Sequence record: MZ501075
Source: Escherichia phage IrisVonRoten
Strand: one strand, 5' to 3'
Length of the DNA: 64,000 nt
The notes below the pieces were generated by a model. It saw nothing but the letters and a program-made list of their open reading frames with translations, was not told the DNA's origin and ran no database searches. Positions 1 through 64,000 of this stretch are shown piece by piece; the first letter of the stretch is position 1, and each line of letters starts with the position of its first letter. The position numbers and the translations under genes were made by a program.

Positions 1-689
1 TGCTTTGAGGAAAATCTTTTAGCAAAAAGATAATCTTCTGCTTTAACTTCTCGCCAATTGCCTGTGGCTAAATCGCGATGAAATCCTGCATGACCTTGTA
101 GGATTGAAAACACAACAATACTCCTGTGTTGGAAATGAAATAAGTTTTCTTTAGGACTATTCAGAAAGAATAGAACAACTGTTACTGTCAATTTCTCAAC
201 AAATTAATTGCAAATACTGAAGTGGGGTGGCAACTTCCACTTTCACGCTGCGCTGCTGCCTCATTATATCGCACAAATCCTTGAGGATGGCCGCTAAGCC
301 AGATTTGCTCACCTAATGCTTCATATACTAGCTCATACTAGATGCAATATAACTTACAGAATCACGTCTCGGTAGTTTTTCACTCCTCCCATCTCACTTC
401 ACAACCACCTCATACTAGGTTGCTTCGAGGCCTTACCAGGGTTCCTATGGGACGCAGATCGCTAAGTATTCTATTAACTATTTGTTTAAAAACTAACACG
501 TAACAGTTAAAACAACCCTTAATGGGGCAGCCTAACTGTTCCGTATCGCGGATTGTAAACAAGAAAAATTAGTAAAACCAATTTTTACTAATGTCTCTCA
601 ATTCAATATAAATATTATATCAAGATTTTGAGTATCATGCAAGTAAAATTTTCCGGATGGTGCTATCAGTGTCTTTGAGTACAGAGAAA

Positions 690-715
690 ACCGAGCCAAA
701 ATGACTCGGTTATAC
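690..715 (-). terminator. Rho-independent terminator (minus strand) ending the minus-strand operon
   Basis: Hairpin aaccgagccaaaatgactcggtt; on minus strand followed by TTTTCTCT. Confidence 0.5.
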
Positions 716-718
716 GGA

Positions 719-913
719 TTAATCATAAAAAAGACCACGAATAGTATTAGCAAATTTAAGTATAATAGCGCGGTTTGAGCTACTTAACTTTTTAATATCG
801 AAAGTGGGATCAGTCAAATATCTCGCCATAAATTTTACTTGTTTAGCGGAAAGTTGACCCTTATTCCACTTTTTAATTTTACCATAACATACCCAATATT
901 CTTTATTCATCAT
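719..913 (-). CDS. hypothetical protein (64 aa)
   Basis: ORF track; start overlaps stop of upstream gene (operon-like packing). Confidence 0.35.
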   Translation of the reverse strand: MMNKEYWVCYGKIKKWNKGQLSAKQVKFMARYLTDPTFDIKKLSSSNRAIILKFANTIRGLFYD

Positions 914-1295
914 TTAGTCCCGGAACATAGATTCCAACACGATTTAATTGTTCTTTAGCTTCTTTGAGAATACCTGGAGTGTACTCCCAAATATCATCTT
1001 CCACCTGTAAAAGATGGGGCGAACAACCGTCACCAGGCACACGACATATGGCCAAACCACGTGGATGGAACAAAGAGAAATTTAGTGCAACAATTAAACC
1101 CATAGCAGACAATTCATTCCAATCCAATTCCCATTCCCTAGCGTAGCCTGATAGGAAAACACCAACACAGGGATCATCTATTTGCTGCTCTGGAAAAGTG
1201 AAGGAGGCTTGTCTTACCCCCAACCAACGTTGTAGCAGCTTCTCCGCACGCTTCACCAAACTAGGATCAATCTGACGCCAATATACTTGTTTCAT
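903..1295 (-). CDS. hypothetical protein, paralog of 1304..1732
   Basis: ORF track; shared motifs with neighbour (MGL[IV]xALN, W-Y-PG, C-terminal PGL). Confidence 0.5.
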   Translation of the reverse strand: MKQVYWRQIDPSLVKRAEKLLQRWLGVRQASFTFPEQQIDDPCVGVFLSGYAREWELDWNELSAMGLIVALNFSLFHPRGLAICRVPGDGCSPHLLQVEDDIWEYTPGILKEAKEQLNRVGIYVPGLNDE

Positions 1296-1303
1296 TGTGC
1301 CCC

Positions 1304-1732
1304 TTAGGCAGTTAAACCCGGAATTTGATAACCAAAACGACGAAGTTTTTGGATACCATCATTTACTTCTTCCGGTGAGTAAGACCAACCGTAATGTTCA
1401 TTAATTTGAAAGCCTGGAGATTCACTGGTTTTATAATTAACAACAATACGGTGTTTATTGGGCATAAATAGCTTATAGTTTAATGCAAAAACCAAGCCCA
1501 TTTCATCTAACTCTTTCCAGCCGACAATCTCTTCAAGACCATCCTCTACCTGCACAATTAAACCAATACAGGGAGCTTCTTCAATCTCACCTTTAAAAGC
1601 AAAGGAGATTTCATTATTCTCACACCATATTTTCAGAGCATTAATAGCCTCATTGTACAGGTTGTCTGGAAGAGTACGCCAAAAATTAACCAATATTGGG
1701 TTAGCTTCTTTAGAGAATACATTATTGAACAT
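1304..1732 (-). CDS. hypothetical protein, paralog of 903..1295
   Basis: ORF track; tandem paralog pair. Confidence 0.5.
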   Translation of the reverse strand: MFNNVFSKEANPILVNFWRTLPDNLYNEAINALKIWCENNEISFAFKGEIEEAPCIGLIVQVEDGLEEIVGWKELDEMGLVFALNYKLFMPNKHRIVVNYKTSESPGFQINEHYGWSYSPEEVNDGIQKLRRFGYQIPGLTA

Positions 1733-1734
1733 AT

Positions 1735-2241
1735 TTACACCTTAAATTGTTGTAGGGCTTTACACATTTCAAGATCTGGACTAAATTCTAACATATAGCT
1801 AACAGCTTTTAAATCTTGAAGATTTATTCCAGTTCTACCGTTGACTATAACCGTTGGATACTGGTACATCATAGCACCAGCGTCATCCAGCACACACCAA
1901 TGTTTGAGCTTATGCTTTTCAACAAAGCGAAGAACAGAATTACCCCTAGATAGCCCACCACCAGTAAAATCCGTTGTACCAAGAAAACGATCGATAAGAT
2001 CTAATCCGGTCATAATCTGAACGTTCTCCATCTCATTCCTAACAGAGAACCATGAAGATACCCCAACAATCATTATTGGAGAAGGACTAATAAAGTCCTG
2101 AAAAGCCTTGAGAAGCGGTTTAAAAACCCAGTCACTTCCAAAGAAAATCTTTTCATCATCAGGTGCATGGTGATGGGAGATGCTCGAGTTGAGCACCCCA
2201 TCAATATCTAGAAAAATAATTGGAGTATTACTTATTTCCAT
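1735..2241 (-). CDS. HAD-superfamily phosphatase-like protein
   Basis: N-terminal IFLDIDGVLN (DxDG motif) and later VLDD; manual motif reading only. Confidence 0.45.
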   Translation of the reverse strand: MEISNTPIIFLDIDGVLNSSISHHHAPDDEKIFFGSDWVFKPLLKAFQDFISPSPIMIVGVSSWFSVRNEMENVQIMTGLDLIDRFLGTTDFTGGGLSRGNSVLRFVEKHKLKHWCVLDDAGAMMYQYPTVIVNGRTGINLQDLKAVSYMLEFSPDLEMCKALQQFKV

Positions 2242-2410
2242 TTTTGTTCCTTTCTAAGAACGTATCATACTCAACTGTATCAACATATATGACACCATAG
2301 TCATCGGATTTATAGTCCATTTCCCATAGCTCACATCGATAGCACCAACTACCATCCGCCCATACAAATATATCATCGGGATGTGTATATACAGATTTAA
2401 CTATGGACAT
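2228..2410 (-). CDS. hypothetical protein (60 aa)
   Basis: ORF track; overlaps neighbours by few codons. Confidence 0.3.
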   Translation of the reverse strand: MSIVKSVYTHPDDIFVWADGSWCYRCELWEMDYKSDDYGVIYVDTVEYDTFLERNKNGNK

Positions 2411-3225
2411 ATCTGTTTCCCCGGCATATAAGGTCTACCCTCTAGATGAGCTTCCACACGAGCAATAAAACCAGGGTCACTGAAAGCATCTACCGCACCT
2501 TTACTCCAGTAAGGAATACCACGATCTTCCAGTTGGTACATATCACTACGAGTCATACCTTGATAGCCTGGTTCCGCCGCTAAGGCACTATCGTAGTAGT
2601 TAACTACCATAAGTTTCGCAGCAGTCCGATTAAGAACAGGGAATAATTCCCAGTAGAAGTTAATTACTTGGTTAGAGCAACCAACCACCACAATCATATC
2701 TTGACTGGTAATACCATCAAAAACATTGTACATCTCAGCGTATGCTGGAGCACACTCCCCAAAGAAGATTACATTAGGTTTAACCCATTTATAATCATCA
2801 GGGTCAATAGAGCTATACCCAACATCAATAACTCGTTTATTACTACTATTGTAGCTATCAGCTACAACAACCTCTTTTAAATACCCGTGAATGTGCAGAA
2901 TGTCACTATGTGGAACGCCAGCACGCTCAATAAGGTCATCAACGTTGGTAGTTAAGTTTACTACTTGACCCGGATATTTCTTATACCATTCACCAATACG
3001 CAGGTGTGCAAGATTGGGCTCAACAGTTTCTAACTCTTCACGACGTTTGTTGTAAAACATGTGGGTTTTATGATAAAAGTTACCACGAAAGGCATGAATA
3101 TTACATACCTCTTCTAAGTCATAATCATCCCACAATGCTTTACCACTAGCAGTATCAGTACGAAAAGCTCGTACACCACTTTCAACACTCAAACCCGCAC
3201 CGCTAATAATAATTAATCTACGCAC
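2401..3225 (-). CDS. Sir2-like (sirtuin family) NAD-dependent protein
   Basis: ISGAGLSVESGVRAFR...LW, NVDDLIERAG and HIHG motifs typical of SIR2 family. Confidence 0.7.
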   Translation of the reverse strand: MRRLIIISGAGLSVESGVRAFRTDTASGKALWDDYDLEEVCNIHAFRGNFYHKTHMFYNKRREELETVEPNLAHLRIGEWYKKYPGQVVNLTTNVDDLIERAGVPHSDILHIHGYLKEVVVADSYNSSNKRVIDVGYSSIDPDDYKWVKPNVIFFGECAPAYAEMYNVFDGITSQDMIVVVGCSNQVINFYWELFPVLNRTAAKLMVVNYYDSALAAEPGYQGMTRSDMYQLEDRGIPYWSKGAVDAFSDPGFIARVEAHLEGRPYMPGKQICP

Positions 3226-3419
3226 TATACGATTCCTTGCTTAAATCCTTCGATAATATTTCGGAGTAAAATTGCTTCCTCCGGGCGTACCTTTTCTTGT
3301 TTAATAAGCATATCCAATCTAGCAATACAAGTAGCTACACCAGCATTATAACCAAAGTTCCACTGCTCAATAAGCATGTTTTCTGGATTACTTTTTAGAT
3401 TCTGATTCAAGAAGTCCAT
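3225..3419 (-). CDS. hypothetical protein (64 aa)
   Basis: ORF track. Confidence 0.3.
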   Translation of the reverse strand: MDFLNQNLKSNPENMLIEQWNFGYNAGVATCIARLDMLIKQEKVRPEEAILLRNIIEGFKQGIV

Positions 3420-3591
3420 AAAGTTTCTCCTCTAGTTCCATAACACGATTTTCATAAGAAGCACGCAACTTTTCAATTGCCAGTGCACGCACTGTAACCT
3501 CATTAGAATTAATAGCTAGTTGGGCCAGATCTTCTGTTTCCATACGTCCGTTGTAAATTAAGCGATATTTAAGATGTTTTACGTTTTTCAT
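3388..3591 (-). CDS. hypothetical protein (67 aa)
   Basis: ORF track. Confidence 0.3.
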   Translation of the reverse strand: MKNVKHLKYRLIYNGRMETEDLAQLAINSNEVTVRALAIEKLRASYENRVMELEEKLYGLLESESKK

Positions 3592-3899
3592 TCTTGTTCC
3601 TCAAACATTTCAATTTCTGCATTAGCAATAGAAAGGGCGGGCTCAGATAAGCACAATCACGCCCTAAGATCAATCTTCTCTTCGTCCATCCAAGTATTTA
3701 CTAAACATAATTTAGTTATACCCTCACGGAGAATGGAACCATATGCCCCAGAATCCATAATAAAATAGATACGTTCTTTATCTACCTTGTGAACTCTCAT
3801 ATCTTTCTCCTCTCAAATTTATAAATCTATTATATATAAATTTTTGGCTGAAAGCAAATAAAATAAAAGCCAGGTCGACTAGCAACCCGGCTGATTAGC

Positions 3900-5774
3900 T
3901 TATTTAGCTCGAATATCCTGATGTTTCACCCTGCCCATAACCTCGTGCTGTTTGCCGGGGTTAAATGGACGAGCACCTGGATTTCCAAGATACCCACAAA
4001 CTCGACGAGTTACTTCAAGAGTTTCGGGGTCATGATTACCACAGATAGGGCACTTAAACCCATCTTCGGATGCTACTGTTTCACCTAAGAATCCACATTT
4101 ACCGCAAGAATCCACTGGAGTATTAATACCGAAGTAATGAACTTTACTAGCAGCATAATTAATAACCCATTCCAGTGCATCTGGGAATCGTTTCATATCT
4201 GGTAGTTCTACATAGGAAATACACCCACCAGAAGCAATAGGAGTAAAGTTAGATTCATAATCAAATTTCACGTTAGGAGCAACTTTACGTTCCACATCAA
4301 GGTGGTGAGAGTTGGTGTAGTATCCTTTGGACAGAATATCTTCATGCTCCGGGAAATATTCACGGTCTAGACGACAAAAGCGATCACATAGGGACTCTGA
4401 TGGTGTAGCATACAGGCTATAACCTAACTTAGTCTCTTCCTTCTTCTGATCGACCCTATCCCGCATGTACTGCAATACACGCTGAACAAACTTGATGCAG
4501 GTCTCAGACATTGTATCTACATCTTTGCCAAACATGAACTGTAGCATTTCATGGCAACCAATATACCCCAGAGATACAGAAGCACGGTTATAGAAATGAT
4601 CGAATACATATTCATCCGGCCCTAAGCGTAGTCCAAAGGCTCCTGACATATAGAGGATGGGTGCGGCTTTAGCTTGAATGTACTTTAAGCGATCAACTCT
4701 CCACTCCAATGCTTTTAACGCTGTATCCACACGTAGCTCGAGCAAATCAAAGAATAGATCAATATTCCCTTCAGCTTCGATAGCAATTCTAGGCAGGTTT
4801 ACAGAAACAACACCTAAGTTATTACGACCTGCAGTTTCACCATCTTCTGTAGCAGCCAGGAATGAACGGCAGCCCATAGAAACTTTATAGTCACCAGTAA
4901 CTTCCACAACCTTATCGTAGCTGATATAGTCGGGATACATACGTTCAGCAGTACATTTCATAGCTAACTTCTTGACGTCATAATTAACATCTCCTGGCTT
5001 CATATTTACGCCATCACGCAGAACAAACACCAGTTTCGGGAAGATAGCTGTACGTTTATTGATACCTAAACCATCCATGCGTACTTTCAGTATTGCTTTC
5101 TGTACTAGACGTGCTTCCCAAGAAGTTCCTAGACCAAAACCAAAGGTAATAAATGGACTCTGACCATTAGAGTTGAACATGGTATTGATTTCATATTCTA
5201 AACCCTGACAAGCGTCATAGACTTCTTTTTCAGTCATCTCCGTAGCCATTACGGATGCTTTGGCTTCATCCTTAGTCCAACGTTTTGCAAACGCATGATT
5301 TTTGTCATAGGATTTACGAACATAAGGGGCTAATACTTCATCAAGGCGATCTACAGAAGTACCACCATACTGATGGGAGCTAACCTGAGTGATAATCTGA
5401 GCAGTAATAGCCGCCGCAGTAGTGATAGAGTTTGGAGTGCTAATTTCAGCATTACCAACCTTCATACCATTCTTCAACATATCTTCCAAAGCTACCAGAC
5501 AACAGTTAGTCATACCTAATGCAGCATAATCAGCATCATGGAAATGAATATCTCCAATCATATGAGCATTTCGAATCTGAATTGGCATTTCTTCTAGAAT
5601 CAGATATTTACTTAACTCCCCTGCAAGCATATCCCTTTGTGTAGGGAAACGCTCAGAGGGTTTATTCGCATTATTAAAGAGAAGCTCTTCATCAGCAGAA
5701 CCCTCAATAATTTCTTTGCAGTTTCTAATCAAGGACTGCATTTCCTTGTATTTTAGTTCATCATTGCGATTCAT
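3900..5774 (-). CDS. nrdD: anaerobic ribonucleoside-triphosphate reductase (class III RNR)
   Basis: 624 aa; C-terminal Cys cluster CGKCGF...CPICG and glycyl-radical motif RRVCGYLG. Confidence 0.9.
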   Translation of the reverse strand: MNRNDELKYKEMQSLIRNCKEIIEGSADEELLFNNANKPSERFPTQRDMLAGELSKYLILEEMPIQIRNAHMIGDIHFHDADYAALGMTNCCLVALEDMLKNGMKVGNAEISTPNSITTAAAITAQIITQVSSHQYGGTSVDRLDEVLAPYVRKSYDKNHAFAKRWTKDEAKASVMATEMTEKEVYDACQGLEYEINTMFNSNGQSPFITFGFGLGTSWEARLVQKAILKVRMDGLGINKRTAIFPKLVFVLRDGVNMKPGDVNYDVKKLAMKCTAERMYPDYISYDKVVEVTGDYKVSMGCRSFLAATEDGETAGRNNLGVVSVNLPRIAIEAEGNIDLFFDLLELRVDTALKALEWRVDRLKYIQAKAAPILYMSGAFGLRLGPDEYVFDHFYNRASVSLGYIGCHEMLQFMFGKDVDTMSETCIKFVQRVLQYMRDRVDQKKEETKLGYSLYATPSESLCDRFCRLDREYFPEHEDILSKGYYTNSHHLDVERKVAPNVKFDYESNFTPIASGGCISYVELPDMKRFPDALEWVINYAASKVHYFGINTPVDSCGKCGFLGETVASEDGFKCPICGNHDPETLEVTRRVCGYLGNPGARPFNPGKQHEVMGRVKHQDIRAK

Positions 5775-5803
5775 TATACTCTCCTTCTCTAACTAAGACT
5801 ACT

Positions 5804-5832
5804 ATTATAGCTTATTCAAGGGCAAATGTCAA
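5804..5832 (-). promoter_or_regulatory. consensus sigma70 promoter for nrdD (TTGACA-17-TATAAT on minus strand)
   Basis: Minus-strand reading ttgacatttgcccttgaataagctataat just upstream of nrdD start. Confidence 0.6.
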
Positions 5833-5901
5833 TATAATTTTTCTCTTAGATATTGTATTTTGATCTGTGCTAAAAGGTTAGCAAATTGTTAAAAAATTTA
5901 T

Positions 5902-5930
5902 TTGCTATTTTGTACTTAAAATAGTATAAT
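5902..5930 (+). promoter_or_regulatory. T5-type early promoter (TTGCTA-17-TATAAT)
   Basis: tttgctattttgtacttaaaatagtataat. Confidence 0.55.
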
Positions 5931-6042
5931 CACGCGCCTATGTACGCGGTATAAAATGATTATCTAATACCATACATTTCCCATTAAAAGCAAGCAAATT
6001 TTTTATTTAAATGCAATATCATAGGCTTATTTAAAATTGTAG

Positions 6043-6071
6043 TTGCTTTTTACTGTATATACTGGTATAAT
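6043..6071 (+). promoter_or_regulatory. T5-type early promoter upstream of phoH-like gene
   Basis: ttgctttttactgtatatactggtataat then ATTTGTAAGTTGATAAAC. Confidence 0.55.
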
Positions 6072-6144
6072 ATATTTGTAAGTTGATAAACAAGATCTTT
6101 TTGTTGATCCTCTGTTAGCGAAGTACACTATAGGAGTGTTATTT

Positions 6145-6897
6145 ATGGGAAAAGCACGTCAAAAAAGAGAGAACCGCAATGGTTCAAGAAAGCGTGGCAA
6201 CAAATATGAGAATAACGTAATTCAGGCTGATTTTTCTAATGATTACGCTAACCCAGTTGCTAAATCCCTAGTAGGTAAAAACCGAGAGCAAAAATCATAT
6301 ATCAATATGATCAAGAACAACACAGTGACTGTGGGTATCGGTGAGCCAGGTACTGGTAAAACCTTTATCCCGTCTGTTCTTGCAGCTCAGGAACTCGTAG
6401 ACATTCACTCAGATATTGAGCAAGTGATCCTCGTACGTCCTAACGAACCTCTAGGTAAGTCTCTTGGTATGCTTCCTGGTGACCTAGCAGAAAAGCTAGA
6501 GCCTTGGTTAGAGCCAATAGCTGATGGTATGAAATGGGCCATCGGTGATCATGCCTATAAGGGATATGTCGAACGTCAGAAAATTAAATTTTTGGCTATA
6601 GAACATGCTCGTGGCAGAACTTTCAACAACTCCTATGTAATTGTCGATGAAGCTCAGAATATTTCCGTTGAGGCAATGGTTTGTCTCCTAACTCGTGTAG
6701 GACAAGACTGCCGTTTAATTATCTGCGGGGATATAGCTCAAAAAGACATTAAAGGTGACTCAGGTCTAGCACTTCTTATGGAAGTTTATGAGAAATATGA
6801 AAATGCTCCATTCTCAATGATCGAATTAATTGATAACGTTCGTTCTGCTGAGTCTAAAGCATTCTACGATATTTTTAAAGACATGGGGAAGGTGTAA
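6145..6897 (+). CDS. phoH: PhoH-like ATPase
   Basis: Walker A GEPGTGKT, Walker B-like VIVDEAQN; start chosen at ATG after RBS taggag. Confidence 0.8.
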   Translation: MGKARQKRENRNGSRKRGNKYENNVIQADFSNDYANPVAKSLVGKNREQKSYINMIKNNTVTVGIGEPGTGKTFIPSVLAAQELVDIHSDIEQVILVRPNEPLGKSLGMLPGDLAEKLEPWLEPIADGMKWAIGDHAYKGYVERQKIKFLAIEHARGRTFNNSYVIVDEAQNISVEAMVCLLTRVGQDCRLIICGDIAQKDIKGDSGLALLMEVYEKYENAPFSMIELIDNVRSAESKAFYDIFKDMGKV

Positions 6898-6898
6898 T

Positions 6899-7096
6899 AT
6901 GGGAGACGTTGTACATCTACACCGAAAAACTAAAATACATCGTACTTCACTGAGTGCTGCTAATATGATTACACGTAAGGAAGGGGAAGAAAGTCCTAAG
7001 ACTACCCTAGCGTGGAAAATTGTAACCTCAAATCCAAATCGGCCCTTCAATTATAATGAACTAAGTACCTCAATAGATATTCTGCTGAGAACTTAA
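6899..7096 (+). CDS. hypothetical protein (65 aa)
   Basis: ATG 1 nt after phoH stop; in ORF track frame 6830..7096. Confidence 0.3.
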   Translation: MGDVVHLHRKTKIHRTSLSAANMITRKEGEESPKTTLAWKIVTSNPNRPFNYNELSTSIDILLRT

Positions 7097-7240
7097 GTGG
7101 CCAAAAACTAGACTGACAACACAGAAGGCCTGGGTATGAAAATACTCGGGCCTTTTCTATCAGAAAATTTTATTTGCCAAATGACTGAGAATAAAGTAGA
7201 ATATTCCTTAAATCCTGATAACTATAAAAAGGAAAACCAA

Positions 7241-9571
7241 ATGAGCCATCGCATTGAAAAAGTAATTAAACGTGACGGTACTGTAGAAGACTTTGCTCCT
7301 GAAAAACTCAATGGTTGGGCAGAGTATGGTTGCAAAACAGTTGATGTAAGTTGGTCAGCCATTACTATGGCTGCTCAAAAAACTCTGCCTAAAGGGGTTG
7401 TAGATTCCGACACTCTGATGGATGCTTTAATTAAGGCTGCTGAAAGTCTTATCAAAGATAATCCAGCATACGACGTGCCAGCAAAGGAATTACGTCTTGC
7501 GCAAATGCGTAAACGCCTTTATGATTCCTTCGAACCACCTTCTCTGCGCTTTTTCCACGATCATATGGTTAGTGTAGGTGCATGGGAAGACATGAGTGCA
7601 TGGATTACCAATGAGCAATTTGAAGCTCTGAATCAGGTTATCGACCATGATCGCGACCGTCTTTTCACTAGCGGAGGATTGAAACAATTCTTTGATAAGT
7701 ATTCTCGTCGTAATATCGCAACTGGCGAAATTTACGAAACCCCGCAATTTGCCTATATGGGTATGGCAATGGCGATGTTATCTCAACCTAATTGGACAAT
7801 TCTAGATGCAATCGACCTCTACAACGCAATGTCGCTACACAAAATCAACGTTCCTACGCCGCCATTGGTTGGCTTGCGCTCTAGTGACCGTGGATTTGCT
7901 AGTTGCTGCCTCGTGGATTCCACTGACACGTTGGATTCAATCGACACAGCCGAGCACATCGTCTTCAAAATGGTCGCAGCCAGAGCGGGAATCGGGTATC
8001 ATCTTGAAAGCCGATCAATTGCTGATCCGGTGCGAAATGGGGCATTCCCGCATTCCGGAAAACTGCCATATTATCGACACATTGACCGATCAGTAAAGGC
8101 TAATACTCAGCAAACTCGTGGCGGTTCTGCTACAGTGTCTTATCCTTACTTTGACCCTGAAATCATTCAGTTGATGCAGGTTAAGCAACAACGTGCTACA
8201 GATGAGAATAAAATCGATAAGATGGATTATTCTCTGAGCTTCAACAATCTTTTGTTAAAACGTTATCTGAAAAATGAAGATATTACGCTAATGTCATACT
8301 TCTATGCTCCAGAAGTTCATGAAGCGTTTTATAGTGATGACGAGGCTAAATTTGAAGAAATCTATGTGGCAGCGGAGAAACGTGTGGCATCTCTTACAAA
8401 GATCGACCACGAAGGAAAAACAGTTCCAGCAGCTCCTAAAGTCTCTGCAAAAGAAATCCTAGATACTTGGCTACGTATCCGAATGGAAACAGGACGTATG
8501 TATGCTCACCACATCGGGGAATCTAATCGTCATGGTAACTTCCTTGATCCGATCCGTATGACAAACCTTTGTGTTGAAATTACTCAGCCTACACGCCCAT
8601 TCCACCACATTACAGAGCTGTATAAAACAAAAGAACAACTTGATCAAATGAAGCCGGAGGATATTGGGGAAGTATCTCTGTGTAACTTAGGTGGTGTTGT
8701 ACTAGGACGCATGGAATCTCTGGCTGAGTGGGAAAAGACTTGCTATATTCTTCTGAAATTCGTTGATACCATCATTGAAATTCAGGACTATCCGTTCCCA
8801 ACTATGGAATATACAGCTAAGAAACGTCGTAACGTTGGTATTGGCCTTATGAACGCAGCAGGTGCAATGGCAGCAGAAGGTCTGGCTTATGAAGGCGTTG
8901 AAGCACGTAACTGGATCCATCGTGAAGCTGAAAAACTGTCCTACTTCCTGCATAAAGCTTCTGTACGTCTGGCTAAAGAACAAGGTGCATGTGAATGGTT
9001 TAATCGTACTAAACCATCTAAAGGAACTCTGGTAATCGATACGTATAAGAAAACTGTTGATGAGCTGGTATCAGTAGGCCTAGAAATGGATTGGGAATCT
9101 CTGCGTGCAGATATTCTGAAATACGGTATGCGTAACTCTGTTCTGACGGCACAGATGCCGGGAGAAAGTTCTTCCGTTCTGTTAGGGGTTACTAACTCTA
9201 TTGAACCACCTCGTAAGATTGTATCTATCAAGGGTAGTGCAGTGAATAAAGTAATTGCAATTGCTCCCGGTGCAACCGATTGGGAAACTTTAATGAGCTA
9301 TAAACTGGCTTATGATGTGGATCGTATTGAATGGATCAAATGGGTAGCAACTATGCAGAAATTCTTCAGCCAGTCTATCAGTACTAATATGTACTACGAC
9401 TACACCAAGTTTGAGAATGAAATCATTCCTGGCCCAGTAGTAGTTCGTGATTTCATGACTGCTGTTAAATATGGTTGGAAGACTTGGTACTACGCAAACT
9501 TCAACACTGCGAATGGTGGAGGAGCGGGTGAAGAAGCAGCGGGTTGTGCTTCTGGTGGTTGCCAGTTGTAA
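7241..9571 (+). CDS. nrdA: ribonucleoside-diphosphate reductase alpha subunit (class I)
   Basis: ATP-cone start MSHRIEKVIKRDG; catalytic motifs NLCxEI and PGESSS; start set at ATG after RBS aaggaaaa. Confidence 0.9.
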   Translation: MSHRIEKVIKRDGTVEDFAPEKLNGWAEYGCKTVDVSWSAITMAAQKTLPKGVVDSDTLMDALIKAAESLIKDNPAYDVPAKELRLAQMRKRLYDSFEPPSLRFFHDHMVSVGAWEDMSAWITNEQFEALNQVIDHDRDRLFTSGGLKQFFDKYSRRNIATGEIYETPQFAYMGMAMAMLSQPNWTILDAIDLYNAMSLHKINVPTPPLVGLRSSDRGFASCCLVDSTDTLDSIDTAEHIVFKMVAARAGIGYHLESRSIADPVRNGAFPHSGKLPYYRHIDRSVKANTQQTRGGSATVSYPYFDPEIIQLMQVKQQRATDENKIDKMDYSLSFNNLLLKRYLKNEDITLMSYFYAPEVHEAFYSDDEAKFEEIYVAAEKRVASLTKIDHEGKTVPAAPKVSAKEILDTWLRIRMETGRMYAHHIGESNRHGNFLDPIRMTNLCVEITQPTRPFHHITELYKTKEQLDQMKPEDIGEVSLCNLGGVVLGRMESLAEWEKTCYILLKFVDTIIEIQDYPFPTMEYTAKKRRNVGIGLMNAAGAMAAEGLAYEGVEARNWIHREAEKLSYFLHKASVRLAKEQGACEWFNRTKPSKGTLVIDTYKKTVDELVSVGLEMDWESLRADILKYGMRNSVLTAQMPGESSSVLLGVTNSIEPPRKIVSIKGSAVNKVIAIAPGATDWETLMSYKLAYDVDRIEWIKWVATMQKFFSQSISTNMYYDYTKFENEIIPGPVVVRDFMTAVKYGWKTWYYANFNTANGGGAGEEAAGCASGGCQL

Positions 9572-9580
9572 TAAAAGACA

Positions 9581-9606
9581 AGGAGATCTTCGGGTCTCCT
9601 TTTTCT
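9581..9606 (+). terminator. Rho-independent terminator after nrdA
   Basis: aggagatcttcgggtctcct followed by TTTTCTTT. Confidence 0.6.
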
Positions 9607-9618
9607 TTGAAATTTTAC

Positions 9619-9647
9619 TTGCTAATCGCTACCTGATTTGCTATAAT
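9619..9647 (+). promoter_or_regulatory. T5-type early promoter upstream of nrdB
   Basis: ttgctaatcgctacctgatttgctataat. Confidence 0.6.
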
Positions 9648-9678
9648 ATTCCTGAAATAGTGAGAAAGAGGAAAATCA

Positions 9679-10824
9679 ATGACTACTTTACTAAACCTGA
9701 ATTGGGATCATACTAACGCTGATCTTTTCCTGGGCGATTCTCTAGGTATCGCAGATTATGTACGTGTAGCACATCCAGAACTAGAACGTCTGGCACTTCT
9801 GCAACGCTCTCAATTTTGGACTGAGACAGAAATCAGTTTAGAAGCTGATAAGAAACAATGGCCTAACCTCCCACGTGAAATTCAGGAAATTACACTTCTG
9901 AATTTAGCATGGCAGACTCAAACTGATTCCTTTATCAGTCGAGCGCCTGAAGCAGCTATTATGCCACTTGTAAGTCGTCCAGAACTAGAGGGTATGCTCA
10001 AGCAGTGGAGCTACTTTGAAGACCTGCATAGTCGTGCTTATAGTAATATTATTCGTAATGTGCTGACTGATCCAGCAGAATTTATTGATTCTGTAACTAA
10101 AAACCAAGAAGCATTTGCACGTATTGCAGATTCTGTTGAACTGTTCGATGAACTGTACCAGTTAGGTCAGTATTTCATCGCAGTACGTGATCATCGTGGT
10201 GACAATACATATCCAGAAACTGAGTTCCCTGAAGTTAAGCGTGAAACTCAGGCTAAACTGTTAGATGCTTATTTTGCAATCTACGGTCTGGAAGCAATGC
10301 AGTTCTACGCATCCTTTGCGTGTACTTTTGCTCTAGCAGAGAACGATATTCTGCAGGGTATTGCTAAAAATCTGCAATTAATCGCTAAAGATGAGGCTCT
10401 GCACACCCAGATGTCTAAAGCAATCATCCAGATTATGTTCCAGCAGTTTGACAAAGATCTGGTAGATGAAGCAGTGGCTAAAGCACCAGCACAGCTCCTG
10501 AAAACTCTGAAAACTGAAATTGAATGGGGTCATTTCATCTTCAAAGGTCGTAGTCTAATCGGTTTGAATGCAGAACTTCTAGAAGAATACTTGTACTTTG
10601 TGGGGCGTAATGCATTTATGCACATTGGTGTAGAATGGCCTAGTCACTTACCAGTAATCACTAAAAACCCTATTCCGTGGATCATGAACTGGTTGGATAC
10701 TACTTCTCTACAGCCTGCTCCACAAGAAATCCAGATTGGCGCAGCCTACCGTGTAGGTCAGGTAACTGAGACCTCTACTGATACTCTGAAAGATCTGGGC
10801 AATGAATTTGGAGATTTCCTATGA
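9679..10824 (+). CDS. nrdB: ribonucleoside-diphosphate reductase beta subunit (class I)
   Basis: 381 aa; di-iron ligand motifs DEALH and FYASFA..FALAE typical of R2. Confidence 0.9.
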   Translation: MTTLLNLNWDHTNADLFLGDSLGIADYVRVAHPELERLALLQRSQFWTETEISLEADKKQWPNLPREIQEITLLNLAWQTQTDSFISRAPEAAIMPLVSRPELEGMLKQWSYFEDLHSRAYSNIIRNVLTDPAEFIDSVTKNQEAFARIADSVELFDELYQLGQYFIAVRDHRGDNTYPETEFPEVKRETQAKLLDAYFAIYGLEAMQFYASFACTFALAENDILQGIAKNLQLIAKDEALHTQMSKAIIQIMFQQFDKDLVDEAVAKAPAQLLKTLKTEIEWGHFIFKGRSLIGLNAELLEEYLYFVGRNAFMHIGVEWPSHLPVITKNPIPWIMNWLDTTSLQPAPQEIQIGAAYRVGQVTETSTDTLKDLGNEFGDFL

Positions 10825-11354
10825 TTACAGCAATGTATGCAGTTGGGCCGAATGGGGAGTTCGGCCTCCGAGGTAAGCTTCCCTGGGGTTCTTTTAAAGA
10901 AGAACTAGATGCTTTTTATTCACAATTAGATGTACTAAATCCTGATAATATTATTATTGGGGCGGGTACTTATTTAGCTCTTCCATATGCCGTTAGGGAA
11001 CGTATGATTGGAGCTTCTGACCTATTTATTCGTGCTGATCGTCCATTGCCAGACGATATTACACATGATATTTACACTCCCATATCAATGATAGGTGATA
11101 CACTACCTACTTTTCTAAAAGATCAGCAAACAGTAGTTCTAGGTGGAGCTAATCTTCTTCTAGAAATGTACCAACATGGACATATTGAAAGTGCTTTTGT
11201 ATCTACAATTTTTAGCGAGCAGAAGCTAGAGGCAGATACACACCTAGATAGTATGATACTGGATTATAACTATGAATCCACTCGATTAGTCTATGCAGTT
11301 GGCGCAAACAGTGATAACAGCCTGCGATTTGTACAGGAATTGGTTACTTATTAA
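10821..11354 (+). CDS. dihydrofolate reductase
   Basis: 177 aa; position between nrdB and thymidylate synthase; overlapping ATGA junctions; weak motif support. Confidence 0.65.
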   Translation: MITAMYAVGPNGEFGLRGKLPWGSFKEELDAFYSQLDVLNPDNIIIGAGTYLALPYAVRERMIGASDLFIRADRPLPDDITHDIYTPISMIGDTLPTFLKDQQTVVLGGANLLLEMYQHGHIESAFVSTIFSEQKLEADTHLDSMILDYNYESTRLVYAVGANSDNSLRFVQELVTY

Positions 11355-12193
11355 TGCAACAATACTTAAAAATTTTGACAGATGTAATTTTACTAGGTGA
11401 ACCCCGTAATGACCGTACAGGAACAGGCACAGTTTCAATTTTTGATTCCTATGCTAAGTTTGACCTACGTGAAGGGTTCCCGGCTGTAACTACTAAACGC
11501 CTGGCCTGGAAATCAGTAGTAGGAGAACTTTTATGGTTCTTGTCTGGCTCCACAAATCTTCATGATCTACGTGTATTCACATTTGGGCGTGACGAAGGAC
11601 AGTGGACCATCTGGACTCCAAATTATGAAGACCAAGCTATAAGTATGGGGTATGATAAGGGTAATCTAGGACCAGTATATGGTAAACAGTGGCGTAACTT
11701 TGGTGGGCGAGATCAGATTCTAGAACTTATTGAAGGACTCAAGAATAATCCTCATGGCCGCAGACATCTAGTTTCTGCGTGGAACGTAGCTGAACTTGAT
11801 AAAATGGCATTACCACCTTGTCACTACGGCTTCCAGTGTTATGTAAGTAACGATGGATACCTAGATCTTAAATGGACACAACGCTCTGTGGATTGTTTCC
11901 TCGGTTTACCTTTCAATATTGCTAGTTATGCTTTATTAACGCATATATTAGCAAAACTGACAGGATTAAAACCTCGTTATCTTATCTTTAGTGGCGGTGA
12001 TACTCATATCTATAATGACCACATGGAACAGGTAGAAGAACAGGTAAAACGCAAGCCACGCCCTCTACCAACTCTAGTAATGCCAGAGTTTGTAGATCTT
12101 TACGATTTATTAGAAAACAATACAGCAGCTTGGTCATTCCATTTAGAGGGGTACGATCCTCATCCAGCTCTTAAAGCTAAAATGTCCTCTTAA
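11354..12193 (+). CDS. thyA: thymidylate synthase
   Basis: ThyA-type motifs RxxxSAWN and PPCH..FQCYV (active-site Cys). Confidence 0.9.
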   Translation: MQQYLKILTDVILLGEPRNDRTGTGTVSIFDSYAKFDLREGFPAVTTKRLAWKSVVGELLWFLSGSTNLHDLRVFTFGRDEGQWTIWTPNYEDQAISMGYDKGNLGPVYGKQWRNFGGRDQILELIEGLKNNPHGRRHLVSAWNVAELDKMALPPCHYGFQCYVSNDGYLDLKWTQRSVDCFLGLPFNIASYALLTHILAKLTGLKPRYLIFSGGDTHIYNDHMEQVEEQVKRKPRPLPTLVMPEFVDLYDLLENNTAAWSFHLEGYDPHPALKAKMSS

Positions 12194-12199
12194 CTTAAA

Positions 12200-12222
12200 T
12201 AGCCCTTCGGGGCTATTATATT
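12200..12222 (+). terminator. putative terminator hairpin after thyA
   Basis: tagcccttcggggcta then T-rich. Confidence 0.45.
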
Positions 12223-12232
12223 TAAATTTCAT

Positions 12233-12261
12233 TTGCTTATTTAGTGAAATTTAAATATAAT
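12233..12261 (+). promoter_or_regulatory. T5-type early promoter
   Basis: ttgcttatttagtgaaatttaaatataat. Confidence 0.55.
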
Positions 12262-12286
12262 ATATTTTATAAATTGGAGGTATACA

Positions 12287-12568
12287 ATGATTTCAGCCAA
12301 AGAAGCCCAAGAACTTGCAGGATTAACAGAAGTACCTGCATTTCTAAAGTTTATAGAAGAAAAGATTGTAGAAGCTGCTAAGTCTGGAAATACAGAAGTA
12401 ATTATTCGAGATAATCCTTACGCTAGGTGGCTATATAATCCTAGAGAAATGCCAGGAGCCGCTAAATCGGTACTAAAAACCTTATCGGATAAGGGGTATC
12501 ATCTCTCACAATACTACCGAGAAGCCACCTTTGTAGACATGGGTCTTAAAATTAGTTGGGAGGTATAA
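12287..12568 (+). CDS. hypothetical protein (93 aa)
   Basis: ORF with RBS ggagg upstream. Confidence 0.45.
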   Translation: MISAKEAQELAGLTEVPAFLKFIEEKIVEAAKSGNTEVIIRDNPYARWLYNPREMPGAAKSVLKTLSDKGYHLSQYYREATFVDMGLKISWEV

Positions 12569-13044
12569 TGTCGGTTTTCCACATTTATACAGATGGTGCT
12601 TGTAAGTCTAACCCAGGTCCAGGCGCTTGGGGTTTTATTGTCTATGATGATAACGACGATCGTTTAGGTTCTAAATCTGGTTATAACCCTAAAACTACAA
12701 ATAATGAGATGGAACTCACAGCTATCGTAGAAGCCCTACGTTGGTCTGTTAAAAAAGATAATAGACCAATTGCTATCTATACTGACTCTGCTTATTGCAA
12801 AAATGGCATGGAAAGTTGGATGTTTTCTTGGCAAAGGAAAGGCTGGAAGAAAGCAGATGGTGAAGTTCCTCTTAATCTAGAACTTTGGCAGGAAGCATTT
12901 AAATTAACACAGCAGTATATCAACTTTCATAATACTAACCCTACTTTTATTAAGGTTAAAGGACATTCTGGTATTAGTGGTAATGAAGCTGTAGACGCCT
13001 TATGTAACACAGTTATTACTGAAGCTGAAATGGCTGAGATGTGA
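12568..13044 (+). CDS. rnhA: ribonuclease H
   Basis: YTDGACKSNPGPGAWG...NNEMEL...YTDS motifs of RNase HI; start at ATG after gggagg. Confidence 0.8.
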   Translation: MSVFHIYTDGACKSNPGPGAWGFIVYDDNDDRLGSKSGYNPKTTNNEMELTAIVEALRWSVKKDNRPIAIYTDSAYCKNGMESWMFSWQRKGWKKADGEVPLNLELWQEAFKLTQQYINFHNTNPTFIKVKGHSGISGNEAVDALCNTVITEAEMAEM

Positions 13045-13064
13045 TAAATAAGTTAAAAATCTTC

Positions 13065-13093
13065 TTGCTTAAAGCCCTCTAATTTAGTATAAT
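13065..13093 (+). promoter_or_regulatory. T5-type early promoter
   Basis: ttgcttaaagccctctaatttagtataat. Confidence 0.55.
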
Positions 13094-13120
13094 ATTCGTA
13101 TTGAAAGTGAGGAGGGCTTT

Positions 13121-13405
13121 ATGCGAATTTATAACTCAAATTCATTAGGATTTAAACCGTTGAGAAAACGTGCACAATCACCTCGTCAAATAAGAAAGGC
13201 TAATATTGGTGAGCCAGAAACACGTCTTCCACCTCCTCCAGAACAACGTTTAGTTTATCTGGATGAAGAATTAGCTGAACGCGAAGGAAAAGCTCAAGAA
13301 GAGATTGAGCGTAAGAAAATGTGTACTGCTCCAGCCTACTCCAAAGGGGCTTATCAGTATATCTATACAGCCGAAGAGGCTAAAGATGCGGGGCGTAAAA
13401 AATGA
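13121..13405 (+). CDS. hypothetical protein (94 aa)
   Basis: ORF after RBS gaggaggg. Confidence 0.45.
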   Translation: MRIYNSNSLGFKPLRKRAQSPRQIRKANIGEPETRLPPPPEQRLVYLDEELAEREGKAQEEIERKKMCTAPAYSKGAYQYIYTAEEAKDAGRKK

Positions 13406-13851
13406 AGATTACTGAATTTAAAGGTGCTTATAGTTTCTTATCTAACTTTTATTTATCACCAATTACTTTCGAATATCTAAATGAAATATGGCATGCTGAT
13501 ACTGTAGAACATGCTTTTCAGGCTATGAAATCCGACCAAAAAGATGATGTAGCTCATGTACTACGCTCCCTAAATGCAGGAGTTGCTAAACGTAGAGGAC
13601 GTAAATTAACTCTACGCTCTGACTGGGATAAGGTAAAAGATGATGTAATGCTAGAGCTTTTACGGTTAAAGTTTGCAATCCCTGATTTGAGAGATAAACT
13701 GTTAGCAACAGAAAATGCAACTTTGATTGAAGGAAATACCTGGGGAGATACATATTGGGGTGTTTGCCGAGGCATCGGGGATAATACTTTAGGAGTTCTT
13801 TTGATGCAGGTAAGGTCTGAAATTAAAAGAAGCTTACAGTTAATAAATTAA
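13402..13851 (+). CDS. NADAR / YbiA-like (DUF1768) domain protein
   Basis: FLSNFY, EHAFQAMK and GNTWGDTYWG motifs characteristic of the NADAR (YbiA) fold. Confidence 0.65.
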   Translation: MKITEFKGAYSFLSNFYLSPITFEYLNEIWHADTVEHAFQAMKSDQKDDVAHVLRSLNAGVAKRRGRKLTLRSDWDKVKDDVMLELLRLKFAIPDLRDKLLATENATLIEGNTWGDTYWGVCRGIGDNTLGVLLMQVRSEIKRSLQLIN

Positions 13852-13859
13852 AAATTCAT

Positions 13860-13889
13860 TTGCTAAACGCTTCAAATTCTCGTATAATA
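13860..13889 (+). promoter_or_regulatory. T5-type early promoter
   Basis: ttgctaaacgcttcaaattctcgtataat. Confidence 0.55.
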
Positions 13890-13926
13890 TACTTCATAAA
13901 TTGATAAACAAAAAGGAAAACAAATA

Positions 13927-14442
13927 ATGGCTAAGCAGAAAAACGCAAAAACTCAAGCAGCTACTACAGTTAAAACTTTCCCGCAGACTGAGGCTAACCG
14001 CAAAGCTCGTCTGGAACGCCATCTGCGCAAGCACCCTACTGATGCTCAAGCTGCACAGGCACTGAATCGTCCGGCTCCGATTCGTCAAAAGCCGAAGGCT
14101 AAGAATGCTACTCGTTCTGTAGCCCGCCTTGTGACCTATGTACAGGGTTATGGCCACAAATCTGTTCCAGTAACACTGAGTTTCAATGCTGGAGCTGAAT
14201 TGTTCTCTCGTAATGGCATGGCCATGAAAGATTATGAGAAAGCAGTTAACCAGAAGCGTAAACCAACGGCAGATGTACTGCGTGATACTCGCGGACAGTT
14301 CGGTTCTGTTAAACCAAATATCTTTGGTGTAGAATATAGCAAAGATAACGTTCGTGCTCTGTGTTATGGTGTGGGGATTAAATTCACAGGCGATTCTGCT
14401 CGTAAATCTGCTAAACCAGCTCGCAAGCGTAAAGCGAAGTAA
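13927..14442 (+). CDS. basic (Lys/Arg-rich) protein, possible nucleic-acid binding
   Basis: 171 aa; highly basic N- and C-termini. Confidence 0.45.
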   Translation: MAKQKNAKTQAATTVKTFPQTEANRKARLERHLRKHPTDAQAAQALNRPAPIRQKPKAKNATRSVARLVTYVQGYGHKSVPVTLSFNAGAELFSRNGMAMKDYEKAVNQKRKPTADVLRDTRGQFGSVKPNIFGVEYSKDNVRALCYGVGIKFTGDSARKSAKPARKRKAK

Positions 14443-14501
14443 TAGATAGGGGCGAAAGCCCCTACAGTCAACTAATTCTCTAACCAATCCAGGATATTTT
14501 T

Positions 14502-14717
14502 ATGTTCTCTAAGAAACCACGTTCCGTTACTGAAATCGTTGCTTCCTTTACTACTATTACTGATGAACTTCAAGCTCGTATTGAGGCTGATCAGAAAATT
14601 GCTGCTGATATTCAGAAACAGCAGGAAGAACTCGCTCTGAAGTTGGCTGAAACCAACAAGAGCGAAAAATCTGCCCAAACTATTATGGAAAATATCCTTA
14701 AACTGCTTGGCAAGTAA
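14502..14717 (+). CDS. hypothetical coiled-coil protein (71 aa)
   Basis: ORF track. Confidence 0.4.
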   Translation: MFSKKPRSVTEIVASFTTITDELQARIEADQKIAADIQKQQEELALKLAETNKSEKSAQTIMENILKLLGK

Positions 14718-14724
14718 TTTAAAT

Positions 14725-14750
14725 CAGGGGGCGAAAGCCCCTCTTATTTG
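14725..14750 (+). terminator. putative terminator hairpin
   Basis: gggggcgaaagcccctc followed by TTATTT. Confidence 0.45.
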
Positions 14751-14758
14751 GAGAAATT

Positions 14759-14995
14759 ATGCGTAATTTTGTAGCAAAGAATGATTTTAACCGTGCTAGC
14801 ACTCATAAGTCCGCTAGAGATTATACACGACTTTCTAGTCATGAGGTAATGGATACCTGTTATGAAGAGCTGGAAGGTAGTTGGAATGAATGGCCTGACT
14901 TCTCTATGGAAGAGAACTGGGATGTCAGTGAGGATATGCTTCCTGGTTTCAAAGACCCCAAGAAGTGGGAGTCTATTAAAGAGACAGCTCTTTAA
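14759..14995 (+). CDS. hypothetical acidic protein (78 aa)
   Basis: ORF track. Confidence 0.4.
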   Translation: MRNFVAKNDFNRASTHKSARDYTRLSSHEVMDTCYEELEGSWNEWPDFSMEENWDVSEDMLPGFKDPKKWESIKETAL

Positions 14996-15023
14996 TAGTT
15001 TTCTACACAATAAAGGATAAGTT

Positions 15024-15725
15024 ATGAAAGTAAAACCATTTGGTATGCTAGATATTGAATCTCTAGGAACTCCAGGAGATTGTGGTACTACTCATATCGC
15101 AATGCCTTCTTTCGCTTTTGTGGCTATGCACGGAATTGATAAAGACCCTGATCTAGTGTTTGTTACTTTGGATGTACAAGATCAGCTTAACTCTGGAGCT
15201 AAAGTTACGGCATCTACTCTAGCATTCTGGATGGATCAAGCTAAGAATAGCCCATCAGCTCTACATATTATGGAAGCTATGAAGGAATGCAATCCAAAGC
15301 TGATTGCTTTTCAAGATGGTAAACATCACTGTACTAATAAGCTAGGCTCTAACTATGCAGCTTATTCTATGGCTAAAAACATTATGGAGTTGGCTCTAGG
15401 TGAGAATGCTTTGTATTATGGCAATGGCCCAGAGTTTGATATGACTATCTACTCTGCAAACACTTTCCATGCTGGAACCAATGAAGAAATAGTTCCGTGG
15501 AAATTCTGGAACTTAGGCAATGTTCGATCTCTCCGCAATCTCTGGATGCAGGCTGGTTATAGTTACAAAGACCTAGAAGCAGAGGGAATTAGCTGGGCAA
15601 AAGCTAAGATGGAGAAGATGGACACTATTCGTTATGGGATCTATCCGGTTAAGCATGATCCAGCATTCGATGCCTTAGTTGAGAGCTATTGTGTTGCAGC
15701 TATGGTCGAAAAAATCAAAATTTGA
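15024..15725 (+). CDS. putative DEDDh-type 3'-5' exonuclease
   Basis: N-terminal MLDIESLG (Exo I DxE-like) and C-terminal HDPAFDA (Exo III H-x4-D-like); motif reading only. Confidence 0.4.
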   Translation: MKVKPFGMLDIESLGTPGDCGTTHIAMPSFAFVAMHGIDKDPDLVFVTLDVQDQLNSGAKVTASTLAFWMDQAKNSPSALHIMEAMKECNPKLIAFQDGKHHCTNKLGSNYAAYSMAKNIMELALGENALYYGNGPEFDMTIYSANTFHAGTNEEIVPWKFWNLGNVRSLRNLWMQAGYSYKDLEAEGISWAKAKMEKMDTIRYGIYPVKHDPAFDALVESYCVAAMVEKIKI

Positions 15726-15754
15726 TTTGCTTCCAGCTTCAAAATTCTGTATAA
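15726..15754 (+). promoter_or_regulatory. T5-type early promoter
   Basis: ttgcttccagcttcaaaattctgtataat. Confidence 0.55.
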
Positions 15755-15795
15755 TATACTCATAAATTTGAGAAAACAACAAAAGGAAAACAAAT

Positions 15796-15978
15796 ATGCC
15801 AGTATCTAAAAATGTTCGTAAAAATGGTAAGAAAGCTACTCGTAATCTGGGTATTCGTCGTATGGCTGAACGTCAATCAGGTGTCCAGAAAATCTTTGAT
15901 ATGCTAAATCGTGCTAATCCTAAAATTGATAACAGTAAAGATACTGTTCTGCGTACCTTACTGGCAATGGGTCTGTAA
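15796..15978 (+). CDS. hypothetical protein (60 aa)
   Basis: ORF after RBS aaaggaaaa. Confidence 0.4.
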   Translation: MPVSKNVRKNGKKATRNLGIRRMAERQSGVQKIFDMLNRANPKIDNSKDTVLRTLLAMGL

Positions 15979-16030
15979 TAGACCAACTTTAAACAAATTC
16001 AAATCTTAAACTTCATATAAGGAAGAAACA

Positions 16031-16669
16031 ATGACCACTCGTATTTCTAAAACTCGTGCTCTAGCAACTATCAAATCTCTGGAAGCTAAAATCCGTAAAG
16101 CTACTGAACAGCAGCTTCTGATCGCTGTTGGTGAAGGTAAGGATAAAAACCAGGTTGTAGTTGGCGCTGCAATCGAAGTAGCTGATCTGTCTACTCGTAT
16201 TAAGACTGATTTCCAGTCTCTGCTGGATATGATGTCCCAGCGTGATCGTATCAAAGCTGCTCTGATTAAGAGCAATGCGGAAACAATCGTTGAGATTGGC
16301 TCTCGTAAGATGACTGTTGCGGAAGCAATTGAAGCTAAGCGTTCTATGGAGCTTAAAGCTCAGCTGCTGGCTAACATGCGTAAGCAGTTCCATGCCGCTA
16401 CGGTTAAGTTTAATACGCAGAAAGCACAGTTTGATGCTAAATATGAGCGTTTGCAGGATAGCATGGCTACCCGCGATAAGAAAACTTCCGAAGATGAAGT
16501 TAAAATGCAGCTCAACCTGCTGGAACTCAAGAATACTCCATTCTTGATTGATCCGCTGGAACTGGAAAAGCTGATTAAGCAGCATGACGAGGAATATCAG
16601 GACTTTGCAACAAATGTTGACTTTGTTCTGTCCGAGTCTAACGCCTCTACCTTCATTGAAGTAGAGTAA
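16031..16669 (+). CDS. hypothetical coiled-coil protein (212 aa)
   Basis: ORF after RBS aaggaag; large antisense ORF 16061..16810 judged spurious. Confidence 0.5.
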   Translation: MTTRISKTRALATIKSLEAKIRKATEQQLLIAVGEGKDKNQVVVGAAIEVADLSTRIKTDFQSLLDMMSQRDRIKAALIKSNAETIVEIGSRKMTVAEAIEAKRSMELKAQLLANMRKQFHAATVKFNTQKAQFDAKYERLQDSMATRDKKTSEDEVKMQLNLLELKNTPFLIDPLELEKLIKQHDEEYQDFATNVDFVLSESNASTFIEVE

Positions 16670-17052
16670 TAATTTAAAAGCTAGTAAATCGGTAGACGAA
16701 AGCCCAAGCATCTTACCTCGCAGCAGCGGTTGAAATACGAGGTTAAATAAGACCGCTGACCATACTATAAAGTATAATCTATTGGAGATTATGTTTATTA
16801 CATCAGACATTTAATCTGACACGTAAAAACAAAGCGTCGTTGATATTACCGACACAACTTCAAAGATCAACATTTAAGTATGAAAGCTGAAAAGTTTAAA
16901 GAACTCAAACTTCTAAACTTCTAAAGCTAAAAGATGCAAAGTATTCGTTGATGATTCAAACCCTAGATCAAAGGTACATGGCTCATAAGATATGGCCTGT
17001 GGCGCCTCTAGGCTGTTTATCGGTTTACTAGTTTCACAATTTAAAAATGTAT

Positions 17053-17081
17053 TTGCTAATTTATTAAGTTATCTGTATAAT
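17053..17081 (+). promoter_or_regulatory. T5-type early promoter
   Basis: ttgctaatttattaagttatctgtataat. Confidence 0.55.
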
Positions 17082-17111
17082 ATATTTTTAAATTGATGAA
17101 ACGAGGCTATT

Positions 17112-17429
17112 ATGACTTTTCATATTTTGATTGATGATGTGCGTAATCTTCACGGAATGGACATTATCATTCGAACCCCAGAAGCCGCTGTAGAGTTTCT
17201 GAATAAAACTGATACCACAGGCCACTTCGTTTATATGGATAATGACTTGGCTGTAGATGGTATGGAAGGTTATCAAATTCTTCGTTTACTCTTAGAATTT
17301 GGGCAGAGACCAAAGAAAGTGGTACTAGTAACCTCGAACCCAGTAGCTAAGCAAAATATGCGTAATGATTTGCTTGACTTAGGGTATAAAGAAAATCCCA
17401 ATCGTGTTGAATATGATTGGCAGGAGTAA
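17112..17429 (+). CDS. stand-alone receiver (CheY/REC-like) domain protein
   Basis: ILIDDV...YMDNDL..DGMEG...VVLVTSNP pattern resembling a receiver domain; motif reading only. Confidence 0.4.
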   Translation: MTFHILIDDVRNLHGMDIIIRTPEAAVEFLNKTDTTGHFVYMDNDLAVDGMEGYQILRLLLEFGQRPKKVVLVTSNPVAKQNMRNDLLDLGYKENPNRVEYDWQE

Positions 17430-17434
17430 AAAGA

Positions 17435-17884
17435 ATGAAGGCAGCGTTGCTTTTAGTAGCTGCCCTTACCTTCAGCTTTAGTAGTCAGGCATCGCACGAT
17501 GCAAAAGAAATAGATTGCATTGCTAAAAATATCTATTTCGAAAGTCGTGGTGAGGGCATAAAGGGAATGACGGCGATTGCACATGTTACTAAAAACCGTG
17601 TAAACTCCGGTAAATTCCCAGATTCCTACTGTAAAGTAGTATATCAGTCTAACCAGTTCTCTTGGGTATCTAAGAGACCAAAAGTTGATAAAACTGATGA
17701 GGCTTGGCAAACCGCTAAGAATTTAGCTAGAGTGATATACTACGTTGATTTACCACAAGATCCTACATATGGAGCACTTTACTTCCATAGTGGTAAAGAT
17801 AAACCTTACTGGACAAAGAAGTTTAAGAAAACAACTAAGATTAAGGGACATACGTTTTATAAACCTGTTGTCACTAAAACTTAA
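17435..17884 (+). CDS. secreted cell-wall hydrolase (SleB/Hydrolase_2-like)
   Basis: Signal peptide MKAALLLVAALTFSFSSQA; NIYFESRGEG...AIAHVTKNR...YCKVVYQSNQFSW motifs. Confidence 0.55.
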   Translation: MKAALLLVAALTFSFSSQASHDAKEIDCIAKNIYFESRGEGIKGMTAIAHVTKNRVNSGKFPDSYCKVVYQSNQFSWVSKRPKVDKTDEAWQTAKNLARVIYYVDLPQDPTYGALYFHSGKDKPYWTKKFKKTTKIKGHTFYKPVVTKT

Positions 17885-17892
17885 AAATTTAC

Positions 17893-17921
17893 TTGCTTAA
17901 ATACTTAAACTTCTGTATAAT
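17893..17921 (+). promoter_or_regulatory. T5-type early promoter
   Basis: ttgcttaaatacttaaacttctgtataat. Confidence 0.55.
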
Positions 17922-17952
17922 ACTTTCATAAATTAATGAGAGGAAGCGAAAT

Positions 17953-18123
17953 ATGAAATCAGTTGTAATTATTGGTGTTAATACTCGCGGTATTCGTACT
18001 ACGAAAACTGTTAAAACTTCCAACGTTGCTGAGATCACTACGAACCCTAAAAAGTTTGATTTCGCCAAAGTCTCAGCAGTTATGACAGAACAATCTTTTA
18101 ACCAAGCGTTAGGAATGAAATAA
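17953..18123 (+). CDS. hypothetical small protein (56 aa)
   Basis: ATG after RBS gagaggaagcg; below ORF-track length cutoff. Confidence 0.4.
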   Translation: MKSVVIIGVNTRGIRTTKTVKTSNVAEITTNPKKFDFAKVSAVMTEQSFNQALGMK

Positions 18124-18566
18124 TGGAAGAGAATATTTTAGATGTTTTGCGTAGAGCTTTGCAGGATTCTAAGTTTAATGGTTCTGATAAAGAAGTCGCT
18201 AAAAGCTACCAGACCATAATCGGGGATCTTCAGCGTATTGATAAAGATTTCATCACTTCTGAACAATTTGTGTCTTATCTCAAAGCTCAACTAAAAAGCA
18301 TTAACCAGATGAAAGCTAAACTTCATGGTCAAGATCTTGATAGTTATAGCTTGCAGTCCGCTCAGTATGAATACATTCTAAATAAGTGGTTGCAGGAGTA
18401 TCTGCCTCCTCAGTTATCTGATACTGAGATTCGTAAATACTTTGCAGAATTAGTTAAGCTAAACCCTGGAATTACAAAAGGTATGCTGATGAAAGCGATT
18501 AAGGAAGAATTTCCTGGGCGTTATGATGGTGGTACTGCTGCTCAGATTGCTGGCGAATTTAATTAA
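18123..18566 (+). CDS. GatB/YqeY-domain protein
   Basis: C-terminal KYFAELVKLNPGITKGMLMKAIKEEFPGRYDGG resembles YqeY family. Confidence 0.5.
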   Translation: MEENILDVLRRALQDSKFNGSDKEVAKSYQTIIGDLQRIDKDFITSEQFVSYLKAQLKSINQMKAKLHGQDLDSYSLQSAQYEYILNKWLQEYLPPQLSDTEIRKYFAELVKLNPGITKGMLMKAIKEEFPGRYDGGTAAQIAGEFN

Positions 18567-18574
18567 AAATTTAT

Positions 18575-18603
18575 TTGCTAAATGCCTATAAATTCTGTAT
18601 AAT
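18575..18603 (+). promoter_or_regulatory. T5-type early promoter driving an ORF-less RNA region
   Basis: ttgctaaatgcctataaattctgtataat; no ORF for about 900 bp downstream. Confidence 0.55.
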
Positions 18604-18826
18604 ATATTCATAAATTAGAGAACAGCGAGCCGATTACGCTGAGTGCAGAATCCCAACCGGAGCGCATTGAATAGAGTCGGTGGGTTAGTTGGAAAACTAG
18701 TACACAGGGGGCGGCAATCCCGGTTAGTGGCTAGAACGTGTAAAATGGGGCGTCTGAAACCTCTCCCCTAAACTCTTCTTTAATTTACTGATAGTGGGGT
18801 GTGGAAATCACTTATGTAGTAACACT

Positions 18827-18899
18827 GCCGATCTAGTATAAAACGGTATTATCAAGCCGTAACTGGTGGAAGATGTAGGTTCGAATCCTACGGTCGGTA
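18827..18899 (+). tRNA. tRNA-like gene; canonical acceptor and T-arm, anticodon arm unresolved
   Basis: Acceptor gccgatc/ggtcggt; T-arm gtagg-ttcgaat-cctac. Confidence 0.45.
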
Positions 18900-19401
18900 A
18901 GAACTGGATAACTGGTGCTTTTAATGTAAAAGCTTCCGAGGTTAGTTGCGCACTGCCTAAACCACGCGGTAGTTGGTTCCAGACTAACCAACCAGTCTGC
19001 TGAATAGTTTTATTACGATTTAACTATGTCCAGGCTAAAGAAGAACTTTAGAAGGTATTCTAGGATAGTGAAGTTCTTTCTCCATATCGGAGTAGTTTTT
19101 CAAACTATCCACAAAGTGGGAAATGCTGGCATGAGAGATGCCACTAATGGTGCACAATAGCACAGGTAATTCGCGATAACTCCTGTTGAGTAGCAGCAAA
19201 AAGGTGGGGAGTCATGACCCTAACCTAACCGAGTCCTCAGTATACCGCAGGACATAACCACTAAGTCACCTTGACTTAAACTGGAAAATAATAGACGTTA
19301 CTGTATTTTGTCTTGAAATACTTAATGAGTGAGACTTATGACTCTCCCGGTATCGTCTGTATTTTTAAGAGTTTTTACGAGAGTTCTTAAAAATACTTAA
19401 A

Positions 19402-19473
19402 CGGGGTGTAGTCTAAGGGAGAGGCAGGAGTCTTCTAAATTCCTTTATGCAGGTTCGAATCCTGTCACCTCGG
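19402..19473 (+). tRNA. tRNA-Arg (anticodon TCT)
   Basis: Acceptor cggggtg/cacctcg, T-arm gcagg-ttcgaat-cctgt, anticodon loop cttctaa, encoded CCA. Confidence 0.65.
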
Positions 19474-19510
19474 CCAATTTTATTAACTGTAACTAAAACA
19501 AAGGAAATAT

Positions 19511-20458
19511 ATGTCTAATACTAAAAATATGAAAGAACTGACTTCTGAGCAAAAAGTAATTCGCACTATTAAACGTTGGAGTATTGGTGCTGTAGTTGGT
19601 TTAGCAGGTTTAATCCTAGCTTTTAATTCATATACTATTGTTTCTGATGGTACGGTTAAAACCCAAACATTTCTAGGTAAAGTAGATCCTAACCCAGTAT
19701 TACCTGGTTTCCATCTTGTAAACCCATTTGCATCTTTCGATACTTTTAGTACAAAAGATATTGCTGTAAAATTAGATAAACTTCAGGTTCCTAGCCAGGA
19801 TAAGTTTAAATCCACTGTTGACCTGACTGTTATGTTGCAGTTTGATGGTTCTAAGGCACCGATCAACCGTATTAATGCGGGTACTCAAGATCAGGCTCTA
19901 GATAAGTATGTAACTGAAAAATTACTGTCTACTATTCGTGAGTTTGGTAAGTCTGTACCTAAAGCACAAGATTTGTTTGATGCTAAAATTCAAGCACAAT
20001 TGCAAACTGCAATTCAACAGGAAGTTGAAGAGTATGCACGCCCCTATGGTTACACAGTTAAGCAAGTGTTCCTTCAGGATATTACATTGCCACCGGTAAT
20101 TATGGAACAGGTACAGAATACCAAAGTTCGCGAAGAACAAGTTAATGCTGCGAAAGCTGAATTAGCTCGCGTTGAACAAGAAGCACAGCAGAAGGTTAAA
20201 CAAGCAGAAGCAGATCGTGAAGCTCGTAACAACCAAGCTATTGCAAACGAACGTGATGCAGATGCTAAACTGTATGCAGCTAAGAAAGAAGCTGAAGCTA
20301 ACGCTGCTCTGCAACGTACCATTACTCCTGAGATGATTCGCTGGAAGCAACTAGAAGTTGAAATGATTCGTGCTCAGAAGTATCAAGGTGGTGTACCGCA
20401 GACTGTGGTTGGCACTGGTTATGATGGCCAGATGATTATGGATATGCGTAACAAGTAA
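19511..20458 (+). CDS. SPFH/band-7 (prohibitin/HflC-like) membrane protein
   Basis: N-terminal TM helix then SPFH-like core; C-terminal coiled-coil. Confidence 0.6.
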   Translation: MSNTKNMKELTSEQKVIRTIKRWSIGAVVGLAGLILAFNSYTIVSDGTVKTQTFLGKVDPNPVLPGFHLVNPFASFDTFSTKDIAVKLDKLQVPSQDKFKSTVDLTVMLQFDGSKAPINRINAGTQDQALDKYVTEKLLSTIREFGKSVPKAQDLFDAKIQAQLQTAIQQEVEEYARPYGYTVKQVFLQDITLPPVIMEQVQNTKVREEQVNAAKAELARVEQEAQQKVKQAEADREARNNQAIANERDADAKLYAAKKEAEANAALQRTITPEMIRWKQLEVEMIRAQKYQGGVPQTVVGTGYDGQMIMDMRNK

Positions 20459-20482
20459 TACCCACACGTAATATTCGAAGTA

Positions 20483-20518
20483 AGCCCTGCGTTCCCTGGA
20501 GAGCGCAGGGCTTTTCTG
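20483..20518 (+). terminator. Rho-independent terminator
   Basis: gccctgcg..cgcagggc hairpin then TTTTCTG. Confidence 0.6.
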
Positions 20519-20534
20519 TATTTAAGATAAGAGA

Positions 20535-20572
20535 AAAGCCCCTAAGTCTTTCGACTAGGGGCTTTTTATTAT
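20535..20572. terminator. bidirectional terminator hairpin
   Basis: agcccctag..ctaggggct flanked by T-tracts on both strands. Confidence 0.6.
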
Positions 20573-20579
20573 TGGTTCT

Positions 20580-20774
20580 TTAGAACCATATACTCTTGTT
20601 ACAGCAACCACCCATACGGGAGGCCAATCTTGACTGAAAATCTACTCTAGGGGGCAGGATAAGAGTAGGCTTAAAGGCAAAGGGATTGAACGCCGGTATT
20701 TGTGTAAACATTGCTGGAGAGCAACAACGTGCTACAGGCATTGGGCAGCACGAAACAGATTTTCTGCAACACAT
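20580..20774 (-). CDS. Cys-rich small protein (64 aa, 9 Cys)
   Basis: Strong RBS taaggagg upstream on minus strand. Confidence 0.45.
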   Translation of the reverse strand: MCCRKSVSCCPMPVARCCSPAMFTQIPAFNPFAFKPTLILPPRVDFQSRLASRMGGCCNKSIWF

Positions 20775-20783
20775 AATTCCTCC

Positions 20784-21200
20784 TTAGGAGTTATTACCAC
20801 CATTTTGAGCTTTTGCAACTTGGCTTTGGCAGAAGCTATTAAACTTACCCATAAGTGATACAAGCTGCTTCCCATCCTCTGTCTTTGCGAAGTCTTCGAA
20901 AAGGGCTAGTACTGCTTGTCCTTCCGTAGAAACCTGCGGTTGTTGGGTTTGCTGCTGAACTTGCTGCTGAGGCACCTGTTGCTGCATTTGTTGAGGCATT
21001 TGCGACTGCCCGCTCATTTGCTGCATCATTTGCATAGGACTCACACTTCCAGGGTTTTGCTGGAAGTGTTGCTGCATCTGTTGCGCTTCTGCTAAACGCT
21101 GTTGCAACTGTTGTAGGTAAGGATTATCCAGACCCGGAACGGGCTGCTGGGAGCCCATTGGTTGATTAAATCCGTTGTTTACAAAACCATATTTACTCAT
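20784..21200 (-). CDS. Gln-rich low-complexity protein
   Basis: 138 aa, long Q/M-rich repeats. Confidence 0.5.
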   Translation of the reverse strand: MSKYGFVNNGFNQPMGSQQPVPGLDNPYLQQLQQRLAEAQQMQQHFQQNPGSVSPMQMMQQMSGQSQMPQQMQQQVPQQQVQQQTQQPQVSTEGQAVLALFEDFAKTEDGKQLVSLMGKFNSFCQSQVAKAQNGGNNS

Positions 21201-21221
21201 AATGGGCTCCTCCCCTTAATT

Positions 21222-22202
21222 TTAAGCCGGCAGTTTAGCCTGCAGACCAGCCAGAGTCTGAGTGATAGCACCAAGACTTACAGCGATTTGATTAATTACC
21301 TGACCGTTAGCACCACTACCTGCAGCGATTGCTTCGCGCAGACGGCATTCATTCAGTTCGTCCTGGATACGTGCAGTAGTTACACCAGCGATTGCAGTCT
21401 GAAGCTCACAGCAACATTCAGCAAGCTGACGTTCGATAGCGTTCTGGTTAGCACACATCTGAGCCTGAACAGCGGCAAACTGGTTGTTGGTCTGAATAGA
21501 CTGCTGGAAAGCAATCTGAGCAGAGTCAAACTTATCTTGAGCACGTGCGATCTGGTTAGCAGCGAAAGATTGATCCATCTGACGAGAAAGATCGAATTGA
21601 CCCTGAATAACGTTACGAGTTTCAGCACAGATCTGGTTTGACAGATTAGCACCTGTACCATAGATAGTAGTCAGAACTTGCTGAGTGCTAGCAGCTTGAG
21701 CAGCTCCCACACCGTTTACTGCGCTTAGAACAGCCCCAGTGCCCTGGTTAGCTTCTGTACGAGTAGTATTGATTGCAGCTAGAATACTTGCAGTATCTTG
21801 GTTAGAAAGGATCGCGTCCACAGCAGTCCCTTCAGCGGCAACGCCAGCACCACGGCCAAAACCACCAAAACCACCAAATCCGCCCGTTAATAGAGCACCG
21901 ATTAGGATAGCTCCGAATAGACCCATACCTTCTCCACCGAAAGCACTTGCGTTAGCTGGGAATGCACCCATGCCAGGGAAGCCGTTAGTAAATACGTTTA
22001 CTGGTTCTTGCATTTTATGTTTTCCATATTTATGACAATGTTCATCATAGTCATCTTCTTCATCTTTATCATCGTGTTCACGATGTTCTTCTTCGTAGGC
22101 TTTGACTTTCTCCCACTTTTTCTTATCTGATTCCTCGTGACGGTGCAGTTCTGCTGCTACGCTAGCGACGGTTTCAGGACTCTTAGCTACTTCTTCTGTC
22201 AT
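21222..22202 (-). CDS. Gly-rich membrane-associated protein with acidic/His-rich N-terminus
   Basis: Start set at MTEEV after RBS aggaggtg; GGFGGFGGFGRG segment and TM stretch. Confidence 0.5.
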   Translation of the reverse strand: MTEEVAKSPETVASVAAELHRHEESDKKKWEKVKAYEEEHREHDDKDEEDDYDEHCHKYGKHKMQEPVNVFTNGFPGMGAFPANASAFGGEGMGLFGAILIGALLTGGFGGFGGFGRGAGVAAEGTAVDAILSNQDTASILAAINTTRTEANQGTGAVLSAVNGVGAAQAASTQQVLTTIYGTGANLSNQICAETRNVIQGQFDLSRQMDQSFAANQIARAQDKFDSAQIAFQQSIQTNNQFAAVQAQMCANQNAIERQLAECCCELQTAIAGVTTARIQDELNECRLREAIAAGSGANGQVINQIAVSLGAITQTLAGLQAKLPA

Positions 22203-22409
22203 TTTTTGACACCTCCTAGTATATAGAAAATGTGTGTCTCTTTGATCACTCATCCATAACATATACTTTACACTACCCTGGCAAAAATGTCAAGGGGTCT
22301 TTAAAAATTGCCCCCAGATTTTTAGTGGGGTCACAAATTTCGGTCCTGACCACTTACCTGCTACCCTTAAGCACCCTGTGATTTTCCTCTAAAAAGTTAA
22401 AAAATTCAA

Positions 22410-22438
22410 TTGCTTGAATGCTAAATTCTCTGTATAAT
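22410..22438 (+). promoter_or_regulatory. T5-type early promoter
   Basis: ttgcttgaatgctaaattctctgtataat. Confidence 0.55.
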
Positions 22439-22468
22439 ATATTTATAAATTTGAGAGAGGAATCTAGT

Positions 22469-22987
22469 ATGACTGTTGATGAACTAACAGAACACCTCTT
22501 ATCTAGAGGGTTTGATGCAGATAAATATCATTGCTGGTTAAGCCCGGAAGGATGGCTAACAGTACCATTGTATGACTTCTCTGGGATGTTGAGAGGCTAT
22601 CAGACGTATAATCCTTCTGCTCCAAAAGGTCATGGTAAATCTCCTTTTGAAGCTAAGTATTTTACTTATTCTACTACACAGTGTGTATGGGGGCTGGAAA
22701 CTCTCAATGGGGATGAAAAAGTAGTATTGGTTGCGGAATCTGTATTTAAGGCTGTAGCATTACATAACGCTGGTTATCCAGCCCTGGCAATGTTGGGTTC
22801 TTCTCCAGGAAAAGCGTTGTTAAAGCAATTGAAATTACTACCTTTTAAATTGGTAGCTGTTGGGGATAATGATCCTGCTGGTGAAAAATTTGCTAGACAA
22901 TTAAATGGATTTGTTTCTCCTGTAGATGTGGATGAGATGTCTACCGAAAACTTGAAAAATTTTCTTGCTATGAAGCTAAATTTCTAA
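22469..22987 (+). CDS. Toprim-domain-like protein
   Basis: VVLVAESVFKA...VAVGDNDPAG (E ... DxD Toprim-like); start at ATG after RBS gagagagg. Confidence 0.45.
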   Translation: MTVDELTEHLLSRGFDADKYHCWLSPEGWLTVPLYDFSGMLRGYQTYNPSAPKGHGKSPFEAKYFTYSTTQCVWGLETLNGDEKVVLVAESVFKAVALHNAGYPALAMLGSSPGKALLKQLKLLPFKLVAVGDNDPAGEKFARQLNGFVSPVDVDEMSTENLKNFLAMKLNF

Positions 22988-22993
22988 TATAAT
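22965..22993 (+). promoter_or_regulatory. T5-type promoter embedded in 3' end of preceding CDS, driving tRNAs
   Basis: ttgctatgaagctaaatttctaatataat. Confidence 0.5.
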
Positions 22994-23008
22994 ATATCTT
23001 ATAAATTC

Positions 23009-23094
23009 GGAAGAATAGCATAACGGTATTGCAGCAGATTGCTAATCTGTCGGTTTGAAATATAGCCTTGTGGGTTCGATTCCCACTTCTTCCG
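23009..23094 (+). tRNA. tRNA-Ser (anticodon GCT), long variable arm
   Basis: Acceptor ggaagaa/ttcttcc, T-arm gtggg-ttcgatt-cccac, anticodon loop ttgctaa, encoded CCA. Confidence 0.65.
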
Positions 23095-23103
23095 CCAAAT
23101 TCT

Positions 23104-23178
23104 GGTTCTCAAGCTCATATGGTATGAGCACCCGGCTCATAACCGGAAGGTACGTAGGTTCGAATCCTCGGGGAGCCA
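23104..23178 (+). tRNA. tRNA (anticodon CAT; Met or Ile2)
   Basis: Acceptor ggttctc/gggagcc, D-arm gctc..gagc, anticodon loop ctcataa; T-stem imperfect. Confidence 0.55.
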
Positions 23179-23202
23179 CCATCTTGATTAGAGAGGTTAC
23201 AA

Positions 23203-23391
23203 GTGGAACTATACCTAGTTTGTGTTGTGTTTATTCCAGATAGGGAATACCCGGATGAATATAAAAAAGGATATAGGTTAGCTAGGGCTACCTCTGAAGC
23301 TCAGGCTATGGATAAAGTGGCAGATTATATGATTACGGTAGAAAACGTACACTATATCGACTCCCTTGAAGCCTCAAAAGTAATTGAATAA
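23203..23391 (+). CDS. hypothetical protein (62 aa)
   Basis: ORF track. Confidence 0.3.
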   Translation: MELYLVCVVFIPDREYPDEYKKGYRLARATSEAQAMDKVADYMITVENVHYIDSLEASKVIE

Positions 23392-23400
23392 GGAAACTAT

Positions 23401-23586
23401 ATGTCTAAGTTTCAAGAACTCAAGCAAGAGCTAGAAGAATGTGCCTGCCCTGAATGTCGGGGGATTGGAGAAAGTTCTGATGCAGAAGCAGGGGATACTT
23501 TTTGCAATATCTGGGTTTGCCCTACATGCAAAGGCACAGGCATTAATCCTACCTGTGGTATTTCTCTAGATATTGAACGAGGTTGA
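23401..23586 (+). CDS. zinc-ribbon small protein (CPECRG..CPTCKG)
   Basis: Two CxxC pairs. Confidence 0.4.
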   Translation: MSKFQELKQELEECACPECRGIGESSDAEAGDTFCNIWVCPTCKGTGINPTCGISLDIERG

Positions 23587-23688
23587 TACCCGTGAAACTA
23601 AAAGATTATTATATTGGTTGGTTTGTAGGATTAGTAGTAGGGTTTTCTCTAGGCTATAATATGTATCAACTAATAAACTGATTACATG

Positions 23689-23762
23689 GGGGGTGTAATC
23701 GAATTGGCATAGGTACTGGACTTAAAATTCAGGTTTTGTGGGTTCGAATCCCACCACCCCTA
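23689..23762 (+). tRNA. tRNA, anticodon tentatively TAA (Leu) but class-I length
   Basis: Acceptor gggggtg/cacccct, T-arm gtggg-ttcgaat-cccac, anticodon loop cttaaaa. Confidence 0.5.
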
Positions 23763-23940
23763 CCAACTTAAGGAAATAAGATGTATAGACATCCACCTCC
23801 GCCAACACGTCGTTCTAGGGAAGTCATCCTCATGGAATTGACGAAAAACTTCAAGGCGACCCTTGAGGATAGAGACTTAGGCACAGATGAAGACGTTGAT
23901 TTCATCTGTAAACTATTAAAAATGAAACTGGAGAAACAAC

Positions 23941-24147
23941 ATGGCTAATCCTGAAATTACCATGCAACGATTCATGGCTAAAGGCATGATAGCCGAGGCA
24001 GGCATTGAACAAGAAGTAAAAAGTTATTACGAACAGATTAAGGATATTATAGACTCTGCTAAAAACACCGGAGAAAAAGAACACGGTGCGGCAATTATGG
24101 CTATAACTCTTATTAGTCTAGACTTGGCCGAAGAATCCGGAGTTTAG
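23941..24147 (+). CDS. hypothetical protein (68 aa)
   Basis: ORF track. Confidence 0.4.
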   Translation: MANPEITMQRFMAKGMIAEAGIEQEVKSYYEQIKDIIDSAKNTGEKEHGAAIMAITLISLDLAEESGV

Positions 24148-24177
24148 CTCCTCCAAACAGAATTTTTAAAAATGTAC

Positions 24178-24207
24178 TTGCCTTTTGCTTTAAATCTCTG
24201 ATATAAT
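24178..24207 (+). promoter_or_regulatory. T5-type early promoter
   Basis: ttgccttttgctttaaatctctgatataat. Confidence 0.5.
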
Positions 24208-24237
24208 AGTTATATAAATTGATGAAGGAGTTAACTA

Positions 24238-24513
24238 ATGCAAAATCGTGTTGTAGCAACTGGTATTGAAAGTGCAATCTGTAAATCCTGGGAAGACTGG
24301 GAAGGTGAGATTGAGTGGCTCTATCTCTATAACGTAGAACTCCTGCCGGAAGTTAAAGCTAAATGTGTTGAAGCTGGCATGGCTCCAGATGCAAAAGCTG
24401 ATATTGATATTTCAATGCCTGAACTTAAAGGTCGTGTAGTTACCGTTAGTAATGAGGGCGAAGAAGTTTTTGAACTTCCGTTCTCCTTAACTGTCACTCC
24501 TAAGTTCGACTAA
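24238..24513 (+). CDS. hypothetical protein (91 aa)
   Basis: ORF after RBS aaggag. Confidence 0.45.
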   Translation: MQNRVVATGIESAICKSWEDWEGEIEWLYLYNVELLPEVKAKCVEAGMAPDAKADIDISMPELKGRVVTVSNEGEEVFELPFSLTVTPKFD

Positions 24514-24549
24514 CTAATACAGCACTGAGCAAGTTCTTCAAAATCTGAC

Positions 24550-24578
24550 TTGCTCAGTGCCTTAAAACTTGATATAAT
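24550..24578 (+). promoter_or_regulatory. T5-type promoter driving tRNA cluster
   Basis: ttgctcagtgccttaaaacttgatataat. Confidence 0.5.
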
Positions 24579-24641
24579 AGTTATCTAATTTGGAAACATA
24601 TTTAAAAGTGTTTAAACAAGTATTTGAATGCTTCTAAATAT

Positions 24642-24726
24642 GGGCGTTTATTCCGTAAGTGGTAGCGGAGGGGATTGTAAATCCCCGGTCATTGCGACTC
24701 GAGTGGTTCGACTCCATTAACGCCCA
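24642..24726 (+). tRNA. tRNA-Tyr (anticodon GTA), long variable arm
   Basis: Acceptor gggcgtt/aacgccc, anticodon arm gggga-ttgtaaa-tcccc, encoded CCA. Confidence 0.65.
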
Positions 24727-24737
24727 CCAAATTTAAT

Positions 24738-24809
24738 ACACCTATCGTCTAAAGGCTAGGACATCAGGATTTCAATCTGAGAATCGGAGTTCAATTCTCC
24801 GTGGGTGTA
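24738..24809 (+). tRNA. tRNA-Glu (anticodon TTC)
   Basis: Acceptor acaccta/tgggtgt, T-arm cggag-ttcaatt-ctccg, anticodon loop atttcaa. Confidence 0.65.
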
Positions 24810-24820
24810 CCAATTTCTGC

Positions 24821-24894
24821 ATTCCTAGAGTGTTACTGGACAGCATGTCGGTCTCCAAAACCGTACGGTCTAGGTTCGAGTCCTAGTAGGTTTG
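24821..24894 (+). tRNA. tRNA-Trp-like (anticodon CCA) with mismatched acceptor stem
   Basis: T-arm ctagg-ttcgagt-cctag; anticodon loop ctccaaa; acceptor has two U-U mismatches. Confidence 0.4.
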
Positions 24895-24903
24895 CCAAAA
24901 TTT

Positions 24904-24975
24904 GCACCTTTAGCTGAGATGGATTAGCGCTTGCCTGAAGAGCTTGAGAGGTTCGTTCGATACGAACAGGGTGCA
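24904..24975 (+). tRNA. tRNA (tentatively Phe, GAA)
   Basis: Acceptor gcacctt/agggtgc, T-arm gttcg-ttcgata-cgaac; anticodon stem imperfect. Confidence 0.45.
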
Positions 24976-24980
24976 CCAAA

Positions 24981-25259
24981 TTGAAGGAGATGCTGATGCA
25001 TCCTGAAAACTTCTTTATTTACTGCGCGGATAAGTCGCTGAAACGTAGAATTAACAAAGTCTATCATTATCGTGCTAGTCAACAGCCTTATGTATACGCT
25101 TTTGACGGCGATCACATTCCACTAGAACAATTATCCTGTGATTACATGATATTGAAGAACTTTGACGAGACAAAGATCTCAAGCGTTTATAATCGACAAA
25201 ATCCATTAACGTGGAAATATAAGAAGAAAAAGAAAGGCATCAAATCCTTAAAAATGTAG
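24981..25259 (+). CDS. hypothetical protein (92 aa)
   Basis: ORF track. Confidence 0.35.
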   Translation: MKEMLMHPENFFIYCADKSLKRRINKVYHYRASQQPYVYAFDGDHIPLEQLSCDYMILKNFDETKISSVYNRQNPLTWKYKKKKKGIKSLKM

Positions 25260-25288
25260 TTGCTTAGTTTCCAAAAGTTCTATATAAT
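25260..25288 (+). promoter_or_regulatory. T5-type promoter
   Basis: ttgcttagtttccaaaagttctatataat. Confidence 0.5.
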
Positions 25289-25336
25289 AATTACATAAAT
25301 TGAACTGGAGAAGCAACATGACAGAACAAGATAAAC

Positions 25337-25409
25337 CGACCGTTGGCTGAATGGCTTAGGCGAAGGATTGCAAATCCTTTTTATGTGAGTTCAAATCTCA
25401 TGCGGTCGT
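25337..25409 (+). tRNA. tRNA-Cys (anticodon GCA)
   Basis: Acceptor cgaccgt/gcggtcg, anticodon arm aagga-ttgcaaa-tcctt, T-loop ttcaaat. Confidence 0.65.
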
Positions 25410-25414
25410 CCAAT

Positions 25415-25555
25415 TTGCTGAAAGAATTGTTAAATCAATTCAGGCACGCGTAGGAACACTGTCTCCGTAATTGAAAGATGAGGCACGGTTTGGAGAGGTA
25501 TGCCGCTACACGCTACGGTGCTAACTCCGTCTAGGTGAAAATCCTAGTCAGCAAT
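25415..25555 (+). ncRNA. approx. 140-nt tRNA-like structured RNA (possible tRNA with insertion)
   Basis: 5' ttgctga pairs with 3' tcagcaa; T-arm-like ctagg-tgaaaat-cctag adjacent to 3' end. Confidence 0.3.
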
Positions 25556-25564
25556 ATAAATTTA

Positions 25565-25644
25565 GGGTCGTTAGCCAAGCGGTTTGGCGGCGGATTGTTA
25601 ATCCGTGTCGAAAGACAACGTAGGTTCGAATCCTACACGGCCCG
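25565..25644 (+). tRNA. tRNA-Asn (anticodon GTT) with unusually long variable region
   Basis: Acceptor gggtcgt/acggccc, anticodon loop ttgttaa, T-arm gtagg-ttcgaat-cctac. Confidence 0.5.
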
Positions 25645-25749
25645 CCAAATTCTGTGTAGAGTTAAGTAAACCGGTAGCCAACCAGCTATCATTGCTGACA
25701 TCGAATTCAGCCACAGATACCATTTTCATTAATAACTGAGGAAACAAGC

Positions 25750-25935
25750 ATGTCCAAGAATGTGATTGCGCAGCTAGAAGTTCATCGTGATAGTACTATC
25801 AACAATATTGAAGTTGAGAAGAAATACATCGAAGAACTTAAACATGATATACTAGTAAGTCTCAATCGTCTTAATGTACGAAAAGAGTTTCTTAAAGAAC
25901 TTAATGCAGCTATTGAAAAACTCAAAGCTGAGTAA
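25750..25935 (+). CDS. hypothetical protein (61 aa)
   Basis: ORF after RBS tgaggaaa. Confidence 0.4.
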   Translation: MSKNVIAQLEVHRDSTINNIEVEKKYIEELKHDILVSLNRLNVRKEFLKELNAAIEKLKAE

Positions 25936-25944
25936 ATAAATTAT

Positions 25945-26018
25945 GCGACCGGGGCTGGCTTGGTAATGGTACTCCCCTGTCACGGGAGGGAATGTGGGTT
26001 CAAATCCCATCGGTCGCG
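25945..26018 (+). tRNA. tRNA-Asp (anticodon GTC)
   Basis: Acceptor gcgaccg/cggtcgc, anticodon arm ctccc-ctgtcac-gggag, T-loop ttcaaat. Confidence 0.65.
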
Positions 26019-26039
26019 CCAAATAAGGTAGGTTAGCTA

Positions 26040-26198
26040 TGGAACGTAGGGAGTTTACTCCAGAAGAGATAGAGCAGATAAAAGAATCTGCTATGAAAAA
26101 TGCTAGAATATCTCTGTCACTGGAAGGTATCATTATTAGTGATGTAAACTTTGAAAAAATCAAAGCCATAGCTGATGAACTGGAAAAAGTAATTTAAT
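26040..26198 (+). CDS. hypothetical small protein (52 aa)
   Basis: Manual ORF MERREFTPEE...; below track cutoff. Confidence 0.35.
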
Positions 26199-26271
26199 AC
26201 ATCCATAGCTCAATGGTTAGAGCTACCGCCTCTTAAGCGGAGGGTTCTAGGTTCAAGTCCTAGTGGGTGTA
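26199..26271 (+). tRNA. tRNA-Lys (anticodon CTT)
   Basis: Acceptor acatcca/tgggtgt, T-arm ctagg-ttcaagt-cctag, anticodon loop ctcttaa. Confidence 0.6.
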
Positions 26272-26300
26272 CCAAATTAAACTAGCACGAGAAATATGCT

Positions 26301-26648
26301 ATGATTAATGCTAAAGAAGAGTTGTTACTTGCCCTAAAGAATACTAAGTCTGAAGTTAAGTGTATTAAGATAGAATTCGGTTATTATGGGGACAAAGAAG
26401 TTTGGGTATTACCAGTAGGTTATACAGAAAAAGATATTGAAGATTTTCTAAATAACCTAGACTTTAAATATGATTCTGGTTTTGGTGGACAATTGCTTTA
26501 TGGTAACGTATGGTTTACTGATGGAACTTGGTTAGAACGTGGTGAATATGATGGTTCTGAATGGTGGGAGTATAAGACTACGCCAGCAATCCCAGAAGAA
26601 TGCCGAACAATTAATGGTGAAGTAGATAATACTTTACGGTTAAACTAA
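26301..26648 (+). CDS. hypothetical protein (115 aa)
   Basis: ORF track. Confidence 0.45.
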   Translation: MINAKEELLLALKNTKSEVKCIKIEFGYYGDKEVWVLPVGYTEKDIEDFLNNLDFKYDSGFGGQLLYGNVWFTDGTWLERGEYDGSEWWEYKTTPAIPEECRTINGEVDNTLRLN

Positions 26649-26770
26649 TAAAATTTCAGTGCAGAACACGGAGCTAGCAATTCGGAAGTGCTGACTCATG
26701 ATAAGCTGCCTATGTACTTGCTAAGCGGTCGTGTCCAAGACTCGGACTCTTGCACTGAAAACAATCAAAC

Positions 26771-26891
26771 ATTCTAGCGTGGTTGATGGGGAAACCAGCT
26801 TGGCGAGGGCAGAAGCTCGTTCGATTCGAGTGAAAGAATGGTTCTCGTAAGTCCGCACAAGTGATAACAGGTTCGAGTCCTGTCTAGAATG
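26771..26891 (+). ncRNA. approx. 120-nt tRNA-like element (acceptor and T-arm canonical, large internal insertion)
   Basis: 5' attctag pairs 3' ctagaat; T-arm acagg-ttcgagt-cctgt; internal about 50 nt extra. Confidence 0.3.
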
Positions 26892-27040
26892 ACACTATAA
26901 AGTTTACTTATTATGTAGGTTCCGATAGATCGGCGGGTCTATTCTGGCATTTAAGAGAGGTCTCGCAAACTTCTTTGTCAGCCGTGGGGTTGGTAGCCTC
27001 CAGGTGGCCTACACAATAAGTAAATTTATTAAAAATTCAT

Positions 27041-27069
27041 TTGCTATTTTGCTTAATTCTCTGTATAAT
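27041..27069 (+). promoter_or_regulatory. T5-type early promoter
   Basis: ttgctattttgcttaattctctgtataat. Confidence 0.55.
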
Positions 27070-27101
27070 ATATCTTATAAAGTGAAGAGAAGGAAAGCTA
27101 A

Positions 27102-27260
27102 ATGAAGTATAAAATTGCATCAGTATTCATGTGTACTTGGGTTATTCCTATAGTAATAGTAGGGTTTAACATAGATAACTTTTCTATCATAGAAAAGTTA
27201 TTAGGACTAAGTACAGGCTTTACAATGCTAGGATTAAGCATGTTGTGGCTGAAGAAATAA
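27102..27260 (+). CDS. small membrane protein (52 aa)
   Basis: ATG after RBS aaggaaag; hydrophobic. Confidence 0.4.
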   Translation: MKYKIASVFMCTWVIPIVIVGFNIDNFSIIEKLLGLSTGFTMLGLSMLWLKK

Positions 27261-27264
27261 TTTT

Positions 27265-27338
27265 CTCCGATTAGCTCAATTGGCTAGAGTACACCGTTTG
27301 GGGCGGTGGGGTTGAAGGTTCGAGTCCTTCATTGGAGA
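27265..27338 (+). tRNA. tRNA-Pro (anticodon TGG)
   Basis: Acceptor ctccgat/attggag, anticodon arm caccg-tttgggg-cggtg, T-arm gaagg-ttcgagt-ccttc. Confidence 0.65.
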
Positions 27339-27348
27339 CCAAACAATT

Positions 27349-27420
27349 GCGGGTGGGAGGCATAGAGTTCTTCTTAGTCTCATAAGCTAAGTAAGTCCAG
27401 GGCAGTACTGGAACCCGCTA
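27349..27420 (+). ncRNA. tRNA-sized tRNA-like element with non-canonical T-loop and 9-nt anticodon-like loop
   Basis: Acceptor gcgggt/acccgc; loop ggcagta in T position. Confidence 0.3.
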
Positions 27421-27444
27421 CCATTTTAATAGGGGATTTCGAAA

Positions 27445-27609
27445 TGAAAGTATTTCGATTAGTAGTAAGTGATCGACGTTCTAGCAAAGATCGTTCGAAG
27501 TATACCTTAGCCCATTATGGTAAAGATGAAAATGAAGTAATGGCTGAATTTGGTATTAACCATCCTTACTTAAAAGTCTACTCTATTAAGGAAGTTTATG
27601 CTTATTAAC
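27445..27609 (+). CDS. hypothetical small protein (54 aa)
   Basis: Manual ORF after RBS aggggatttcgaaATG. Confidence 0.3.
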
Positions 27610-28071
27610 AGGGTACTTCAAGCCCTGGATCTTCCAAGGCACTTTACTATTACTGACTCCTTAATACGTAGGTATATGGAGAAGTATAACGAAATATCTG
27701 GTAAAGAAGGTAAACTAAAGTCCTCGGAGTTTAAGTTCTGTTATAGAATGGCAGCGTTAAACCTGCTGAAGTATAAAAGGGAGCATAAAATCCCTATAAC
27801 AGAAGGGTTTGTATATGTAATAGGTAATCCAGCATGGCCTGGACTCTATAAGATAGGTATGACAGTAGACGTAAATGAAAGACTGTCTAGTTATCAAACA
27901 TATTCTCCCTATCGTGATTACAAGTTATACCATTTTAGATTCTCCTCGGACAAGAGAAGAACTGAAAAAGCATTACATAGTCTTCTGAAAGACTACAAAG
28001 TATCAGGAGAATGGTTTGAAGTACCTCTGTTAGACGCTTTCAAACTATTAGTAGAGAATTTGGATTGCTAG
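27598..28071 (+). CDS. T5orf172 (MUG113-like) domain protein
   Basis: GFVYVIGNPAWPGLYKIGMT...SGEWFEV pattern. Confidence 0.55.
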   Translation: MLINRVLQALDLPRHFTITDSLIRRYMEKYNEISGKEGKLKSSEFKFCYRMAALNLLKYKREHKIPITEGFVYVIGNPAWPGLYKIGMTVDVNERLSSYQTYSPYRDYKLYHFRFSSDKRRTEKALHSLLKDYKVSGEWFEVPLLDAFKLLVENLDC

Positions 28072-28146
28072 CTCAACTGGATAAGAGTAGCGGACCTTTA
28101 ATCCGTCAGTTCTGGGTTCGAATCCCAGGCAATCCACCAAATTTTT
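28072..28146 (+). tRNA. tRNA-Lys (anticodon TTT)
   Basis: Acceptor ggattgc/gcaatcc, anticodon loop cctttaa, T-arm ctggg-ttcgaat-cccag. Confidence 0.65.
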
Positions 28147-28156
28147 GCTCGGTTAG

Positions 28157-28227
28157 TTTAATGGGAGAACCCCGTCTTTACACGGCGGTTGCGATAGTTC
28201 GATTCTATCACCGAGTACCAAGTACAA
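28157..28227 (+). tRNA. tRNA-Val (anticodon TAC)
   Basis: Acceptor gctcggt/accgagt, anticodon stem ccgtc/ggcgg, loop tttacac. Confidence 0.6.
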
Positions 28228-28245
28228 GAAATTTCAAAAACTCAT

Positions 28246-28274
28246 TTGCTTAATGCTTAATTTCTTGTTATAAT
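28246..28274 (+). promoter_or_regulatory. T5-type promoter driving structured RNA and tRNAs
   Basis: ttgcttaatgcttaatttcttgttataat. Confidence 0.55.
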
Positions 28275-28289
28275 ATTTATATAAATTGA

Positions 28290-28510
28290 TGAGGAGAAAT
28301 CCTCATCATAGTTCACTAAGGTATTAGCTCGACCTAGGACTGGCTGCCAAAAAGCACGATCCCTACGATTTGGGAGAAGTTCTAGATTAGTCCACTAGAT
28401 TCAGCGGCAACTGAATAGTGTATCGGGTTTGCGAGATGACGTAGTTCCTTCCGCTCGAAGCGAAGGTGCTGTAGTTACGCCGAGCTAATAGCCTTAGTAA
28501 ACTAAAGAAT
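28290..28510 (+). ncRNA. ORF-free structured transcript (leader or small RNA)
   Basis: Hairpin gatgaggagaaatcctcatc; long-range pairing attagctcg (28323) with cgagctaat (28480). Confidence 0.3.
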
Positions 28511-28512
28511 TT

Positions 28513-28588
28513 GGGGAATGGGTCTGCATGGAGTGGACACCTCGCTTGCACCGAGGACATCAGAACGGTTCGATTCCGTTATTCTCCA
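28513..28588 (+). tRNA. tRNA-Ala (anticodon TGC)
   Basis: Acceptor ggggaat/attctcc, anticodon arm cctcg-cttgcac-cgagg, T-arm aacgg-ttcgatt-ccgtt. Confidence 0.6.
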
Positions 28589-28596
28589 CCAAATAC

Positions 28597-28670
28597 GCGT
28601 GATTGATGGAATGGGCATACATACCGTCCTTAGAAGTCGGGTTTTGAGGGTTCGAATCCCTTGTCACGCA
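28597..28670 (+). tRNA. tRNA, anticodon tentatively TAG (Leu) but class-I length
   Basis: Acceptor gcgtgat/gtcacgc, T-arm gaggg-ttcgaat-ccctt, anticodon loop cttagaa. Confidence 0.5.
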
Positions 28671-28785
28671 CCAAATTTGATGGTCAGAGTAAATTAAACC
28701 TACTATCTCGGTTGAGCTGTTTTAATGGGTTCGAATCCCAGCGAGGCGTAACTGCCTGGTGTGATAGAGGCATCATCTTATTATT

Positions 28786-28873
28786 GGAAGAGCAAATCGA
28801 ATTGGCGACGAAAACCGCTTGGAAAGCGGCTGACTGGTAAAACGGCTTGAGAGTTCAAATCTCTCCTCTTCCG
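28786..28873 (+). tRNA. tRNA-Ser (anticodon GGA), long variable arm
   Basis: Acceptor ggaagag/ctcttcc, anticodon loop ttggaaa, T-arm gagag-ttcaaat-ctctc. Confidence 0.6.
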
Positions 28874-28895
28874 CCAAACAATTGAGGTAATAATA

Positions 28896-29243
28896 ATGCT
28901 AGCAAAAGATAAAGCTCTAGAGTTTTTAGCATCTTTAGATGAAGATAAGATTATAGATGCAGCTGAAAAAGCTGGAATGCCTGATTTAACATATCTGGAA
29001 CGTGCTATTATTGCTCGTGATAAACTACAGAAAGAATTTGCTATTGCTCAGGAGGAGTTTTATACTCGCTATAACGCTCTTACTAAGCAAATTGAAAATG
29101 AGTGTTCTCATACTTGGGGAGTAACAGAAAACCTAGGTAATGATCACGATGGCTGGTCTAAAGTAAAAATTACCTATTATCATCGTAGGACTTGTAAAAT
29201 CTGTGGAAAAGTAGAAAACTTCACTAGTACGAGTGACTATTAG
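28896..29243 (+). CDS. hypothetical protein with C-terminal CxxC pairs
   Basis: ORF track. Confidence 0.4.
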   Translation: MLAKDKALEFLASLDEDKIIDAAEKAGMPDLTYLERAIIARDKLQKEFAIAQEEFYTRYNALTKQIENECSHTWGVTENLGNDHDGWSKVKITYYHRRTCKICGKVENFTSTSDY

Positions 29244-29256
29244 TATAATAAATACT

Positions 29257-29343
29257 AGAAGATAGGACGTAGTGGTACGTAACTGGTCTTGAAAACCAGC
29301 CCGCTGTAGTGATACGGTGATGGTTCGACTCCATTATCTTCTG
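29257..29343 (+). tRNA. tRNA-Ser (anticodon TGA), long variable arm
   Basis: Acceptor agaagat/atcttct, anticodon arm ctggt-cttgaaa-accag, T-arm gatgg-ttcgact-ccatt. Confidence 0.65.
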
Positions 29344-29362
29344 CCAACTTATAGGGTAATAT

Positions 29363-29545
29363 ATGTCTTTAACGAAAACTGTGAAGGTTACACTAACTGA
29401 TGGCACAGAGTTTAGTGCACAAATAACCTTACTAGAAGACGGTTATTGGGAAGTATATCTTCCACACGTTAATTCTACTGGTAGAGGATGGACTCAACAA
29501 CAGGCTATTGTTGATGCTTTAAATGAGGCTTCCGCTGGTTTATAA
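29363..29545 (+). CDS. hypothetical protein (60 aa)
   Basis: ORF track. Confidence 0.35.
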   Translation: MSLTKTVKVTLTDGTEFSAQITLLEDGYWEVYLPHVNSTGRGWTQQQAIVDALNEASAGL

Positions 29546-29552
29546 AAATTCT

Positions 29553-29683
29553 TGGAATATGCCGGAATTGGTAGACGGGACTGCCCAATAGGTTTACTAG
29601 GAACATCCACTCCTAGAAATATACCTTAAAAGCGGTTGAGTTAAATGGTCTAACTCATGAAGGTTCAAGTCCTTCTATTCCTT
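29553..29683 (+). ncRNA. approx. 130-nt tRNA-like element with Leu-like D-arm and internal insertions
   Basis: D-arm ccggaattggtagacgg; T-arm gaagg-ttcaagt-ccttc; hairpin ctaggaacatccactcctag. Confidence 0.3.
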
Positions 29684-29922
29684 GATACATCAATGGCTCA
29701 AAGTGTAACGGTGCTATTTGATGCGCTTGGAAAGACTTTCCCGACATGCGTTCGGGGGTAAGCTTCTGAGGCTAGAATAGAAGAGTTTCTGAGAGCCGCC
29801 ACAATTGAAAATTCGTACTCGTCTTGAGCTGCGTGCAATAGGAGATAACTTGATTAGTATTCTAGAACATGCTAATTGAGGATGGTTTCGCTAACCCTGC
29901 GAGTTTTCAATTGTGGCTATAT

Positions 29923-29996
29923 CATAATTGGTTAATGATCCTGATTGTGAATCAGGCCTATGTGGATTCGAATTCCACTAGCCACCCCAAATTAAC
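29923..29996 (+). tRNA. tRNA-His (anticodon GTG)
   Basis: Acceptor gtggcta/tagccac, anticodon arm cctga-ttgtgaa-tcagg, T-arm gtgga-ttcgaat-tccac. Confidence 0.65.
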
Positions 29997-30014
29997 TTAA
30001 ATAGGAAATAAAAT

Positions 30015-30215
30015 ATGGCTGATTTCTGCAAACAATGCTCCATTGATATGTGGGGCAGAGATACTGGTGACTTAGCTGGTCTGATTACAGAAGCCGAAGT
30101 CAAAGAAGGTTATGGTGCAGTTGTGGTTTGCGAAGGATGCGGAGTCATTCGAGTAGACCATGAAGGTAAGCGCCTTGAAGAACCTGAGCCAATCGCAACG
30201 GTTCCTGTAGAGTGA
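30015..30215 (+). CDS. hypothetical protein with CxxC pairs (66 aa)
   Basis: ORF track. Confidence 0.35.
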   Translation: MADFCKQCSIDMWGRDTGDLAGLITEAEVKEGYGAVVVCEGCGVIRVDHEGKRLEEPEPIATVPVE

Positions 30216-30216
30216 A

Positions 30217-30798
30217 ATGAAATTAGAGAATTTTAAAGTAATCCCAGAATATCCAGAATACTTAATCTCTCCATACGGAGAGGTTTACTCTACCAAGAGT
30301 AATAAATTACTTACACATCATTTAGGCAGTGCAGGATACCCGTTTGTAACGTTCTATGAACAGGGTAAAAATGTTTCTGTTGTACTGCATAGATTATTGG
30401 CTAGAGTATTTAAAGATTTACCTTCGCTAGAATCTGAACTAGAGGTGGATCACAAAGATAGGAATAAATTGAACTTTGCCCTGGATAATCTAGTTGTCAT
30501 GACCAAGGAAGATCACAGAGTAAAAACTACACTTGAAAGAGGACATATAATAGGTGGTAACAAGTGCCCTTATTGTAGTAAACAAATAAATTCTTCAGCT
30601 AAAACTTGTTTTAATTGTAAACCTAAGAGTAACCCTGCTATTACAGCAGAGCAAATAGAATATTGGGTAATAAATTATTCGTGGGTTAAAGCATCAAAAG
30701 AGCTGGGACTATCTGATAATGGTCTACGTAAACGTTATAAATCCTTAACAGGTAAAGATCCAAAAAGTATTAAGAAGAAGGTTAGCCAAGTCGGTTAA
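30217..30798 (+). CDS. HNH homing-endonuclease-like protein
   Basis: EVDHKDRNKLNFALDNLVVMTKEDH (HNH core) plus zinc-finger CPYC..CFNC. Confidence 0.55.
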   Translation: MKLENFKVIPEYPEYLISPYGEVYSTKSNKLLTHHLGSAGYPFVTFYEQGKNVSVVLHRLLARVFKDLPSLESELEVDHKDRNKLNFALDNLVVMTKEDHRVKTTLERGHIIGGNKCPYCSKQINSSAKTCFNCKPKSNPAITAEQIEYWVINYSWVKASKELGLSDNGLRKRYKSLTGKDPKSIKKKVSQVG

Positions 30799-30848
30799 GG
30801 CTGGGGTCTCTGAAATCCTGATCAGTGGTTCAAATCCACTACCTTCTG
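30776..30848 (+). tRNA. tRNA-Gln (anticodon CTG), overlapping 3' end of HNH gene
   Basis: Acceptor agaaggt/accttct, anticodon loop ctctgaa, T-arm agtgg-ttcaaat-ccact. Confidence 0.55.
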
Positions 30849-30857
30849 CCAAACAAT

Positions 30858-30932
30858 TGGGGATTAGCTTAGCTTGGCCTAAAGCTTCGGCCTTTGAAGT
30901 CGAGATCATTGGTTCAAATCCAATATCCCCTG
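30858..30932 (+). tRNA. tRNA (anticodon unresolved, possibly CCT)
   Basis: Acceptor ggggat/atcccc, T-arm attgg-ttcaaat-ccaat; anticodon loop non-canonical. Confidence 0.45.
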
Positions 30933-30946
30933 CCAGCCAAATTAAT

Positions 30947-31018
30947 GCGTGATTAGTTCAGTGGCTAGAATAACTGGCTTCCAACCAGTAGACACGAGTT
31001 CGACTCTCGTATCCCGCA
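30947..31018 (+). tRNA. tRNA-Gly (anticodon TCC)
   Basis: Anticodon arm actgg-cttccaa-ccagt, T-arm acgag-ttcgact-ctcgt, one acceptor mismatch. Confidence 0.6.
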
Positions 31019-31035
31019 CCAAATAAGGAATCTCT

Positions 31036-31287
31036 ATGCACGTTTTTGAGTTTCGTAATAAAAGTACCGATAAACGAGTTATCATTATTGGGGAAACATA
31101 CCGAGCTTATGAACAAACTGACGGCTCTGTTATCTTGAATGATGAAAAAGGAGGTTTTAGCTTTTATCCAGAAGAACCTTACGAAGAGTTTCGAAAACAA
31201 TTTAACCTAGACTGGAGAAAGCATTTAAACACTGTTGCTTCATCTGTAGTATTGCCAACTACCAGTACTGTACTCTCTAATGGCTGA
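31036..31287 (+). CDS. hypothetical protein (83 aa)
   Basis: ORF track. Confidence 0.35.
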   Translation: MHVFEFRNKSTDKRVIIIGETYRAYEQTDGSVILNDEKGGFSFYPEEPYEEFRKQFNLDWRKHLNTVASSVVLPTTSTVLSNG

Positions 31288-31454
31288 CAACCTAAAAGTA
31301 AAGATTGATAAACAAAAGAAACGTGTAGAAGTAGAGATTGGTGAAGAACGTGTTGCCTTTACTTTTGAATTTCTACAGCAAATGGCAATGACAGTTATGA
31401 CTGATAAGTCCCCTGTTATTGAAAAAGAAATCCCGTTGAAATAACGGGATTATC

Positions 31455-31526
31455 GCTCCTAAAGCATTGCTGGCGATGCAGTTGCCTTGTAAGCATCTGA
31501 ACCGGGTTCGATTCCTGGTGGGAGCA
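31455..31526 (+). tRNA. tRNA-Thr (anticodon TGT)
   Basis: Acceptor gctccta/tgggagc, D-stem gcat/atgc, anticodon loop cttgtaa, T-arm ccggg-ttcgatt-cctgg. Confidence 0.6.
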
Positions 31527-31544
31527 CCAAATTTAAAAATTCAT

Positions 31545-31573
31545 TTGCTTTCTCTCTTATTTATCGCTATAAT
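31545..31573 (+). promoter_or_regulatory. T5-type early promoter
   Basis: ttgctttctctcttatttatcgctataat. Confidence 0.55.
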
Positions 31574-31603
31574 ATTTATATAAATTAATGAGAGGGAAAC
31601 CAA

Positions 31604-31897
31604 ATGAAACGTTATCTTTCTGTAGTATTCCAAACTGGTGGCCAAAGATACACCTATGAATTTCCATCTTCTTGGAAAATCAAAGAGGGTGATCAAGTAG
31701 TAGTGCTAACACCGCGTGAAGAGTATAAAGTAGTAACGGTTAAACAAGTATTTCCAAAAGATCATGAACCAGCTAAAGGCATCCGCTATAAGATGATTCA
31801 TGGTGTGGTTCGTCAAGTACCACGAACTGAGGTAGAAGTAGATAAGACTGGAGAAGCTAAATTTCATTATACTTCTTACCTAAACGAGAGGCGATAA
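31604..31897 (+). CDS. hypothetical protein (97 aa)
   Basis: ORF after RBS gagagggaaacc. Confidence 0.45.
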   Translation: MKRYLSVVFQTGGQRYTYEFPSSWKIKEGDQVVVLTPREEYKVVTVKQVFPKDHEPAKGIRYKMIHGVVRQVPRTEVEVDKTGEAKFHYTSYLNERR

Positions 31898-32103
31898 TGA
31901 GAATTTCTTTTACAGAAAAGATCATGAGTAATGGTGTTATGATCATTACCGCGTGGGATGGTAATCAGTGGTGCAGTATTTCAGGTATTAAGCCTGCAGA
32001 TCAAACACCTGAAAACATCCGTAAAGTAAAACGAAAGATGGCGGAATGTGCCCGACTTCCCGGTGCGCCTAGAAATGGTAAACGTTCTACAATTAAATGT
32101 TAA
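31897..32103 (+). CDS. hypothetical protein (68 aa)
   Basis: ORF track; ATGA overlap. Confidence 0.35.
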   Translation: MRISFTEKIMSNGVMIITAWDGNQWCSISGIKPADQTPENIRKVKRKMAECARLPGAPRNGKRSTIKC

Positions 32104-32104
32104 T

Positions 32105-32178
32105 GCTTCGGTAGCTTAGCGATCTAAAGCACTCGGCCGATAACCGAGAGATCGGGGGTTTAAATCCCTCCCGGAGTA
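32105..32178 (+). tRNA. tRNA-Ile (anticodon GAT)
   Basis: Acceptor gcttcgg/ccggagt, anticodon arm ctcgg-ccgataa-ccgag; T-loop tttaaat atypical. Confidence 0.55.
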
Positions 32179-32277
32179 CCAAATTTAGGAATTAAGACTA
32201 TGCGTCCAGGAAAGTTTAAAAAAGCTAATTGGTCTATAGAGTATAAAGAATACTTACTTAGTCTAATAAAACATAAT

Positions 32278-32350
32278 AGTTAGTTGGCAGAGTGGTTATG
32301 CACCTCCTTCATACGGAGCGACTACAGTGGTTCAAATCCACTACTAACTA
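32278..32350 (+). tRNA. tRNA (anticodon CAT; Met or Ile2)
   Basis: Acceptor agttagt/actaact, anticodon loop ttcatac, T-arm agtgg-ttcaaat-ccact. Confidence 0.55.
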
Positions 32351-32390
32351 CCATTAACAGAGCTAGAGATAGCTAAATATAGGAGCAATT

Positions 32391-32585
32391 ATGTTAACAG
32401 TTAAAATAATGTCCACTGATGGTGGTGAGCAGATTCATGTTGGTAAAAGCGTAGGGTTTAATCCCAGAAATAAAAGCATAGCTATTTCTGGAATAGATCA
32501 AGCAATCTTCTTAAAAGAAGATGAAGTAGCATACGTTATGAACCAAACTGGTAAGACAGTTTCTGTATATCGTGGTAAACTATAA
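32391..32585 (+). CDS. hypothetical protein (64 aa)
   Basis: ORF after RBS taggag. Confidence 0.4.
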   Translation: MLTVKIMSTDGGEQIHVGKSVGFNPRNKSIAISGIDQAIFLKEDEVAYVMNQTGKTVSVYRGKL

Positions 32586-32627
32586 AGAATAAAGAGCTGA
32601 GCCAATTTCTAACATCGGGGAGAGCTA

Positions 32628-32996
32628 ATGAAAGCATATCAAAATCTTAAGTCTGGCGTAATTAATCTTGTTCATGATAATCAGATTATTCAACTATACT
32701 CTAAAGATGGTGAACTTAAACAAAAAGTTCTGGTTGAGGATCTAGAAGGTATCACACCACATTTTGACCCCGAATCCTTCCGTGAAGTCAAGGTGGAAGT
32801 AGTTCCTCAAATCGAGGGAGGTCAGCACCTAAATGTCAATGTGTTAAGTCGTGATCAGCTTTTGGATGCACAGAAACATCCTGAAAAATACCCTCAATTA
32901 ACTATCCGTGTTTCAGGGTATGCTGTACGTTTTAACTCACTGACGCGTGAACAGCAGAACGACGTTATTAGTCGTACATTTACTCAGGCGATGTAA
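32628..32996 (+). CDS. grcA: autonomous glycyl-radical cofactor (GrcA/YfiD-like)
   Basis: C-terminal half [38 protein letters not shown] closely matches GrcA/PFL C-terminal glycyl-radical domain. Confidence 0.8.
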
Positions 32997-33077
32997 TGGG
33001 GCTTGGATACGGTTTCTACGAACTACGTAAGGTAGTCGAGCAAACTCCATTTATCTCCCAAGTTTTAGGAGAAATGT

Positions 33078-33392
33078 GTGGATCGAGCATTAAGACGTCA
33101 TCACCGGCAACGTGTAAAGAATAACCGCAAGAAGTATTGGACAGTCTTCCCACATGAAGAAAGCCCTAAACGGTTAGGTATTATCACTACTACTCCTTGT
33201 ATCTGTTCTTGTTGGATGTGCGGGAATCCTCGCAAACACTTTAAGAATAGTAAAGCAGGGATGAAAACCTCGGAGATTAGGAAAATGGAAGCAATGATTA
33301 CGGATATTTCAAATGATGAATTTGATGGCTTCGTAGGATTCGGAGAAGGAATTAGCTCAGGCTGTTTCGAAGATGACCACCCCGATCTGTAA
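33078..33392 (+). CDS. hypothetical Cys-containing protein (104 aa)
   Basis: ORF track; CICSCWMCGNP. Confidence 0.4.
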   Translation: MDRALRRHHRQRVKNNRKKYWTVFPHEESPKRLGIITTTPCICSCWMCGNPRKHFKNSKAGMKTSEIRKMEAMITDISNDEFDGFVGFGEGISSGCFEDDHPDL

Positions 33393-33401
33393 TTAATAAC
33401 A

Positions 33402-33438
33402 AACCCCAGCTATTGAATAAGTAGTCTGGGGTTTTTCT
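33402..33438 (+). terminator. Rho-independent terminator
   Basis: aaccccag..ctggggtt hairpin + TTTTTCT. Confidence 0.6.
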
Positions 33439-33513
33439 ATATACAGGTAAATAATTTATGTATAATAAAATTCATCCACATTAGGTTAATTTAAAAGACT
33501 TAATGGAGGTAAT

Positions 33514-33861
33514 ATGAGCCGTACTTATCGTAAACAATCTGGTGATCAGTGGTGGAAGTCTAAAGAACAATTCTCTCAAGAATATTCTTTCCTCAAAGAA
33601 AATGGCTACTGGATTCGTGTTACTTATGCTAAATCCTGGGACGACATCAAAAAAGAAATGAAGGAAGCAACCATTCGTAATGAGAAAAAGGATGGTTATA
33701 GCTGGAATTCTGTTAGTAAGAATGTTAAGTGGCATTCTAATAAAATGGTTCGTCAAGGAAATCGTCAAGAACTCCACCGCGTGATGAAAGATCCAGAAAA
33801 TTACGACTATAATCGCGATCATGACATGCGTAAGCGTGGATTATGGTGGTGCTATGACTAA
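33514..33861 (+). CDS. hypothetical protein (115 aa)
   Basis: ORF after RBS ggaggtaat. Confidence 0.45.
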   Translation: MSRTYRKQSGDQWWKSKEQFSQEYSFLKENGYWIRVTYAKSWDDIKKEMKEATIRNEKKDGYSWNSVSKNVKWHSNKMVRQGNRQELHRVMKDPENYDYNRDHDMRKRGLWWCYD

Positions 33862-33878
33862 ATTCTGAAATAATTCAT

Positions 33879-33907
33879 TTGCTAAACCTCTCTTTTCTTG
33901 CTATAAT
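33879..33907 (+). promoter_or_regulatory. T5-type early promoter
   Basis: ttgctaaacctctcttttcttgctataat. Confidence 0.55.
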
Positions 33908-33937
33908 ATATTTATAAATTGATGAGAGAGGTTTGAA

Positions 33938-34219
33938 ATGAAAACTCGTCTAGACTGTGCCATTCATGTTCTTGAACATGATGTTGCGGGAACCTGTATG
34001 TCTTACCACGAAGCAGGTCGTTTAATTAAAGAACGTGTGGCAGATGTGTGCGGATTGAAGATTACTGCTGAGGAAGCTGATGATCTTTTAGGTCAAGCAC
34101 TGGAGAAAACCGAAATGTTTCTCTGCGATTCTTGTTCTTGGTGGTGTGAAGCTCACGAACATTCTTTCAACGATTATGATGTATGTCGTGATTGTAGTGG
34201 GGAGGATGAAGATGAATAA
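33938..34219 (+). CDS. Cys-rich small protein (93 aa)
   Basis: ORF after RBS gagagagg; CDSCSWWC..CRDCSG. Confidence 0.45.
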   Translation: MKTRLDCAIHVLEHDVAGTCMSYHEAGRLIKERVADVCGLKITAEEADDLLGQALEKTEMFLCDSCSWWCEAHEHSFNDYDVCRDCSGEDEDE

Positions 34220-34508
34220 GTTTATTATTGCACTGATGATCTCCGCAGTTAGTTTCGGTTCTCTGGCATCTACCAAAGTTTCTATGAAAAATGGTAATGT
34301 TAAAGTCCAACAGAACGGCATTATTACCGAGTATGGTAAAGTTCGTGATGTTAAAGAACGTAATGGTAAAGTAGAGGTATACACTAACAAAAATTTCTCT
34401 ACACCAGCAGTAACTATTCACCGTAATGGTAATATTACTACCCAGCGTTCGAACAATTCAGACTCCTTCACTTGCCGTTACGACTGTGATATTGAGATGG
34501 AAGAATGA
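34212..34508 (+). CDS. secreted small protein (signal peptide)
   Basis: MNKFIIALMISAVSFGSLAS signal-like N-terminus; start after RBS ggagg. Confidence 0.45.
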   Translation: MNKFIIALMISAVSFGSLASTKVSMKNGNVKVQQNGIITEYGKVRDVKERNGKVEVYTNKNFSTPAVTIHRNGNITTQRSNNSDSFTCRYDCDIEMEE

Positions 34509-35014
34509 TTACACAAGAAAGGTTAAAAGAACTGCTGATATATGATCCAGAAACAGGATTATTTTCTAGACGTCTAAAAAGTGGTAGAATAAAACCTATA
34601 AATAATAAGCCTAATAACTATGGGTATATTCAGATTAGAGTTGGAGATGGACACAGGGAACTAGCGCATAGATTAGCCTTCTTGTTTATGGAAGGGTATA
34701 TTCCTGAATTTGTTGATCATATCAATAGAATTAGGGATGATAATAGGTGGAGTAATCTCAGAGATAGTTCTAGGCAGGAAAATAATAGAAATAGGACTGC
34801 TACTAGCAATTCGGGATACTTAGGAGTATCTTGGGATACTCATCTCCAGAAAGGGAGAGTTTATACTAATAATAACGAAGGTATTAGAGTTTACGGTGGT
34901 CTATTCGATTATGAAGACTTAGAATCTGCAGTATACAAAGCTAATGGATTACGATTAGAATTGCACGGAACTCTAGCAGTCATCGAAGAGTTTAATGGGT
35001 TTCCTAAAGAATAA
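34505..35014 (+). CDS. HNH homing-endonuclease-like protein (paralog family, copy 1)
   Basis: MITQERLKELL..HRLAFLFMEGYIPEFVDHINRIRDDNRWSNLR; paralogous to 41913 and 45863 ORFs. Confidence 0.6.
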   Translation: MITQERLKELLIYDPETGLFSRRLKSGRIKPINNKPNNYGYIQIRVGDGHRELAHRLAFLFMEGYIPEFVDHINRIRDDNRWSNLRDSSRQENNRNRTATSNSGYLGVSWDTHLQKGRVYTNNNEGIRVYGGLFDYEDLESAVYKANGLRLELHGTLAVIEEFNGFPKE

Positions 35015-35324
35015 CAGAGAGAAGAACGTGAAAAGACTAAACATCAATAGCACAGTGCAGATTCCAGCAACTAAGGATGTTTTAACATTCCTACGTAGTG
35101 AAAACGCTCAGTTTTGGCATGACTATATTCAGGAAAATAAAAATAATCCAGGTGTAGTTGCCTTTGCCAAAAAACGTATCGAAGAATATAAAGATCCAGA
35201 GATTAAAGATGGGATGATTACTATGCAATTGTGGGTAGCCATGAATACGTTTGGACCCACTATGAGTCTAGGAGTTACTCCACTGTTTACTAATATTCTA
35301 ATTAATGAAAAGGATCTGAAATGA
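34995..35324 (+). CDS. hypothetical protein (109 aa)
   Basis: ORF track. Confidence 0.35.
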   Translation: MGFLKNNREKNVKRLNINSTVQIPATKDVLTFLRSENAQFWHDYIQENKNNPGVVAFAKKRIEEYKDPEIKDGMITMQLWVAMNTFGPTMSLGVTPLFTNILINEKDLK

Positions 35325-35605
35325 TTATTTCTCCGTTTGCTCTTTGGTTCGTCATTGGCTCTGTGGTTGCTATTTACAGCTGTGTTGACGATGTGTTCTT
35401 CTCGAAAAACAAGGCTGTATTATTAGAGCATCTGTGGCGAACTTCCCCAGATACTTTAATCTTCTTTGGTGCGGAAAAGGGATACAAGATCGCCCTAGTG
35501 ATGTTTATTATAATTGACACATTATTAGGGCCAGTAGCTCTCTACGGATTCTATCGTAAAACCCGCAAGATGAAACAACTCGAAGCTAAATACTTTGGGA
35601 AGTAA
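35321..35605 (+). CDS. small membrane protein (94 aa)
   Basis: Hydrophobic segments; ATGA overlap. Confidence 0.4.
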   Translation: MIISPFALWFVIGSVVAIYSCVDDVFFSKNKAVLLEHLWRTSPDTLIFFGAEKGYKIALVMFIIIDTLLGPVALYGFYRKTRKMKQLEAKYFGK

Positions 35606-35715
35606 AGAACTCGCGTAGGACCGAGTTGCGTCACCTGCAACTGTTACGGATAAGGGAGTCGTGCCCCTTAGTGCGGTAAGTGGTGAGGTTGCTGCTAGCA
35701 CTAACTGGAGATAAT

Positions 35716-36060
35716 ATGAGCTTTATTTTATTCATTGTAGCAGCATGGTTTATTATTGGTTTAGGCTATGCTATTGCAGTTATTCGTCATCTGGATGAAT
35801 ATTCTGCTGAATGGTTTATTAAGTACCTACGTTTAGACGATCAAGAATACGAGTTCGACAGTGATGAGGAAAGGCAGGCTGTCCAGTCAATGACTCCCAA
35901 AGAATGCTTGCTCTACATGCGTGTAATTGGTTTCTTTGGACTGTTGGTAGCAGGACCGCTAGGTCTTACTATTGCTCCTTACAAAGAAGTTATTGACGAC
36001 ATTAAACTATGGAGAACCGCTGGATCGCTACGCAAAGCTAGAGAAACTAATATTACATAA
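35716..36060 (+). CDS. membrane protein (about 114 aa)
   Basis: Start at ATG after RBS ctggag; two hydrophobic helices. Confidence 0.4.
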   Translation: MSFILFIVAAWFIIGLGYAIAVIRHLDEYSAEWFIKYLRLDDQEYEFDSDEERQAVQSMTPKECLLYMRVIGFFGLLVAGPLGLTIAPYKEVIDDIKLWRTAGSLRKARETNIT

Positions 36061-36104
36061 GATTGACACTAAGTCAACTTACTAGCAAAAGCAAATAATG
36101 ACAA

Positions 36105-36140
36105 AGCCCAGCCTGCACTTTTGCGACTGGGCTATTTTTA
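36105..36140 (+). terminator. Rho-independent terminator
   Basis: agcccag..ctgggct hairpin + TATTTTTAT. Confidence 0.55.
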
Positions 36141-36154
36141 TAATAAAATTTTAG

Positions 36155-36183
36155 TTGCTTAGATGCCCAAACTTTTGTATAAT
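36155..36183 (+). promoter_or_regulatory. T5-type early promoter
   Basis: ttgcttagatgcccaaacttttgtataat. Confidence 0.55.
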
Positions 36184-36214
36184 ATGTTTATAGATTGAGG
36201 CAAGAGGATTAAAT

Positions 36215-36913
36215 ATGAGGATTATTTCTAAGTTCTCCGATGTGTATGATTTGCAGAACAGTTTGTTTGACCCCGATCGTGTTTGGGAGCGTAAAACTGA
36301 AGAGTTACTGGTTAAGGTAACTGATGATGCAGAAAAGAACATTGTGCATACTCGCCAAGTATTTCGTGAAGGTTCACTATCTTTCCGTGGCGACTTCGAA
36401 TACTTTGTAAACCCACTGTTTGTTGCAGGTGAAGTTTACTGGTTACACGAGTTGTACTGCTGGCATCCAGCGTTTAGCTTTAAAACGTTCGACCTCGACA
36501 CTATGTTCGATAAAATGAAAGAGATGGGATTGCATGCTCGCTCTTACTTAATGGATAAGAGTCGCGGAGATGTTCGTGAAACAATGCGTGATCTGCTAGC
36601 TGAAGCAAAACCTAAAGCAGAACGTATCTTATCCGAACTACGTGTACCGATTGCATATGTGAAAGGTATTAAGAAGAACGATAACGATGATGTTCGTAAC
36701 TTCGTGATTCAGACTAACATTCGTTTTCATCAGTCAGGTATTCCGTGGCAGGAAATTGAAAGTAACTTATACCGTTTACACCAGATGATCGAGCAATATA
36801 TCTGGGGCGTGTTAGGAACCGGTGAACCAAATACCATTACGATTTCCGATAAGGATCGCTTAGCTGCACATGGATTTGATACTGTTACTTCTTTTAGGAA
36901 TATGAAAAGATGA
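36215..36913 (+). CDS. hypothetical protein (232 aa)
   Basis: ORF after RBS aagaggatt. Confidence 0.45.
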   Translation: MRIISKFSDVYDLQNSLFDPDRVWERKTEELLVKVTDDAEKNIVHTRQVFREGSLSFRGDFEYFVNPLFVAGEVYWLHELYCWHPAFSFKTFDLDTMFDKMKEMGLHARSYLMDKSRGDVRETMRDLLAEAKPKAERILSELRVPIAYVKGIKKNDNDDVRNFVIQTNIRFHQSGIPWQEIESNLYRLHQMIEQYIWGVLGTGEPNTITISDKDRLAAHGFDTVTSFRNMKR

Positions 36914-37335
36914 TAAAAAACTTTATTAGTTCTCTATGGCAAGGTAAATGGTATATCCTGGGAGCAGGTCTAGCGATAGGCATCGGGTTCGGTGCTTATC
37001 ACTTAGTAAATAAAGTGGAGACTTTGGCGGGAGATCTTGCGGTAGCTACTAAAAAGATTTCTTCTCTAGAGACTTCCCTTAATAAGGTGAAAGCTGAAAG
37101 CGAGCTTCGTGAGACTAGAATGAATCAGTATTTCACTATGAATAATATTTCGCAAGCAGATCTAGACAAAAAGATTAAGCAGTTAGATAAAGCTCTTAGT
37201 CGACAAGATATTATAGCTGCAAAGCCTGGATTGGTAACATTAATTGCTAAAAAGCAGAGTAAAGAGTTCGAGGAAAGATTAGCATGTCTTTCTGGTAGCC
37301 TGGAATACTGTGGGAATGAGCATAAAAATAAATAA
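36910..37335 (+). CDS. type-II membrane coiled-coil protein (i-spanin-like candidate)
   Basis: N-terminal TM helix then coiled-coil. Confidence 0.4.
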   Translation: MIKNFISSLWQGKWYILGAGLAIGIGFGAYHLVNKVETLAGDLAVATKKISSLETSLNKVKAESELRETRMNQYFTMNNISQADLDKKIKQLDKALSRQDIIAAKPGLVTLIAKKQSKEFEERLACLSGSLEYCGNEHKNK

Positions 37336-38014
37336 AGAAATCTTTAATAATGATTTAGAAGCTCAGGGCAGAACAGTAAGATTAGTTGGAGAGTATAAGC
37401 ATAATAAGACAAAAGCACAATTTAAGTGCCTTATATGTTCTAATATATGGTTAACAGCCCCTACAAATGTTAGGAATAAGGGTAGAGGGTGTCCAAAGTG
37501 TGCTGGCAATGAAAAATTAACCAAAGATAAGATTAACTTACTTCTTAGTCCTAGAAAAATCACATTACTAAGTGAATATACTAATTCTGCTTCTAAGTTA
37601 AAATTTTTATGTAATACGTGCTCCCATCAATGGGAGACAACTACCAACCATGTTTTACATGGTAGTGGTTGCCCAAATTGTGCTAAAACAGCTTGGGATA
37701 CTCAAGGATTTTTATACATATTTATATCTGATAAAGGTATAAAAATAGGAATAAGTAAGAATGTACAAAAGAGACTTTTAGAAGTTAGGTCTTGCAGTGG
37801 ATTTAAAGACTTGAGAATACTATCTTACTATCTTTGTGGTAATGGTTCAAAAGAAGAAACAGCTAAAATAGAAGCTGACCTACATAGTATCTATAAAGCT
37901 AAAAGATGCAATTATACAGGGTTTAGTGGTAGTACAGAGTTTTTCAATGTTCCCCCAAAAGAAGTAGAACAGTATATAGAAGCACATTATGAGGTGCGTA
38001 AATGCGCAAAATAA
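37310..38014 (+). CDS. zinc-ribbon repeat plus T5orf172-like domain protein
   Basis: Repeated CxxC..CPKC/CPNC units; C-terminal GFLYIFISDKGIKIGISKN..EFF. Confidence 0.5.
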   Translation: MGMSIKINKEIFNNDLEAQGRTVRLVGEYKHNKTKAQFKCLICSNIWLTAPTNVRNKGRGCPKCAGNEKLTKDKINLLLSPRKITLLSEYTNSASKLKFLCNTCSHQWETTTNHVLHGSGCPNCAKTAWDTQGFLYIFISDKGIKIGISKNVQKRLLEVRSCSGFKDLRILSYYLCGNGSKEETAKIEADLHSIYKAKRCNYTGFSGSTEFFNVPPKEVEQYIEAHYEVRKCAK

Positions 38015-38355
38015 AACTTGGAATACTGCTCGCAGCCGCAATCACAATCACAGGCTGTGCACAAGAAATAAAGCCAGAACCTACACATGAGCTACCAACA
38101 GCCCATGTGGATTGGCCTAAAGGACTTCAGCCTTGTAGCTTTGATTTCAAATTCGAAAAGAAATTAGCTACAAATGGCGAAGATGGCGTAGTAGTTGTTG
38201 TACCATATAAAGATTGGAATATGTTGGCAAAATGCCGGGAGGCAGAATATTCATATATCTCACGATTGACTAGTATGGTTTGCTTCTATCGCCAAGATTT
38301 ACAAGAAAAACGTTGCTTAGTTTACTATCCACCCATTAACAATAGGAAAGATTAA
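38002..38355 (+). CDS. lipoprotein (o-spanin-like candidate)
   Basis: Signal peptide with lipobox ITGC. Confidence 0.45.
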   Translation: MRKIKLGILLAAAITITGCAQEIKPEPTHELPTAHVDWPKGLQPCSFDFKFEKKLATNGEDGVVVVVPYKDWNMLAKCREAEYSYISRLTSMVCFYRQDLQEKRCLVYYPPINNRKD

Positions 38356-39107
38356 TGTCAGTATTAGTAGGTCTGCATGGTGAAGCTGGTTCGGGAAAAG
38401 ATACCGTTGCAAAATTAATTATCGATTGGTGTAATTACACGTATCCAACGTGTTTACCCCGTCGTTATAGTTTTGCTAAGCCCGTTTATGAACTTGCATC
38501 CGTAATCCTCGGTGTAACTCCAGAGTTTCTAGGAGAGCGCAGGGGAAAAGAGATTAACCAATGGTTTACGGTCACACAATCTCAATTGGAGCGAGCTAGA
38601 GACGTATGGTTTAAATACGGTATCGATAAGTTTGAAGACTTCTCGTACGTTTGGCCAATTTTTGAGGAAAAATATCTTAATCCTCAACAACTTATCTCAG
38701 AGAATAAAGAAGACGGACTTTATAGTTTATTTATTTCTACGAGAAAAATGTTACAGCTCGTAGGAACAGAGCTAGGAAGGCAGCTGGTACATGAACGCAT
38801 TTGGCTCATAATTCTGGAGCAATCCATCGCTAAAGACGACCCAGATGTCGCCGTAATAACAGATGTGAGATTCCCCAATGAAGGAGAGTTACTCAGAGAA
38901 ACGAACCATTTAGATATGGATTCTTTACTAGTAAATGTAGTGCCCGCTGAGCAGAAGTTCACTATTAAATCAGATCATCCATCTGAAAGTGGTATTCCTG
39001 CAAAATATATCACTCACGAATTAGTTAATAAATTCGATGGTATCAATAACCTTAAACTAGAAGTGTATAACTTCTGTGACTTAGAGCTAGAACCACTAGT
39101 TGGATAA
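38355..39107 (+). CDS. deoxynucleoside monophosphate kinase-like P-loop protein
   Basis: Walker A GLHGEAGSGKDT at N-terminus; 250 aa. Confidence 0.6.
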   Translation: MSVLVGLHGEAGSGKDTVAKLIIDWCNYTYPTCLPRRYSFAKPVYELASVILGVTPEFLGERRGKEINQWFTVTQSQLERARDVWFKYGIDKFEDFSYVWPIFEEKYLNPQQLISENKEDGLYSLFISTRKMLQLVGTELGRQLVHERIWLIILEQSIAKDDPDVAVITDVRFPNEGELLRETNHLDMDSLLVNVVPAEQKFTIKSDHPSESGIPAKYITHELVNKFDGINNLKLEVYNFCDLELEPLVG

Positions 39108-39119
39108 TCAAGGATCGCT

Positions 39120-39719
39120 ATGACTAATAAAAAAGAAGAAAAGACTAACCTGTTCCACTCCATTCGCCAATCTAATGAGTATACCTTCTTCTTTGATGAA
39201 GAACTTGGTCCGCCGGATGAATACCGTGATTTATCAATGGTACTTATGCAGGCAAATGAGGACGATGAAATTAATCTGATGATTAATGGCCCTGGTGGTT
39301 ATGTTGATACTGCTGCACAGTTATCTAACTTAATTGCTAATTGCCGTGGAACAGTTATAGGACACCTGATTGGCCCTAGTGCTTCTGCTTACTGCACAAT
39401 TTTTCTATCTTGTCATGGATGGGTAGTACATCCACATGCTACGCTAATGGGACACACGTTCTCTGGCGGGTTCTGTGAGAAAGGTCAAGAAATCAAGAAA
39501 GCCTATGAATCTTACAACAAGTTCGTAGAAGATATGATGCTAGATGTCTACTATCCGTTCTTCTCAATAGATGAAATCGACGAGATGGTAAAAGACAACA
39601 AAAATATCTATCTAGATAGCAAGGAAATCCATAAGCGTATTGAAATCTTGGCAAAATATCGATCTGAGCAATATAATAAAGCCCAGTTACCTCAATCCGA
39701 GGAGCATAACGAAGAGTAA
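39120..39719 (+). CDS. ClpP-like serine peptidase family protein
   Basis: INGPGGYVDTAAQ and GPSASAYCTIF resemble ClpP NSPGG / active-site Ser region. Confidence 0.45.
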   Translation: MTNKKEEKTNLFHSIRQSNEYTFFFDEELGPPDEYRDLSMVLMQANEDDEINLMINGPGGYVDTAAQLSNLIANCRGTVIGHLIGPSASAYCTIFLSCHGWVVHPHATLMGHTFSGGFCEKGQEIKKAYESYNKFVEDMMLDVYYPFFSIDEIDEMVKDNKNIYLDSKEIHKRIEILAKYRSEQYNKAQLPQSEEHNEE

Positions 39720-39728
39720 GTAATTTTA

Positions 39729-39758
39729 AGCCAGGGTTAAGTACCCTGGCTTTTCTTT
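39729..39758 (+). terminator. Rho-independent terminator
   Basis: gccagggttaagtaccctggc + TTTTCTTTT. Confidence 0.6.
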
Positions 39759-39821
39759 TATCTAAAATTCTTCTTGACAACGACAAAATTTTGTGCTCCA
39801 AAGAAAATCTTTAAAAACACA

Positions 39822-39850
39822 TTGTAATTTTCCTCCAAAATTAGTATAAT
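39822..39850 (+). promoter_or_regulatory. promoter upstream of holin gene (TTGTAA-17-TATAAT)
   Basis: ttgtaattttcctccaaaattagtataat. Confidence 0.5.
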
Positions 39851-39875
39851 GGTACTGGTTAGAGGAGGTTACAAA

Positions 39876-40532
39876 TTGGAAAAGTTCTTACAATTATTAA
39901 CAGTACTGCTCCAAGAAGCGAAAGACCCAGCATCGCTTCTTAAACGTCTGCTAACTATCTTAGTTGCTGTCATTATTTTCTTATTTGTTAGTAATACTAG
40001 TGAAGTGATGTCATTCTTAAAGACTTTTTCCACGTCTGCAGTTTTACAAGATTTACAAACCCAGAGGATAGATAACTTCCCTAATGTGGCGAGGGAAAAG
40101 AGCATGGTTCTCTTCTCTCAGACGGGTGCAGATGCTGTTTTTGTAGTCAAGTATAAACCAGATGCTATCAATGATTATTCCAATATTATTGCATGGGAAA
40201 GTAATGCGCAATTAGATAGGGCTGACTTGGCCGATAAAGCGGTAAATAAAACGTCTGAATTATACAGACGTCATTTAGAGGGCTTTAACTACGCATCGGA
40301 TTTAAGTGTAAGAGTAAATAAATATATGGGGTTAAATATACCTGCGTTTAAGAACGTTACTTTTAATTACATATACACTTGTCCGTACTTCAATCTAAAC
40401 AATATCTATGCTGGATATATTGGTATTGCTTGGAAAGATAATCCTGTAGATGCAGCCGATTCTGAGAAATTTAACGAGTATTTAACAAAGCTCTGTTCCC
40501 CACAACAGAGATCTTTAGGTAGATCAATATGA
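39876..40532 (+). CDS. holin (T5-type), likely TTG start
   Basis: 218 aa from TTG after RBS agaggagg; N-terminal TM helix; immediately upstream of endolysin with overlapping stop/start. Confidence 0.55.
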   Translation: MEKFLQLLTVLLQEAKDPASLLKRLLTILVAVIIFLFVSNTSEVMSFLKTFSTSAVLQDLQTQRIDNFPNVAREKSMVLFSQTGADAVFVVKYKPDAINDYSNIIAWESNAQLDRADLADKAVNKTSELYRRHLEGFNYASDLSVRVNKYMGLNIPAFKNVTFNYIYTCPYFNLNNIYAGYIGIAWKDNPVDAADSEKFNEYLTKLCSPQQRSLGRSI

Positions 40533-40942
40533 GTTTTAAATTTGGTAAAAATAGCGAAAAACAATTAGCTACCGTTAAGCCAGAGCTACAAAAAGTAGCT
40601 CGTAGAGCTTTAGAATTATCTCCTTATGATTTCACGATCGTACAGGGTATTCGTACAGTAGCACAAAGTGCCCAGAATATTGCTAATGGTACTTCATTCT
40701 TAAAAGATCCTAGTAAAAGCAAGCATATTACTGGGGATGCTCTTGATTTTGCTCCATACATTAATGGTAAGATTGATTGGAATGATTTAGAAGCATTTTG
40801 GGCAGTTAAAAAGGCTTTTGAACAAGCAGGTAAAGAACTAGGCATTAAACTTCGTTTTGGTGCTGATTGGAATGCTTCGGGAGATTATCACGATGAAATA
40901 AAACGTGGTACCTATGATGGCGGTCATGTCGAACTAGTTTAA
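40529..40942 (+). CDS. endolysin, L-alanyl-D-glutamate peptidase type
   Basis: 137 aa; matches T5 endolysin size; H..D..H zinc-peptidase-like residues. Confidence 0.75.
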   Translation: MSFKFGKNSEKQLATVKPELQKVARRALELSPYDFTIVQGIRTVAQSAQNIANGTSFLKDPSKSKHITGDALDFAPYINGKIDWNDLEAFWAVKKAFEQAGKELGIKLRFGADWNASGDYHDEIKRGTYDGGHVELV

Positions 40943-40953
40943 TTAATAACTTA

Positions 40954-40978
40954 GGCGGGAATATTCCCGCCTTTTTAG
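40954..40978 (+). terminator. Rho-independent terminator after lysis genes
   Basis: ggcgggaatattcccgcc + TTTTT. Confidence 0.65.
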
Positions 40979-41019
40979 GCAAAGGGGGCTTTAATAACTT
41001 TTGAAGATAGGAGAAAGCC

Positions 41020-41436
41020 ATGTTTGCAGAACTATTCACTATGATGCTACTAGGTATCTGGAAAATAAGTCTAGTAGTATTCGTTTTAATGATAGTCTTT
41101 ACTATCGTTGCATTAACTACCCGAAATAGCTTATTAATAAAGGTTATTCACGGACTAGAGTATATAATTATGGGTTCATTCGGCGTTTGTAAATGCAATT
41201 GCCATAGAGATACGAAATATTGTTGGTTATGGATGGAACTAGAGAATCCTATATCCATAGCTTTGGCTGTTTCATTCGGTATGATTCTTATGGCCCTTAC
41301 TCTAGCATTAATACCTTTGATGTTAGCTGGGGGAGTTACAGCGTATTTCACCCTTTTCTCCCCGATACTTATGTACTCAATTTATCCAATAACTATGTAT
41401 CTAGTTAGGAAAAGATTTATACATGCAGTAGATTAA
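41020..41436 (+). CDS. multi-pass membrane protein (138 aa)
   Basis: Several hydrophobic helices. Confidence 0.4.
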   Translation: MFAELFTMMLLGIWKISLVVFVLMIVFTIVALTTRNSLLIKVIHGLEYIIMGSFGVCKCNCHRDTKYCWLWMELENPISIALAVSFGMILMALTLALIPLMLAGGVTAYFTLFSPILMYSIYPITMYLVRKRFIHAVD

Positions 41437-41449
41437 GATAAAAAAGTAG

Positions 41450-41478
41450 TTGACTTTTAGCCCTAGTTATTATATAAT
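41450..41478 (+). promoter_or_regulatory. promoter (TTGACT-17-TATAAT)
   Basis: ttgacttttagccctagttattatataat. Confidence 0.55.
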
Positions 41479-41511
41479 ATATACATAAATTAGTTAAGAA
41501 AGGTATATATT

Positions 41512-41916
41512 ATGTCTGATCGTTTCTACACTCAAATGGCGGAACATTATAACATGGCCCCATATGAGTTGAACATCGCATTACGTGACCTCAATTCACC
41601 AGAGCGTAAAAAACTTGAGAAGAGGGCAGGAACTACTATGTCTAAAGGCAAGAAACTTACTCGTATTGATCTTAATAACATGCTGACCGAAATGCTTGGT
41701 GTGAATATTGAGGGTGCGAAGTTGCCTCTCAATGTTCTTGAAGCTATGTTGGATAAAGTAAAGAATAAAACCTACAAAAAGGTAGAAGTCCCTGAAGGGC
41801 GTTTAAAAGCGCCTTACCAGGCAGCATTAACAGAATGTTTAGGAACTACTCTAGATCTCAGCACTGCAACTGTTAGGTGCATGAAAAACTTCTTGGAGGC
41901 CATTAATAAATTGTGA
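41512..41916 (+). CDS. hypothetical protein (134 aa)
   Basis: ORF after RBS aaaggtat. Confidence 0.45.
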   Translation: MSDRFYTQMAEHYNMAPYELNIALRDLNSPERKKLEKRAGTTMSKGKKLTRIDLNNMLTEMLGVNIEGAKLPLNVLEAMLDKVKNKTYKKVEVPEGRLKAPYQAALTECLGTTLDLSTATVRCMKNFLEAINKL

Positions 41917-42452
41917 TAACACAAGAAAGATTAAAGGAATTACTAGATTATAACCCGGAAACGGGTGTGTTTACCCGGTTAATAAGTGTTGGAGGCCAAA
42001 AAGTAGGTAGTATTGCTGGTACTCTAAGGAAAGATGGATATATACAAATCCGAGTTGATAGAAATCGTTATTATGCCCATCAGCTAGCTTTTCTTTTTAT
42101 GGAAGGTTATTTACCAGAAATAGTAGATCATATAAATCGTATACGAAATGATAATAGGTGGGTCAATCTTAGGGAATCCAATAGTCAGAAGAACAACAGA
42201 AATAGGAACACTAAAAGTAAATCTGGCTACTTGGGGGTCTTCTGGGATACCCAAAAACAAAAGTGGAGAATAACTATTAGAGATTCTACAGGTAAAAATA
42301 TTCATGGTGGTTATTTTAACTACTTAGACCTAAGATTAGCAGTCCAAAGAGCTAACGAACTCAGATTAAAATTACACGGACCCGATGCTATTCTAGAAAC
42401 TTTCAACCCTACCAAGCTATTACCAACTTTAGAGGATTTAAATAATGAGTAA
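41913..42452 (+). CDS. HNH homing-endonuclease-like protein (paralog family, copy 2)
   Basis: MITQERLKELLDYNPETG..HQLAFLFMEGYLPEIVDHINRIRNDNRW. Confidence 0.6.
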   Translation: MITQERLKELLDYNPETGVFTRLISVGGQKVGSIAGTLRKDGYIQIRVDRNRYYAHQLAFLFMEGYLPEIVDHINRIRNDNRWVNLRESNSQKNNRNRNTKSKSGYLGVFWDTQKQKWRITIRDSTGKNIHGGYFNYLDLRLAVQRANELRLKLHGPDAILETFNPTKLLPTLEDLNNE

Positions 42453-42738
42453 TAAATTAGTCTATCTATTAAAAGGTTCCACGTGTCGTCCTTGTGCTCT
42501 TTTTGAGCCAGTATTTGATAAAGTAGTCAATGAATATAATTTGGAAGTCCATAAAGAGACTGATAATACAGAATTAATGCAGAAGTTCGGAGTAAGAGCT
42601 GTTCCTGTAGTAGTTCTGGCGGATCGCTTACCTAATGGTCGAGTAGAAGCTAATCATATTTTGATTGGACGTCAGCTTCGTAAAGAAACTATGCACGAAG
42701 CTATTAAAAATTTCCTGGACGATAATCCAGAGGATTAA
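42445..42738 (+). CDS. thioredoxin/glutaredoxin-fold protein
   Basis: CRPC redox-like motif near N-terminus; 97 aa. Confidence 0.45.
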   Translation: MSNKLVYLLKGSTCRPCALFEPVFDKVVNEYNLEVHKETDNTELMQKFGVRAVPVVVLADRLPNGRVEANHILIGRQLRKETMHEAIKNFLDDNPED

Positions 42739-42745
42739 TAAACCA

Positions 42746-42778
42746 AGCCTGATCTTAGCGGATCAGGCTTTTATTTTA
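42746..42778 (+). terminator. Rho-independent terminator
   Basis: agcctgatcttagcggatcaggct + TTTTATTTT. Confidence 0.65.
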
Positions 42779-42779
42779 C

Positions 42780-42808
42780 TTGCTTTTTGCTAAAAATTTT
42801 GGTACAAT
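42780..42808 (+). promoter_or_regulatory. promoter (TTGCTT-17-TACAAT)
   Basis: ttgctttttgctaaaaattttggtacaat. Confidence 0.5.
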
Positions 42809-42898
42809 ACTTATATAAATTGATGAGAAGGCTATCTTCGTATGGGTTCTAGTCATACTAAGGGCTATCTACGCACTACAAGAAATAGGAGTATTCCA

Positions 42899-43276
42899 AT
42901 GAACTATGCATATCTTATTATTAATAATAACGTAGTTTGTGGTACTCGCGCTGTTGAGATGGGTATTACAGAAGAAAAGTATAAGTCACTTCCAGAAAAG
43001 GAACAACAATATTATGTTGAAGAAGCTGCTTGGGAGTATGCTGAGGTTTATCCCGAAGAACGTGAAGATCGTCTTACTCTTGTTGTGTCTCTGGGTTTGG
43101 TTGGCTATGATACCGAAGTTGATACAGACCTAGAGACTTTGGAGGAGTGGGAAGAGTTAGATATCTCAGCTAAAAACTCCTTAATCCGTGAAGCCTTTTG
43201 GGAAGCTGTAGATTGCCACGTAGTATTTGAGCCTAATGATGAAGAGGCTGAAAAACATACCAACCATTGGAGATAA
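42899..43276 (+). CDS. acidic hypothetical protein
   Basis: Start at ATG after RBS aataggag. Confidence 0.4.
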   Translation: MNYAYLIINNNVVCGTRAVEMGITEEKYKSLPEKEQQYYVEEAAWEYAEVYPEEREDRLTLVVSLGLVGYDTEVDTDLETLEEWEELDISAKNSLIREAFWEAVDCHVVFEPNDEEAEKHTNHWR

Positions 43277-43280
43277 TTAA

Positions 43281-43526
43281 ATGTTAGCAGAGCAAGCAAA
43301 ACATTTAGCTAGGGTTAATAGAGCTGCTCTTCTCAAGAGCAGAAAGAAACCGTATAGATACGTTAAAAGACGGATTATATCTTCTGTAGAATGTGGTGGT
43401 TCTTATGTGCAGTTTAACCGTGATGAAATTAGTTATGAGGCCATAAAAGCCATTTATAAAGAGGGTTATACTCTCAAACTATCTAATAACTATGGTACAA
43501 CTATTTTAAATGTTATTTGGGAATAA
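43281..43526 (+). CDS. hypothetical protein (81 aa)
   Basis: ORF track. Confidence 0.35.
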   Translation: MLAEQAKHLARVNRAALLKSRKKPYRYVKRRIISSVECGGSYVQFNRDEISYEAIKAIYKEGYTLKLSNNYGTTILNVIWE

Positions 43527-43528
43527 TT

Positions 43529-44392
43529 ATGAAAAAAGAATTTAATGTGCATAAAACACTAGTAGTACCTGATGATGTTAACTTATTTTTTGTTGGTGAT
43601 ATTCATGGATGTAACGATTTACTAGAAGATGCACTACAATTAGCTGGCTATAACGGCAAGAAAGATTGCGTTGTATGCGTGGGAGATTTAATTGATCGAG
43701 GCACGCAGAACCTACAAGTTCTAGCTAAATTCTTATATAATCCACGTTTCTGTAGTGTTCGTGGAAATCATGACCAGTTTATGATTGTAGGAGATTGGGC
43801 TAACTGGATGTATAATGGTGGTATGTGGGCTATGAATGAGCTGGACGCAGATACCATTAAAAATATTGCCGAAGACATGGCTGAAAAACTTCCAGTATTT
43901 CTGACTGTGCTGCATCGTGGCAAGAAGTATGGTGTTGTTCATGGTGGTGTACCTTTTACATACAAAGAATGTGGTAACGAAGTAGAAACTCCAGTATGGG
44001 ATAACCTTATTGCACAAGTAGAAGCAGCTAAGGAAGACCCACATGACCATCCTGGATACCATGTTGAACCATATTTATGGGATCGAGATGTAATACAAGA
44101 AATAGGCTTCCATTTGTCCAAAAATGGTGAGGAACACCCCTACTTCCAGCGTTATGCAGGATTTAAAGAAAAATACATGGTAGAAGTACCTTCAGTTAGT
44201 GGGGTAGACTTTGTGTTTCATGGACATACTGGAGTACCTTACCCTATTTTACACCAAAATCGTGTTTACCTAGATACTGGCGGTGTCTTCAACGGGCAGT
44301 TGACGGTTGCGCAAGTTAATGATGAAACTGGGAAAATCACAACATTTACCACGCTTCGAGAAGATAGCTGTGGCATACAGAGGATTCTTTAA
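43529..44392 (+). CDS. Ser/Thr protein phosphatase (calcineurin-like metallophosphatase)
   Basis: GDIHG..GDLIDRG..RGNHD motifs. Confidence 0.75.
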   Translation: MKKEFNVHKTLVVPDDVNLFFVGDIHGCNDLLEDALQLAGYNGKKDCVVCVGDLIDRGTQNLQVLAKFLYNPRFCSVRGNHDQFMIVGDWANWMYNGGMWAMNELDADTIKNIAEDMAEKLPVFLTVLHRGKKYGVVHGGVPFTYKECGNEVETPVWDNLIAQVEAAKEDPHDHPGYHVEPYLWDRDVIQEIGFHLSKNGEEHPYFQRYAGFKEKYMVEVPSVSGVDFVFHGHTGVPYPILHQNRVYLDTGGVFNGQLTVAQVNDETGKITTFTTLREDSCGIQRIL

Positions 44393-44913
44393 TGAAAGTC
44401 TGCTTTTGGAGTGATCTACACTTAGGACATGCAAATATTACTAAATTCAGGCCAATCTTTTCTAGTATGGAAGAGCATGACGAATTTATTATGGATACCA
44501 TTACATCCATGAAGGATAAGCGTACAGTATTCTATATTTTAGGGGATGCATTTGTATCTAGAGATGGTTTGGAGAAGTTTGGGAAACTCTTCAGCAATGT
44601 TAGAACTACATTAGTTTTGGGGAACCACGACTTAGAACGAGAGGGGTTATCTTTCAAAGACTTAGTAGGAGTAGTAGATAGTGTACAATCCCTAGTTAAG
44701 TATAAAAACTTTTGGCTTTCCCATGCTCCAGTACATCCAGAAGAGTTAAGAGGCAAGAAGAACTTACACGGACATACTCACTTTGAGTTAATGGGAGACC
44801 CTCGTTATATTAACGTTTGTGTAGAGTATGCAAAATCACCGGTACGCCTGGAAGACATCATGAATGGTAAGTACACTTCTCATGATAAAACTAGCTGGAT
44901 GTTAAATGTCTAA
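44392..44913 (+). CDS. metallophosphoesterase (second, smaller)
   Basis: SDLHLGH..GD..GNHD..GHTH motifs. Confidence 0.55.
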   Translation: MKVCFWSDLHLGHANITKFRPIFSSMEEHDEFIMDTITSMKDKRTVFYILGDAFVSRDGLEKFGKLFSNVRTTLVLGNHDLEREGLSFKDLVGVVDSVQSLVKYKNFWLSHAPVHPEELRGKKNLHGHTHFELMGDPRYINVCVEYAKSPVRLEDIMNGKYTSHDKTSWMLNV

Positions 44914-45021
44914 GTATATAGCTGAGGCTATCATTAAACGAGTCATACAAGCAGTAGCAATACTTATAATCATTTGTATTGCTATTGGTACAGGATTAGG
45001 CATTTTAATTAAAAGTTTTAT

Positions 45022-45050
45022 TTGCTAAAATGCTTAAGTTTCTGTATAAT
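45022..45050 (+). promoter_or_regulatory. T5-type early promoter
   Basis: ttgctaaaatgcttaagtttctgtataat. Confidence 0.55.
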
Positions 45051-45080
45051 TACTTTATAAATTGATGAGAAGGAAACAAA

Positions 45081-45512
45081 ATGAACAAAGTTGATAAAGC
45101 TCTAGTTTTCGCAGCAGCAGATAAGTTTGAACAAGTTAAGGCAACTTTCCGAACCTTGTTTCAGTCTTACGTTCAGGATAAGTCTAACCCTATCTCTGAA
45201 CGATTAATGGTCTGGGAATGTCATGCTTGCAATGCCCTGCTAATTGCTGATTACCGTAGTGATATAGATAAAGATCTTTGTGAAATCCTTATCCCCGAGG
45301 AAGCAGAACGTTATCAGCTAATCTCTTTCCAAGATTTGGCAGAGCAGATCATCCCTGATGATCTTTGGGACAAATATTACGGTGATCCTGAAGACGAAGG
45401 AATGGCTCCAGAAGCATGTATTGAGTTAATCTGTAAAGATTATCCTGAAATTGCGGAAAAATTTGAAAAAGTTTTTGCTTCTGAGTTCTCTGGTGTTGTT
45501 AACGATTGGTAA
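45081..45512 (+). CDS. hypothetical acidic protein (143 aa)
   Basis: ORF after RBS gagaaggaaac. Confidence 0.45.
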   Translation: MNKVDKALVFAAADKFEQVKATFRTLFQSYVQDKSNPISERLMVWECHACNALLIADYRSDIDKDLCEILIPEEAERYQLISFQDLAEQIIPDDLWDKYYGDPEDEGMAPEACIELICKDYPEIAEKFEKVFASEFSGVVNDW

Positions 45513-45529
45513 GTAATTAAAAAATTCAG

Positions 45530-45558
45530 TTGCTTTAAGCCTTAAAATTCTGTATAAT
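45530..45558 (+). promoter_or_regulatory. T5-type early promoter
   Basis: ttgctttaagccttaaaattctgtataat. Confidence 0.55.
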
Positions 45559-45590
45559 AAGTTCATAAATTAATGAGAGAGGAAATTCTA

Positions 45591-45869
45591 ATGGAAAACA
45601 TGACTAAAGACTTCGACGCCTCTAACCTTACCAAGACTGAAATGGCCAATGTATTAGCAATTCTCCTCGACATGCAAGGATTTGAGGGGCAACTGATGAA
45701 AATGTCTATTCCGGCGATGAAGAAGATGTACGATTCTCTTAACAAGAACGCTATGGCCTTTAATTTAGCAAAACAAGAGGCACGCTTTGCTAAGGAGCAT
45801 CAAGCAGTGGCAGAACGCCGAGCAGCTAGCTTTGAGCGTGAAGTCAAGCAATTAAAGAAAAAATGTTAA
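45591..45869 (+). CDS. hypothetical protein (about 92 aa)
   Basis: Start after RBS gagagagg. Confidence 0.4.
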   Translation: MENMTKDFDASNLTKTEMANVLAILLDMQGFEGQLMKMSIPAMKKMYDSLNKNAMAFNLAKQEARFAKEHQAVAERRAASFEREVKQLKKKC

Positions 45870-46399
45870 CACAAGAAAGATTAAAAGAGTTATTTGAATA
45901 CCGCCCGGAAACGGGCGAGTTTATTAGATTAGTAAGTATAGGTAATCAAAAAGCTGGTAGTATTGCTGGCTGTCTAAGAAAGACTGGGTATATAGAAATA
46001 AGAGTAGATAAAGTAGGCTACAAAGCACATCGACTAGCCTTCCTCTATATGGAAGGTTATATTCCCAAAGTAATAGACCACGTAAATCGTATACGGAGTG
46101 ATAATAGGTGGTCTAACCTTAGAGAATCTAATAACCAAGAAAATTCTAGAAATAGAACAGCAAGAAGCAAATCAGGGTATTTGGGAATCTTTTGGCATAA
46201 ACAAAAGCAAAAATGGGAAGTAAGGGTTGTAGATTCATACAAAAAGTTAGTACATGGCGGGTATTTTGATTTCCTAGATCTAGAATTAGCGGTTCAAAGA
46301 GCTAATGAACTACGTTTAGAACTACAGGGGGCTAACGCTGTTATAGAAACTTTTGACCATACAAAACCCTTACCTACTTTAGAGGAATTAAATAAATGA
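45863..46399 (+). CDS. HNH homing-endonuclease-like protein (paralog family, copy 3)
   Basis: MLTQERLKELFEYRPETG..HRLAFLYMEGYIPKVIDHVNRIRSDNRW. Confidence 0.6.
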   Translation: MLTQERLKELFEYRPETGEFIRLVSIGNQKAGSIAGCLRKTGYIEIRVDKVGYKAHRLAFLYMEGYIPKVIDHVNRIRSDNRWSNLRESNNQENSRNRTARSKSGYLGIFWHKQKQKWEVRVVDSYKKLVHGGYFDFLDLELAVQRANELRLELQGANAVIETFDHTKPLPTLEELNK

Positions 46400-46677
46400 T
46401 TACAGAAATTCTTATTGGGTTACTAATTCTTACTACGCTAGTAGCGATTGGTGGAATTATTGGGATTGTAAACGCGCGAAAAAACATGGAAAGTATGCTT
46501 ATTACTAATGATGGACTACACCACCGTTTGCTAGAGCAAGAGCAAGATATTGAAATAGCCCAAAGACGCTCGGATATTCTTAAGGAAAAACTAAGTAATA
46601 TAGAAGCAATAGTTGGGAATAATAAATTACCTGCTAAAGTAATGCGTACACAGATAATCATGGAGATTAAAAAATGA
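46396..46677 (+). CDS. small membrane/coiled-coil protein (93 aa)
   Basis: ORF track; ATGA overlaps. Confidence 0.35.
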   Translation: MITEILIGLLILTTLVAIGGIIGIVNARKNMESMLITNDGLHHRLLEQEQDIEIAQRRSDILKEKLSNIEAIVGNNKLPAKVMRTQIIMEIKK

Positions 46678-46919
46678 TGATGTTTATTCTAGCATTTTAT
46701 TTGGTTGTGGTAGGGGTTCTAGTTACTAAGTACCATACATGGGCACCAAAGAATATAGCTAAGGTAGCATTATTTGTTATTCCAGTCCCACTTATTATAC
46801 TTTCTATGTTACTGGTGATGTTAATCGGTAAAGTGACGAAGACCGATACTAAGCGCATTGCTGACGAATTGCAACAGTCCTGTGATATGATTGAGGATAT
46901 TCTTAAAGATGAAACTTAA
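46674..46919 (+). CDS. small membrane protein (81 aa)
   Basis: Two hydrophobic helices. Confidence 0.4.
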   Translation: MMMFILAFYLVVVGVLVTKYHTWAPKNIAKVALFVIPVPLIILSMLLVMLIGKVTKTDTKRIADELQQSCDMIEDILKDET

Positions 46920-47235
46920 TTTTAACGAATTAAATACTTTGCATGAGCTGTTACAGTTTGTAAATAATAATATTAGTATTCCAGATGACACACTAGAAGT
47001 TCTCATGGTAATCGAGAAAAAGGTAGGAATTGCAATTGAGGACTCTTGGAAACCGCTCTCTGAACTGACACCTCTCAAAATGAAGGTGGTTGTTAAAAAT
47101 ATTGAAACTGGAGAAGAACGTGAGATGGTTCGTACAGAACTGGCGAATAGTTACTCTCCAACGTCTGTAGTAATGCAACATGATGATGTTTCCGAAGTTC
47201 TACAGACAGCTAATTACGTATGGCGTCTCCCATGA
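46909..47235 (+). CDS. hypothetical protein
   Basis: ORF track frame 46891..47235, start at overlapping ATG. Confidence 0.35.
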   Translation: MKLNFNELNTLHELLQFVNNNISIPDDTLEVLMVIEKKVGIAIEDSWKPLSELTPLKMKVVVKNIETGEEREMVRTELANSYSPTSVVMQHDDVSEVLQTANYVWRLP

Positions 47236-47334
47236 TTGATTTAGTACCAATTACTGCAGGGCTAATAGCACTATTAGTGCTCGCAGTTTTCATTATTGTG
47301 GAGCAGGCCAAAGTAATAAGGAGACTTAAAAACA

Positions 47335-47535
47335 ATGATAAAACGTCTTGTTTATCAGGCACCAAAGATTGTAACTGAGTATTTTGTATTACTTCCCCAG
47401 ATTGTATTTCTAACAGCATTATTTAATATACTTTTTCGACATCTAGGAATAACGGAAAATATATTCTACACTTCTGGGTTACTTCCTTTTATGTACGAAG
47501 GCATCATTATGGCAATTAACGGGGTTCGTAAATGA
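47335..47535 (+). CDS. small membrane protein (66 aa)
   Basis: ORF track. Confidence 0.35.
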   Translation: MIKRLVYQAPKIVTEYFVLLPQIVFLTALFNILFRHLGITENIFYTSGLLPFMYEGIIMAINGVRK

Positions 47536-47993
47536 CAGCACTACAACAACTACAGAATTATTGGTTTGATAACCAATTTAACGATCTCTTCATCCAGTTA
47601 TTTGTCGAAACGAATGGACGCTTCAATTACCGATTCTTTAATAAGTTTCATGAAACAAAGTTCTCACATACAGAAATTAATGCAGCGATTCAAGACCTAA
47701 CTGGTTCTAAAGTAATTCAATATCGCGAAGTAGACTTTACACCAGATTGTTTTGGATTTGAATTGTTTAAGAAAGCGTATAAATTTGGTAAGTTTGAAGA
47801 TGCTCGTCAATGGGTTCACGATTTTTGGTATAACACCGATATTGTTCCTAGTCGCGTGCTGATTCTTAACTGGATTGCTAAACAACATCCTCCTAAGACA
47901 CAATCATCCTTCTTACCCACAGATACAGGAAACCTCTACCATGACAGAAAAGAAAAATCCATTGCTGGAACAGATGAAGGAGTGGGAGAGTAA
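47532..47993 (+). CDS. hypothetical protein (153 aa)
   Basis: ORF track. Confidence 0.4.
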   Translation: MTALQQLQNYWFDNQFNDLFIQLFVETNGRFNYRFFNKFHETKFSHTEINAAIQDLTGSKVIQYREVDFTPDCFGFELFKKAYKFGKFEDARQWVHDFWYNTDIVPSRVLILNWIAKQHPPKTQSSFLPTDTGNLYHDRKEKSIAGTDEGVGE

Positions 47994-48312
47994 TATTGAA
48001 TTTGGTCTAATAGACGGTGAAGATATTGTTAACTCCATGCTAGAAGTAACAGTAGATAATATTAATCCTATTTTGGCTGGAGAAACCTCAGATCTTATAG
48101 GACTCTCTAGCACATTTGATTCTTTGGCTAAATTAGCTTTAGACGATGAAGAGATAACCAAAGAAGATCTCGCTACAGCTATGAATATGGCTATTAATGC
48201 TTACATCAGTAAACGTACTGATGAACTTGGTAAACAGATCAATAAGCGTGATACTACGCTAGGTCTTATGGAAACGGCCACTATGTTAAGAAGTGGTAAA
48301 CAACTTCATTAA
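47941..48312 (+). CDS. hypothetical acidic protein
   Basis: ORF track frame 47875..48312, start at internal ATG; overlaps previous CDS. Confidence 0.35.
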   Translation: MTEKKNPLLEQMKEWESNIEFGLIDGEDIVNSMLEVTVDNINPILAGETSDLIGLSSTFDSLAKLALDDEEITKEDLATAMNMAINAYISKRTDELGKQINKRDTTLGLMETATMLRSGKQLH

Positions 48313-48320
48313 TTTTAGGA

Positions 48321-48350
48321 GGCCAGGACTTAATTGTTCTGGCCTTTTAT
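48321..48350 (+). terminator. Rho-independent terminator
   Basis: ggccaggacttaattgttctggcc + TTTTATGTTTT. Confidence 0.6.
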
Positions 48351-48368
48351 GTTTTCAAGGAACTTCAA

Positions 48369-48572
48369 ATGCAAGTATATGTCCTTACTAGAGATATAAA
48401 TGAGTATAATCAGGATGGCGAGTATTTTGTAAAAGTATTCGCTGAAAAGCCAAGTAAACAACAATTATTAGATGCTGGAGTACCGGAAGACCAGGCTAAG
48501 TGTTTACTACAAGATAAAGAGTTTACTGGGGATGCTTACGAATGTTTCCACCTTAGTTGTGAGAGTATCTAA
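48369..48572 (+). CDS. hypothetical protein (67 aa)
   Basis: ORF track. Confidence 0.4.
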   Translation: MQVYVLTRDINEYNQDGEYFVKVFAEKPSKQQLLDAGVPEDQAKCLLQDKEFTGDAYECFHLSCESI

Positions 48573-48573
48573 T

Positions 48574-49020
48574 ATGAGAGAGAAAGTAAATGAATTATTA
48601 ATCGAGGAAGCTAACAACTTCCCAATAAATAGGTTCATCAAATCGGATGGATCTATTAATAGAACTAAGATTAAGCAGCTACACCCCGACTTTCAACAAG
48701 AAGCACTAAACCTTATATTTATCAAGAAAGCCGTTGCAGCTCATGGGGCTTTCTTCGGGTATGAGCGTGTAAATTATAAGACAATGCAACAGCAAGTCGA
48801 GATCTATTGTCCCGACCATGATGGTTATTACTGGCAAACTGCTAGATCTCATTTAGAAGGGCATGGTTGTCGACTGTGTGCACACAAGGTTGTGCAGCGT
48901 GTCACAGATTATGGAACTTATACCGTACCAGCATGTTACCATAAATTTGTAATTGACGATAATCATATAGTTTGGTATAATAAGTTTTCAAAGTTAAGAA
49001 TGGAGATAAATAGTGAGTAG
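48574..49020 (+). CDS. hypothetical protein with His/Cys cluster
   Basis: Internal start of track ORF 48472..49020; CPDHDG..HGCRLCAHK. Confidence 0.4.
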   Translation: MREKVNELLIEEANNFPINRFIKSDGSINRTKIKQLHPDFQQEALNLIFIKKAVAAHGAFFGYERVNYKTMQQQVEIYCPDHDGYYWQTARSHLEGHGCRLCAHKVVQRVTDYGTYTVPACYHKFVIDDNHIVWYNKFSKLRMEINSE

Positions 49021-49303
49021 CTATATTGTATGGTCAAACCCACTAGCAGCACTTAGTAACAAACTATTTAAAACAACGTGGGGATATAATGAAATAGACT
49101 TAGGTAGTCGCCCAATACCAAACAAACACCCCTTAGTTCCAGAGCTGTATAGGGTAGTGATAAATGGCACGGAGTATTTGGTTGATAAATTTGACAGAAA
49201 ACGTTTACTAGAGGGTATCTACGATAATTCTACATCGATAAATGAATTAGTAGAACATGCCCAAATATACGATAAGAGCTGGATGTTAATATGGAGATCA
49301 TAG
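49013..49303 (+). CDS. hypothetical protein (96 aa)
   Basis: ORF track. Confidence 0.4.
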   Translation: MSSYIVWSNPLAALSNKLFKTTWGYNEIDLGSRPIPNKHPLVPELYRVVINGTEYLVDKFDRKRLLEGIYDNSTSINELVEHAQIYDKSWMLIWRS

Positions 49304-49524
49304 TAATTATTTTAGCAGTTATGTTATTTATTGTAACATTTGTATCATTTGCTATTATGCGCAGAGCTAGAGAACTAGCGGAAGATATAACAAAATTACG
49401 TGGTGAGTTAGCTGCTCTTAAATTACAGCGTGAGGCTTTAAAGTTGTTTGTAGCTCAAGGTAGTGTGGAGCATACAGCAGAAGACTTCGTCATATATCTC
49501 AAACGTTACATGGGAATTAAATAA
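49291..49524 (+). CDS. small membrane protein (77 aa)
   Basis: ORF track. Confidence 0.4.
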   Translation: MEIIVIILAVMLFIVTFVSFAIMRRARELAEDITKLRGELAALKLQREALKLFVAQGSVEHTAEDFVIYLKRYMGIK

Positions 49525-49709
49525 TGGAAACTCTTTTTCTTTTAATGCTCGTAGGTTCCCTACTAGTTATACTAGCACTTCTACTAATCTGCAATATTCT
49601 TAATAATAAGAATTTAGAGTTAAAGTGTGAGAACCAAATCCTTAACCGTGAGGTTAAACAATATAATCTAGCAGCTCATAAGCTGTTAGACAAACTGGAG
49701 AATAAATAA
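49524..49709 (+). CDS. small membrane protein (61 aa)
   Basis: ORF track. Confidence 0.4.
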   Translation: METLFLLMLVGSLLVILALLLICNILNNKNLELKCENQILNREVKQYNLAAHKLLDKLENK

Positions 49710-50326
49710 TGACTTTATATACACAACAACCTATTCAAGTAGTACCAGACCATGAACTGAACACATGGGATTATAGCTTTAAAGATTTAACTGCTACTGT
49801 ACAATTCAAATCTATGAAGCTAACATTTGCACACACTGACCTTAGAGCATGTAAAGATCTTGAAGGTAAGCTCGAAGATGCTCGTAAGATTTTTGGCACG
49901 GCTCGCATCCCGGCTGATAACCTGATTAATGCACTGATCGATGCAGGATACAAACTCGTGAAGGCTGAGGTGAACCGCCCTAGTACTCCAGTGACTATTA
50001 GAGATCCGTGGCAGTCAGGGACAATCTCAATGCTGAATAACTCCGATAAAAGATTAATGTCGGATTTGCACAATGTTCCTTGTGGGGGTGTGGTAAGTAG
50101 TACGAAGTCATATAAGTTTGGTGAAGATTACGGCCCTTCTGTACAGTTGCAACATACTCAAGAAGCTTTTGAATCTGATATGCGAAGCGTAGCACCTGCG
50201 GATACTGAAGGTTTTAGAAGCCCCATCTATGTTACTCACTTTAATAATCTTAGACCTGGAGGTATAAATGATGCAATTATGGAAGCACTAGGGGCTGCTC
50301 TTAGCGAAGATAAGAGAGGTAGTTAA
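49709..50326 (+). CDS. hypothetical protein (205 aa)
   Basis: ORF track. Confidence 0.45.
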   Translation: MTLYTQQPIQVVPDHELNTWDYSFKDLTATVQFKSMKLTFAHTDLRACKDLEGKLEDARKIFGTARIPADNLINALIDAGYKLVKAEVNRPSTPVTIRDPWQSGTISMLNNSDKRLMSDLHNVPCGGVVSSTKSYKFGEDYGPSVQLQHTQEAFESDMRSVAPADTEGFRSPIYVTHFNNLRPGGINDAIMEALGAALSEDKRGS

Positions 50327-50814
50327 TGAAAGAAGCATTTAAATTTGCTAATATACTGTTTGAACCGACAGAGGATTCGTCGGTTTACTTTCTACAAATA
50401 ACCGATGGTTCTAATGTACGGCGTTATCTAACTGTACTAACTTTTGAAGCTATTAACCTTATTGAAGCTATCAGAAAAATCTCCTATGATTCAGAAGATG
50501 TCCAAACTATCGGATTCCTGAATTTCTTGAAAGAACAGAAATGTGCTGTGATCCCTATGAAAGAACATATTCCTATTGATAGTACGGGAATACTAGAGTC
50601 TTTCCCACTTACTAAATATACTCAATTACATTTGAAAGAGTATACTATATGTCTTGGGGAGGAAGAGTTTGAGGTTCCTAACCCAAGATTCTTATTTGAC
50701 CTAATAAAGAAAACAGCCAAAAATAAATCTGATGCAAAAGATATTATTAATAATATCTTGAGACGTGAAAAAAGATTAGCAGCAACAGCTAGTGGACAGG
50801 CGGATGATATATGA
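50326..50814 (+). CDS. hypothetical protein (162 aa)
   Basis: ORF track. Confidence 0.45.
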   Translation: MKEAFKFANILFEPTEDSSVYFLQITDGSNVRRYLTVLTFEAINLIEAIRKISYDSEDVQTIGFLNFLKEQKCAVIPMKEHIPIDSTGILESFPLTKYTQLHLKEYTICLGEEEFEVPNPRFLFDLIKKTAKNKSDAKDIINNILRREKRLAATASGQADDI

Positions 50815-51536
50815 GTATTAAAAAGAATTTAGCAGAGATTATTAAATTAGCTAGAGCTTGTAATGGAAAATGTGTTTCTCAGCTTAATGAACTAGAAGCA
50901 CATGCAGTAGCGTTTTGTGCAGAGTTTTATCCTGCATACCTTAATGCTAGTGGACAGCCCAAATATAATAAAGATGCAGAAGAAGTTACTTTAGCACCTT
51001 CTTATATTAGTTTACGTCGTTTAATTCAAACCGTTGATCCTACTATTAAAGGGTTCTCAGCAGATTCATTCCATGTCTTTGCGGATAAAGAACTCCCACA
51101 TTTTAAAGAAGGAAATGCAAAGGCTTGTCTAGAATGTTATCCTAATATTTTGATGGTTCCACCTAAGCAATGTAAGTATGATCATCTCCCTAGGCTCACT
51201 AAGAAAGTAGCACCACCTTATTCTTCTCTATCTGAATTAAAGCTAGGAATTGTATCTACACTTGCGCAGATTCATCTAAGTATAGTTGACGACTCAACAA
51301 CATCTAACCCTATTCTAGATGCTGCACATTATGAAATCTTACGTGATCCTGAGCAGGCTAGAAAAGTTGCGAAGTCTGTTAAGTTTGACATCTCAACAAT
51401 TCTTGATACGATGCAAGATACGAGACCTAGGGGAAGTGTAGATTATTCTGCGCTTAATTCTGAGTCATCTTACCTAGCAACATTCCTTTTCATGGCATCG
51501 AAGGGAATCATACTCAAAGTCAATCACGATGTATAA
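50811..51536 (+). CDS. hypothetical protein (241 aa)
   Basis: ORF track. Confidence 0.45.
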   Translation: MSIKKNLAEIIKLARACNGKCVSQLNELEAHAVAFCAEFYPAYLNASGQPKYNKDAEEVTLAPSYISLRRLIQTVDPTIKGFSADSFHVFADKELPHFKEGNAKACLECYPNILMVPPKQCKYDHLPRLTKKVAPPYSSLSELKLGIVSTLAQIHLSIVDDSTTSNPILDAAHYEILRDPEQARKVAKSVKFDISTILDTMQDTRPRGSVDYSALNSESSYLATFLFMASKGIILKVNHDV

Positions 51537-51553
51537 ACGTTAACGAAAAATTC

Positions 51554-51582
51554 TTGACATTATTTGAGCTGCATGTTATAAT
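51554..51582 (+). promoter_or_regulatory. perfect-consensus sigma70 promoter (TTGACA-17-TATAAT) with no downstream ORF
   Basis: ttgacattatttgagctgcatgttataat. Confidence 0.55.
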
Positions 51583-51936
51583 AATCTCATAGATTAAAAA
51601 CATCAACTTGTTTTTACCTCTAGGCCGTAGATTTACATCATTCCTCGTAGGAAAACACTTGATGACGGTTCTGTTCGCAGGTTCTCGTCAATTGTTCTTC
51701 CACACCGAGACTTAGGAGGATGTATCAAATCGCACGCGCCTAGAGGGGCTAACTCTCATGAAATGGGGGTATATTAACTTTTAAATAACTGATAAATATT
51801 TAAAGGCAATATCTGTGTTCAAGATGATACACTTGTTGCCGCTCATCTGCTAGGATGGCATAACACTTTCTTCTAGACTCCTAAGTTTCTAGGAAATTGA
51901 TAAGCACAAATTCTAGAGATCACATAAAAATATTCA

Positions 51937-52674
51937 TCGGATTTGCACATATTCTAGGGCAGTTTTCATGTTCCTAGAAACTCCAGCAATAGGCGGTTTA
52001 ATACAGGGCGGTTATAGGGAGGGCGGTTATTTCTAGGAGACATTTTTCGAAAACACATTTCTGGATTTTACTGTCGGATTTGCACATTGATATTCTAGAA
52101 ATTTATGGTCGGATTTGCACAAATGCCTAAGTTTTTAGGAACTCATACTCTCTTGAGAATAGCAGCATTATTTCGGGCCGAAGGCCCATGATTGCCTGAG
52201 TTTTTAGAGCCACAAGAATTTTCACTTGTCAAGCTATTTTGCCCCATTTTGCTAATAAAATTTTACTTTTTCTGCACCTATCTCAAATTTCCCCAAATTA
52301 TCTCAACTCTTCCCCAAAATCCCCGCAAATCAGGTGCTCCGCACCAATCCTGCGCCCCCACCATTCTAGCCCCCAAATTTCTCTCGCTCTCTCATCTTCT
52401 CCTCAAACCTATACAATCACACACCCTCCAATCGAAGTCACAAAAATCTTGTCGGATTCGCACATCTTAATCCTAGAAAAACCGTGTCGGATTTGCACAT
52501 ATCCCATAGGATTCGAACGCAGTTCGTGATTGCTGGAGTTTTTGGGAAAATTCGTCGTCGGATTCGCACATTACAAAAGTTTTTGGGGTCGGATTTGCAC
52601 ACTACCAAAAATTGTCGGATTCGCACATACATGCCCGCACGTAACACCCGTGGAGCAATGTCGGATTTGCACAA
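51937..52674. repeat. array of nine dispersed copies of a 14-bp motif GTCGGATT(T/C)GCACA
   Basis: Copies near 51937, 52073, 52108, 52451, 52486, 52557, 52588, 52614, 52660. Confidence 0.75.
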
Positions 52675-52731
52675 AAGCGCAGGGCAATTGCCCTGCTCGC
52701 CTGAATGCGAATGATAATGAGAATCAATCTT

Positions 52732-52890
52732 ATTTAAAAAGCGGAATGAGAATGATAATGATTCGCATTTAAAAAGCGGAATGAGAATCAATCTCATTTA
52801 AAAAGCGGAATGATTCTCATTTAAGAAGTGGAAGGATTCTCATTTAAAAAGCGGAATGAGAATCAATCTCATTTAAGAACGGAAGTGAGA
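52732..52890. repeat. iteron-like tandem repeats (about 6 copies of CATTTAARAAGCGGAATGA-like unit)
   Basis: Direct repeats with variable spacers; degenerate copies at 52820 and 52870. Confidence 0.7.
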
Positions 52891-52892
52891 AA

Positions 52893-53010
52893 CACTGTTA
52901 TTTAAGTTATCCACAGACTTATCAACAGCACGATTTGCCTTGACAGAATTCTAGCCATTTTGAGGCGTTATCAACAGACTTATCAACAGCTTATCCTACT
53001 GTATAAATAT
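52893..53010. repeat. left arm of approx. 120-bp imperfect inverted repeat (contains DnaA-box-like TTATCCACA)
   Basis: Reverse complement of 55215-55345 aligns (atttaagttatccaca ... ttatcctactgtataaatatacag). Confidence 0.65.
52907..52915 (+). promoter_or_regulatory. DnaA box consensus TTATCCACA
   Basis: Exact 9-mer. Confidence 0.5.
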
Positions 53011-53162
53011 ACAGTATTCCTATGCAGTGAATAATTCTAATATAGGCTTAAAACGTCCTGAATCGCATTCTAACGCGTTTTATTTTGGAGGAGGTATTTT
53101 AATAAGGGGAAATTTGTTTGCAGGCAGAAAAGGCGGGGCCAGATAGTTGCGCCCCGTTATTA

Positions 53163-53357
53163 TTAGTCCGGTATTTGATGGGAGAACTCTACGCTTTCAC
53201 CGTAGGAATCTACTAGATTAGTGTAGTAACCATACTCATCATATATAAGTTTGTCATACTCTTGATTCTCACAAATTGCGCGGTTTTCTTTTGTATCTTC
53301 TACATAGAATGTATCCACGGTAACACTAGTTTTACTAATAACAATTTTATCACTCAT
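53163..53357 (-). CDS. hypothetical protein (64 aa)
   Basis: ORF track; motif aacggggcgttact immediately upstream of ATG. Confidence 0.4.
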   Translation of the reverse strand: MSDKIVISKTSVTVDTFYVEDTKENRAICENQEYDKLIYDEYGYYTNLVDSYGESVEFSHQIPD

Positions 53358-53598
53358 AGTAACGCCCCGTTATTAATAGATGTATTGTTGAAAATAGCGG
53401 CGGATATTGTCGCCACCGTTGGGATCATTAGCAGGCTTAATATTACCCACGAAAATATATAGTCTCATAACGCCATCGCTCCTAGAATGAGAATGATTAT
53501 CAATATCATTGTAAAGCCATTACCAAATCGTAAACGCTGGGAATGTTTCCCAGCGGTATTATTAGATTTGTGACTTTGCGTTTTACGCCACCAGCTAT

Positions 53599-53811
53599 TC
53601 ACGGTTTTAAATTCTCTATAGTTAATTTTGCGCGAATAGTGATTCCATATAATTCGCCTCCCTTGTTTCTTACATCAGGTAGCCAGTCCCACAATTCAGG
53701 GTATCCGCTTAAAATTCCTAGCGATGCAAGATTAGCAATAAAACCGGCTATAGTAACCGCTTCCAGTGAAATAGTTACACGATTATTAATAACTAAAGTA
53801 AACTTTTTCAT
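53599..53811 (-). CDS. hypothetical protein (70 aa)
   Basis: ORF track. Confidence 0.4.
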   Translation of the reverse strand: MKKFTLVINNRVTISLEAVTIAGFIANLASLGILSGYPELWDWLPDVRNKGGELYGITIRAKLTIENLKP

Positions 53812-54167
53812 TGCGCCACCTTTCGAAACGCTGTTTCGATACTTTCAGCGGTTGATTGAATATACGCGCCTTTCATAATTAGACGCTCCGTACATACTTT
53901 GCGGAAAATGTCAATAAATTCATTTTCATTTTCCGCTATTAACGCTTCCCCCATAACCTGAACGTCACAAGACCCAAAAGTTAAAAATTGAAACGCTAGT
54001 TCACGGGCGACAACGGCATTAATTTTATAGTGCGCCTTGCCCTCATAAATATTAATAACGCCCTTATATGCTGGTGAAAGCTGATTTAAATAGTTTGCTA
54101 ATAATGCCGGACGGCAATTAGTAATAAAGCGATTGCCTTCATAAATAACCATTTTATAACCTCCCAA
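53808..54167 (-). CDS. hypothetical protein (119 aa)
   Basis: ORF track. Confidence 0.45.
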   Translation of the reverse strand: MGGYKMVIYEGNRFITNCRPALLANYLNQLSPAYKGVINIYEGKAHYKINAVVARELAFQFLTFGSCDVQVMGEALIAENENEFIDIFRKVCTERLIMKGAYIQSTAESIETAFRKVAQ

Positions 54168-54275
54168 TCAGGTATCCAGATAAAAGCATAAAAATCCCCA
54201 GTAAAAGGGGATCATTCTTAAATAAGGTGGCGGTAAAACCGCCAACCATTGCAAGGAGAATAACAATAACGCTTT

Positions 54276-54488
54276 TCATAGTACCCCACGAAAGGCCGCG
54301 TAAAAGGTGGCAAAATATTTAACCGTTTCAGCTATCACGTTGCCGCGCTTATCAAATTTCTTTTCTGTAACACGAAAGGCGTTTTTATTCCGTGCTACAT
54401 ATTCGATTTTACAATCCTCCCGCTCGAACGTGTTAACGTCCACCAGCTTAAAACCTTTTGAACGGGCAAGAGAAACGTTGCGGATCAT
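54276..54488 (-). CDS. hypothetical protein (70 aa)
   Basis: ORF track. Confidence 0.4.
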   Translation of the reverse strand: MIRNVSLARSKGFKLVDVNTFEREDCKIEYVARNKNAFRVTEKKFDKRGNVIAETVKYFATFYAAFRGVL

Positions 54489-54683
54489 TTTTATTCTCCT
54501 TTACTCATGCAGCCCAGCAAGTAAGAAAAAACAGCGATACCCGCGCCAATAATAACCGCGTGAACGTCGAAAGCTATTGCAAACAACGATAAAATAGCGC
54601 CCAAGATACCCGCTAGAATAGCTCGAAAAATAACCATTTTTATTCCCCTAGTTAGTGGGGCGAAAGTAACGCCCCGTTATTAA

Positions 54684-54947
54684 TTACATTAAAACGATTT
54701 TGGCGGCTTGTTTTTTGGTGCAATGTTCCGCCTTCAGGGTATCCAGCAAAAAGCCAGCCGTTTGCTGATCGATTTGATCATTATCATAAAGCGCCTGAAT
54801 GGTAGTGTATGTTTTAGCAATGCCGTATTCTTGCACCATTTCTTGAATGATCCAGCGATTTGATACCCAACCTTTTCCAGTGAAAAGAGCGTCAGAAGAA
54901 GAATAAGCAACCATTTTAAGCCTCCAATTTTTTGGGAAAATTTTCAA
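54684..54947 (-). CDS. hypothetical protein (87 aa)
   Basis: ORF track. Confidence 0.4.
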   Translation of the reverse strand: MKIFPKNWRLKMVAYSSSDALFTGKGWVSNRWIIQEMVQEYGIAKTYTTIQALYDNDQIDQQTAGFLLDTLKAEHCTKKQAAKIVLM

Positions 54948-55214
54948 CCGTCCTCGAACGGTGTAAAGGCATTATAACAAAAAAGGCCGCTATAAAAGGC
55001 GACCTTTACAAAACTTTACATTAGGTTAGTTATTACTCTCTTTCTCTTTCTAGTTACTTGGGGCATATTGGTCAACCGCGCAGCGGTACAGTAAAGAGCA
55101 AAACACGGTGAAGCCACCAGGGCGACGGGTGAAGGCTTCACTTTAATATTACCCCACCGCATTTAGCTCGTTAGAAAGCGTTTTAGGCCGCCTAAAATTG
55201 ATTGCAGTTGTTAA

Positions 55215-55345
55215 CACTACCCATTTACCCTGTATATTTATACAGTAGGATAACATGTGGATAAGTCTGTGGATAAGTCCTTATATCGCCGCCTATCGTG
55301 TCAAATCATTTTGTGCTGTTAATAACATTGTGGATAACTTAAATG
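55215..55345. repeat. right arm of approx. 120-bp imperfect inverted repeat with three DnaA boxes
   Basis: tgtggataag x2 and tgtggataa (reverse-complement TTATCCACA). Confidence 0.65.
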
Positions 55346-55371
55346 ATAGTGGTTCTCACTTAGGACGATAG

Positions 55372-55424
55372 TTTCTTATAGTTATTATTTCTATCGGTTA
55401 CGATTTCTTATAATTATTATTTCT
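55372..55424. repeat. 21-bp direct repeat pair (TTTCTTATARTTATTATTTCT)
   Basis: Two near-identical copies 11 bp apart. Confidence 0.6.
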
Positions 55425-55620
55425 CATTAATTTATAAGTATATTATATATCATGAAATAGTTAGTTGGCTAATGAGATTTTCCGTGATTAATAGTCTGCT
55501 AATAGTTCCGGCTGTTACAATCCACCAGCATGATTATCATCCTAGCAACTATTAGTCTGCTATCTTTCCGATGCATACTAACAAATAAAAGTCAATTAAT
55601 TTATTTCATAAAATAAGTAG

Positions 55621-55653
55621 TTATCCACTGGAAAATAAAAGTCAAGTGGATAA
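55621..55653. promoter_or_regulatory. pair of convergent DnaA-box-like sites (TTATCCACT / AGTGGATAA)
   Basis: 8/9 matches to TTATCCACA in inverted orientation. Confidence 0.4.
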
Positions 55654-56109
55654 CTAGGAAAATTTCATTTTTGCTTTTGGGGATAAGTTATCAACAAGGC
55701 TAGAATGCGCCTAAAACGCCCTAGAACGCGATGAAAGTTTTAGCCATGCCATTGCATTGCCTACCCTCGTTTATCGCTACCACGAGCTTTTTAGTTTTTG
55801 TCAAGTAGGGCAAGGCAAATATAAATGAAAAAATTACTTGCCAACCTGCTCGGTTTTATGGTATTCGCGCGCCCGTTTCCTTTAATTTTAGTGCGCCGCG
55901 CCCAGGTCGCCGCACGGTGTCCGGTGGCATTTTGTCTTTACGTTTCTTTACAAAAATAAGGTTGCGCCATTTTTACTATTTGCTATTATTTATCTCGTAG
56001 GGCGGCAATGACGAACTACACGGCGGGAAGTTTACCGCCGCGCTCTTTAAAAATTGGGTACATCTTAAAGTCTATCGGCGGTAAACTTATATTATAAGGA
56101 ATCGCAGAT

Positions 56110-56313
56110 ATGAAACAAACTTTATTGATCACTGGTAAACCAGCTAAAAAATTAGATGGTACTACTAAAAAATTGTTGACAATAGCCCAGCAATCCGTAA
56201 AATACCGATTTGCTCAGTACAAGAAAGGCCGCCAGCAGGGTTTAGAAATGATCTGGCGTAATATTATGATCGACCTGAAAGAAAATCATAAAAAACTGCA
56301 AAAAACAGTTTGA
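56110..56313 (+). CDS. hypothetical basic protein (67 aa)
   Basis: ORF after RBS taaggaatcgcagatATG. Confidence 0.4.
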   Translation: MKQTLLITGKPAKKLDGTTKKLLTIAQQSVKYRFAQYKKGRQQGLEMIWRNIMIDLKENHKKLQKTV

Positions 56314-56542
56314 CACTCTAGCCGATAGGCTTTAAGATGTACCCAGTTCGATGAGAGCGATAACTTGATACAATTTGACGGCCGGTACTTGCCATAATGT
56401 GCCCCGCCCCCCTAACTGGGATATAGCGGCCCGCGTGGAGTTCCTTAAATTGATTATAATGGCGAGTGGATTTTTTCTTATTATCTGCTAGAAAGTAGCA
56501 GATAATGCGGAACAATCCGTTTAATAAACTGGAGTTTATACC

Positions 56543-56794
56543 ATGAAAAACGTTATTAATACGCCTAAAATTGGTCAATCCGTTTTCATCCCTTTCGTTA
56601 CTAAAACGGATGAACTAACCGGAAAAGCCGAACGTATTAAAGGTGCGGCGCTTATGCCGTTTGATACAATCGACGCGGTATACGCTGAAAATGAACGTAG
56701 TAACAACGGCAAAACCGTTTTTAGCGTTCGCGTTAAATCCGGCGACGTTGTAAAGGTTGTACAGCGTAACGAAAAATGGGAAGCTGTAGCGTAA
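56543..56794 (+). CDS. hypothetical protein (83 aa)
   Basis: ORF after RBS ctggagttt. Confidence 0.45.
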   Translation: MKNVINTPKIGQSVFIPFVTKTDELTGKAERIKGAALMPFDTIDAVYAENERSNNGKTVFSVRVKSGDVVKVVQRNEKWEAVA

Positions 56795-56890
56795 TAGTGT
56801 TACTTTTATATCCCCCAGTAGTTCGGGGGATATAACGATTAACATTATGTTAATCTTATCCCTTAAATTAAACTAATAGGAGTTTTTACC

Positions 56891-57298
56891 ATGACTAACG
56901 TTAAAACCGCAAAATTTGCTTGGAATGAAGAAAACACTCAAAAAGCTGTTTCTATGTACCAGCAGTTAATTAATGAAAACGGTTTAGATTTCGCAAATAG
57001 CGACGGTTTAAAAGAGATTGCAAAAGCAGTGGGCGCGTCTTCTCCCGTGTCTGTTCGCTCAAAATTGACCAGCGCAAAAGCGTATCAGAAAAGCGATAAG
57101 CCTCGCAAAGTTGGCGGCGGTAGCTCAATCCGCAAAGCTCACTATGTACGCGTTATCGCTAAACATGCTATTGATTCCGGCATTATTAAAGACGCCGACG
57201 ATCTGGCAAGTCTGGAAAGTGCAAAACTTGAAACGCTGGACGCCGTAGCGCAACTGTTAGGCGTTGCCGATGAAGTAAAACAGGCCGCAGGTGAATAA
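56891..57298 (+). CDS. A2: A2-like pre-early protein (candidate)
   Basis: 135 aa protein just upstream of A1-like gene; identification by size/position only. Confidence 0.4.
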   Translation: MTNVKTAKFAWNEENTQKAVSMYQQLINENGLDFANSDGLKEIAKAVGASSPVSVRSKLTSAKAYQKSDKPRKVGGGSSIRKAHYVRVIAKHAIDSGIIKDADDLASLESAKLETLDAVAQLLGVADEVKQAAGE

Positions 57299-57306
57299 AT
57301 TTAATT

Positions 57307-57332
57307 AGTGGGGAATATTCCCCACTATAATT
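57307..57332 (+). terminator. terminator-like hairpin
   Basis: agtggggaatattccccact. Confidence 0.45.
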
Positions 57333-57354
57333 TCCCTTTGACTGGAGTTTTAAA

Positions 57355-57552
57355 ATGATCTTTTACCCCACTGAATCGTTAATTCTAGGCTTATTTATTA
57401 TGGCGGCCTCGTTATTATTCGCTTATTTTCAAAATGATTTAGACTCATATTATTTTAAACGTAAGTCTAAATTGGCAAAGCGTTTAGGTCTGATTTGTTT
57501 TATTGCCGCCATTGCTTGTGGTGTTAGTTCTAGCCTAGTGCCTTTAAATTAA
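57355..57552 (+). CDS. small membrane protein (65 aa)
   Basis: Two hydrophobic helices. Confidence 0.4.
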   Translation: MIFYPTESLILGLFIMAASLLFAYFQNDLDSYYFKRKSKLAKRLGLICFIAAIACGVSSSLVPLN

Positions 57553-57642
57553 TGTTGCAAATTATAACGCCTATTGTTCGAGGCGTTATATTTGGCAATA
57601 TTGCCGTTATTAACCTAATCCCTTTAATGGAGTTTTATTACT

Positions 57643-59313
57643 ATGATTATTTCCGCAGAAAAACAAACCGTTATCCTGAAAATGGCCGCTGACTTTAACT
57701 TCTACGGTAAACGCCTGCGCGCCACTAAATTGGAAGTTTGTGACGATATTTCGAAAGCGGTATACGATACTACTAAACACTCCACCGCCATTTGTGATTG
57801 GTTGGAAGCAAATAAACCAGCGAAACCAAAAGCGGCAAAAGTAGCAAAAGCCATTAAAAATGATGAGCGCCCAGAAGCGGCTGGGATTGTTTCTAGTACG
57901 GTGGAGCAATGGGAAGTAAAACAAGGTAAACGCTTTATTATTACATCGATTCAGAATAATACTTTCCCGCATAAAAACTTTTTAGCCTCACTGGAGCAAT
58001 TTGCTAAATATATCGGTGCTGATTTGCTTGTTTCTAAGTATATTTATAATAAAAACGGTTTTCAAAATGGGGAAGGTGCGGATGGAATCAAATATGATTC
58101 CGCGTTCGATAAATATATTTGCAGCAAAAACGTGTTTTTAAATAACCGCCGCTTTGCTTTCATGGCTGAAATTAATGTTTTGCCAACCGCAGATTATCCG
58201 CTTTCTGGATTCGCCGAGACTGCAACGGCTTTAAATATTGAGGGGCTGGCAATTGGTCACGCTAAAATTACCGCTGAAAGCGTGCCAGCTTTAAAAGGTG
58301 AAGTAGTGCGCCGTATGTATTCAACCGGAACGGCAACGTTAAAAAACTACATTCAGCAGAAAGCAGGACAAAAGGCCGAGGCGCTGCATAACTTCGGTGC
58401 GCTAATTGTCGAGTTCGACGAGGACGGGGAATTTTTTGTTCGCCAGCTTGAAACAATGGACGAAAGCGGGGTGTTTTATGATCTGAACGTTTGCGCTACT
58501 CCTGCCGGATGCTATGAGACATCGGGGCATGTTTTAGGCTTGCAGTATGGCGATATTCACGCCGAAAAATTAGATGAGGAGTGCGCCGCCGCATCTTGGG
58601 GGCATGGTGATACTTATGGGCTAGTAGATATTCTTAAACCAAAATATCAGTTTGTGCATGACGTTCACGATTTTACATCCCGCAATCATCATAACCGCGC
58701 ATCCGGTGTATTCCTAGCTAAACAATACGCCGCCGGACGTGATAAAGTTCTGGATGATCTTATCGATACGGGGCGCGTGCTGGAATCAATGGAACGTGAT
58801 TTTAGTCAAACAATCATTGTTGAATCTAATCACGATTTGGCGCTATCCCGTTGGCTTGATGATCGTAATGCTAACATCAAAGACGATCCAGCAAACGCCG
58901 AGTTATATCACCGCCTGAATGCTGCAATTTACGCGGCAATCGGTGAACACGACGAAACGTTTAACGTGCTAGATTATGCGTTGCGCAAGGTTGCAGGTTG
59001 TGAATTTAACGCCATTTTCCTGACCACTGATCAATCTTTCAAGATTGCAGGCATTGAATGCGGCGTACACGGTCACAATGGCATTAACGGCAGTCGTGGC
59101 AATCCTAAACAATTTAAAAAATTGGGCAAGTTAAACACGGGGCATACCCATACCGCCAGCATTTATGGCGGCGTATATACCGCTGGCGTTGCTGGTAGTC
59201 TGGATATGGGTTACAACGTTGGCGCGTCAAGCTGGACGCAAACGCATTTAATTACCTATGCAAATGGTCAACGCACTTTGATTGACTTTAAAAACGGTAA
59301 ATTCTTTGCATAA
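57643..59313 (+). CDS. A1: A1-like pre-early protein with metallophosphoesterase motifs
   Basis: 556 aa; GDIHAEKLD, GHGDTYG, HDVHDF, GHTHT phosphoesterase-like motifs. Confidence 0.55.
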   Translation: MIISAEKQTVILKMAADFNFYGKRLRATKLEVCDDISKAVYDTTKHSTAICDWLEANKPAKPKAAKVAKAIKNDERPEAAGIVSSTVEQWEVKQGKRFIITSIQNNTFPHKNFLASLEQFAKYIGADLLVSKYIYNKNGFQNGEGADGIKYDSAFDKYICSKNVFLNNRRFAFMAEINVLPTADYPLSGFAETATALNIEGLAIGHAKITAESVPALKGEVVRRMYSTGTATLKNYIQQKAGQKAEALHNFGALIVEFDEDGEFFVRQLETMDESGVFYDLNVCATPAGCYETSGHVLGLQYGDIHAEKLDEECAAASWGHGDTYGLVDILKPKYQFVHDVHDFTSRNHHNRASGVFLAKQYAAGRDKVLDDLIDTGRVLESMERDFSQTIIVESNHDLALSRWLDDRNANIKDDPANAELYHRLNAAIYAAIGEHDETFNVLDYALRKVAGCEFNAIFLTTDQSFKIAGIECGVHGHNGINGSRGNPKQFKKLGKLNTGHTHTASIYGGVYTAGVAGSLDMGYNVGASSWTQTHLITYANGQRTLIDFKNGKFFA

Positions 59314-59369
59314 TTAAATTATTCCCCTAGCGGCTTGAAATATAGCCGCTATTACAGGAGTCACAAAAA

Positions 59370-59627
59370 ATGAAAGTTACATTACCCAAAACATTGGACG
59401 AAAAAGTATTCATTTCACCGGATGAAATGGAATCTGATAAAGTTTACAGCTTCGGGCCTATCCTAGCCGCTAAAACTAACACTGATGGTATTATTTCCGT
59501 CGATTCCCGTGATAATGATGTTGTTCCTTTTGATGACGATGGCGCTTTTTATGAGTGGCTGAGCGATAATAATTTACCCGTAAACGGTGAATTAACGCCG
59601 TACCAGATGCAGATTATTATCAAATAA
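59370..59627 (+). CDS. hypothetical acidic protein (85 aa)
   Basis: ORF track. Confidence 0.4.
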   Translation: MKVTLPKTLDEKVFISPDEMESDKVYSFGPILAAKTNTDGIISVDSRDNDVVPFDDDGAFYEWLSDNNLPVNGELTPYQMQIIIK

Positions 59628-59665
59628 ATTAAATCAATTATTAAACTAATTGGAGTTTTATAAAC

Positions 59666-60064
59666 ATGAAAAAGCAAAATATTCCATTTGACCGCGCTCA
59701 GTCTTCCATTGTTCTGGTTTATTCTAATGGCGAACGTTACCACGTCGAGGCGGGGCACGTTATTGATGAATTACTAGACTTTAATGACGCTTTGCAGGTT
59801 ACAACATTTGCATATACGCAGGGCAAACTAACCAGCCATATTAAAGCAAAAGGCGTTTATGTTGACACGGTGAAACAAGAAACGACCATTATTGACGCCG
59901 TAAAATCCGGCCTAGCCTTTGCAGTTGTAGCGCCTTGCCTCGCTTGCCTCGATGATCAATTGATCAGCGCAAAGGTATACACCTGCGCGGGTATTCGTTC
60001 CAGCGTATCCGGTGAGGATGTTAGTTTTATCGCTGATGCGTTGGCTTTTGGTCTGGCGTTCTAA
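59666..60064 (+). CDS. hypothetical protein (132 aa)
   Basis: ORF track. Confidence 0.4.
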   Translation: MKKQNIPFDRAQSSIVLVYSNGERYHVEAGHVIDELLDFNDALQVTTFAYTQGKLTSHIKAKGVYVDTVKQETTIIDAVKSGLAFAVVAPCLACLDDQLISAKVYTCAGIRSSVSGEDVSFIADALAFGLAF

Positions 60065-60144
60065 TAGTTAATTTATTATTACCCGCTATCTATAAGCGGG
60101 TAATGCTGAATTAATCTAATCCCTTAAATGGAGAACGTAACAAA

Positions 60145-60879
60145 ATGAATCAAGTTAAGACGAATATTACCCGTAATTTCCCGCATATTTCCCGCGTCAT
60201 GATTTGGGATCTGGACGGCACTATCATTAACTCTTTCCATCGTGTAGCGCCTTGCTTTGATAGCGAGGGCAATTTAGATTTAAATAAGTATAAAAATGAA
60301 GCCTGCAAACATGATTTAATAATGCAAGATACACTATTGCCCCTTGTTACATATATGCGCCAGTGCATGAATGACGCAAATACTTTAAACATTATTTGCA
60401 CCGCTCGACTAATGAGCAAGTCGGACTATTATTATTTGCGTAAACAAGGGTTGCGCGGTCGTGGTGATAGTAATATCCGTGTATTTTCCCGCGATACACT
60501 ACACAAATATTTTGAAGCTGATAAAGTTAGCGAGATATACCACAGCAAAGACGCAGTTTATAAAAGTTACTATTTTGGGCTATTCAAACAATTATATCCG
60601 AACGCTGATTTTACAATGATTGATGATCATAAAGGCGTGCTATCAGCGGCAGCGTCATACGGATTTAAAACGCTGGACGCACAAGCCGTTAACGATATTC
60701 TATCAATCGGCGTGACATTGATAGGTGAAACCTTTATTGATGAATCTCTTGAGGATGATAATGATTATCAGTTCCTAGCCGACCGCCTGCAATTATGTTG
60801 GGAAGGTATGACCGAAGAAGAACGCGCAGAATATAGTTGCAGCCCGCAACAATATATTGAGAAATTAAAAGTTGCGTAA
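60145..60879 (+). CDS. dmp: deoxyribonucleoside-5'-monophosphatase-like HAD protein (Dmp-like)
   Basis: 244 aa; HAD motif I MIWDLDGTIINS; location next to A1-like gene. Confidence 0.55.
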   Translation: MNQVKTNITRNFPHISRVMIWDLDGTIINSFHRVAPCFDSEGNLDLNKYKNEACKHDLIMQDTLLPLVTYMRQCMNDANTLNIICTARLMSKSDYYYLRKQGLRGRGDSNIRVFSRDTLHKYFEADKVSEIYHSKDAVYKSYYFGLFKQLYPNADFTMIDDHKGVLSAAASYGFKTLDAQAVNDILSIGVTLIGETFIDESLEDDNDYQFLADRLQLCWEGMTEEERAEYSCSPQQYIEKLKVA

Positions 60880-61039
60880 TAATTAAAGTTGAAATTGTTT
60901 CACCTTGCAATTAAAATGGTTGCAGGGTGAAACAGTTAGCATGGTAATAGTAACGGGCGGTAATGAGACTCATTCTCATCTGAGAGGCCACTGGACACAC
61001 CCACGCGTACGTAATCCAAAGAAATTGGCAAAAGTCAAA

Positions 61040-61285
61040 TTAGCGCATAGAAGGGTCATCAAACCTGTGCTCTGGTCTGAACTCACGGAATCTCTTCCGC
61101 GACGCCCGAGATCCATCCGACCACTCCCGCTCAAACTCCGCACGTTTCTCGTCAAACTTCCGCTCCCTTTCCGCAATCTCCCGCGATACTTCCGCAGTAT
61201 ACTTACGATGCTTGTTAATAGCCGCAGTCATTCCGAAAATTCCCGCAAGTACCCCGATAATAAAAGCAATTATAATACTAAACAT
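61040..61285 (-). CDS. small membrane protein (81 aa)
   Basis: N-terminal TM helix, charged C-terminus. Confidence 0.4.
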   Translation of the reverse strand: MFSIIIAFIIGVLAGIFGMTAAINKHRKYTAEVSREIAERERKFDEKRAEFEREWSDGSRASRKRFREFRPEHRFDDPSMR

Positions 61286-61472
61286 CTAATTCCCTCTCAA
61301 TTTGCAGAATACGGGTACTATCACAACGTTGGAGTTCTACTAATTTTTCTATAGCAAATTGTTGCTGTTTTACCCGAGCCTCTAGAGTTTTTAGGCGAAC
61401 GTATACGGTGCAAGAAGCAATGAAAATTGTCCAGACTAGTATTACTGTTACTATAGCTACTACTTCCATCAT
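61278..61472 (-). CDS. small membrane protein (64 aa)
   Basis: N-terminal TM helix; overlapping start/stop with neighbours. Confidence 0.4.
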   Translation of the reverse strand: MMEVVAIVTVILVWTIFIASCTVYVRLKTLEARVKQQQFAIEKLVELQRCDSTRILQIERELDV

Positions 61473-61880
61473 TTACGTTTCTCCGTTAATAAAGTTTCAA
61501 TTCTAGCTAAGTGATTATCTAAAATACATTGCCCGATAATCACAACCCCTAGTAGTGCAATAATTATCCATTCCATTAAATCCACCCCGCCATAGCGGCT
61601 AACCAAAAACCTACGAAAATAAAGAATAGGATAGTTCCGAACCCAAAACTATTTATCCAACTCTCATACACTTCTCCACGCCTGCTCTTTCTTTTGTTTG
61701 ACATATCTTTCATGCTCCTATAAATGTGGTATTTAAAATATTTTATAATTTGGGCATAACCAACCGTGCCTGTGAACTCCTAGAAGGACTCCTATTTTTC
61801 TTACCTAGTGGTTTCTGCCAATATACCATCCAAGAAATAAAAAATTTAGTTTACTTGGATGTCTTTTTGTTTTATACTAA

Positions 61881-62147
61881 TTACAGGTAATTAGATTGCT
61901 CTAGTTTAAATTTACAATCACCATATTTAAGGTCAAACTGACTGAGATCCCACCACCCAAATTTAGTACGGAGCTGTACTACTGGGAAGCGATCTCCCTT
62001 AATACGAACTTTTTGAACCTTGAGGCCGTAATGTTCTTCTCCCGCACCACCAAAAGATTTTACAAATCCAGTACAAAATGGTTTGGGAGCAGGTGCACAA
62101 CCAGATAACATAACTGTGGCAACTAGTGCAATTACAAACTTTTTCAT
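61881..62147 (-). CDS. llp: lipoprotein, Llp-like (candidate superinfection-exclusion lipoprotein)
   Basis: Signal peptide + lipobox LSGC; divergent from adjacent receptor-binding-protein candidate. Confidence 0.5.
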   Translation of the reverse strand: MKKFVIALVATVMLSGCAPAPKPFCTGFVKSFGGAGEEHYGLKVQKVRIKGDRFPVVQLRTKFGWWDLSQFDLKYGDCKFKLEQSNYL

Positions 62148-62232
62148 ATTTATCTCTCCATTTCTAATTTATGAATTTATTATAGCAAAATAGAGGGATG
62201 AAAGCAAATACATTTTTATAATAGGAGATTAT

Positions 62233-63990
62233 ATGGGTTTTTTCGCTGGAAAGTATAGCGATGGTAAGACCGTACTATCCTTAAATACTGAATCTGGTGG
62301 TGACATTAATCGTCACTATAGTCCAAATGCCAATAGTATTTTTCATAGTGATATGCCATTTGTCCTAGTTGATGGTACTTACGAGGCTGGGCTAGGTAAT
62401 GCCGGAAATGGGTTTTTTGTATGTCAGATGCCTTCTGACATAATAAATATTAAATCCAATGACCCAGGTAGAGTTATACTAACTGCTATTGAAATTAATG
62501 GTACTCACAGAGCTTTTCTTAATGGTACTCAGAGTAAAGTTGGTCAAACTATAGTTGCCACTCAGGCAGATCCCTTTAGATCTTTTGCTAGTGTTTCTCA
62601 AACCAGTGGGTTTGCATTTGGTAATAGTCTAGCATCTGGCACTTATAATTATAATCCCTCGATAGGGCATGAAGAATCTATCTCTAGGAGTGGTACAGGG
62701 GGTACTACGTTACATAGTACCTATCATGGGATAGTTAGGCCCGGTGCGGGAGCTCCTGTAGGTGTTACTGTTGCAGAAGCCTTTGCACAATTAGGTTTTC
62801 CTACTAATAGTAGCACAGTACCTGTAGATGGCAATAACCCGTACTATTGGGATCCTGGATGGATGTCGCCTCTAGGAGCAGCGCATAGAGGGCATGATTG
62901 GTTTTATGTCTGCAATTCTAATATACGTGGATATGGTGGGGTTAGACAAGGGCTCCCAGGTAATGTAAATACTATGTACCACGACGGTGGGAACAGATTT
63001 GTTTGTAGGGGATCTACTACTAATTTAGCTAACCAGTCGGGTGACTCTACAATACTACAGGATTGGTATAATATAACTCCTACTAAGGTTATTTGGTATG
63101 TTCTTAATTTAAGGTACTCTAATGGTGGAATGAGTATTTCAGGCAACCCCTTTACTGGTTCCGATATTCTTATATCTCCTTCTAATTTCATAATTAAAGG
63201 GGTAAGTCTCCCCAATACCGGGTATAAATTTATAAATCAGAATGCTTTTGGTAACCTAGGTTACCGTCCTGATATGGAGTATATAGGGAATAACGCAGCG
63301 TATACTGGGGTTTTTGGGGATACTACTGCAAGGTGTGAACTTGTAGGGTCTAGTAATGGAGGATTATGGTCTCCTGTAGACTATGGTGGAGCTAAATCAC
63401 AGATTAGCATTTATAAGTTCGGAGTAGGTAAACAGTGGTATGTAAACTCAAATAATAATACTATTGGTAATGAACATGGGGTTGTTTGGGGGCCCTCAGC
63501 AGTTCCACTGCGACTTTTTGGTGGAAATGTAGGTAGTTCTTATATGGGAGATGATATTACACCCCACTATCCAGGAACTGGGGATAGATACGTTGGTTTA
63601 TCAACTATTGGGCTGGGTATACCAGGCGGAAATGCTACAGTAATTCTTACTACTGAAGTTATATCAGGTAATCTTAATTGTGCAGGTGTTCCCGCTAATA
63701 CATGGAATAATGGTGTGTTTCAGGTGCAAGGAAGAAGAGCATATAGCTATAGCGGCGGGGATGCAATATTCCACCAGATTTTAACGCTACCTGTGGGCTA
63801 TCTAGTACCTTTTCATACTACATCTGCTTTTAGATACACGCCTAACAATGCTCTTAGTAGAAACAGTTTTATATATACCGTTAAAAATCTAGGAAATGGA
63901 AATGTAGAGTTAGGAGTAGTTATGCACGTGAGTTTGGGTAGCGCAGTTTTCCTACCTAGATTAAGAGTAACAGTTCAACGCCTTACCTAA
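62233..63990 (+). CDS. candidate receptor-binding tail protein (pb5/Oad-like)
   Basis: 585 aa Gly/Asn/Ser-rich protein adjacent to Llp-like gene; assignment by context. Confidence 0.45.
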   Translation: MGFFAGKYSDGKTVLSLNTESGGDINRHYSPNANSIFHSDMPFVLVDGTYEAGLGNAGNGFFVCQMPSDIINIKSNDPGRVILTAIEINGTHRAFLNGTQSKVGQTIVATQADPFRSFASVSQTSGFAFGNSLASGTYNYNPSIGHEESISRSGTGGTTLHSTYHGIVRPGAGAPVGVTVAEAFAQLGFPTNSSTVPVDGNNPYYWDPGWMSPLGAAHRGHDWFYVCNSNIRGYGGVRQGLPGNVNTMYHDGGNRFVCRGSTTNLANQSGDSTILQDWYNITPTKVIWYVLNLRYSNGGMSISGNPFTGSDILISPSNFIIKGVSLPNTGYKFINQNAFGNLGYRPDMEYIGNNAAYTGVFGDTTARCELVGSSNGGLWSPVDYGGAKSQISIYKFGVGKQWYVNSNNNTIGNEHGVVWGPSAVPLRLFGGNVGSSYMGDDITPHYPGTGDRYVGLSTIGLGIPGGNATVILTTEVISGNLNCAGVPANTWNNGVFQVQGRRAYSYSGGDAIFHQILTLPVGYLVPFHTTSAFRYTPNNALSRNSFIYTVKNLGNGNVELGVVMHVSLGSAVFLPRLRVTVQRLT

Positions 63991-64000
63991 AGGAGGAAAT

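What the first reader, a model, noticed from the sequence alone, without database searches (positions are those of the whole stretch)
52893..55345. A 120-bp inverted-repeat pair with DnaA boxes brackets a 2.2-kb minus-strand small-gene module
The segment 52893-53010 is an imperfect inverted copy of 55215-55345. Both arms contain TTATCCACA DnaA-box consensus sites and an AT-rich palindrome (ctgtataaatatacag). Between them lie five to seven small minus-strand genes, opposite in orientation to the flanking genes, with a recurring motif AACGGGGCGTTAC at gene boundaries (53143, 53358, 54665). This architecture is compatible with an invertible or mobile cassette, or a replication-origin-like locus.
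Basis: seen in the sequence. Interest (0 to 1): 0.65.

Follow-up and report, generated by a model that had tools for sequence, protein, structure and literature searches.

The report
T5 phage injection-stop inverted repeats
This is the already described pair of 131-bp inverted repeats with DnaA boxes that flanks a variable pre-early operon in the first-injected end of T5-like phage genomes; the only possibly new point is that the palindrome in each arm is a near-consensus LexA (SOS) box.

Summary
Arms 52883-53014 and 55230-55361 are 132 nt and 78% complementary. All four perfect TTATCCACA sites in the 64-kb window lie inside them.

The structure is not new. The window comes from a T5/BF23-like phage, and the locus is its terminal-repeat, first-step-transfer (FST) region. 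The arms are the published repeats IRD'-spacer-IRC' and IRC-spacer-IRD. They are annotated in T5 GenBank records and discussed by Davison (2020) as part of the injection stop signal, with eight DnaA/DnaA* boxes. The genes between them are the variable pre-early operon, T5p011-016 equivalents.

In 39 related genomes both arms are always present.
- Orthologous arms are 85-91% identical, whereas the two arms of one genome are only 76% identical, with no covariation.
- Selection therefore acts on shared motifs, not on arm-arm pairing or recombination.
- No recombinase is present.
- The module has the same orientation in 35 of 39 genomes and is inverted only in the Klebsiella-phage lineage.

This does not fit a programmed switch, a mobile element or a replication origin.

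One point is possibly unreported. "Palindrome D", at the inner end of every arm, matches the LexA SOS-box consensus at 19/20 (left arm) and 17/20 (right arm) positions.

The parts
52066..52674 (+). DRD direct repeats (GTCGGATTYGCACA), 8 copies here and one more at 50059. They straddle the point equivalent to the T5 left-terminal-repeat end, about 52207.
52678..52696 (.). Palindrome J (GCAGGGCAATTGCCCTGC) and the position equivalent to the T5 7.9% major nick, close to the FST shear point.
   Evidence: mapping of the AY587007 features listed
52693..52917 (+). DRC/DRE repeat array (GAATGAGAATCA..CATTTAAAAAGCG units, 23-35 nt spacing) immediately outside the left arm.
   Evidence: (family D1)
52883..53014 (+). 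Left arm, equal to T5 IRD'-spacer-IRC' (Repeat Region 3, the candidate injection stop signal). DnaA/DnaA* boxes lie at 52907-52915, 52919-52927, 52968-52976 and 52980-52988.
   Evidence: (93% identity to T5 9332-9462)
52997..53016 (.). Palindrome D, TACTGTATAAATATACAGTA, a 19/20 match to the LexA SOS-box consensus.
53118..53160 (-). GC-rich hairpin (GGGGCG..CGCCCC) followed by UUUUCUG. It is the terminator-like end of the minus-strand operon and the first copy of the TAATAACGGGGCG motif.
   Evidence: BF23 annotates a terminator at the orthologous site
53163..54947 (-). Variable pre-early operon of nine small ORFs, equivalent to T5p011-016. It includes a homologue of the T5.015 nicking endonuclease at 54276-54488. 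Its gene content is mosaic among relatives.
54879..55007 (-). Promoter equivalent to T5P5, upstream of gene 011 (54990-54879, 97% identity to T5), preceded by a terminator hairpin at 55007-54982. The 37-kDa T5p010 gene present in T5 is absent here.
55166..55191 (-). Equivalent of T5 inverted repeat B'.
55228..55247 (.). Second SOS-box-like palindrome, CCCTGTATATTTATACAGTA, a 17/20 match to the LexA consensus.
55230..55361 (-). Right arm, equal to T5 IRC-spacer-IRD (Repeat Region 2). DnaA/DnaA* boxes on the minus strand lie at 55256-55264, 55268-55276, 55317-55325 and 55329-55337.
56041..56370 (+). Repeat Region 1: IRA'/IRA (56041-56079 and 56321-56359) with equivalents of the characterised pre-early promoters P-H22 (56145-56232) and P-D/E20 (56276-56370). 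These drive the plus-strand A2/A1 operon.
   Evidence: (I2)
56891..57298 (+). A2 gene, a DNA-binding protein required for second-step transfer. It was used as the anchor for collecting relatives.

Best explanation
The locus is the first-step-transfer (pre-early) end of a T5/BF23-like phage genome. The two arms are the known repeats IRD'-spacer-IRC' (left arm, next to the FST/SST boundary) and IRC-spacer-IRD (right arm, in the divergent promoter region). They bracket the variable pre-early operon, which is transcribed opposite to A1/A2.

Shown here:
- Each arm is a conserved array of short motifs: two pairs of DnaA boxes 3 bp apart, a CTTGACA block, an AGTGAGAAnCACT block and a consensus-like LexA box.
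- These motifs are kept independently in each arm across phages of E. coli, Salmonella, Enterobacter, Klebsiella and Vibrio.
- The arms do not co-evolve with each other.

Inferred: the arms work as double-stranded landing pads for DNA-binding proteins that already exist in the cell when the DNA enters. DnaA is one candidate, as proposed by Davison, and I add LexA. The arms do not work by pairing with each other or by recombining. Occupied arms would anchor or compact the incoming DNA just inside the shear point. That would contribute to the pause in injection, which is later relieved by A1/A2, and/or would insulate and regulate pre-early transcription.

The inverted orientation is probably a historical duplication rather than a mechanistic requirement, because Vibrio phage PG07 works with one arm.

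Confidence by step: about 0.97 for the identity of the locus, about 0.75 for a protein-site array rather than pairing or inversion, and about 0.35 for a direct role in injection stop.
For: Identity:
- megablast finds 477 T5-like records, and the BF23 match lies inside its annotated left terminal repeat.
- T5 GenBank AY587007 annotates inverted repeats C, D, D', C' and palindrome D. AY692264 annotates the 'injection stop signal'.
- These features map one-to-one onto the window.
- Davison 2020 describes the 131-bp pair, the eight DnaA boxes in pairs 3 bp apart, and the variable, oppositely transcribed operon between them.

Statistics: 4 of 4 perfect DnaA boxes lie in the arms against 0.78 expected.

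Conservation:
- The arm is found in 534 records, 517 of them nearly full length. The module is found in 438 records but only 12 cover at least 80% of it.
- All 39 A2-anchored or GenBank genomes have both arms.

Motif rather than pairing constraint: identity is 91% left-left, 85% right-right, 76% left-right within a genome and 76% left-right between genomes. The permutation test for co-variation gives p=0.19.

SOS box:
- The match to the consensus is 19/20 and 17/20, with none expected by chance.
- An approximate heterology index is 0.8 and 3.8, against 8.7 for the next best site in the window.
- The box is present in both arms of all 39 genomes and in the single arm of PG07.
- The composite DnaA-box plus SOS-box pattern occurs only in T5-sized contigs among 2.9 million viral contigs.
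Against: - No experiment has tested the function of these repeats. The BF23 paper of 2023 and a PNAS paper of 2026 both say so.
- DnaA and LexA binding are inferred from sequence only.
- My heterology-index matrix was rebuilt from SOS boxes recalled from memory, so it is approximate.
- T5-like phages are listed with E. coli DH5alpha as host. DH5alpha is recA1 (my own knowledge), so LexA cleavage cannot be essential for infection.
- Binding of cytoplasmic proteins to DNA that has already entered does not obviously stop further entry.
- The right arm lies about 3.5 kb before the main stop point.
- A few right arms carry CAA or CGG instead of CAG in the box.
Confidence: 0.7

Rival explanations
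1. Operator array for pre-early transcription. The arms, especially the right arm between the divergent pre-early operons, would be regulatory regions where host LexA and/or DnaA modulate or block transcription. This could be repression of a promoter reading out of the palindrome, or insulation of the module. On this reading the arms have no role in stopping DNA entry.
For: - The right arm lies between the A2/A1-side promoters and the module promoter.
- A weak promoter-like match, TTAACA-16-TATATT, has its -10 element inside the right palindrome.
- A TTTACC-16-TAGGAT arrangement places the SOS box exactly in the spacer (read).
- SOS boxes normally overlap promoters (established knowledge).
Against: - Promoter-like matches in the region are at chance level: 19 found against 13.9 +/- 3.6 expected.
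- The candidate -35 element is not conserved in T5.
- The left arm lies downstream of a terminator in a convergent, non-coding region with no gene to regulate.
- The characterised T5 pre-early promoters lie outside the arms.
Confidence: 0.2
2. Binding sites for phage proteins. The palindrome and the repeated boxes would be recognised by the dimeric DNA-binding protein A2, with membrane-associated A1, to restart or process the DNA. The resemblance to host DnaA and LexA sites would be incidental.
For: [quoted passage not shown]
- A 16-20 bp palindrome is the typical target of a dimeric regulator.
- A2 is conserved in every genome that has the arms.
Against: - Injection stops without phage protein synthesis (established T5 biology, restated), so the stop signal itself must be read by pre-existing components.
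- A 19/20 match to the LexA consensus and four perfect DnaA consensus 9-mers are very unlikely to be incidental.
- The same host-type motifs persist in the Vibrio phage arm. The lowest A2 identity I measured was 66%, in the Klebsiella-type loci; I did not measure it for the Vibrio phage.
Confidence: 0.12
3. Arm-arm pairing structure. The two arms would pair as a cruciform, a stem in single-stranded DNA, or a 'knot', and this would physically block transfer or serve packaging or replication.
For: - The 132-nt arms are 78% complementary.
- Davison speculates about a knot formed by both repeats.
- The AA/TT flip at the palindrome centre among close relatives suggests the short palindrome occasionally extrudes or template-switches.
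Against: - There is no co-variation. Left-right identity within a genome equals that between genomes (76.1% against 76.0%), with p=0.19.
- The distance between arms varies from 1.6 to 4.1 kb.
- Klebsiella-type phages have a truncated right arm and PG07 has only one arm.
- The DNA enters double-stranded.
Confidence: 0.05
4. Programmed invertible or mobile cassette: a site-specific or homologous inversion switch, or a transposon bounded by terminal inverted repeats.
For: - Inverted repeats flank a block of oppositely oriented genes.
- The operon is inverted in four Klebsiella-type genomes.
- Gene content is mosaic.
Against: - There is no recombinase or transposase: Pfam gives nothing, and PHROGs gives only unknown-function families plus the T5.015-like nuclease.
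- The orientation is fixed in 35 of 35 Tequintavirus, Epseptimavirus and Enterobacter-phage genomes.
- The arms are not homogenised.
- The arms occupy the same genomic position in every relative.
- No target-site duplication is visible at the outer arm ends.
Confidence: 0.03
5. DnaA-dependent replication origin.
For: Eight DnaA or DnaA-like boxes lie in precisely spaced pairs next to AT-rich repeat arrays, which resembles oriC.
Against: - T5 origins were mapped near the middle of the genome, and replication genes are not on FST DNA.
- There is no composition or skew signal beyond the transcription-strand effect.
- The element is duplicated in inverted orientation and again in the other terminal repeat.
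Confidence: 0.04

Closest known systems
Bacteriophage T5 inverted repeats IRC-spacer-IRD (6022-6152) and IRD'-spacer-IRC' (9332-9462) of the left terminal repeat, within or next to the injection stop signal (Heusterspreute 1987; Wang 2005; Davison 2015 and 2020; GenBank AY587007 and AY692264)
   Same: - The position in the terminal repeat is the same.
- The arm length is the same (131-132 bp) and the arms are in the same inverted layout.
- The box architecture matches: four pairs of DnaA/DnaA* boxes 3 bp apart.
- Palindrome D is present, and so are the neighbouring elements: DRC/DRE, palindrome J, the nick site, DRD, IRB' and IRA.
- Identity to T5 is 93% for the left arm and 80% for the right arm.
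   Different: - The only difference is the gene content between the arms: 2.2 kb and nine small ORFs, lacking the 37-kDa T5p010 gene and the 495-nt gene seen in BF23 and Stitch.
- All eight boxes are intact here, whereas Davison reports that T5 has lost one.
E. coli oriC / datA-type DnaA-box clusters
   Same: There are clusters of consensus and near-consensus 9-mer DnaA boxes with fixed short spacing.
   Different: - No unwinding element or origin activity is known at this site.
- The site lies in DNA that is injected before any replication function is expressed.
- The proposed use is anchoring or stalling, not initiation.
LexA operators (SOS boxes) of Gammaproteobacteria, consensus TACTG(TA)5CAGTA
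   Same: - The CTGT-N8-ACAG pattern has a TA-rich centre.
- The match to the consensus is 19/20 in the left arm and 17/20 in the right arm.
- The approximate heterology index lies in the range of strong natural operators.
   Different: - The boxes are not demonstrably placed over a promoter.
- They sit in a strictly virulent phage, in non-coding repeat regions.
- Binding has not been tested. I found no mention of it in the T5 literature I could search.
Invertible DNA switches (Hin/Gin/Cin, Fim)
   Same: Inverted repeats flank a segment whose orientation differs between some lineages.
   Different: - There is no recombinase.
- The arms are 132 bp, only 78% alike and not homogenised.
- The orientation is fixed within genera.

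Membership tests
T5-type FST inverted repeats (IRC-spacer-IRD / IRD'-spacer-IRC') | Located in the terminal repeat of a T5-like (Demerecviridae) genome, between the A1/A2 operon and the repeat/unique boundary | tested here: met
   The BF23 match lies inside its annotated left terminal repeat. A2, A1 and dmp lie downstream, and the T5 LTR end maps to about 52207.
T5-type FST inverted repeats (IRC-spacer-IRD / IRD'-spacer-IRC') | Two arms of about 131 bp in inverted orientation that are homologous to the T5 arms | tested here: met
   The arms are 132 nt. Identity to T5 is 93% (left arm against IRD'-spacer-IRC') and 80% (right arm against IRC-spacer-IRD).
T5-type FST inverted repeats (IRC-spacer-IRD / IRD'-spacer-IRC') | Eight DnaA/DnaA* boxes arranged in four pairs separated by 3 bp | tested here: met
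   Boxes at 52907/52919 and 52968/52980 on the plus strand, and 55329/55317 and 55268/55256 on the minus strand. Four are consensus and four have one mismatch.
T5-type FST inverted repeats (IRC-spacer-IRD / IRD'-spacer-IRC') | Arms bracket a variable pre-early operon transcribed opposite to A1/A2, with the DRC/DRE, palindrome J/nick and DRD repeats outside the distal arm | tested here: met
T5-type FST inverted repeats (IRC-spacer-IRD / IRD'-spacer-IRC') | Acts in cis to stop DNA injection after about 8% of the genome | not testable with these tools
   This is still only a hypothesis for T5 itself.
Site-specific invertible switch | A recombinase gene in or next to the invertible segment | tested here: not met
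   None of the nine module ORFs has a Pfam hit. PHROG hits are unknown-function families plus a nicking endonuclease.
Site-specific invertible switch | Both orientations found among close relatives or within a population | tested here: not met
   35 of 35 genomes outside the Klebsiella-type lineage have the same orientation. Only that lineage is inverted. Read-level data were not available.
Transposon or IS element bounded by terminal inverted repeats | A transposase, target-site duplication and variable insertion site | tested here: not met
   There is no transposase. The genomic position is the same in all relatives. No direct repeat lies outside the arms.
DnaA-dependent replication origin | A cluster of DnaA boxes | tested here: met
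DnaA-dependent replication origin | An adjacent AT-rich unwinding element and origin activity or a skew switch | tested here: inconclusive
   G+C is 0.32-0.43 around the arms and skew only follows the transcription strand. The literature maps T5 origins near the genome centre. Origin activity cannot be tested here.
LexA operator (SOS box) | CTGT-N8-ACAG with a TA-rich core close to TACTG(TA)5CAGTA | tested here: met
   The match is 19/20 and 17/20, with 0 expected in shuffles. The box is conserved in both arms of 39 genomes.
LexA operator (SOS box) | Overlaps or closely follows a promoter that it represses | tested here: inconclusive
   Only chance-level promoter-like matches overlap the boxes.
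LexA operator (SOS box) | Bound by LexA | not testable with these tools
   This needs EMSA, footprinting or ChIP.

The most novel reading that the evidence does not exclude
'Palindrome D' at the inner end of every arm is a functional, high-affinity LexA operator that has gone unnoticed. The arms would then be composite landing pads for two host proteins, DnaA and LexA, that load onto the first-injected DNA before any phage gene is expressed. They would take part in the still unexplained injection pause or in the timing of pre-early expression. This would give the roughly 60-year-old two-step-injection problem a second, genetically tractable host factor, because lexA(Def), lexA(Ind-) and recA hosts are all viable, unlike dnaA nulls. 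The probability below is for the site being both LexA-bound and functionally relevant and not previously reported. Binding in vitro alone I would put at about 0.85.
Probability: 0.3. Interest if true: 0.55.

Novelty: already known. Interest (0 to 1): 0.2.

Why it matters
As found, this is a rediscovery. The repeats, their DnaA boxes and the variable operon between them are annotated in T5 GenBank records and discussed at length by Davison.

The locus still matters because how T5 stops and restarts DNA injection remains unsolved. These repeats are the leading cis-acting candidates.

Two results from this check sharpen the problem:
- The arms are maintained as independent motif arrays, not as a pairing or recombining couple. 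This disfavours 'knot' or cruciform models that rely on base pairing between the arms.
- Every arm carries a near-consensus SOS box next to its DnaA boxes. This makes a simple, cheap test possible: LexA binding, and the FST phenotype in lexA and recA hosts or in palindrome mutants.

Tried and rejected
- Promoter and terminator scan of 51.9-56.6 kb. Promoter-like hits are at chance level and none in the arms is convincing. I did not build on the TTAACA-16-TATATT match.
- Arm-arm co-variation and concerted evolution. The result was negative, so pairing and recombination models were rejected.
- Composition and GC skew as an origin signature. There was nothing beyond the strand-of-transcription effect.
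- The other two CTGT-N8-ACAG sites in the window (40493, 50356). They have GC-rich centres and poor flanks, and I treat them as chance.
- Literature search for any LexA or SOS mention in T5-like phages. Nothing relevant was found. Davison 2015, Heusterspreute 1987 and Wang 2005 are not held in the library, so prior mention cannot be excluded. One search failed on a term that was too short.
- An SOS-timer model, in which LexA cleavage after A1-driven host DNA breakdown releases the block. I considered it and downgraded it, because T5-like phages are recorded with the recA1 strain DH5alpha as host.
- The conserved CTTGACA in the spacer as a -35 element. No -10 element lies at a workable spacing in either arm (read), so it remains unexplained.
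- RNA folding of the three TAATAACGGGGCG sites. Two sites are the 5' arms of GC hairpins and the third is not, and z-scores are weak (-0.3 to -1.9).
Full report
**1. The observation.**
- The repeat finder reports one outstanding inverted repeat in 52.0-56.5 kb. Its arms are 52883-53014 and 55230-55361, 132 nt, 78% complementary and 2215 nt apart. The pairwise alignment is and blastn gives E=6e-26.
The right-arm coordinates are about 15 nt off.
- The window holds exactly four perfect TTATCCACA sites, and all four are in the arms. Shuffles give 0.78 expected, and none of 100 reaches four.
- Counting one-mismatch variants, each arm has two pairs of boxes separated by 3 bp.
- The palindrome CTGTATAAATATACAG lies at the inner end of the left arm. 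Its centre-flipped form CTGTATATTTATACAG lies at the inner end of the right arm.
- Between the arms are nine tightly packed minus-strand ORFs of 31-119 aa.
- The AACGGGGCG core occurs three times, always on the minus strand and only in this module. The full 13-mer occurs twice.

**2. What it is.**
- megablast of 52.0-56.5 kb finds 477 phage records, all T5-like (Tequintavirus or Epseptimavirus). The best match is BF23, inside its annotated left terminal repeat and in reverse orientation.
- Downstream of the locus in the window lie A2, A1 and dmp, followed by the receptor-binding tail protein gene. The source assembly therefore carries one collapsed terminal repeat.
- T5 GenBank record AY587007 annotates 'inverted repeat C' (6022-6060), 'D' (6112-6152), 'D'' (9332-9372), 'C'' (9424-9462) and 'palindrome D' (9330-9349). 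Record AY692264 annotates 9140-10144 as 'injection stop signal'.
- Mapping these features onto the window reproduces the whole layout.

| T5 feature | Window coordinates |
|---|---|
| IRC' | 52884-52922 |
| IRD' | 52974-53014 |
| palindrome D | 52997-53016 |
| IRD | 55230-55271 |
| IRC | 55323-55361 |
| DRC repeats | 52694-52893 |
| palindrome J and 7.9% nick | about 52678-52696 |
| DRD repeats | 52066-52674 |
| LTR end | about 52207 |
| promoter T5P5 (upstream of gene 011) | 54879-54990 |
| P-H22 | 56145-56232 |
| P-D/E20 | 56276-56370 |

- Davison's 2020 preprint describes exactly this structure. He reports the 131-bp IRC-spacer-IRD and IRD'-spacer-IRC' pair, conserved in nearly all T5-like phages, with eight DnaA/DnaA* boxes in pairs 3 bp apart. 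He also notes that the distance between the arms is variable and that the coding region between them is poorly conserved and oppositely transcribed. He proposes that membrane-bound DnaA holds the DNA at these sites.
- The finding is therefore a rediscovery of a published and annotated feature.

**3.
- I collected 40 loci from IMG/VR anchored on the A2 protein, so the sample is unbiased with respect to the repeats. I added ten loci from eleven GenBank fetches: T5 (two records, one used), BF23, Es2, beppo, Stitch, GSW6, Enterobacter KKP_3711, Klebsiella Roth50 and Kpn24-P3, and Vibrio PG07.
- The window plus 38 of these FST regions give 39 distinct regions, and all carry both arms in the same inverted layout. 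Locus L045 has too little upstream sequence to tell, and PG07, which has one arm, is treated separately.
- The module between the arms ranges from 1590 to 4060 bp, with presence or absence of individual genes. The combination in the window is matched at 80% coverage or more by only 12 of 438 records, and never above 95% identity. The arm itself is nearly full length in 517 of 534 records.
- Orientation is the same as in the window in 35 of 39 genomes. In the four Klebsiella-type genomes the homologous genes lie on the other strand in reversed order, and the right arm is truncated to 97 nt. This is a lineage-level inversion that Davison had noted, not a switch.
- None of the nine module proteins has a Pfam hit. 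PHROGs gives six families of unknown function plus the T5.015-type nicking endonuclease, and two ORFs have no hit. There is no recombinase or transposase.
- Arm identities settle the recombination and pairing question.

| Comparison | Mean identity |
|---|---|
| left arm vs left arm, between genomes | 91.4% |
| right arm vs right arm, between genomes | 85.1% |
| left arm vs right arm, same genome | 76.1% |
| left arm vs right arm, different genomes | 76.0% |

- At the 15 columns that vary in both arms there is no within-genome matching beyond permutation (p=0.19).
- The arms therefore neither homogenise each other nor co-vary. What is conserved in both is a set of motif blocks: AGTGAGAAnCACT, the box pairs, CTTGACA and GTTATCCTACTGTATAwwTATACAG.
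- This pattern fits independent selection on protein-binding sites. It does not fit frequent recombination between the arms or a base-paired structure.
- Vibrio phage PG07 has a single arm with three consensus DnaA boxes and the palindrome, so the pair as such is dispensable.
- GC skew only mirrors the direction of transcription. T5 origins map elsewhere according to the literature cited by Davison.

**4. A detail that may be new.**
- The palindrome that T5 annotation calls 'palindrome D' reads TACTGTATAAATATACAGTA in the left arm. This differs by one base from the E. coli SOS-box consensus TACTG(TA)5CAGTA. The right arm reads TACTGTATAAATATACAGGG on the minus strand, three mismatches (none expected in shuffles).
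- I computed a heterology index with a matrix rebuilt from about 19 SOS boxes recalled from the literature, so it is approximate. The two sites score 0.8 and 3.8, inside the range of the training operators (0.4-9.2). The next best site in the 64 kb scores 8.7.
- The box is the best-conserved stretch of the arms. It has at most 2 mismatches in 38 of 39 left arms and 3-4 mismatches in most right arms. CTG...CAG is intact in all left arms and in all but six right arms, five of which carry CAA and one CGG. The box is also kept in the Vibrio phage.
- All the hosts are Gammaproteobacteria, which share this LexA motif (established knowledge).
- The composite pattern of a DnaA-type box, TTATnCnA and CTG-N9-ACAG occurs in 2.9 million viral contigs only on T5-sized contigs of 96-123 kb.
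- Davison's preprint contains no occurrence of 'LexA' or 'SOS'. Full-text searches found nothing relevant. The older subscription papers could not be read, so prior mention cannot be excluded.
- One caveat: T5-like phages are recorded with DH5alpha as host. That strain is recA1 (my own knowledge), so LexA cleavage cannot be required for infection. Any LexA role would be in binding, not in release triggered by the SOS response.

**5. Mechanism.**
- Shown: the identity of the locus, the motif composition of the arms, their independent conservation, and the absence of recombinase, of homogenisation and of co-variation.
- Inferred: the arms are double-stranded arrays of sites for proteins already present when the DNA arrives. 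I infer this because the stop needs no phage protein synthesis. Their occupation near the point where entry halts contributes to the pause and/or to organising pre-early transcription.
- Rhoades' minor roughly 5.8-kb FST band, quoted by Davison, would fit a weaker stop at the right arm.
- No experiment has tested any of this. My confidence in a direct role in injection stop is about 0.35.
- The rivals are a purely transcriptional operator role, recognition by A2/A1, arm-arm pairing, an invertible or mobile cassette, and a replication origin. They are weighed in the rival-explanations section.

**6. The boundary motif.**
- TAATAACGGGGCG sits at orthologous gene junctions in relatives. I counted 36 copies inside modules and 2 copies in the 454 kb outside them.
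- In the window, the copy at 53150 is the 5' arm of the operon's terminator-like hairpin. The copy at 54670 is the 5' arm of an intercistronic GC hairpin. The copy at 53363 directly precedes an ATG.
- I read it as a reused unit of stop codons followed by a G-rich hairpin or ribosome-binding junction. It may be a recombination joint for the mosaic gene content. It is not related to the arms.

**7. Verdict.**
- The feature is real and statistically solid, but already known.
- Interest is low, apart from the possibly unreported SOS box, which offers a cheap experimental handle on an old open question.

Noticed in passing
window 52997-53016 and 55228-55247; also L002 (T5) 5331-5350 and both arms of all 39 related loci: T5's 'palindrome D' is a near-consensus LexA SOS box (19/20 in the left arm, 17/20 in the right arm). 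It is conserved in every arm, including the single arm of Vibrio phage PG07. I found no mention of LexA in the T5 literature that I could search.
   Followed up: yes
window 53006-53007 versus 55237-55238; alignments: The asymmetric centre of the palindrome is either AA or TT among close relatives. It is never the single-step intermediate AT or TA. This looks as if the palindrome core is repeatedly flipped as a unit (hairpin or template-switch, or conversion from the other arm) rather than mutated base by base.
   Followed up: partly
L008 (Klebsiella phage Roth50) 6156-10103; also L009, L049, L050: In Klebsiella-type T5-like phages the pre-early operon between the arms is inverted relative to E. 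coli and Salmonella phages. Homologues of the 37-kDa, 495-nt and 119-aa genes lie on the other strand in reversed order. Three extra small genes sit next to the left arm, the right arm is truncated to 97 nt, and both SOS-like boxes have the left-arm-type CAGTA end.
   Followed up: partly
window 53150-53158, 53363-53371, 54670-54678 (minus strand): The junction motif TAATAACGGGGCG is confined to the module in the window and in relatives (36 copies inside modules, 2 outside). Two window copies form the 5' arm of GC hairpins and one lies directly before a start codon. It may be a reusable joint for the mosaic gene content.
   Followed up: partly
window arms, e.g. 52941-52947 (CTTGACA) and 52883-52897 (AAGTGAGAAACACT): Two further blocks are conserved in both arms of nearly all genomes. 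One is a perfect -35-like CTTGACA in the 'spacer', with no usable -10 element at the right spacing. The other is AGTGAGAAnCACT at the outer end. Neither is explained by DnaA or LexA.
   Followed up: no
window 52066-52674 and 50059: The nine DRD repeats (GTCGGATTYGCACA) contain ATTTGCACA, one mismatch from the DnaA-box consensus TTWTNCACA. They straddle the terminal-repeat boundary at about 52207.
   Followed up: no
window 55618-55656: This is a head-to-head palindrome, TAGTTATCCACTGGA-N9-TCAAGTGGATAACTA. It contains two DnaA-like boxes (TTATCCACT), and TTATCAACA follows at 55688. It lies in the AT-rich region between the right arm and the H22 and D/E20 promoters.
   Followed up: no
window 56500-64000: The window runs from A2, A1 and dmp straight into the receptor-binding tail protein gene. 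The source assembly therefore has a single collapsed terminal repeat (a circularly joined record), and the true genome end lies inside the window.
   Followed up: partly
window 54950-55230: Compared with T5, BF23 and Stitch, the window lacks the 37-kDa T5p010 gene and its promoter. The sequence passes from the conserved IRB'/hairpin segment (55100-55191) directly to the terminator and promoter of gene 011.
   Followed up: partly
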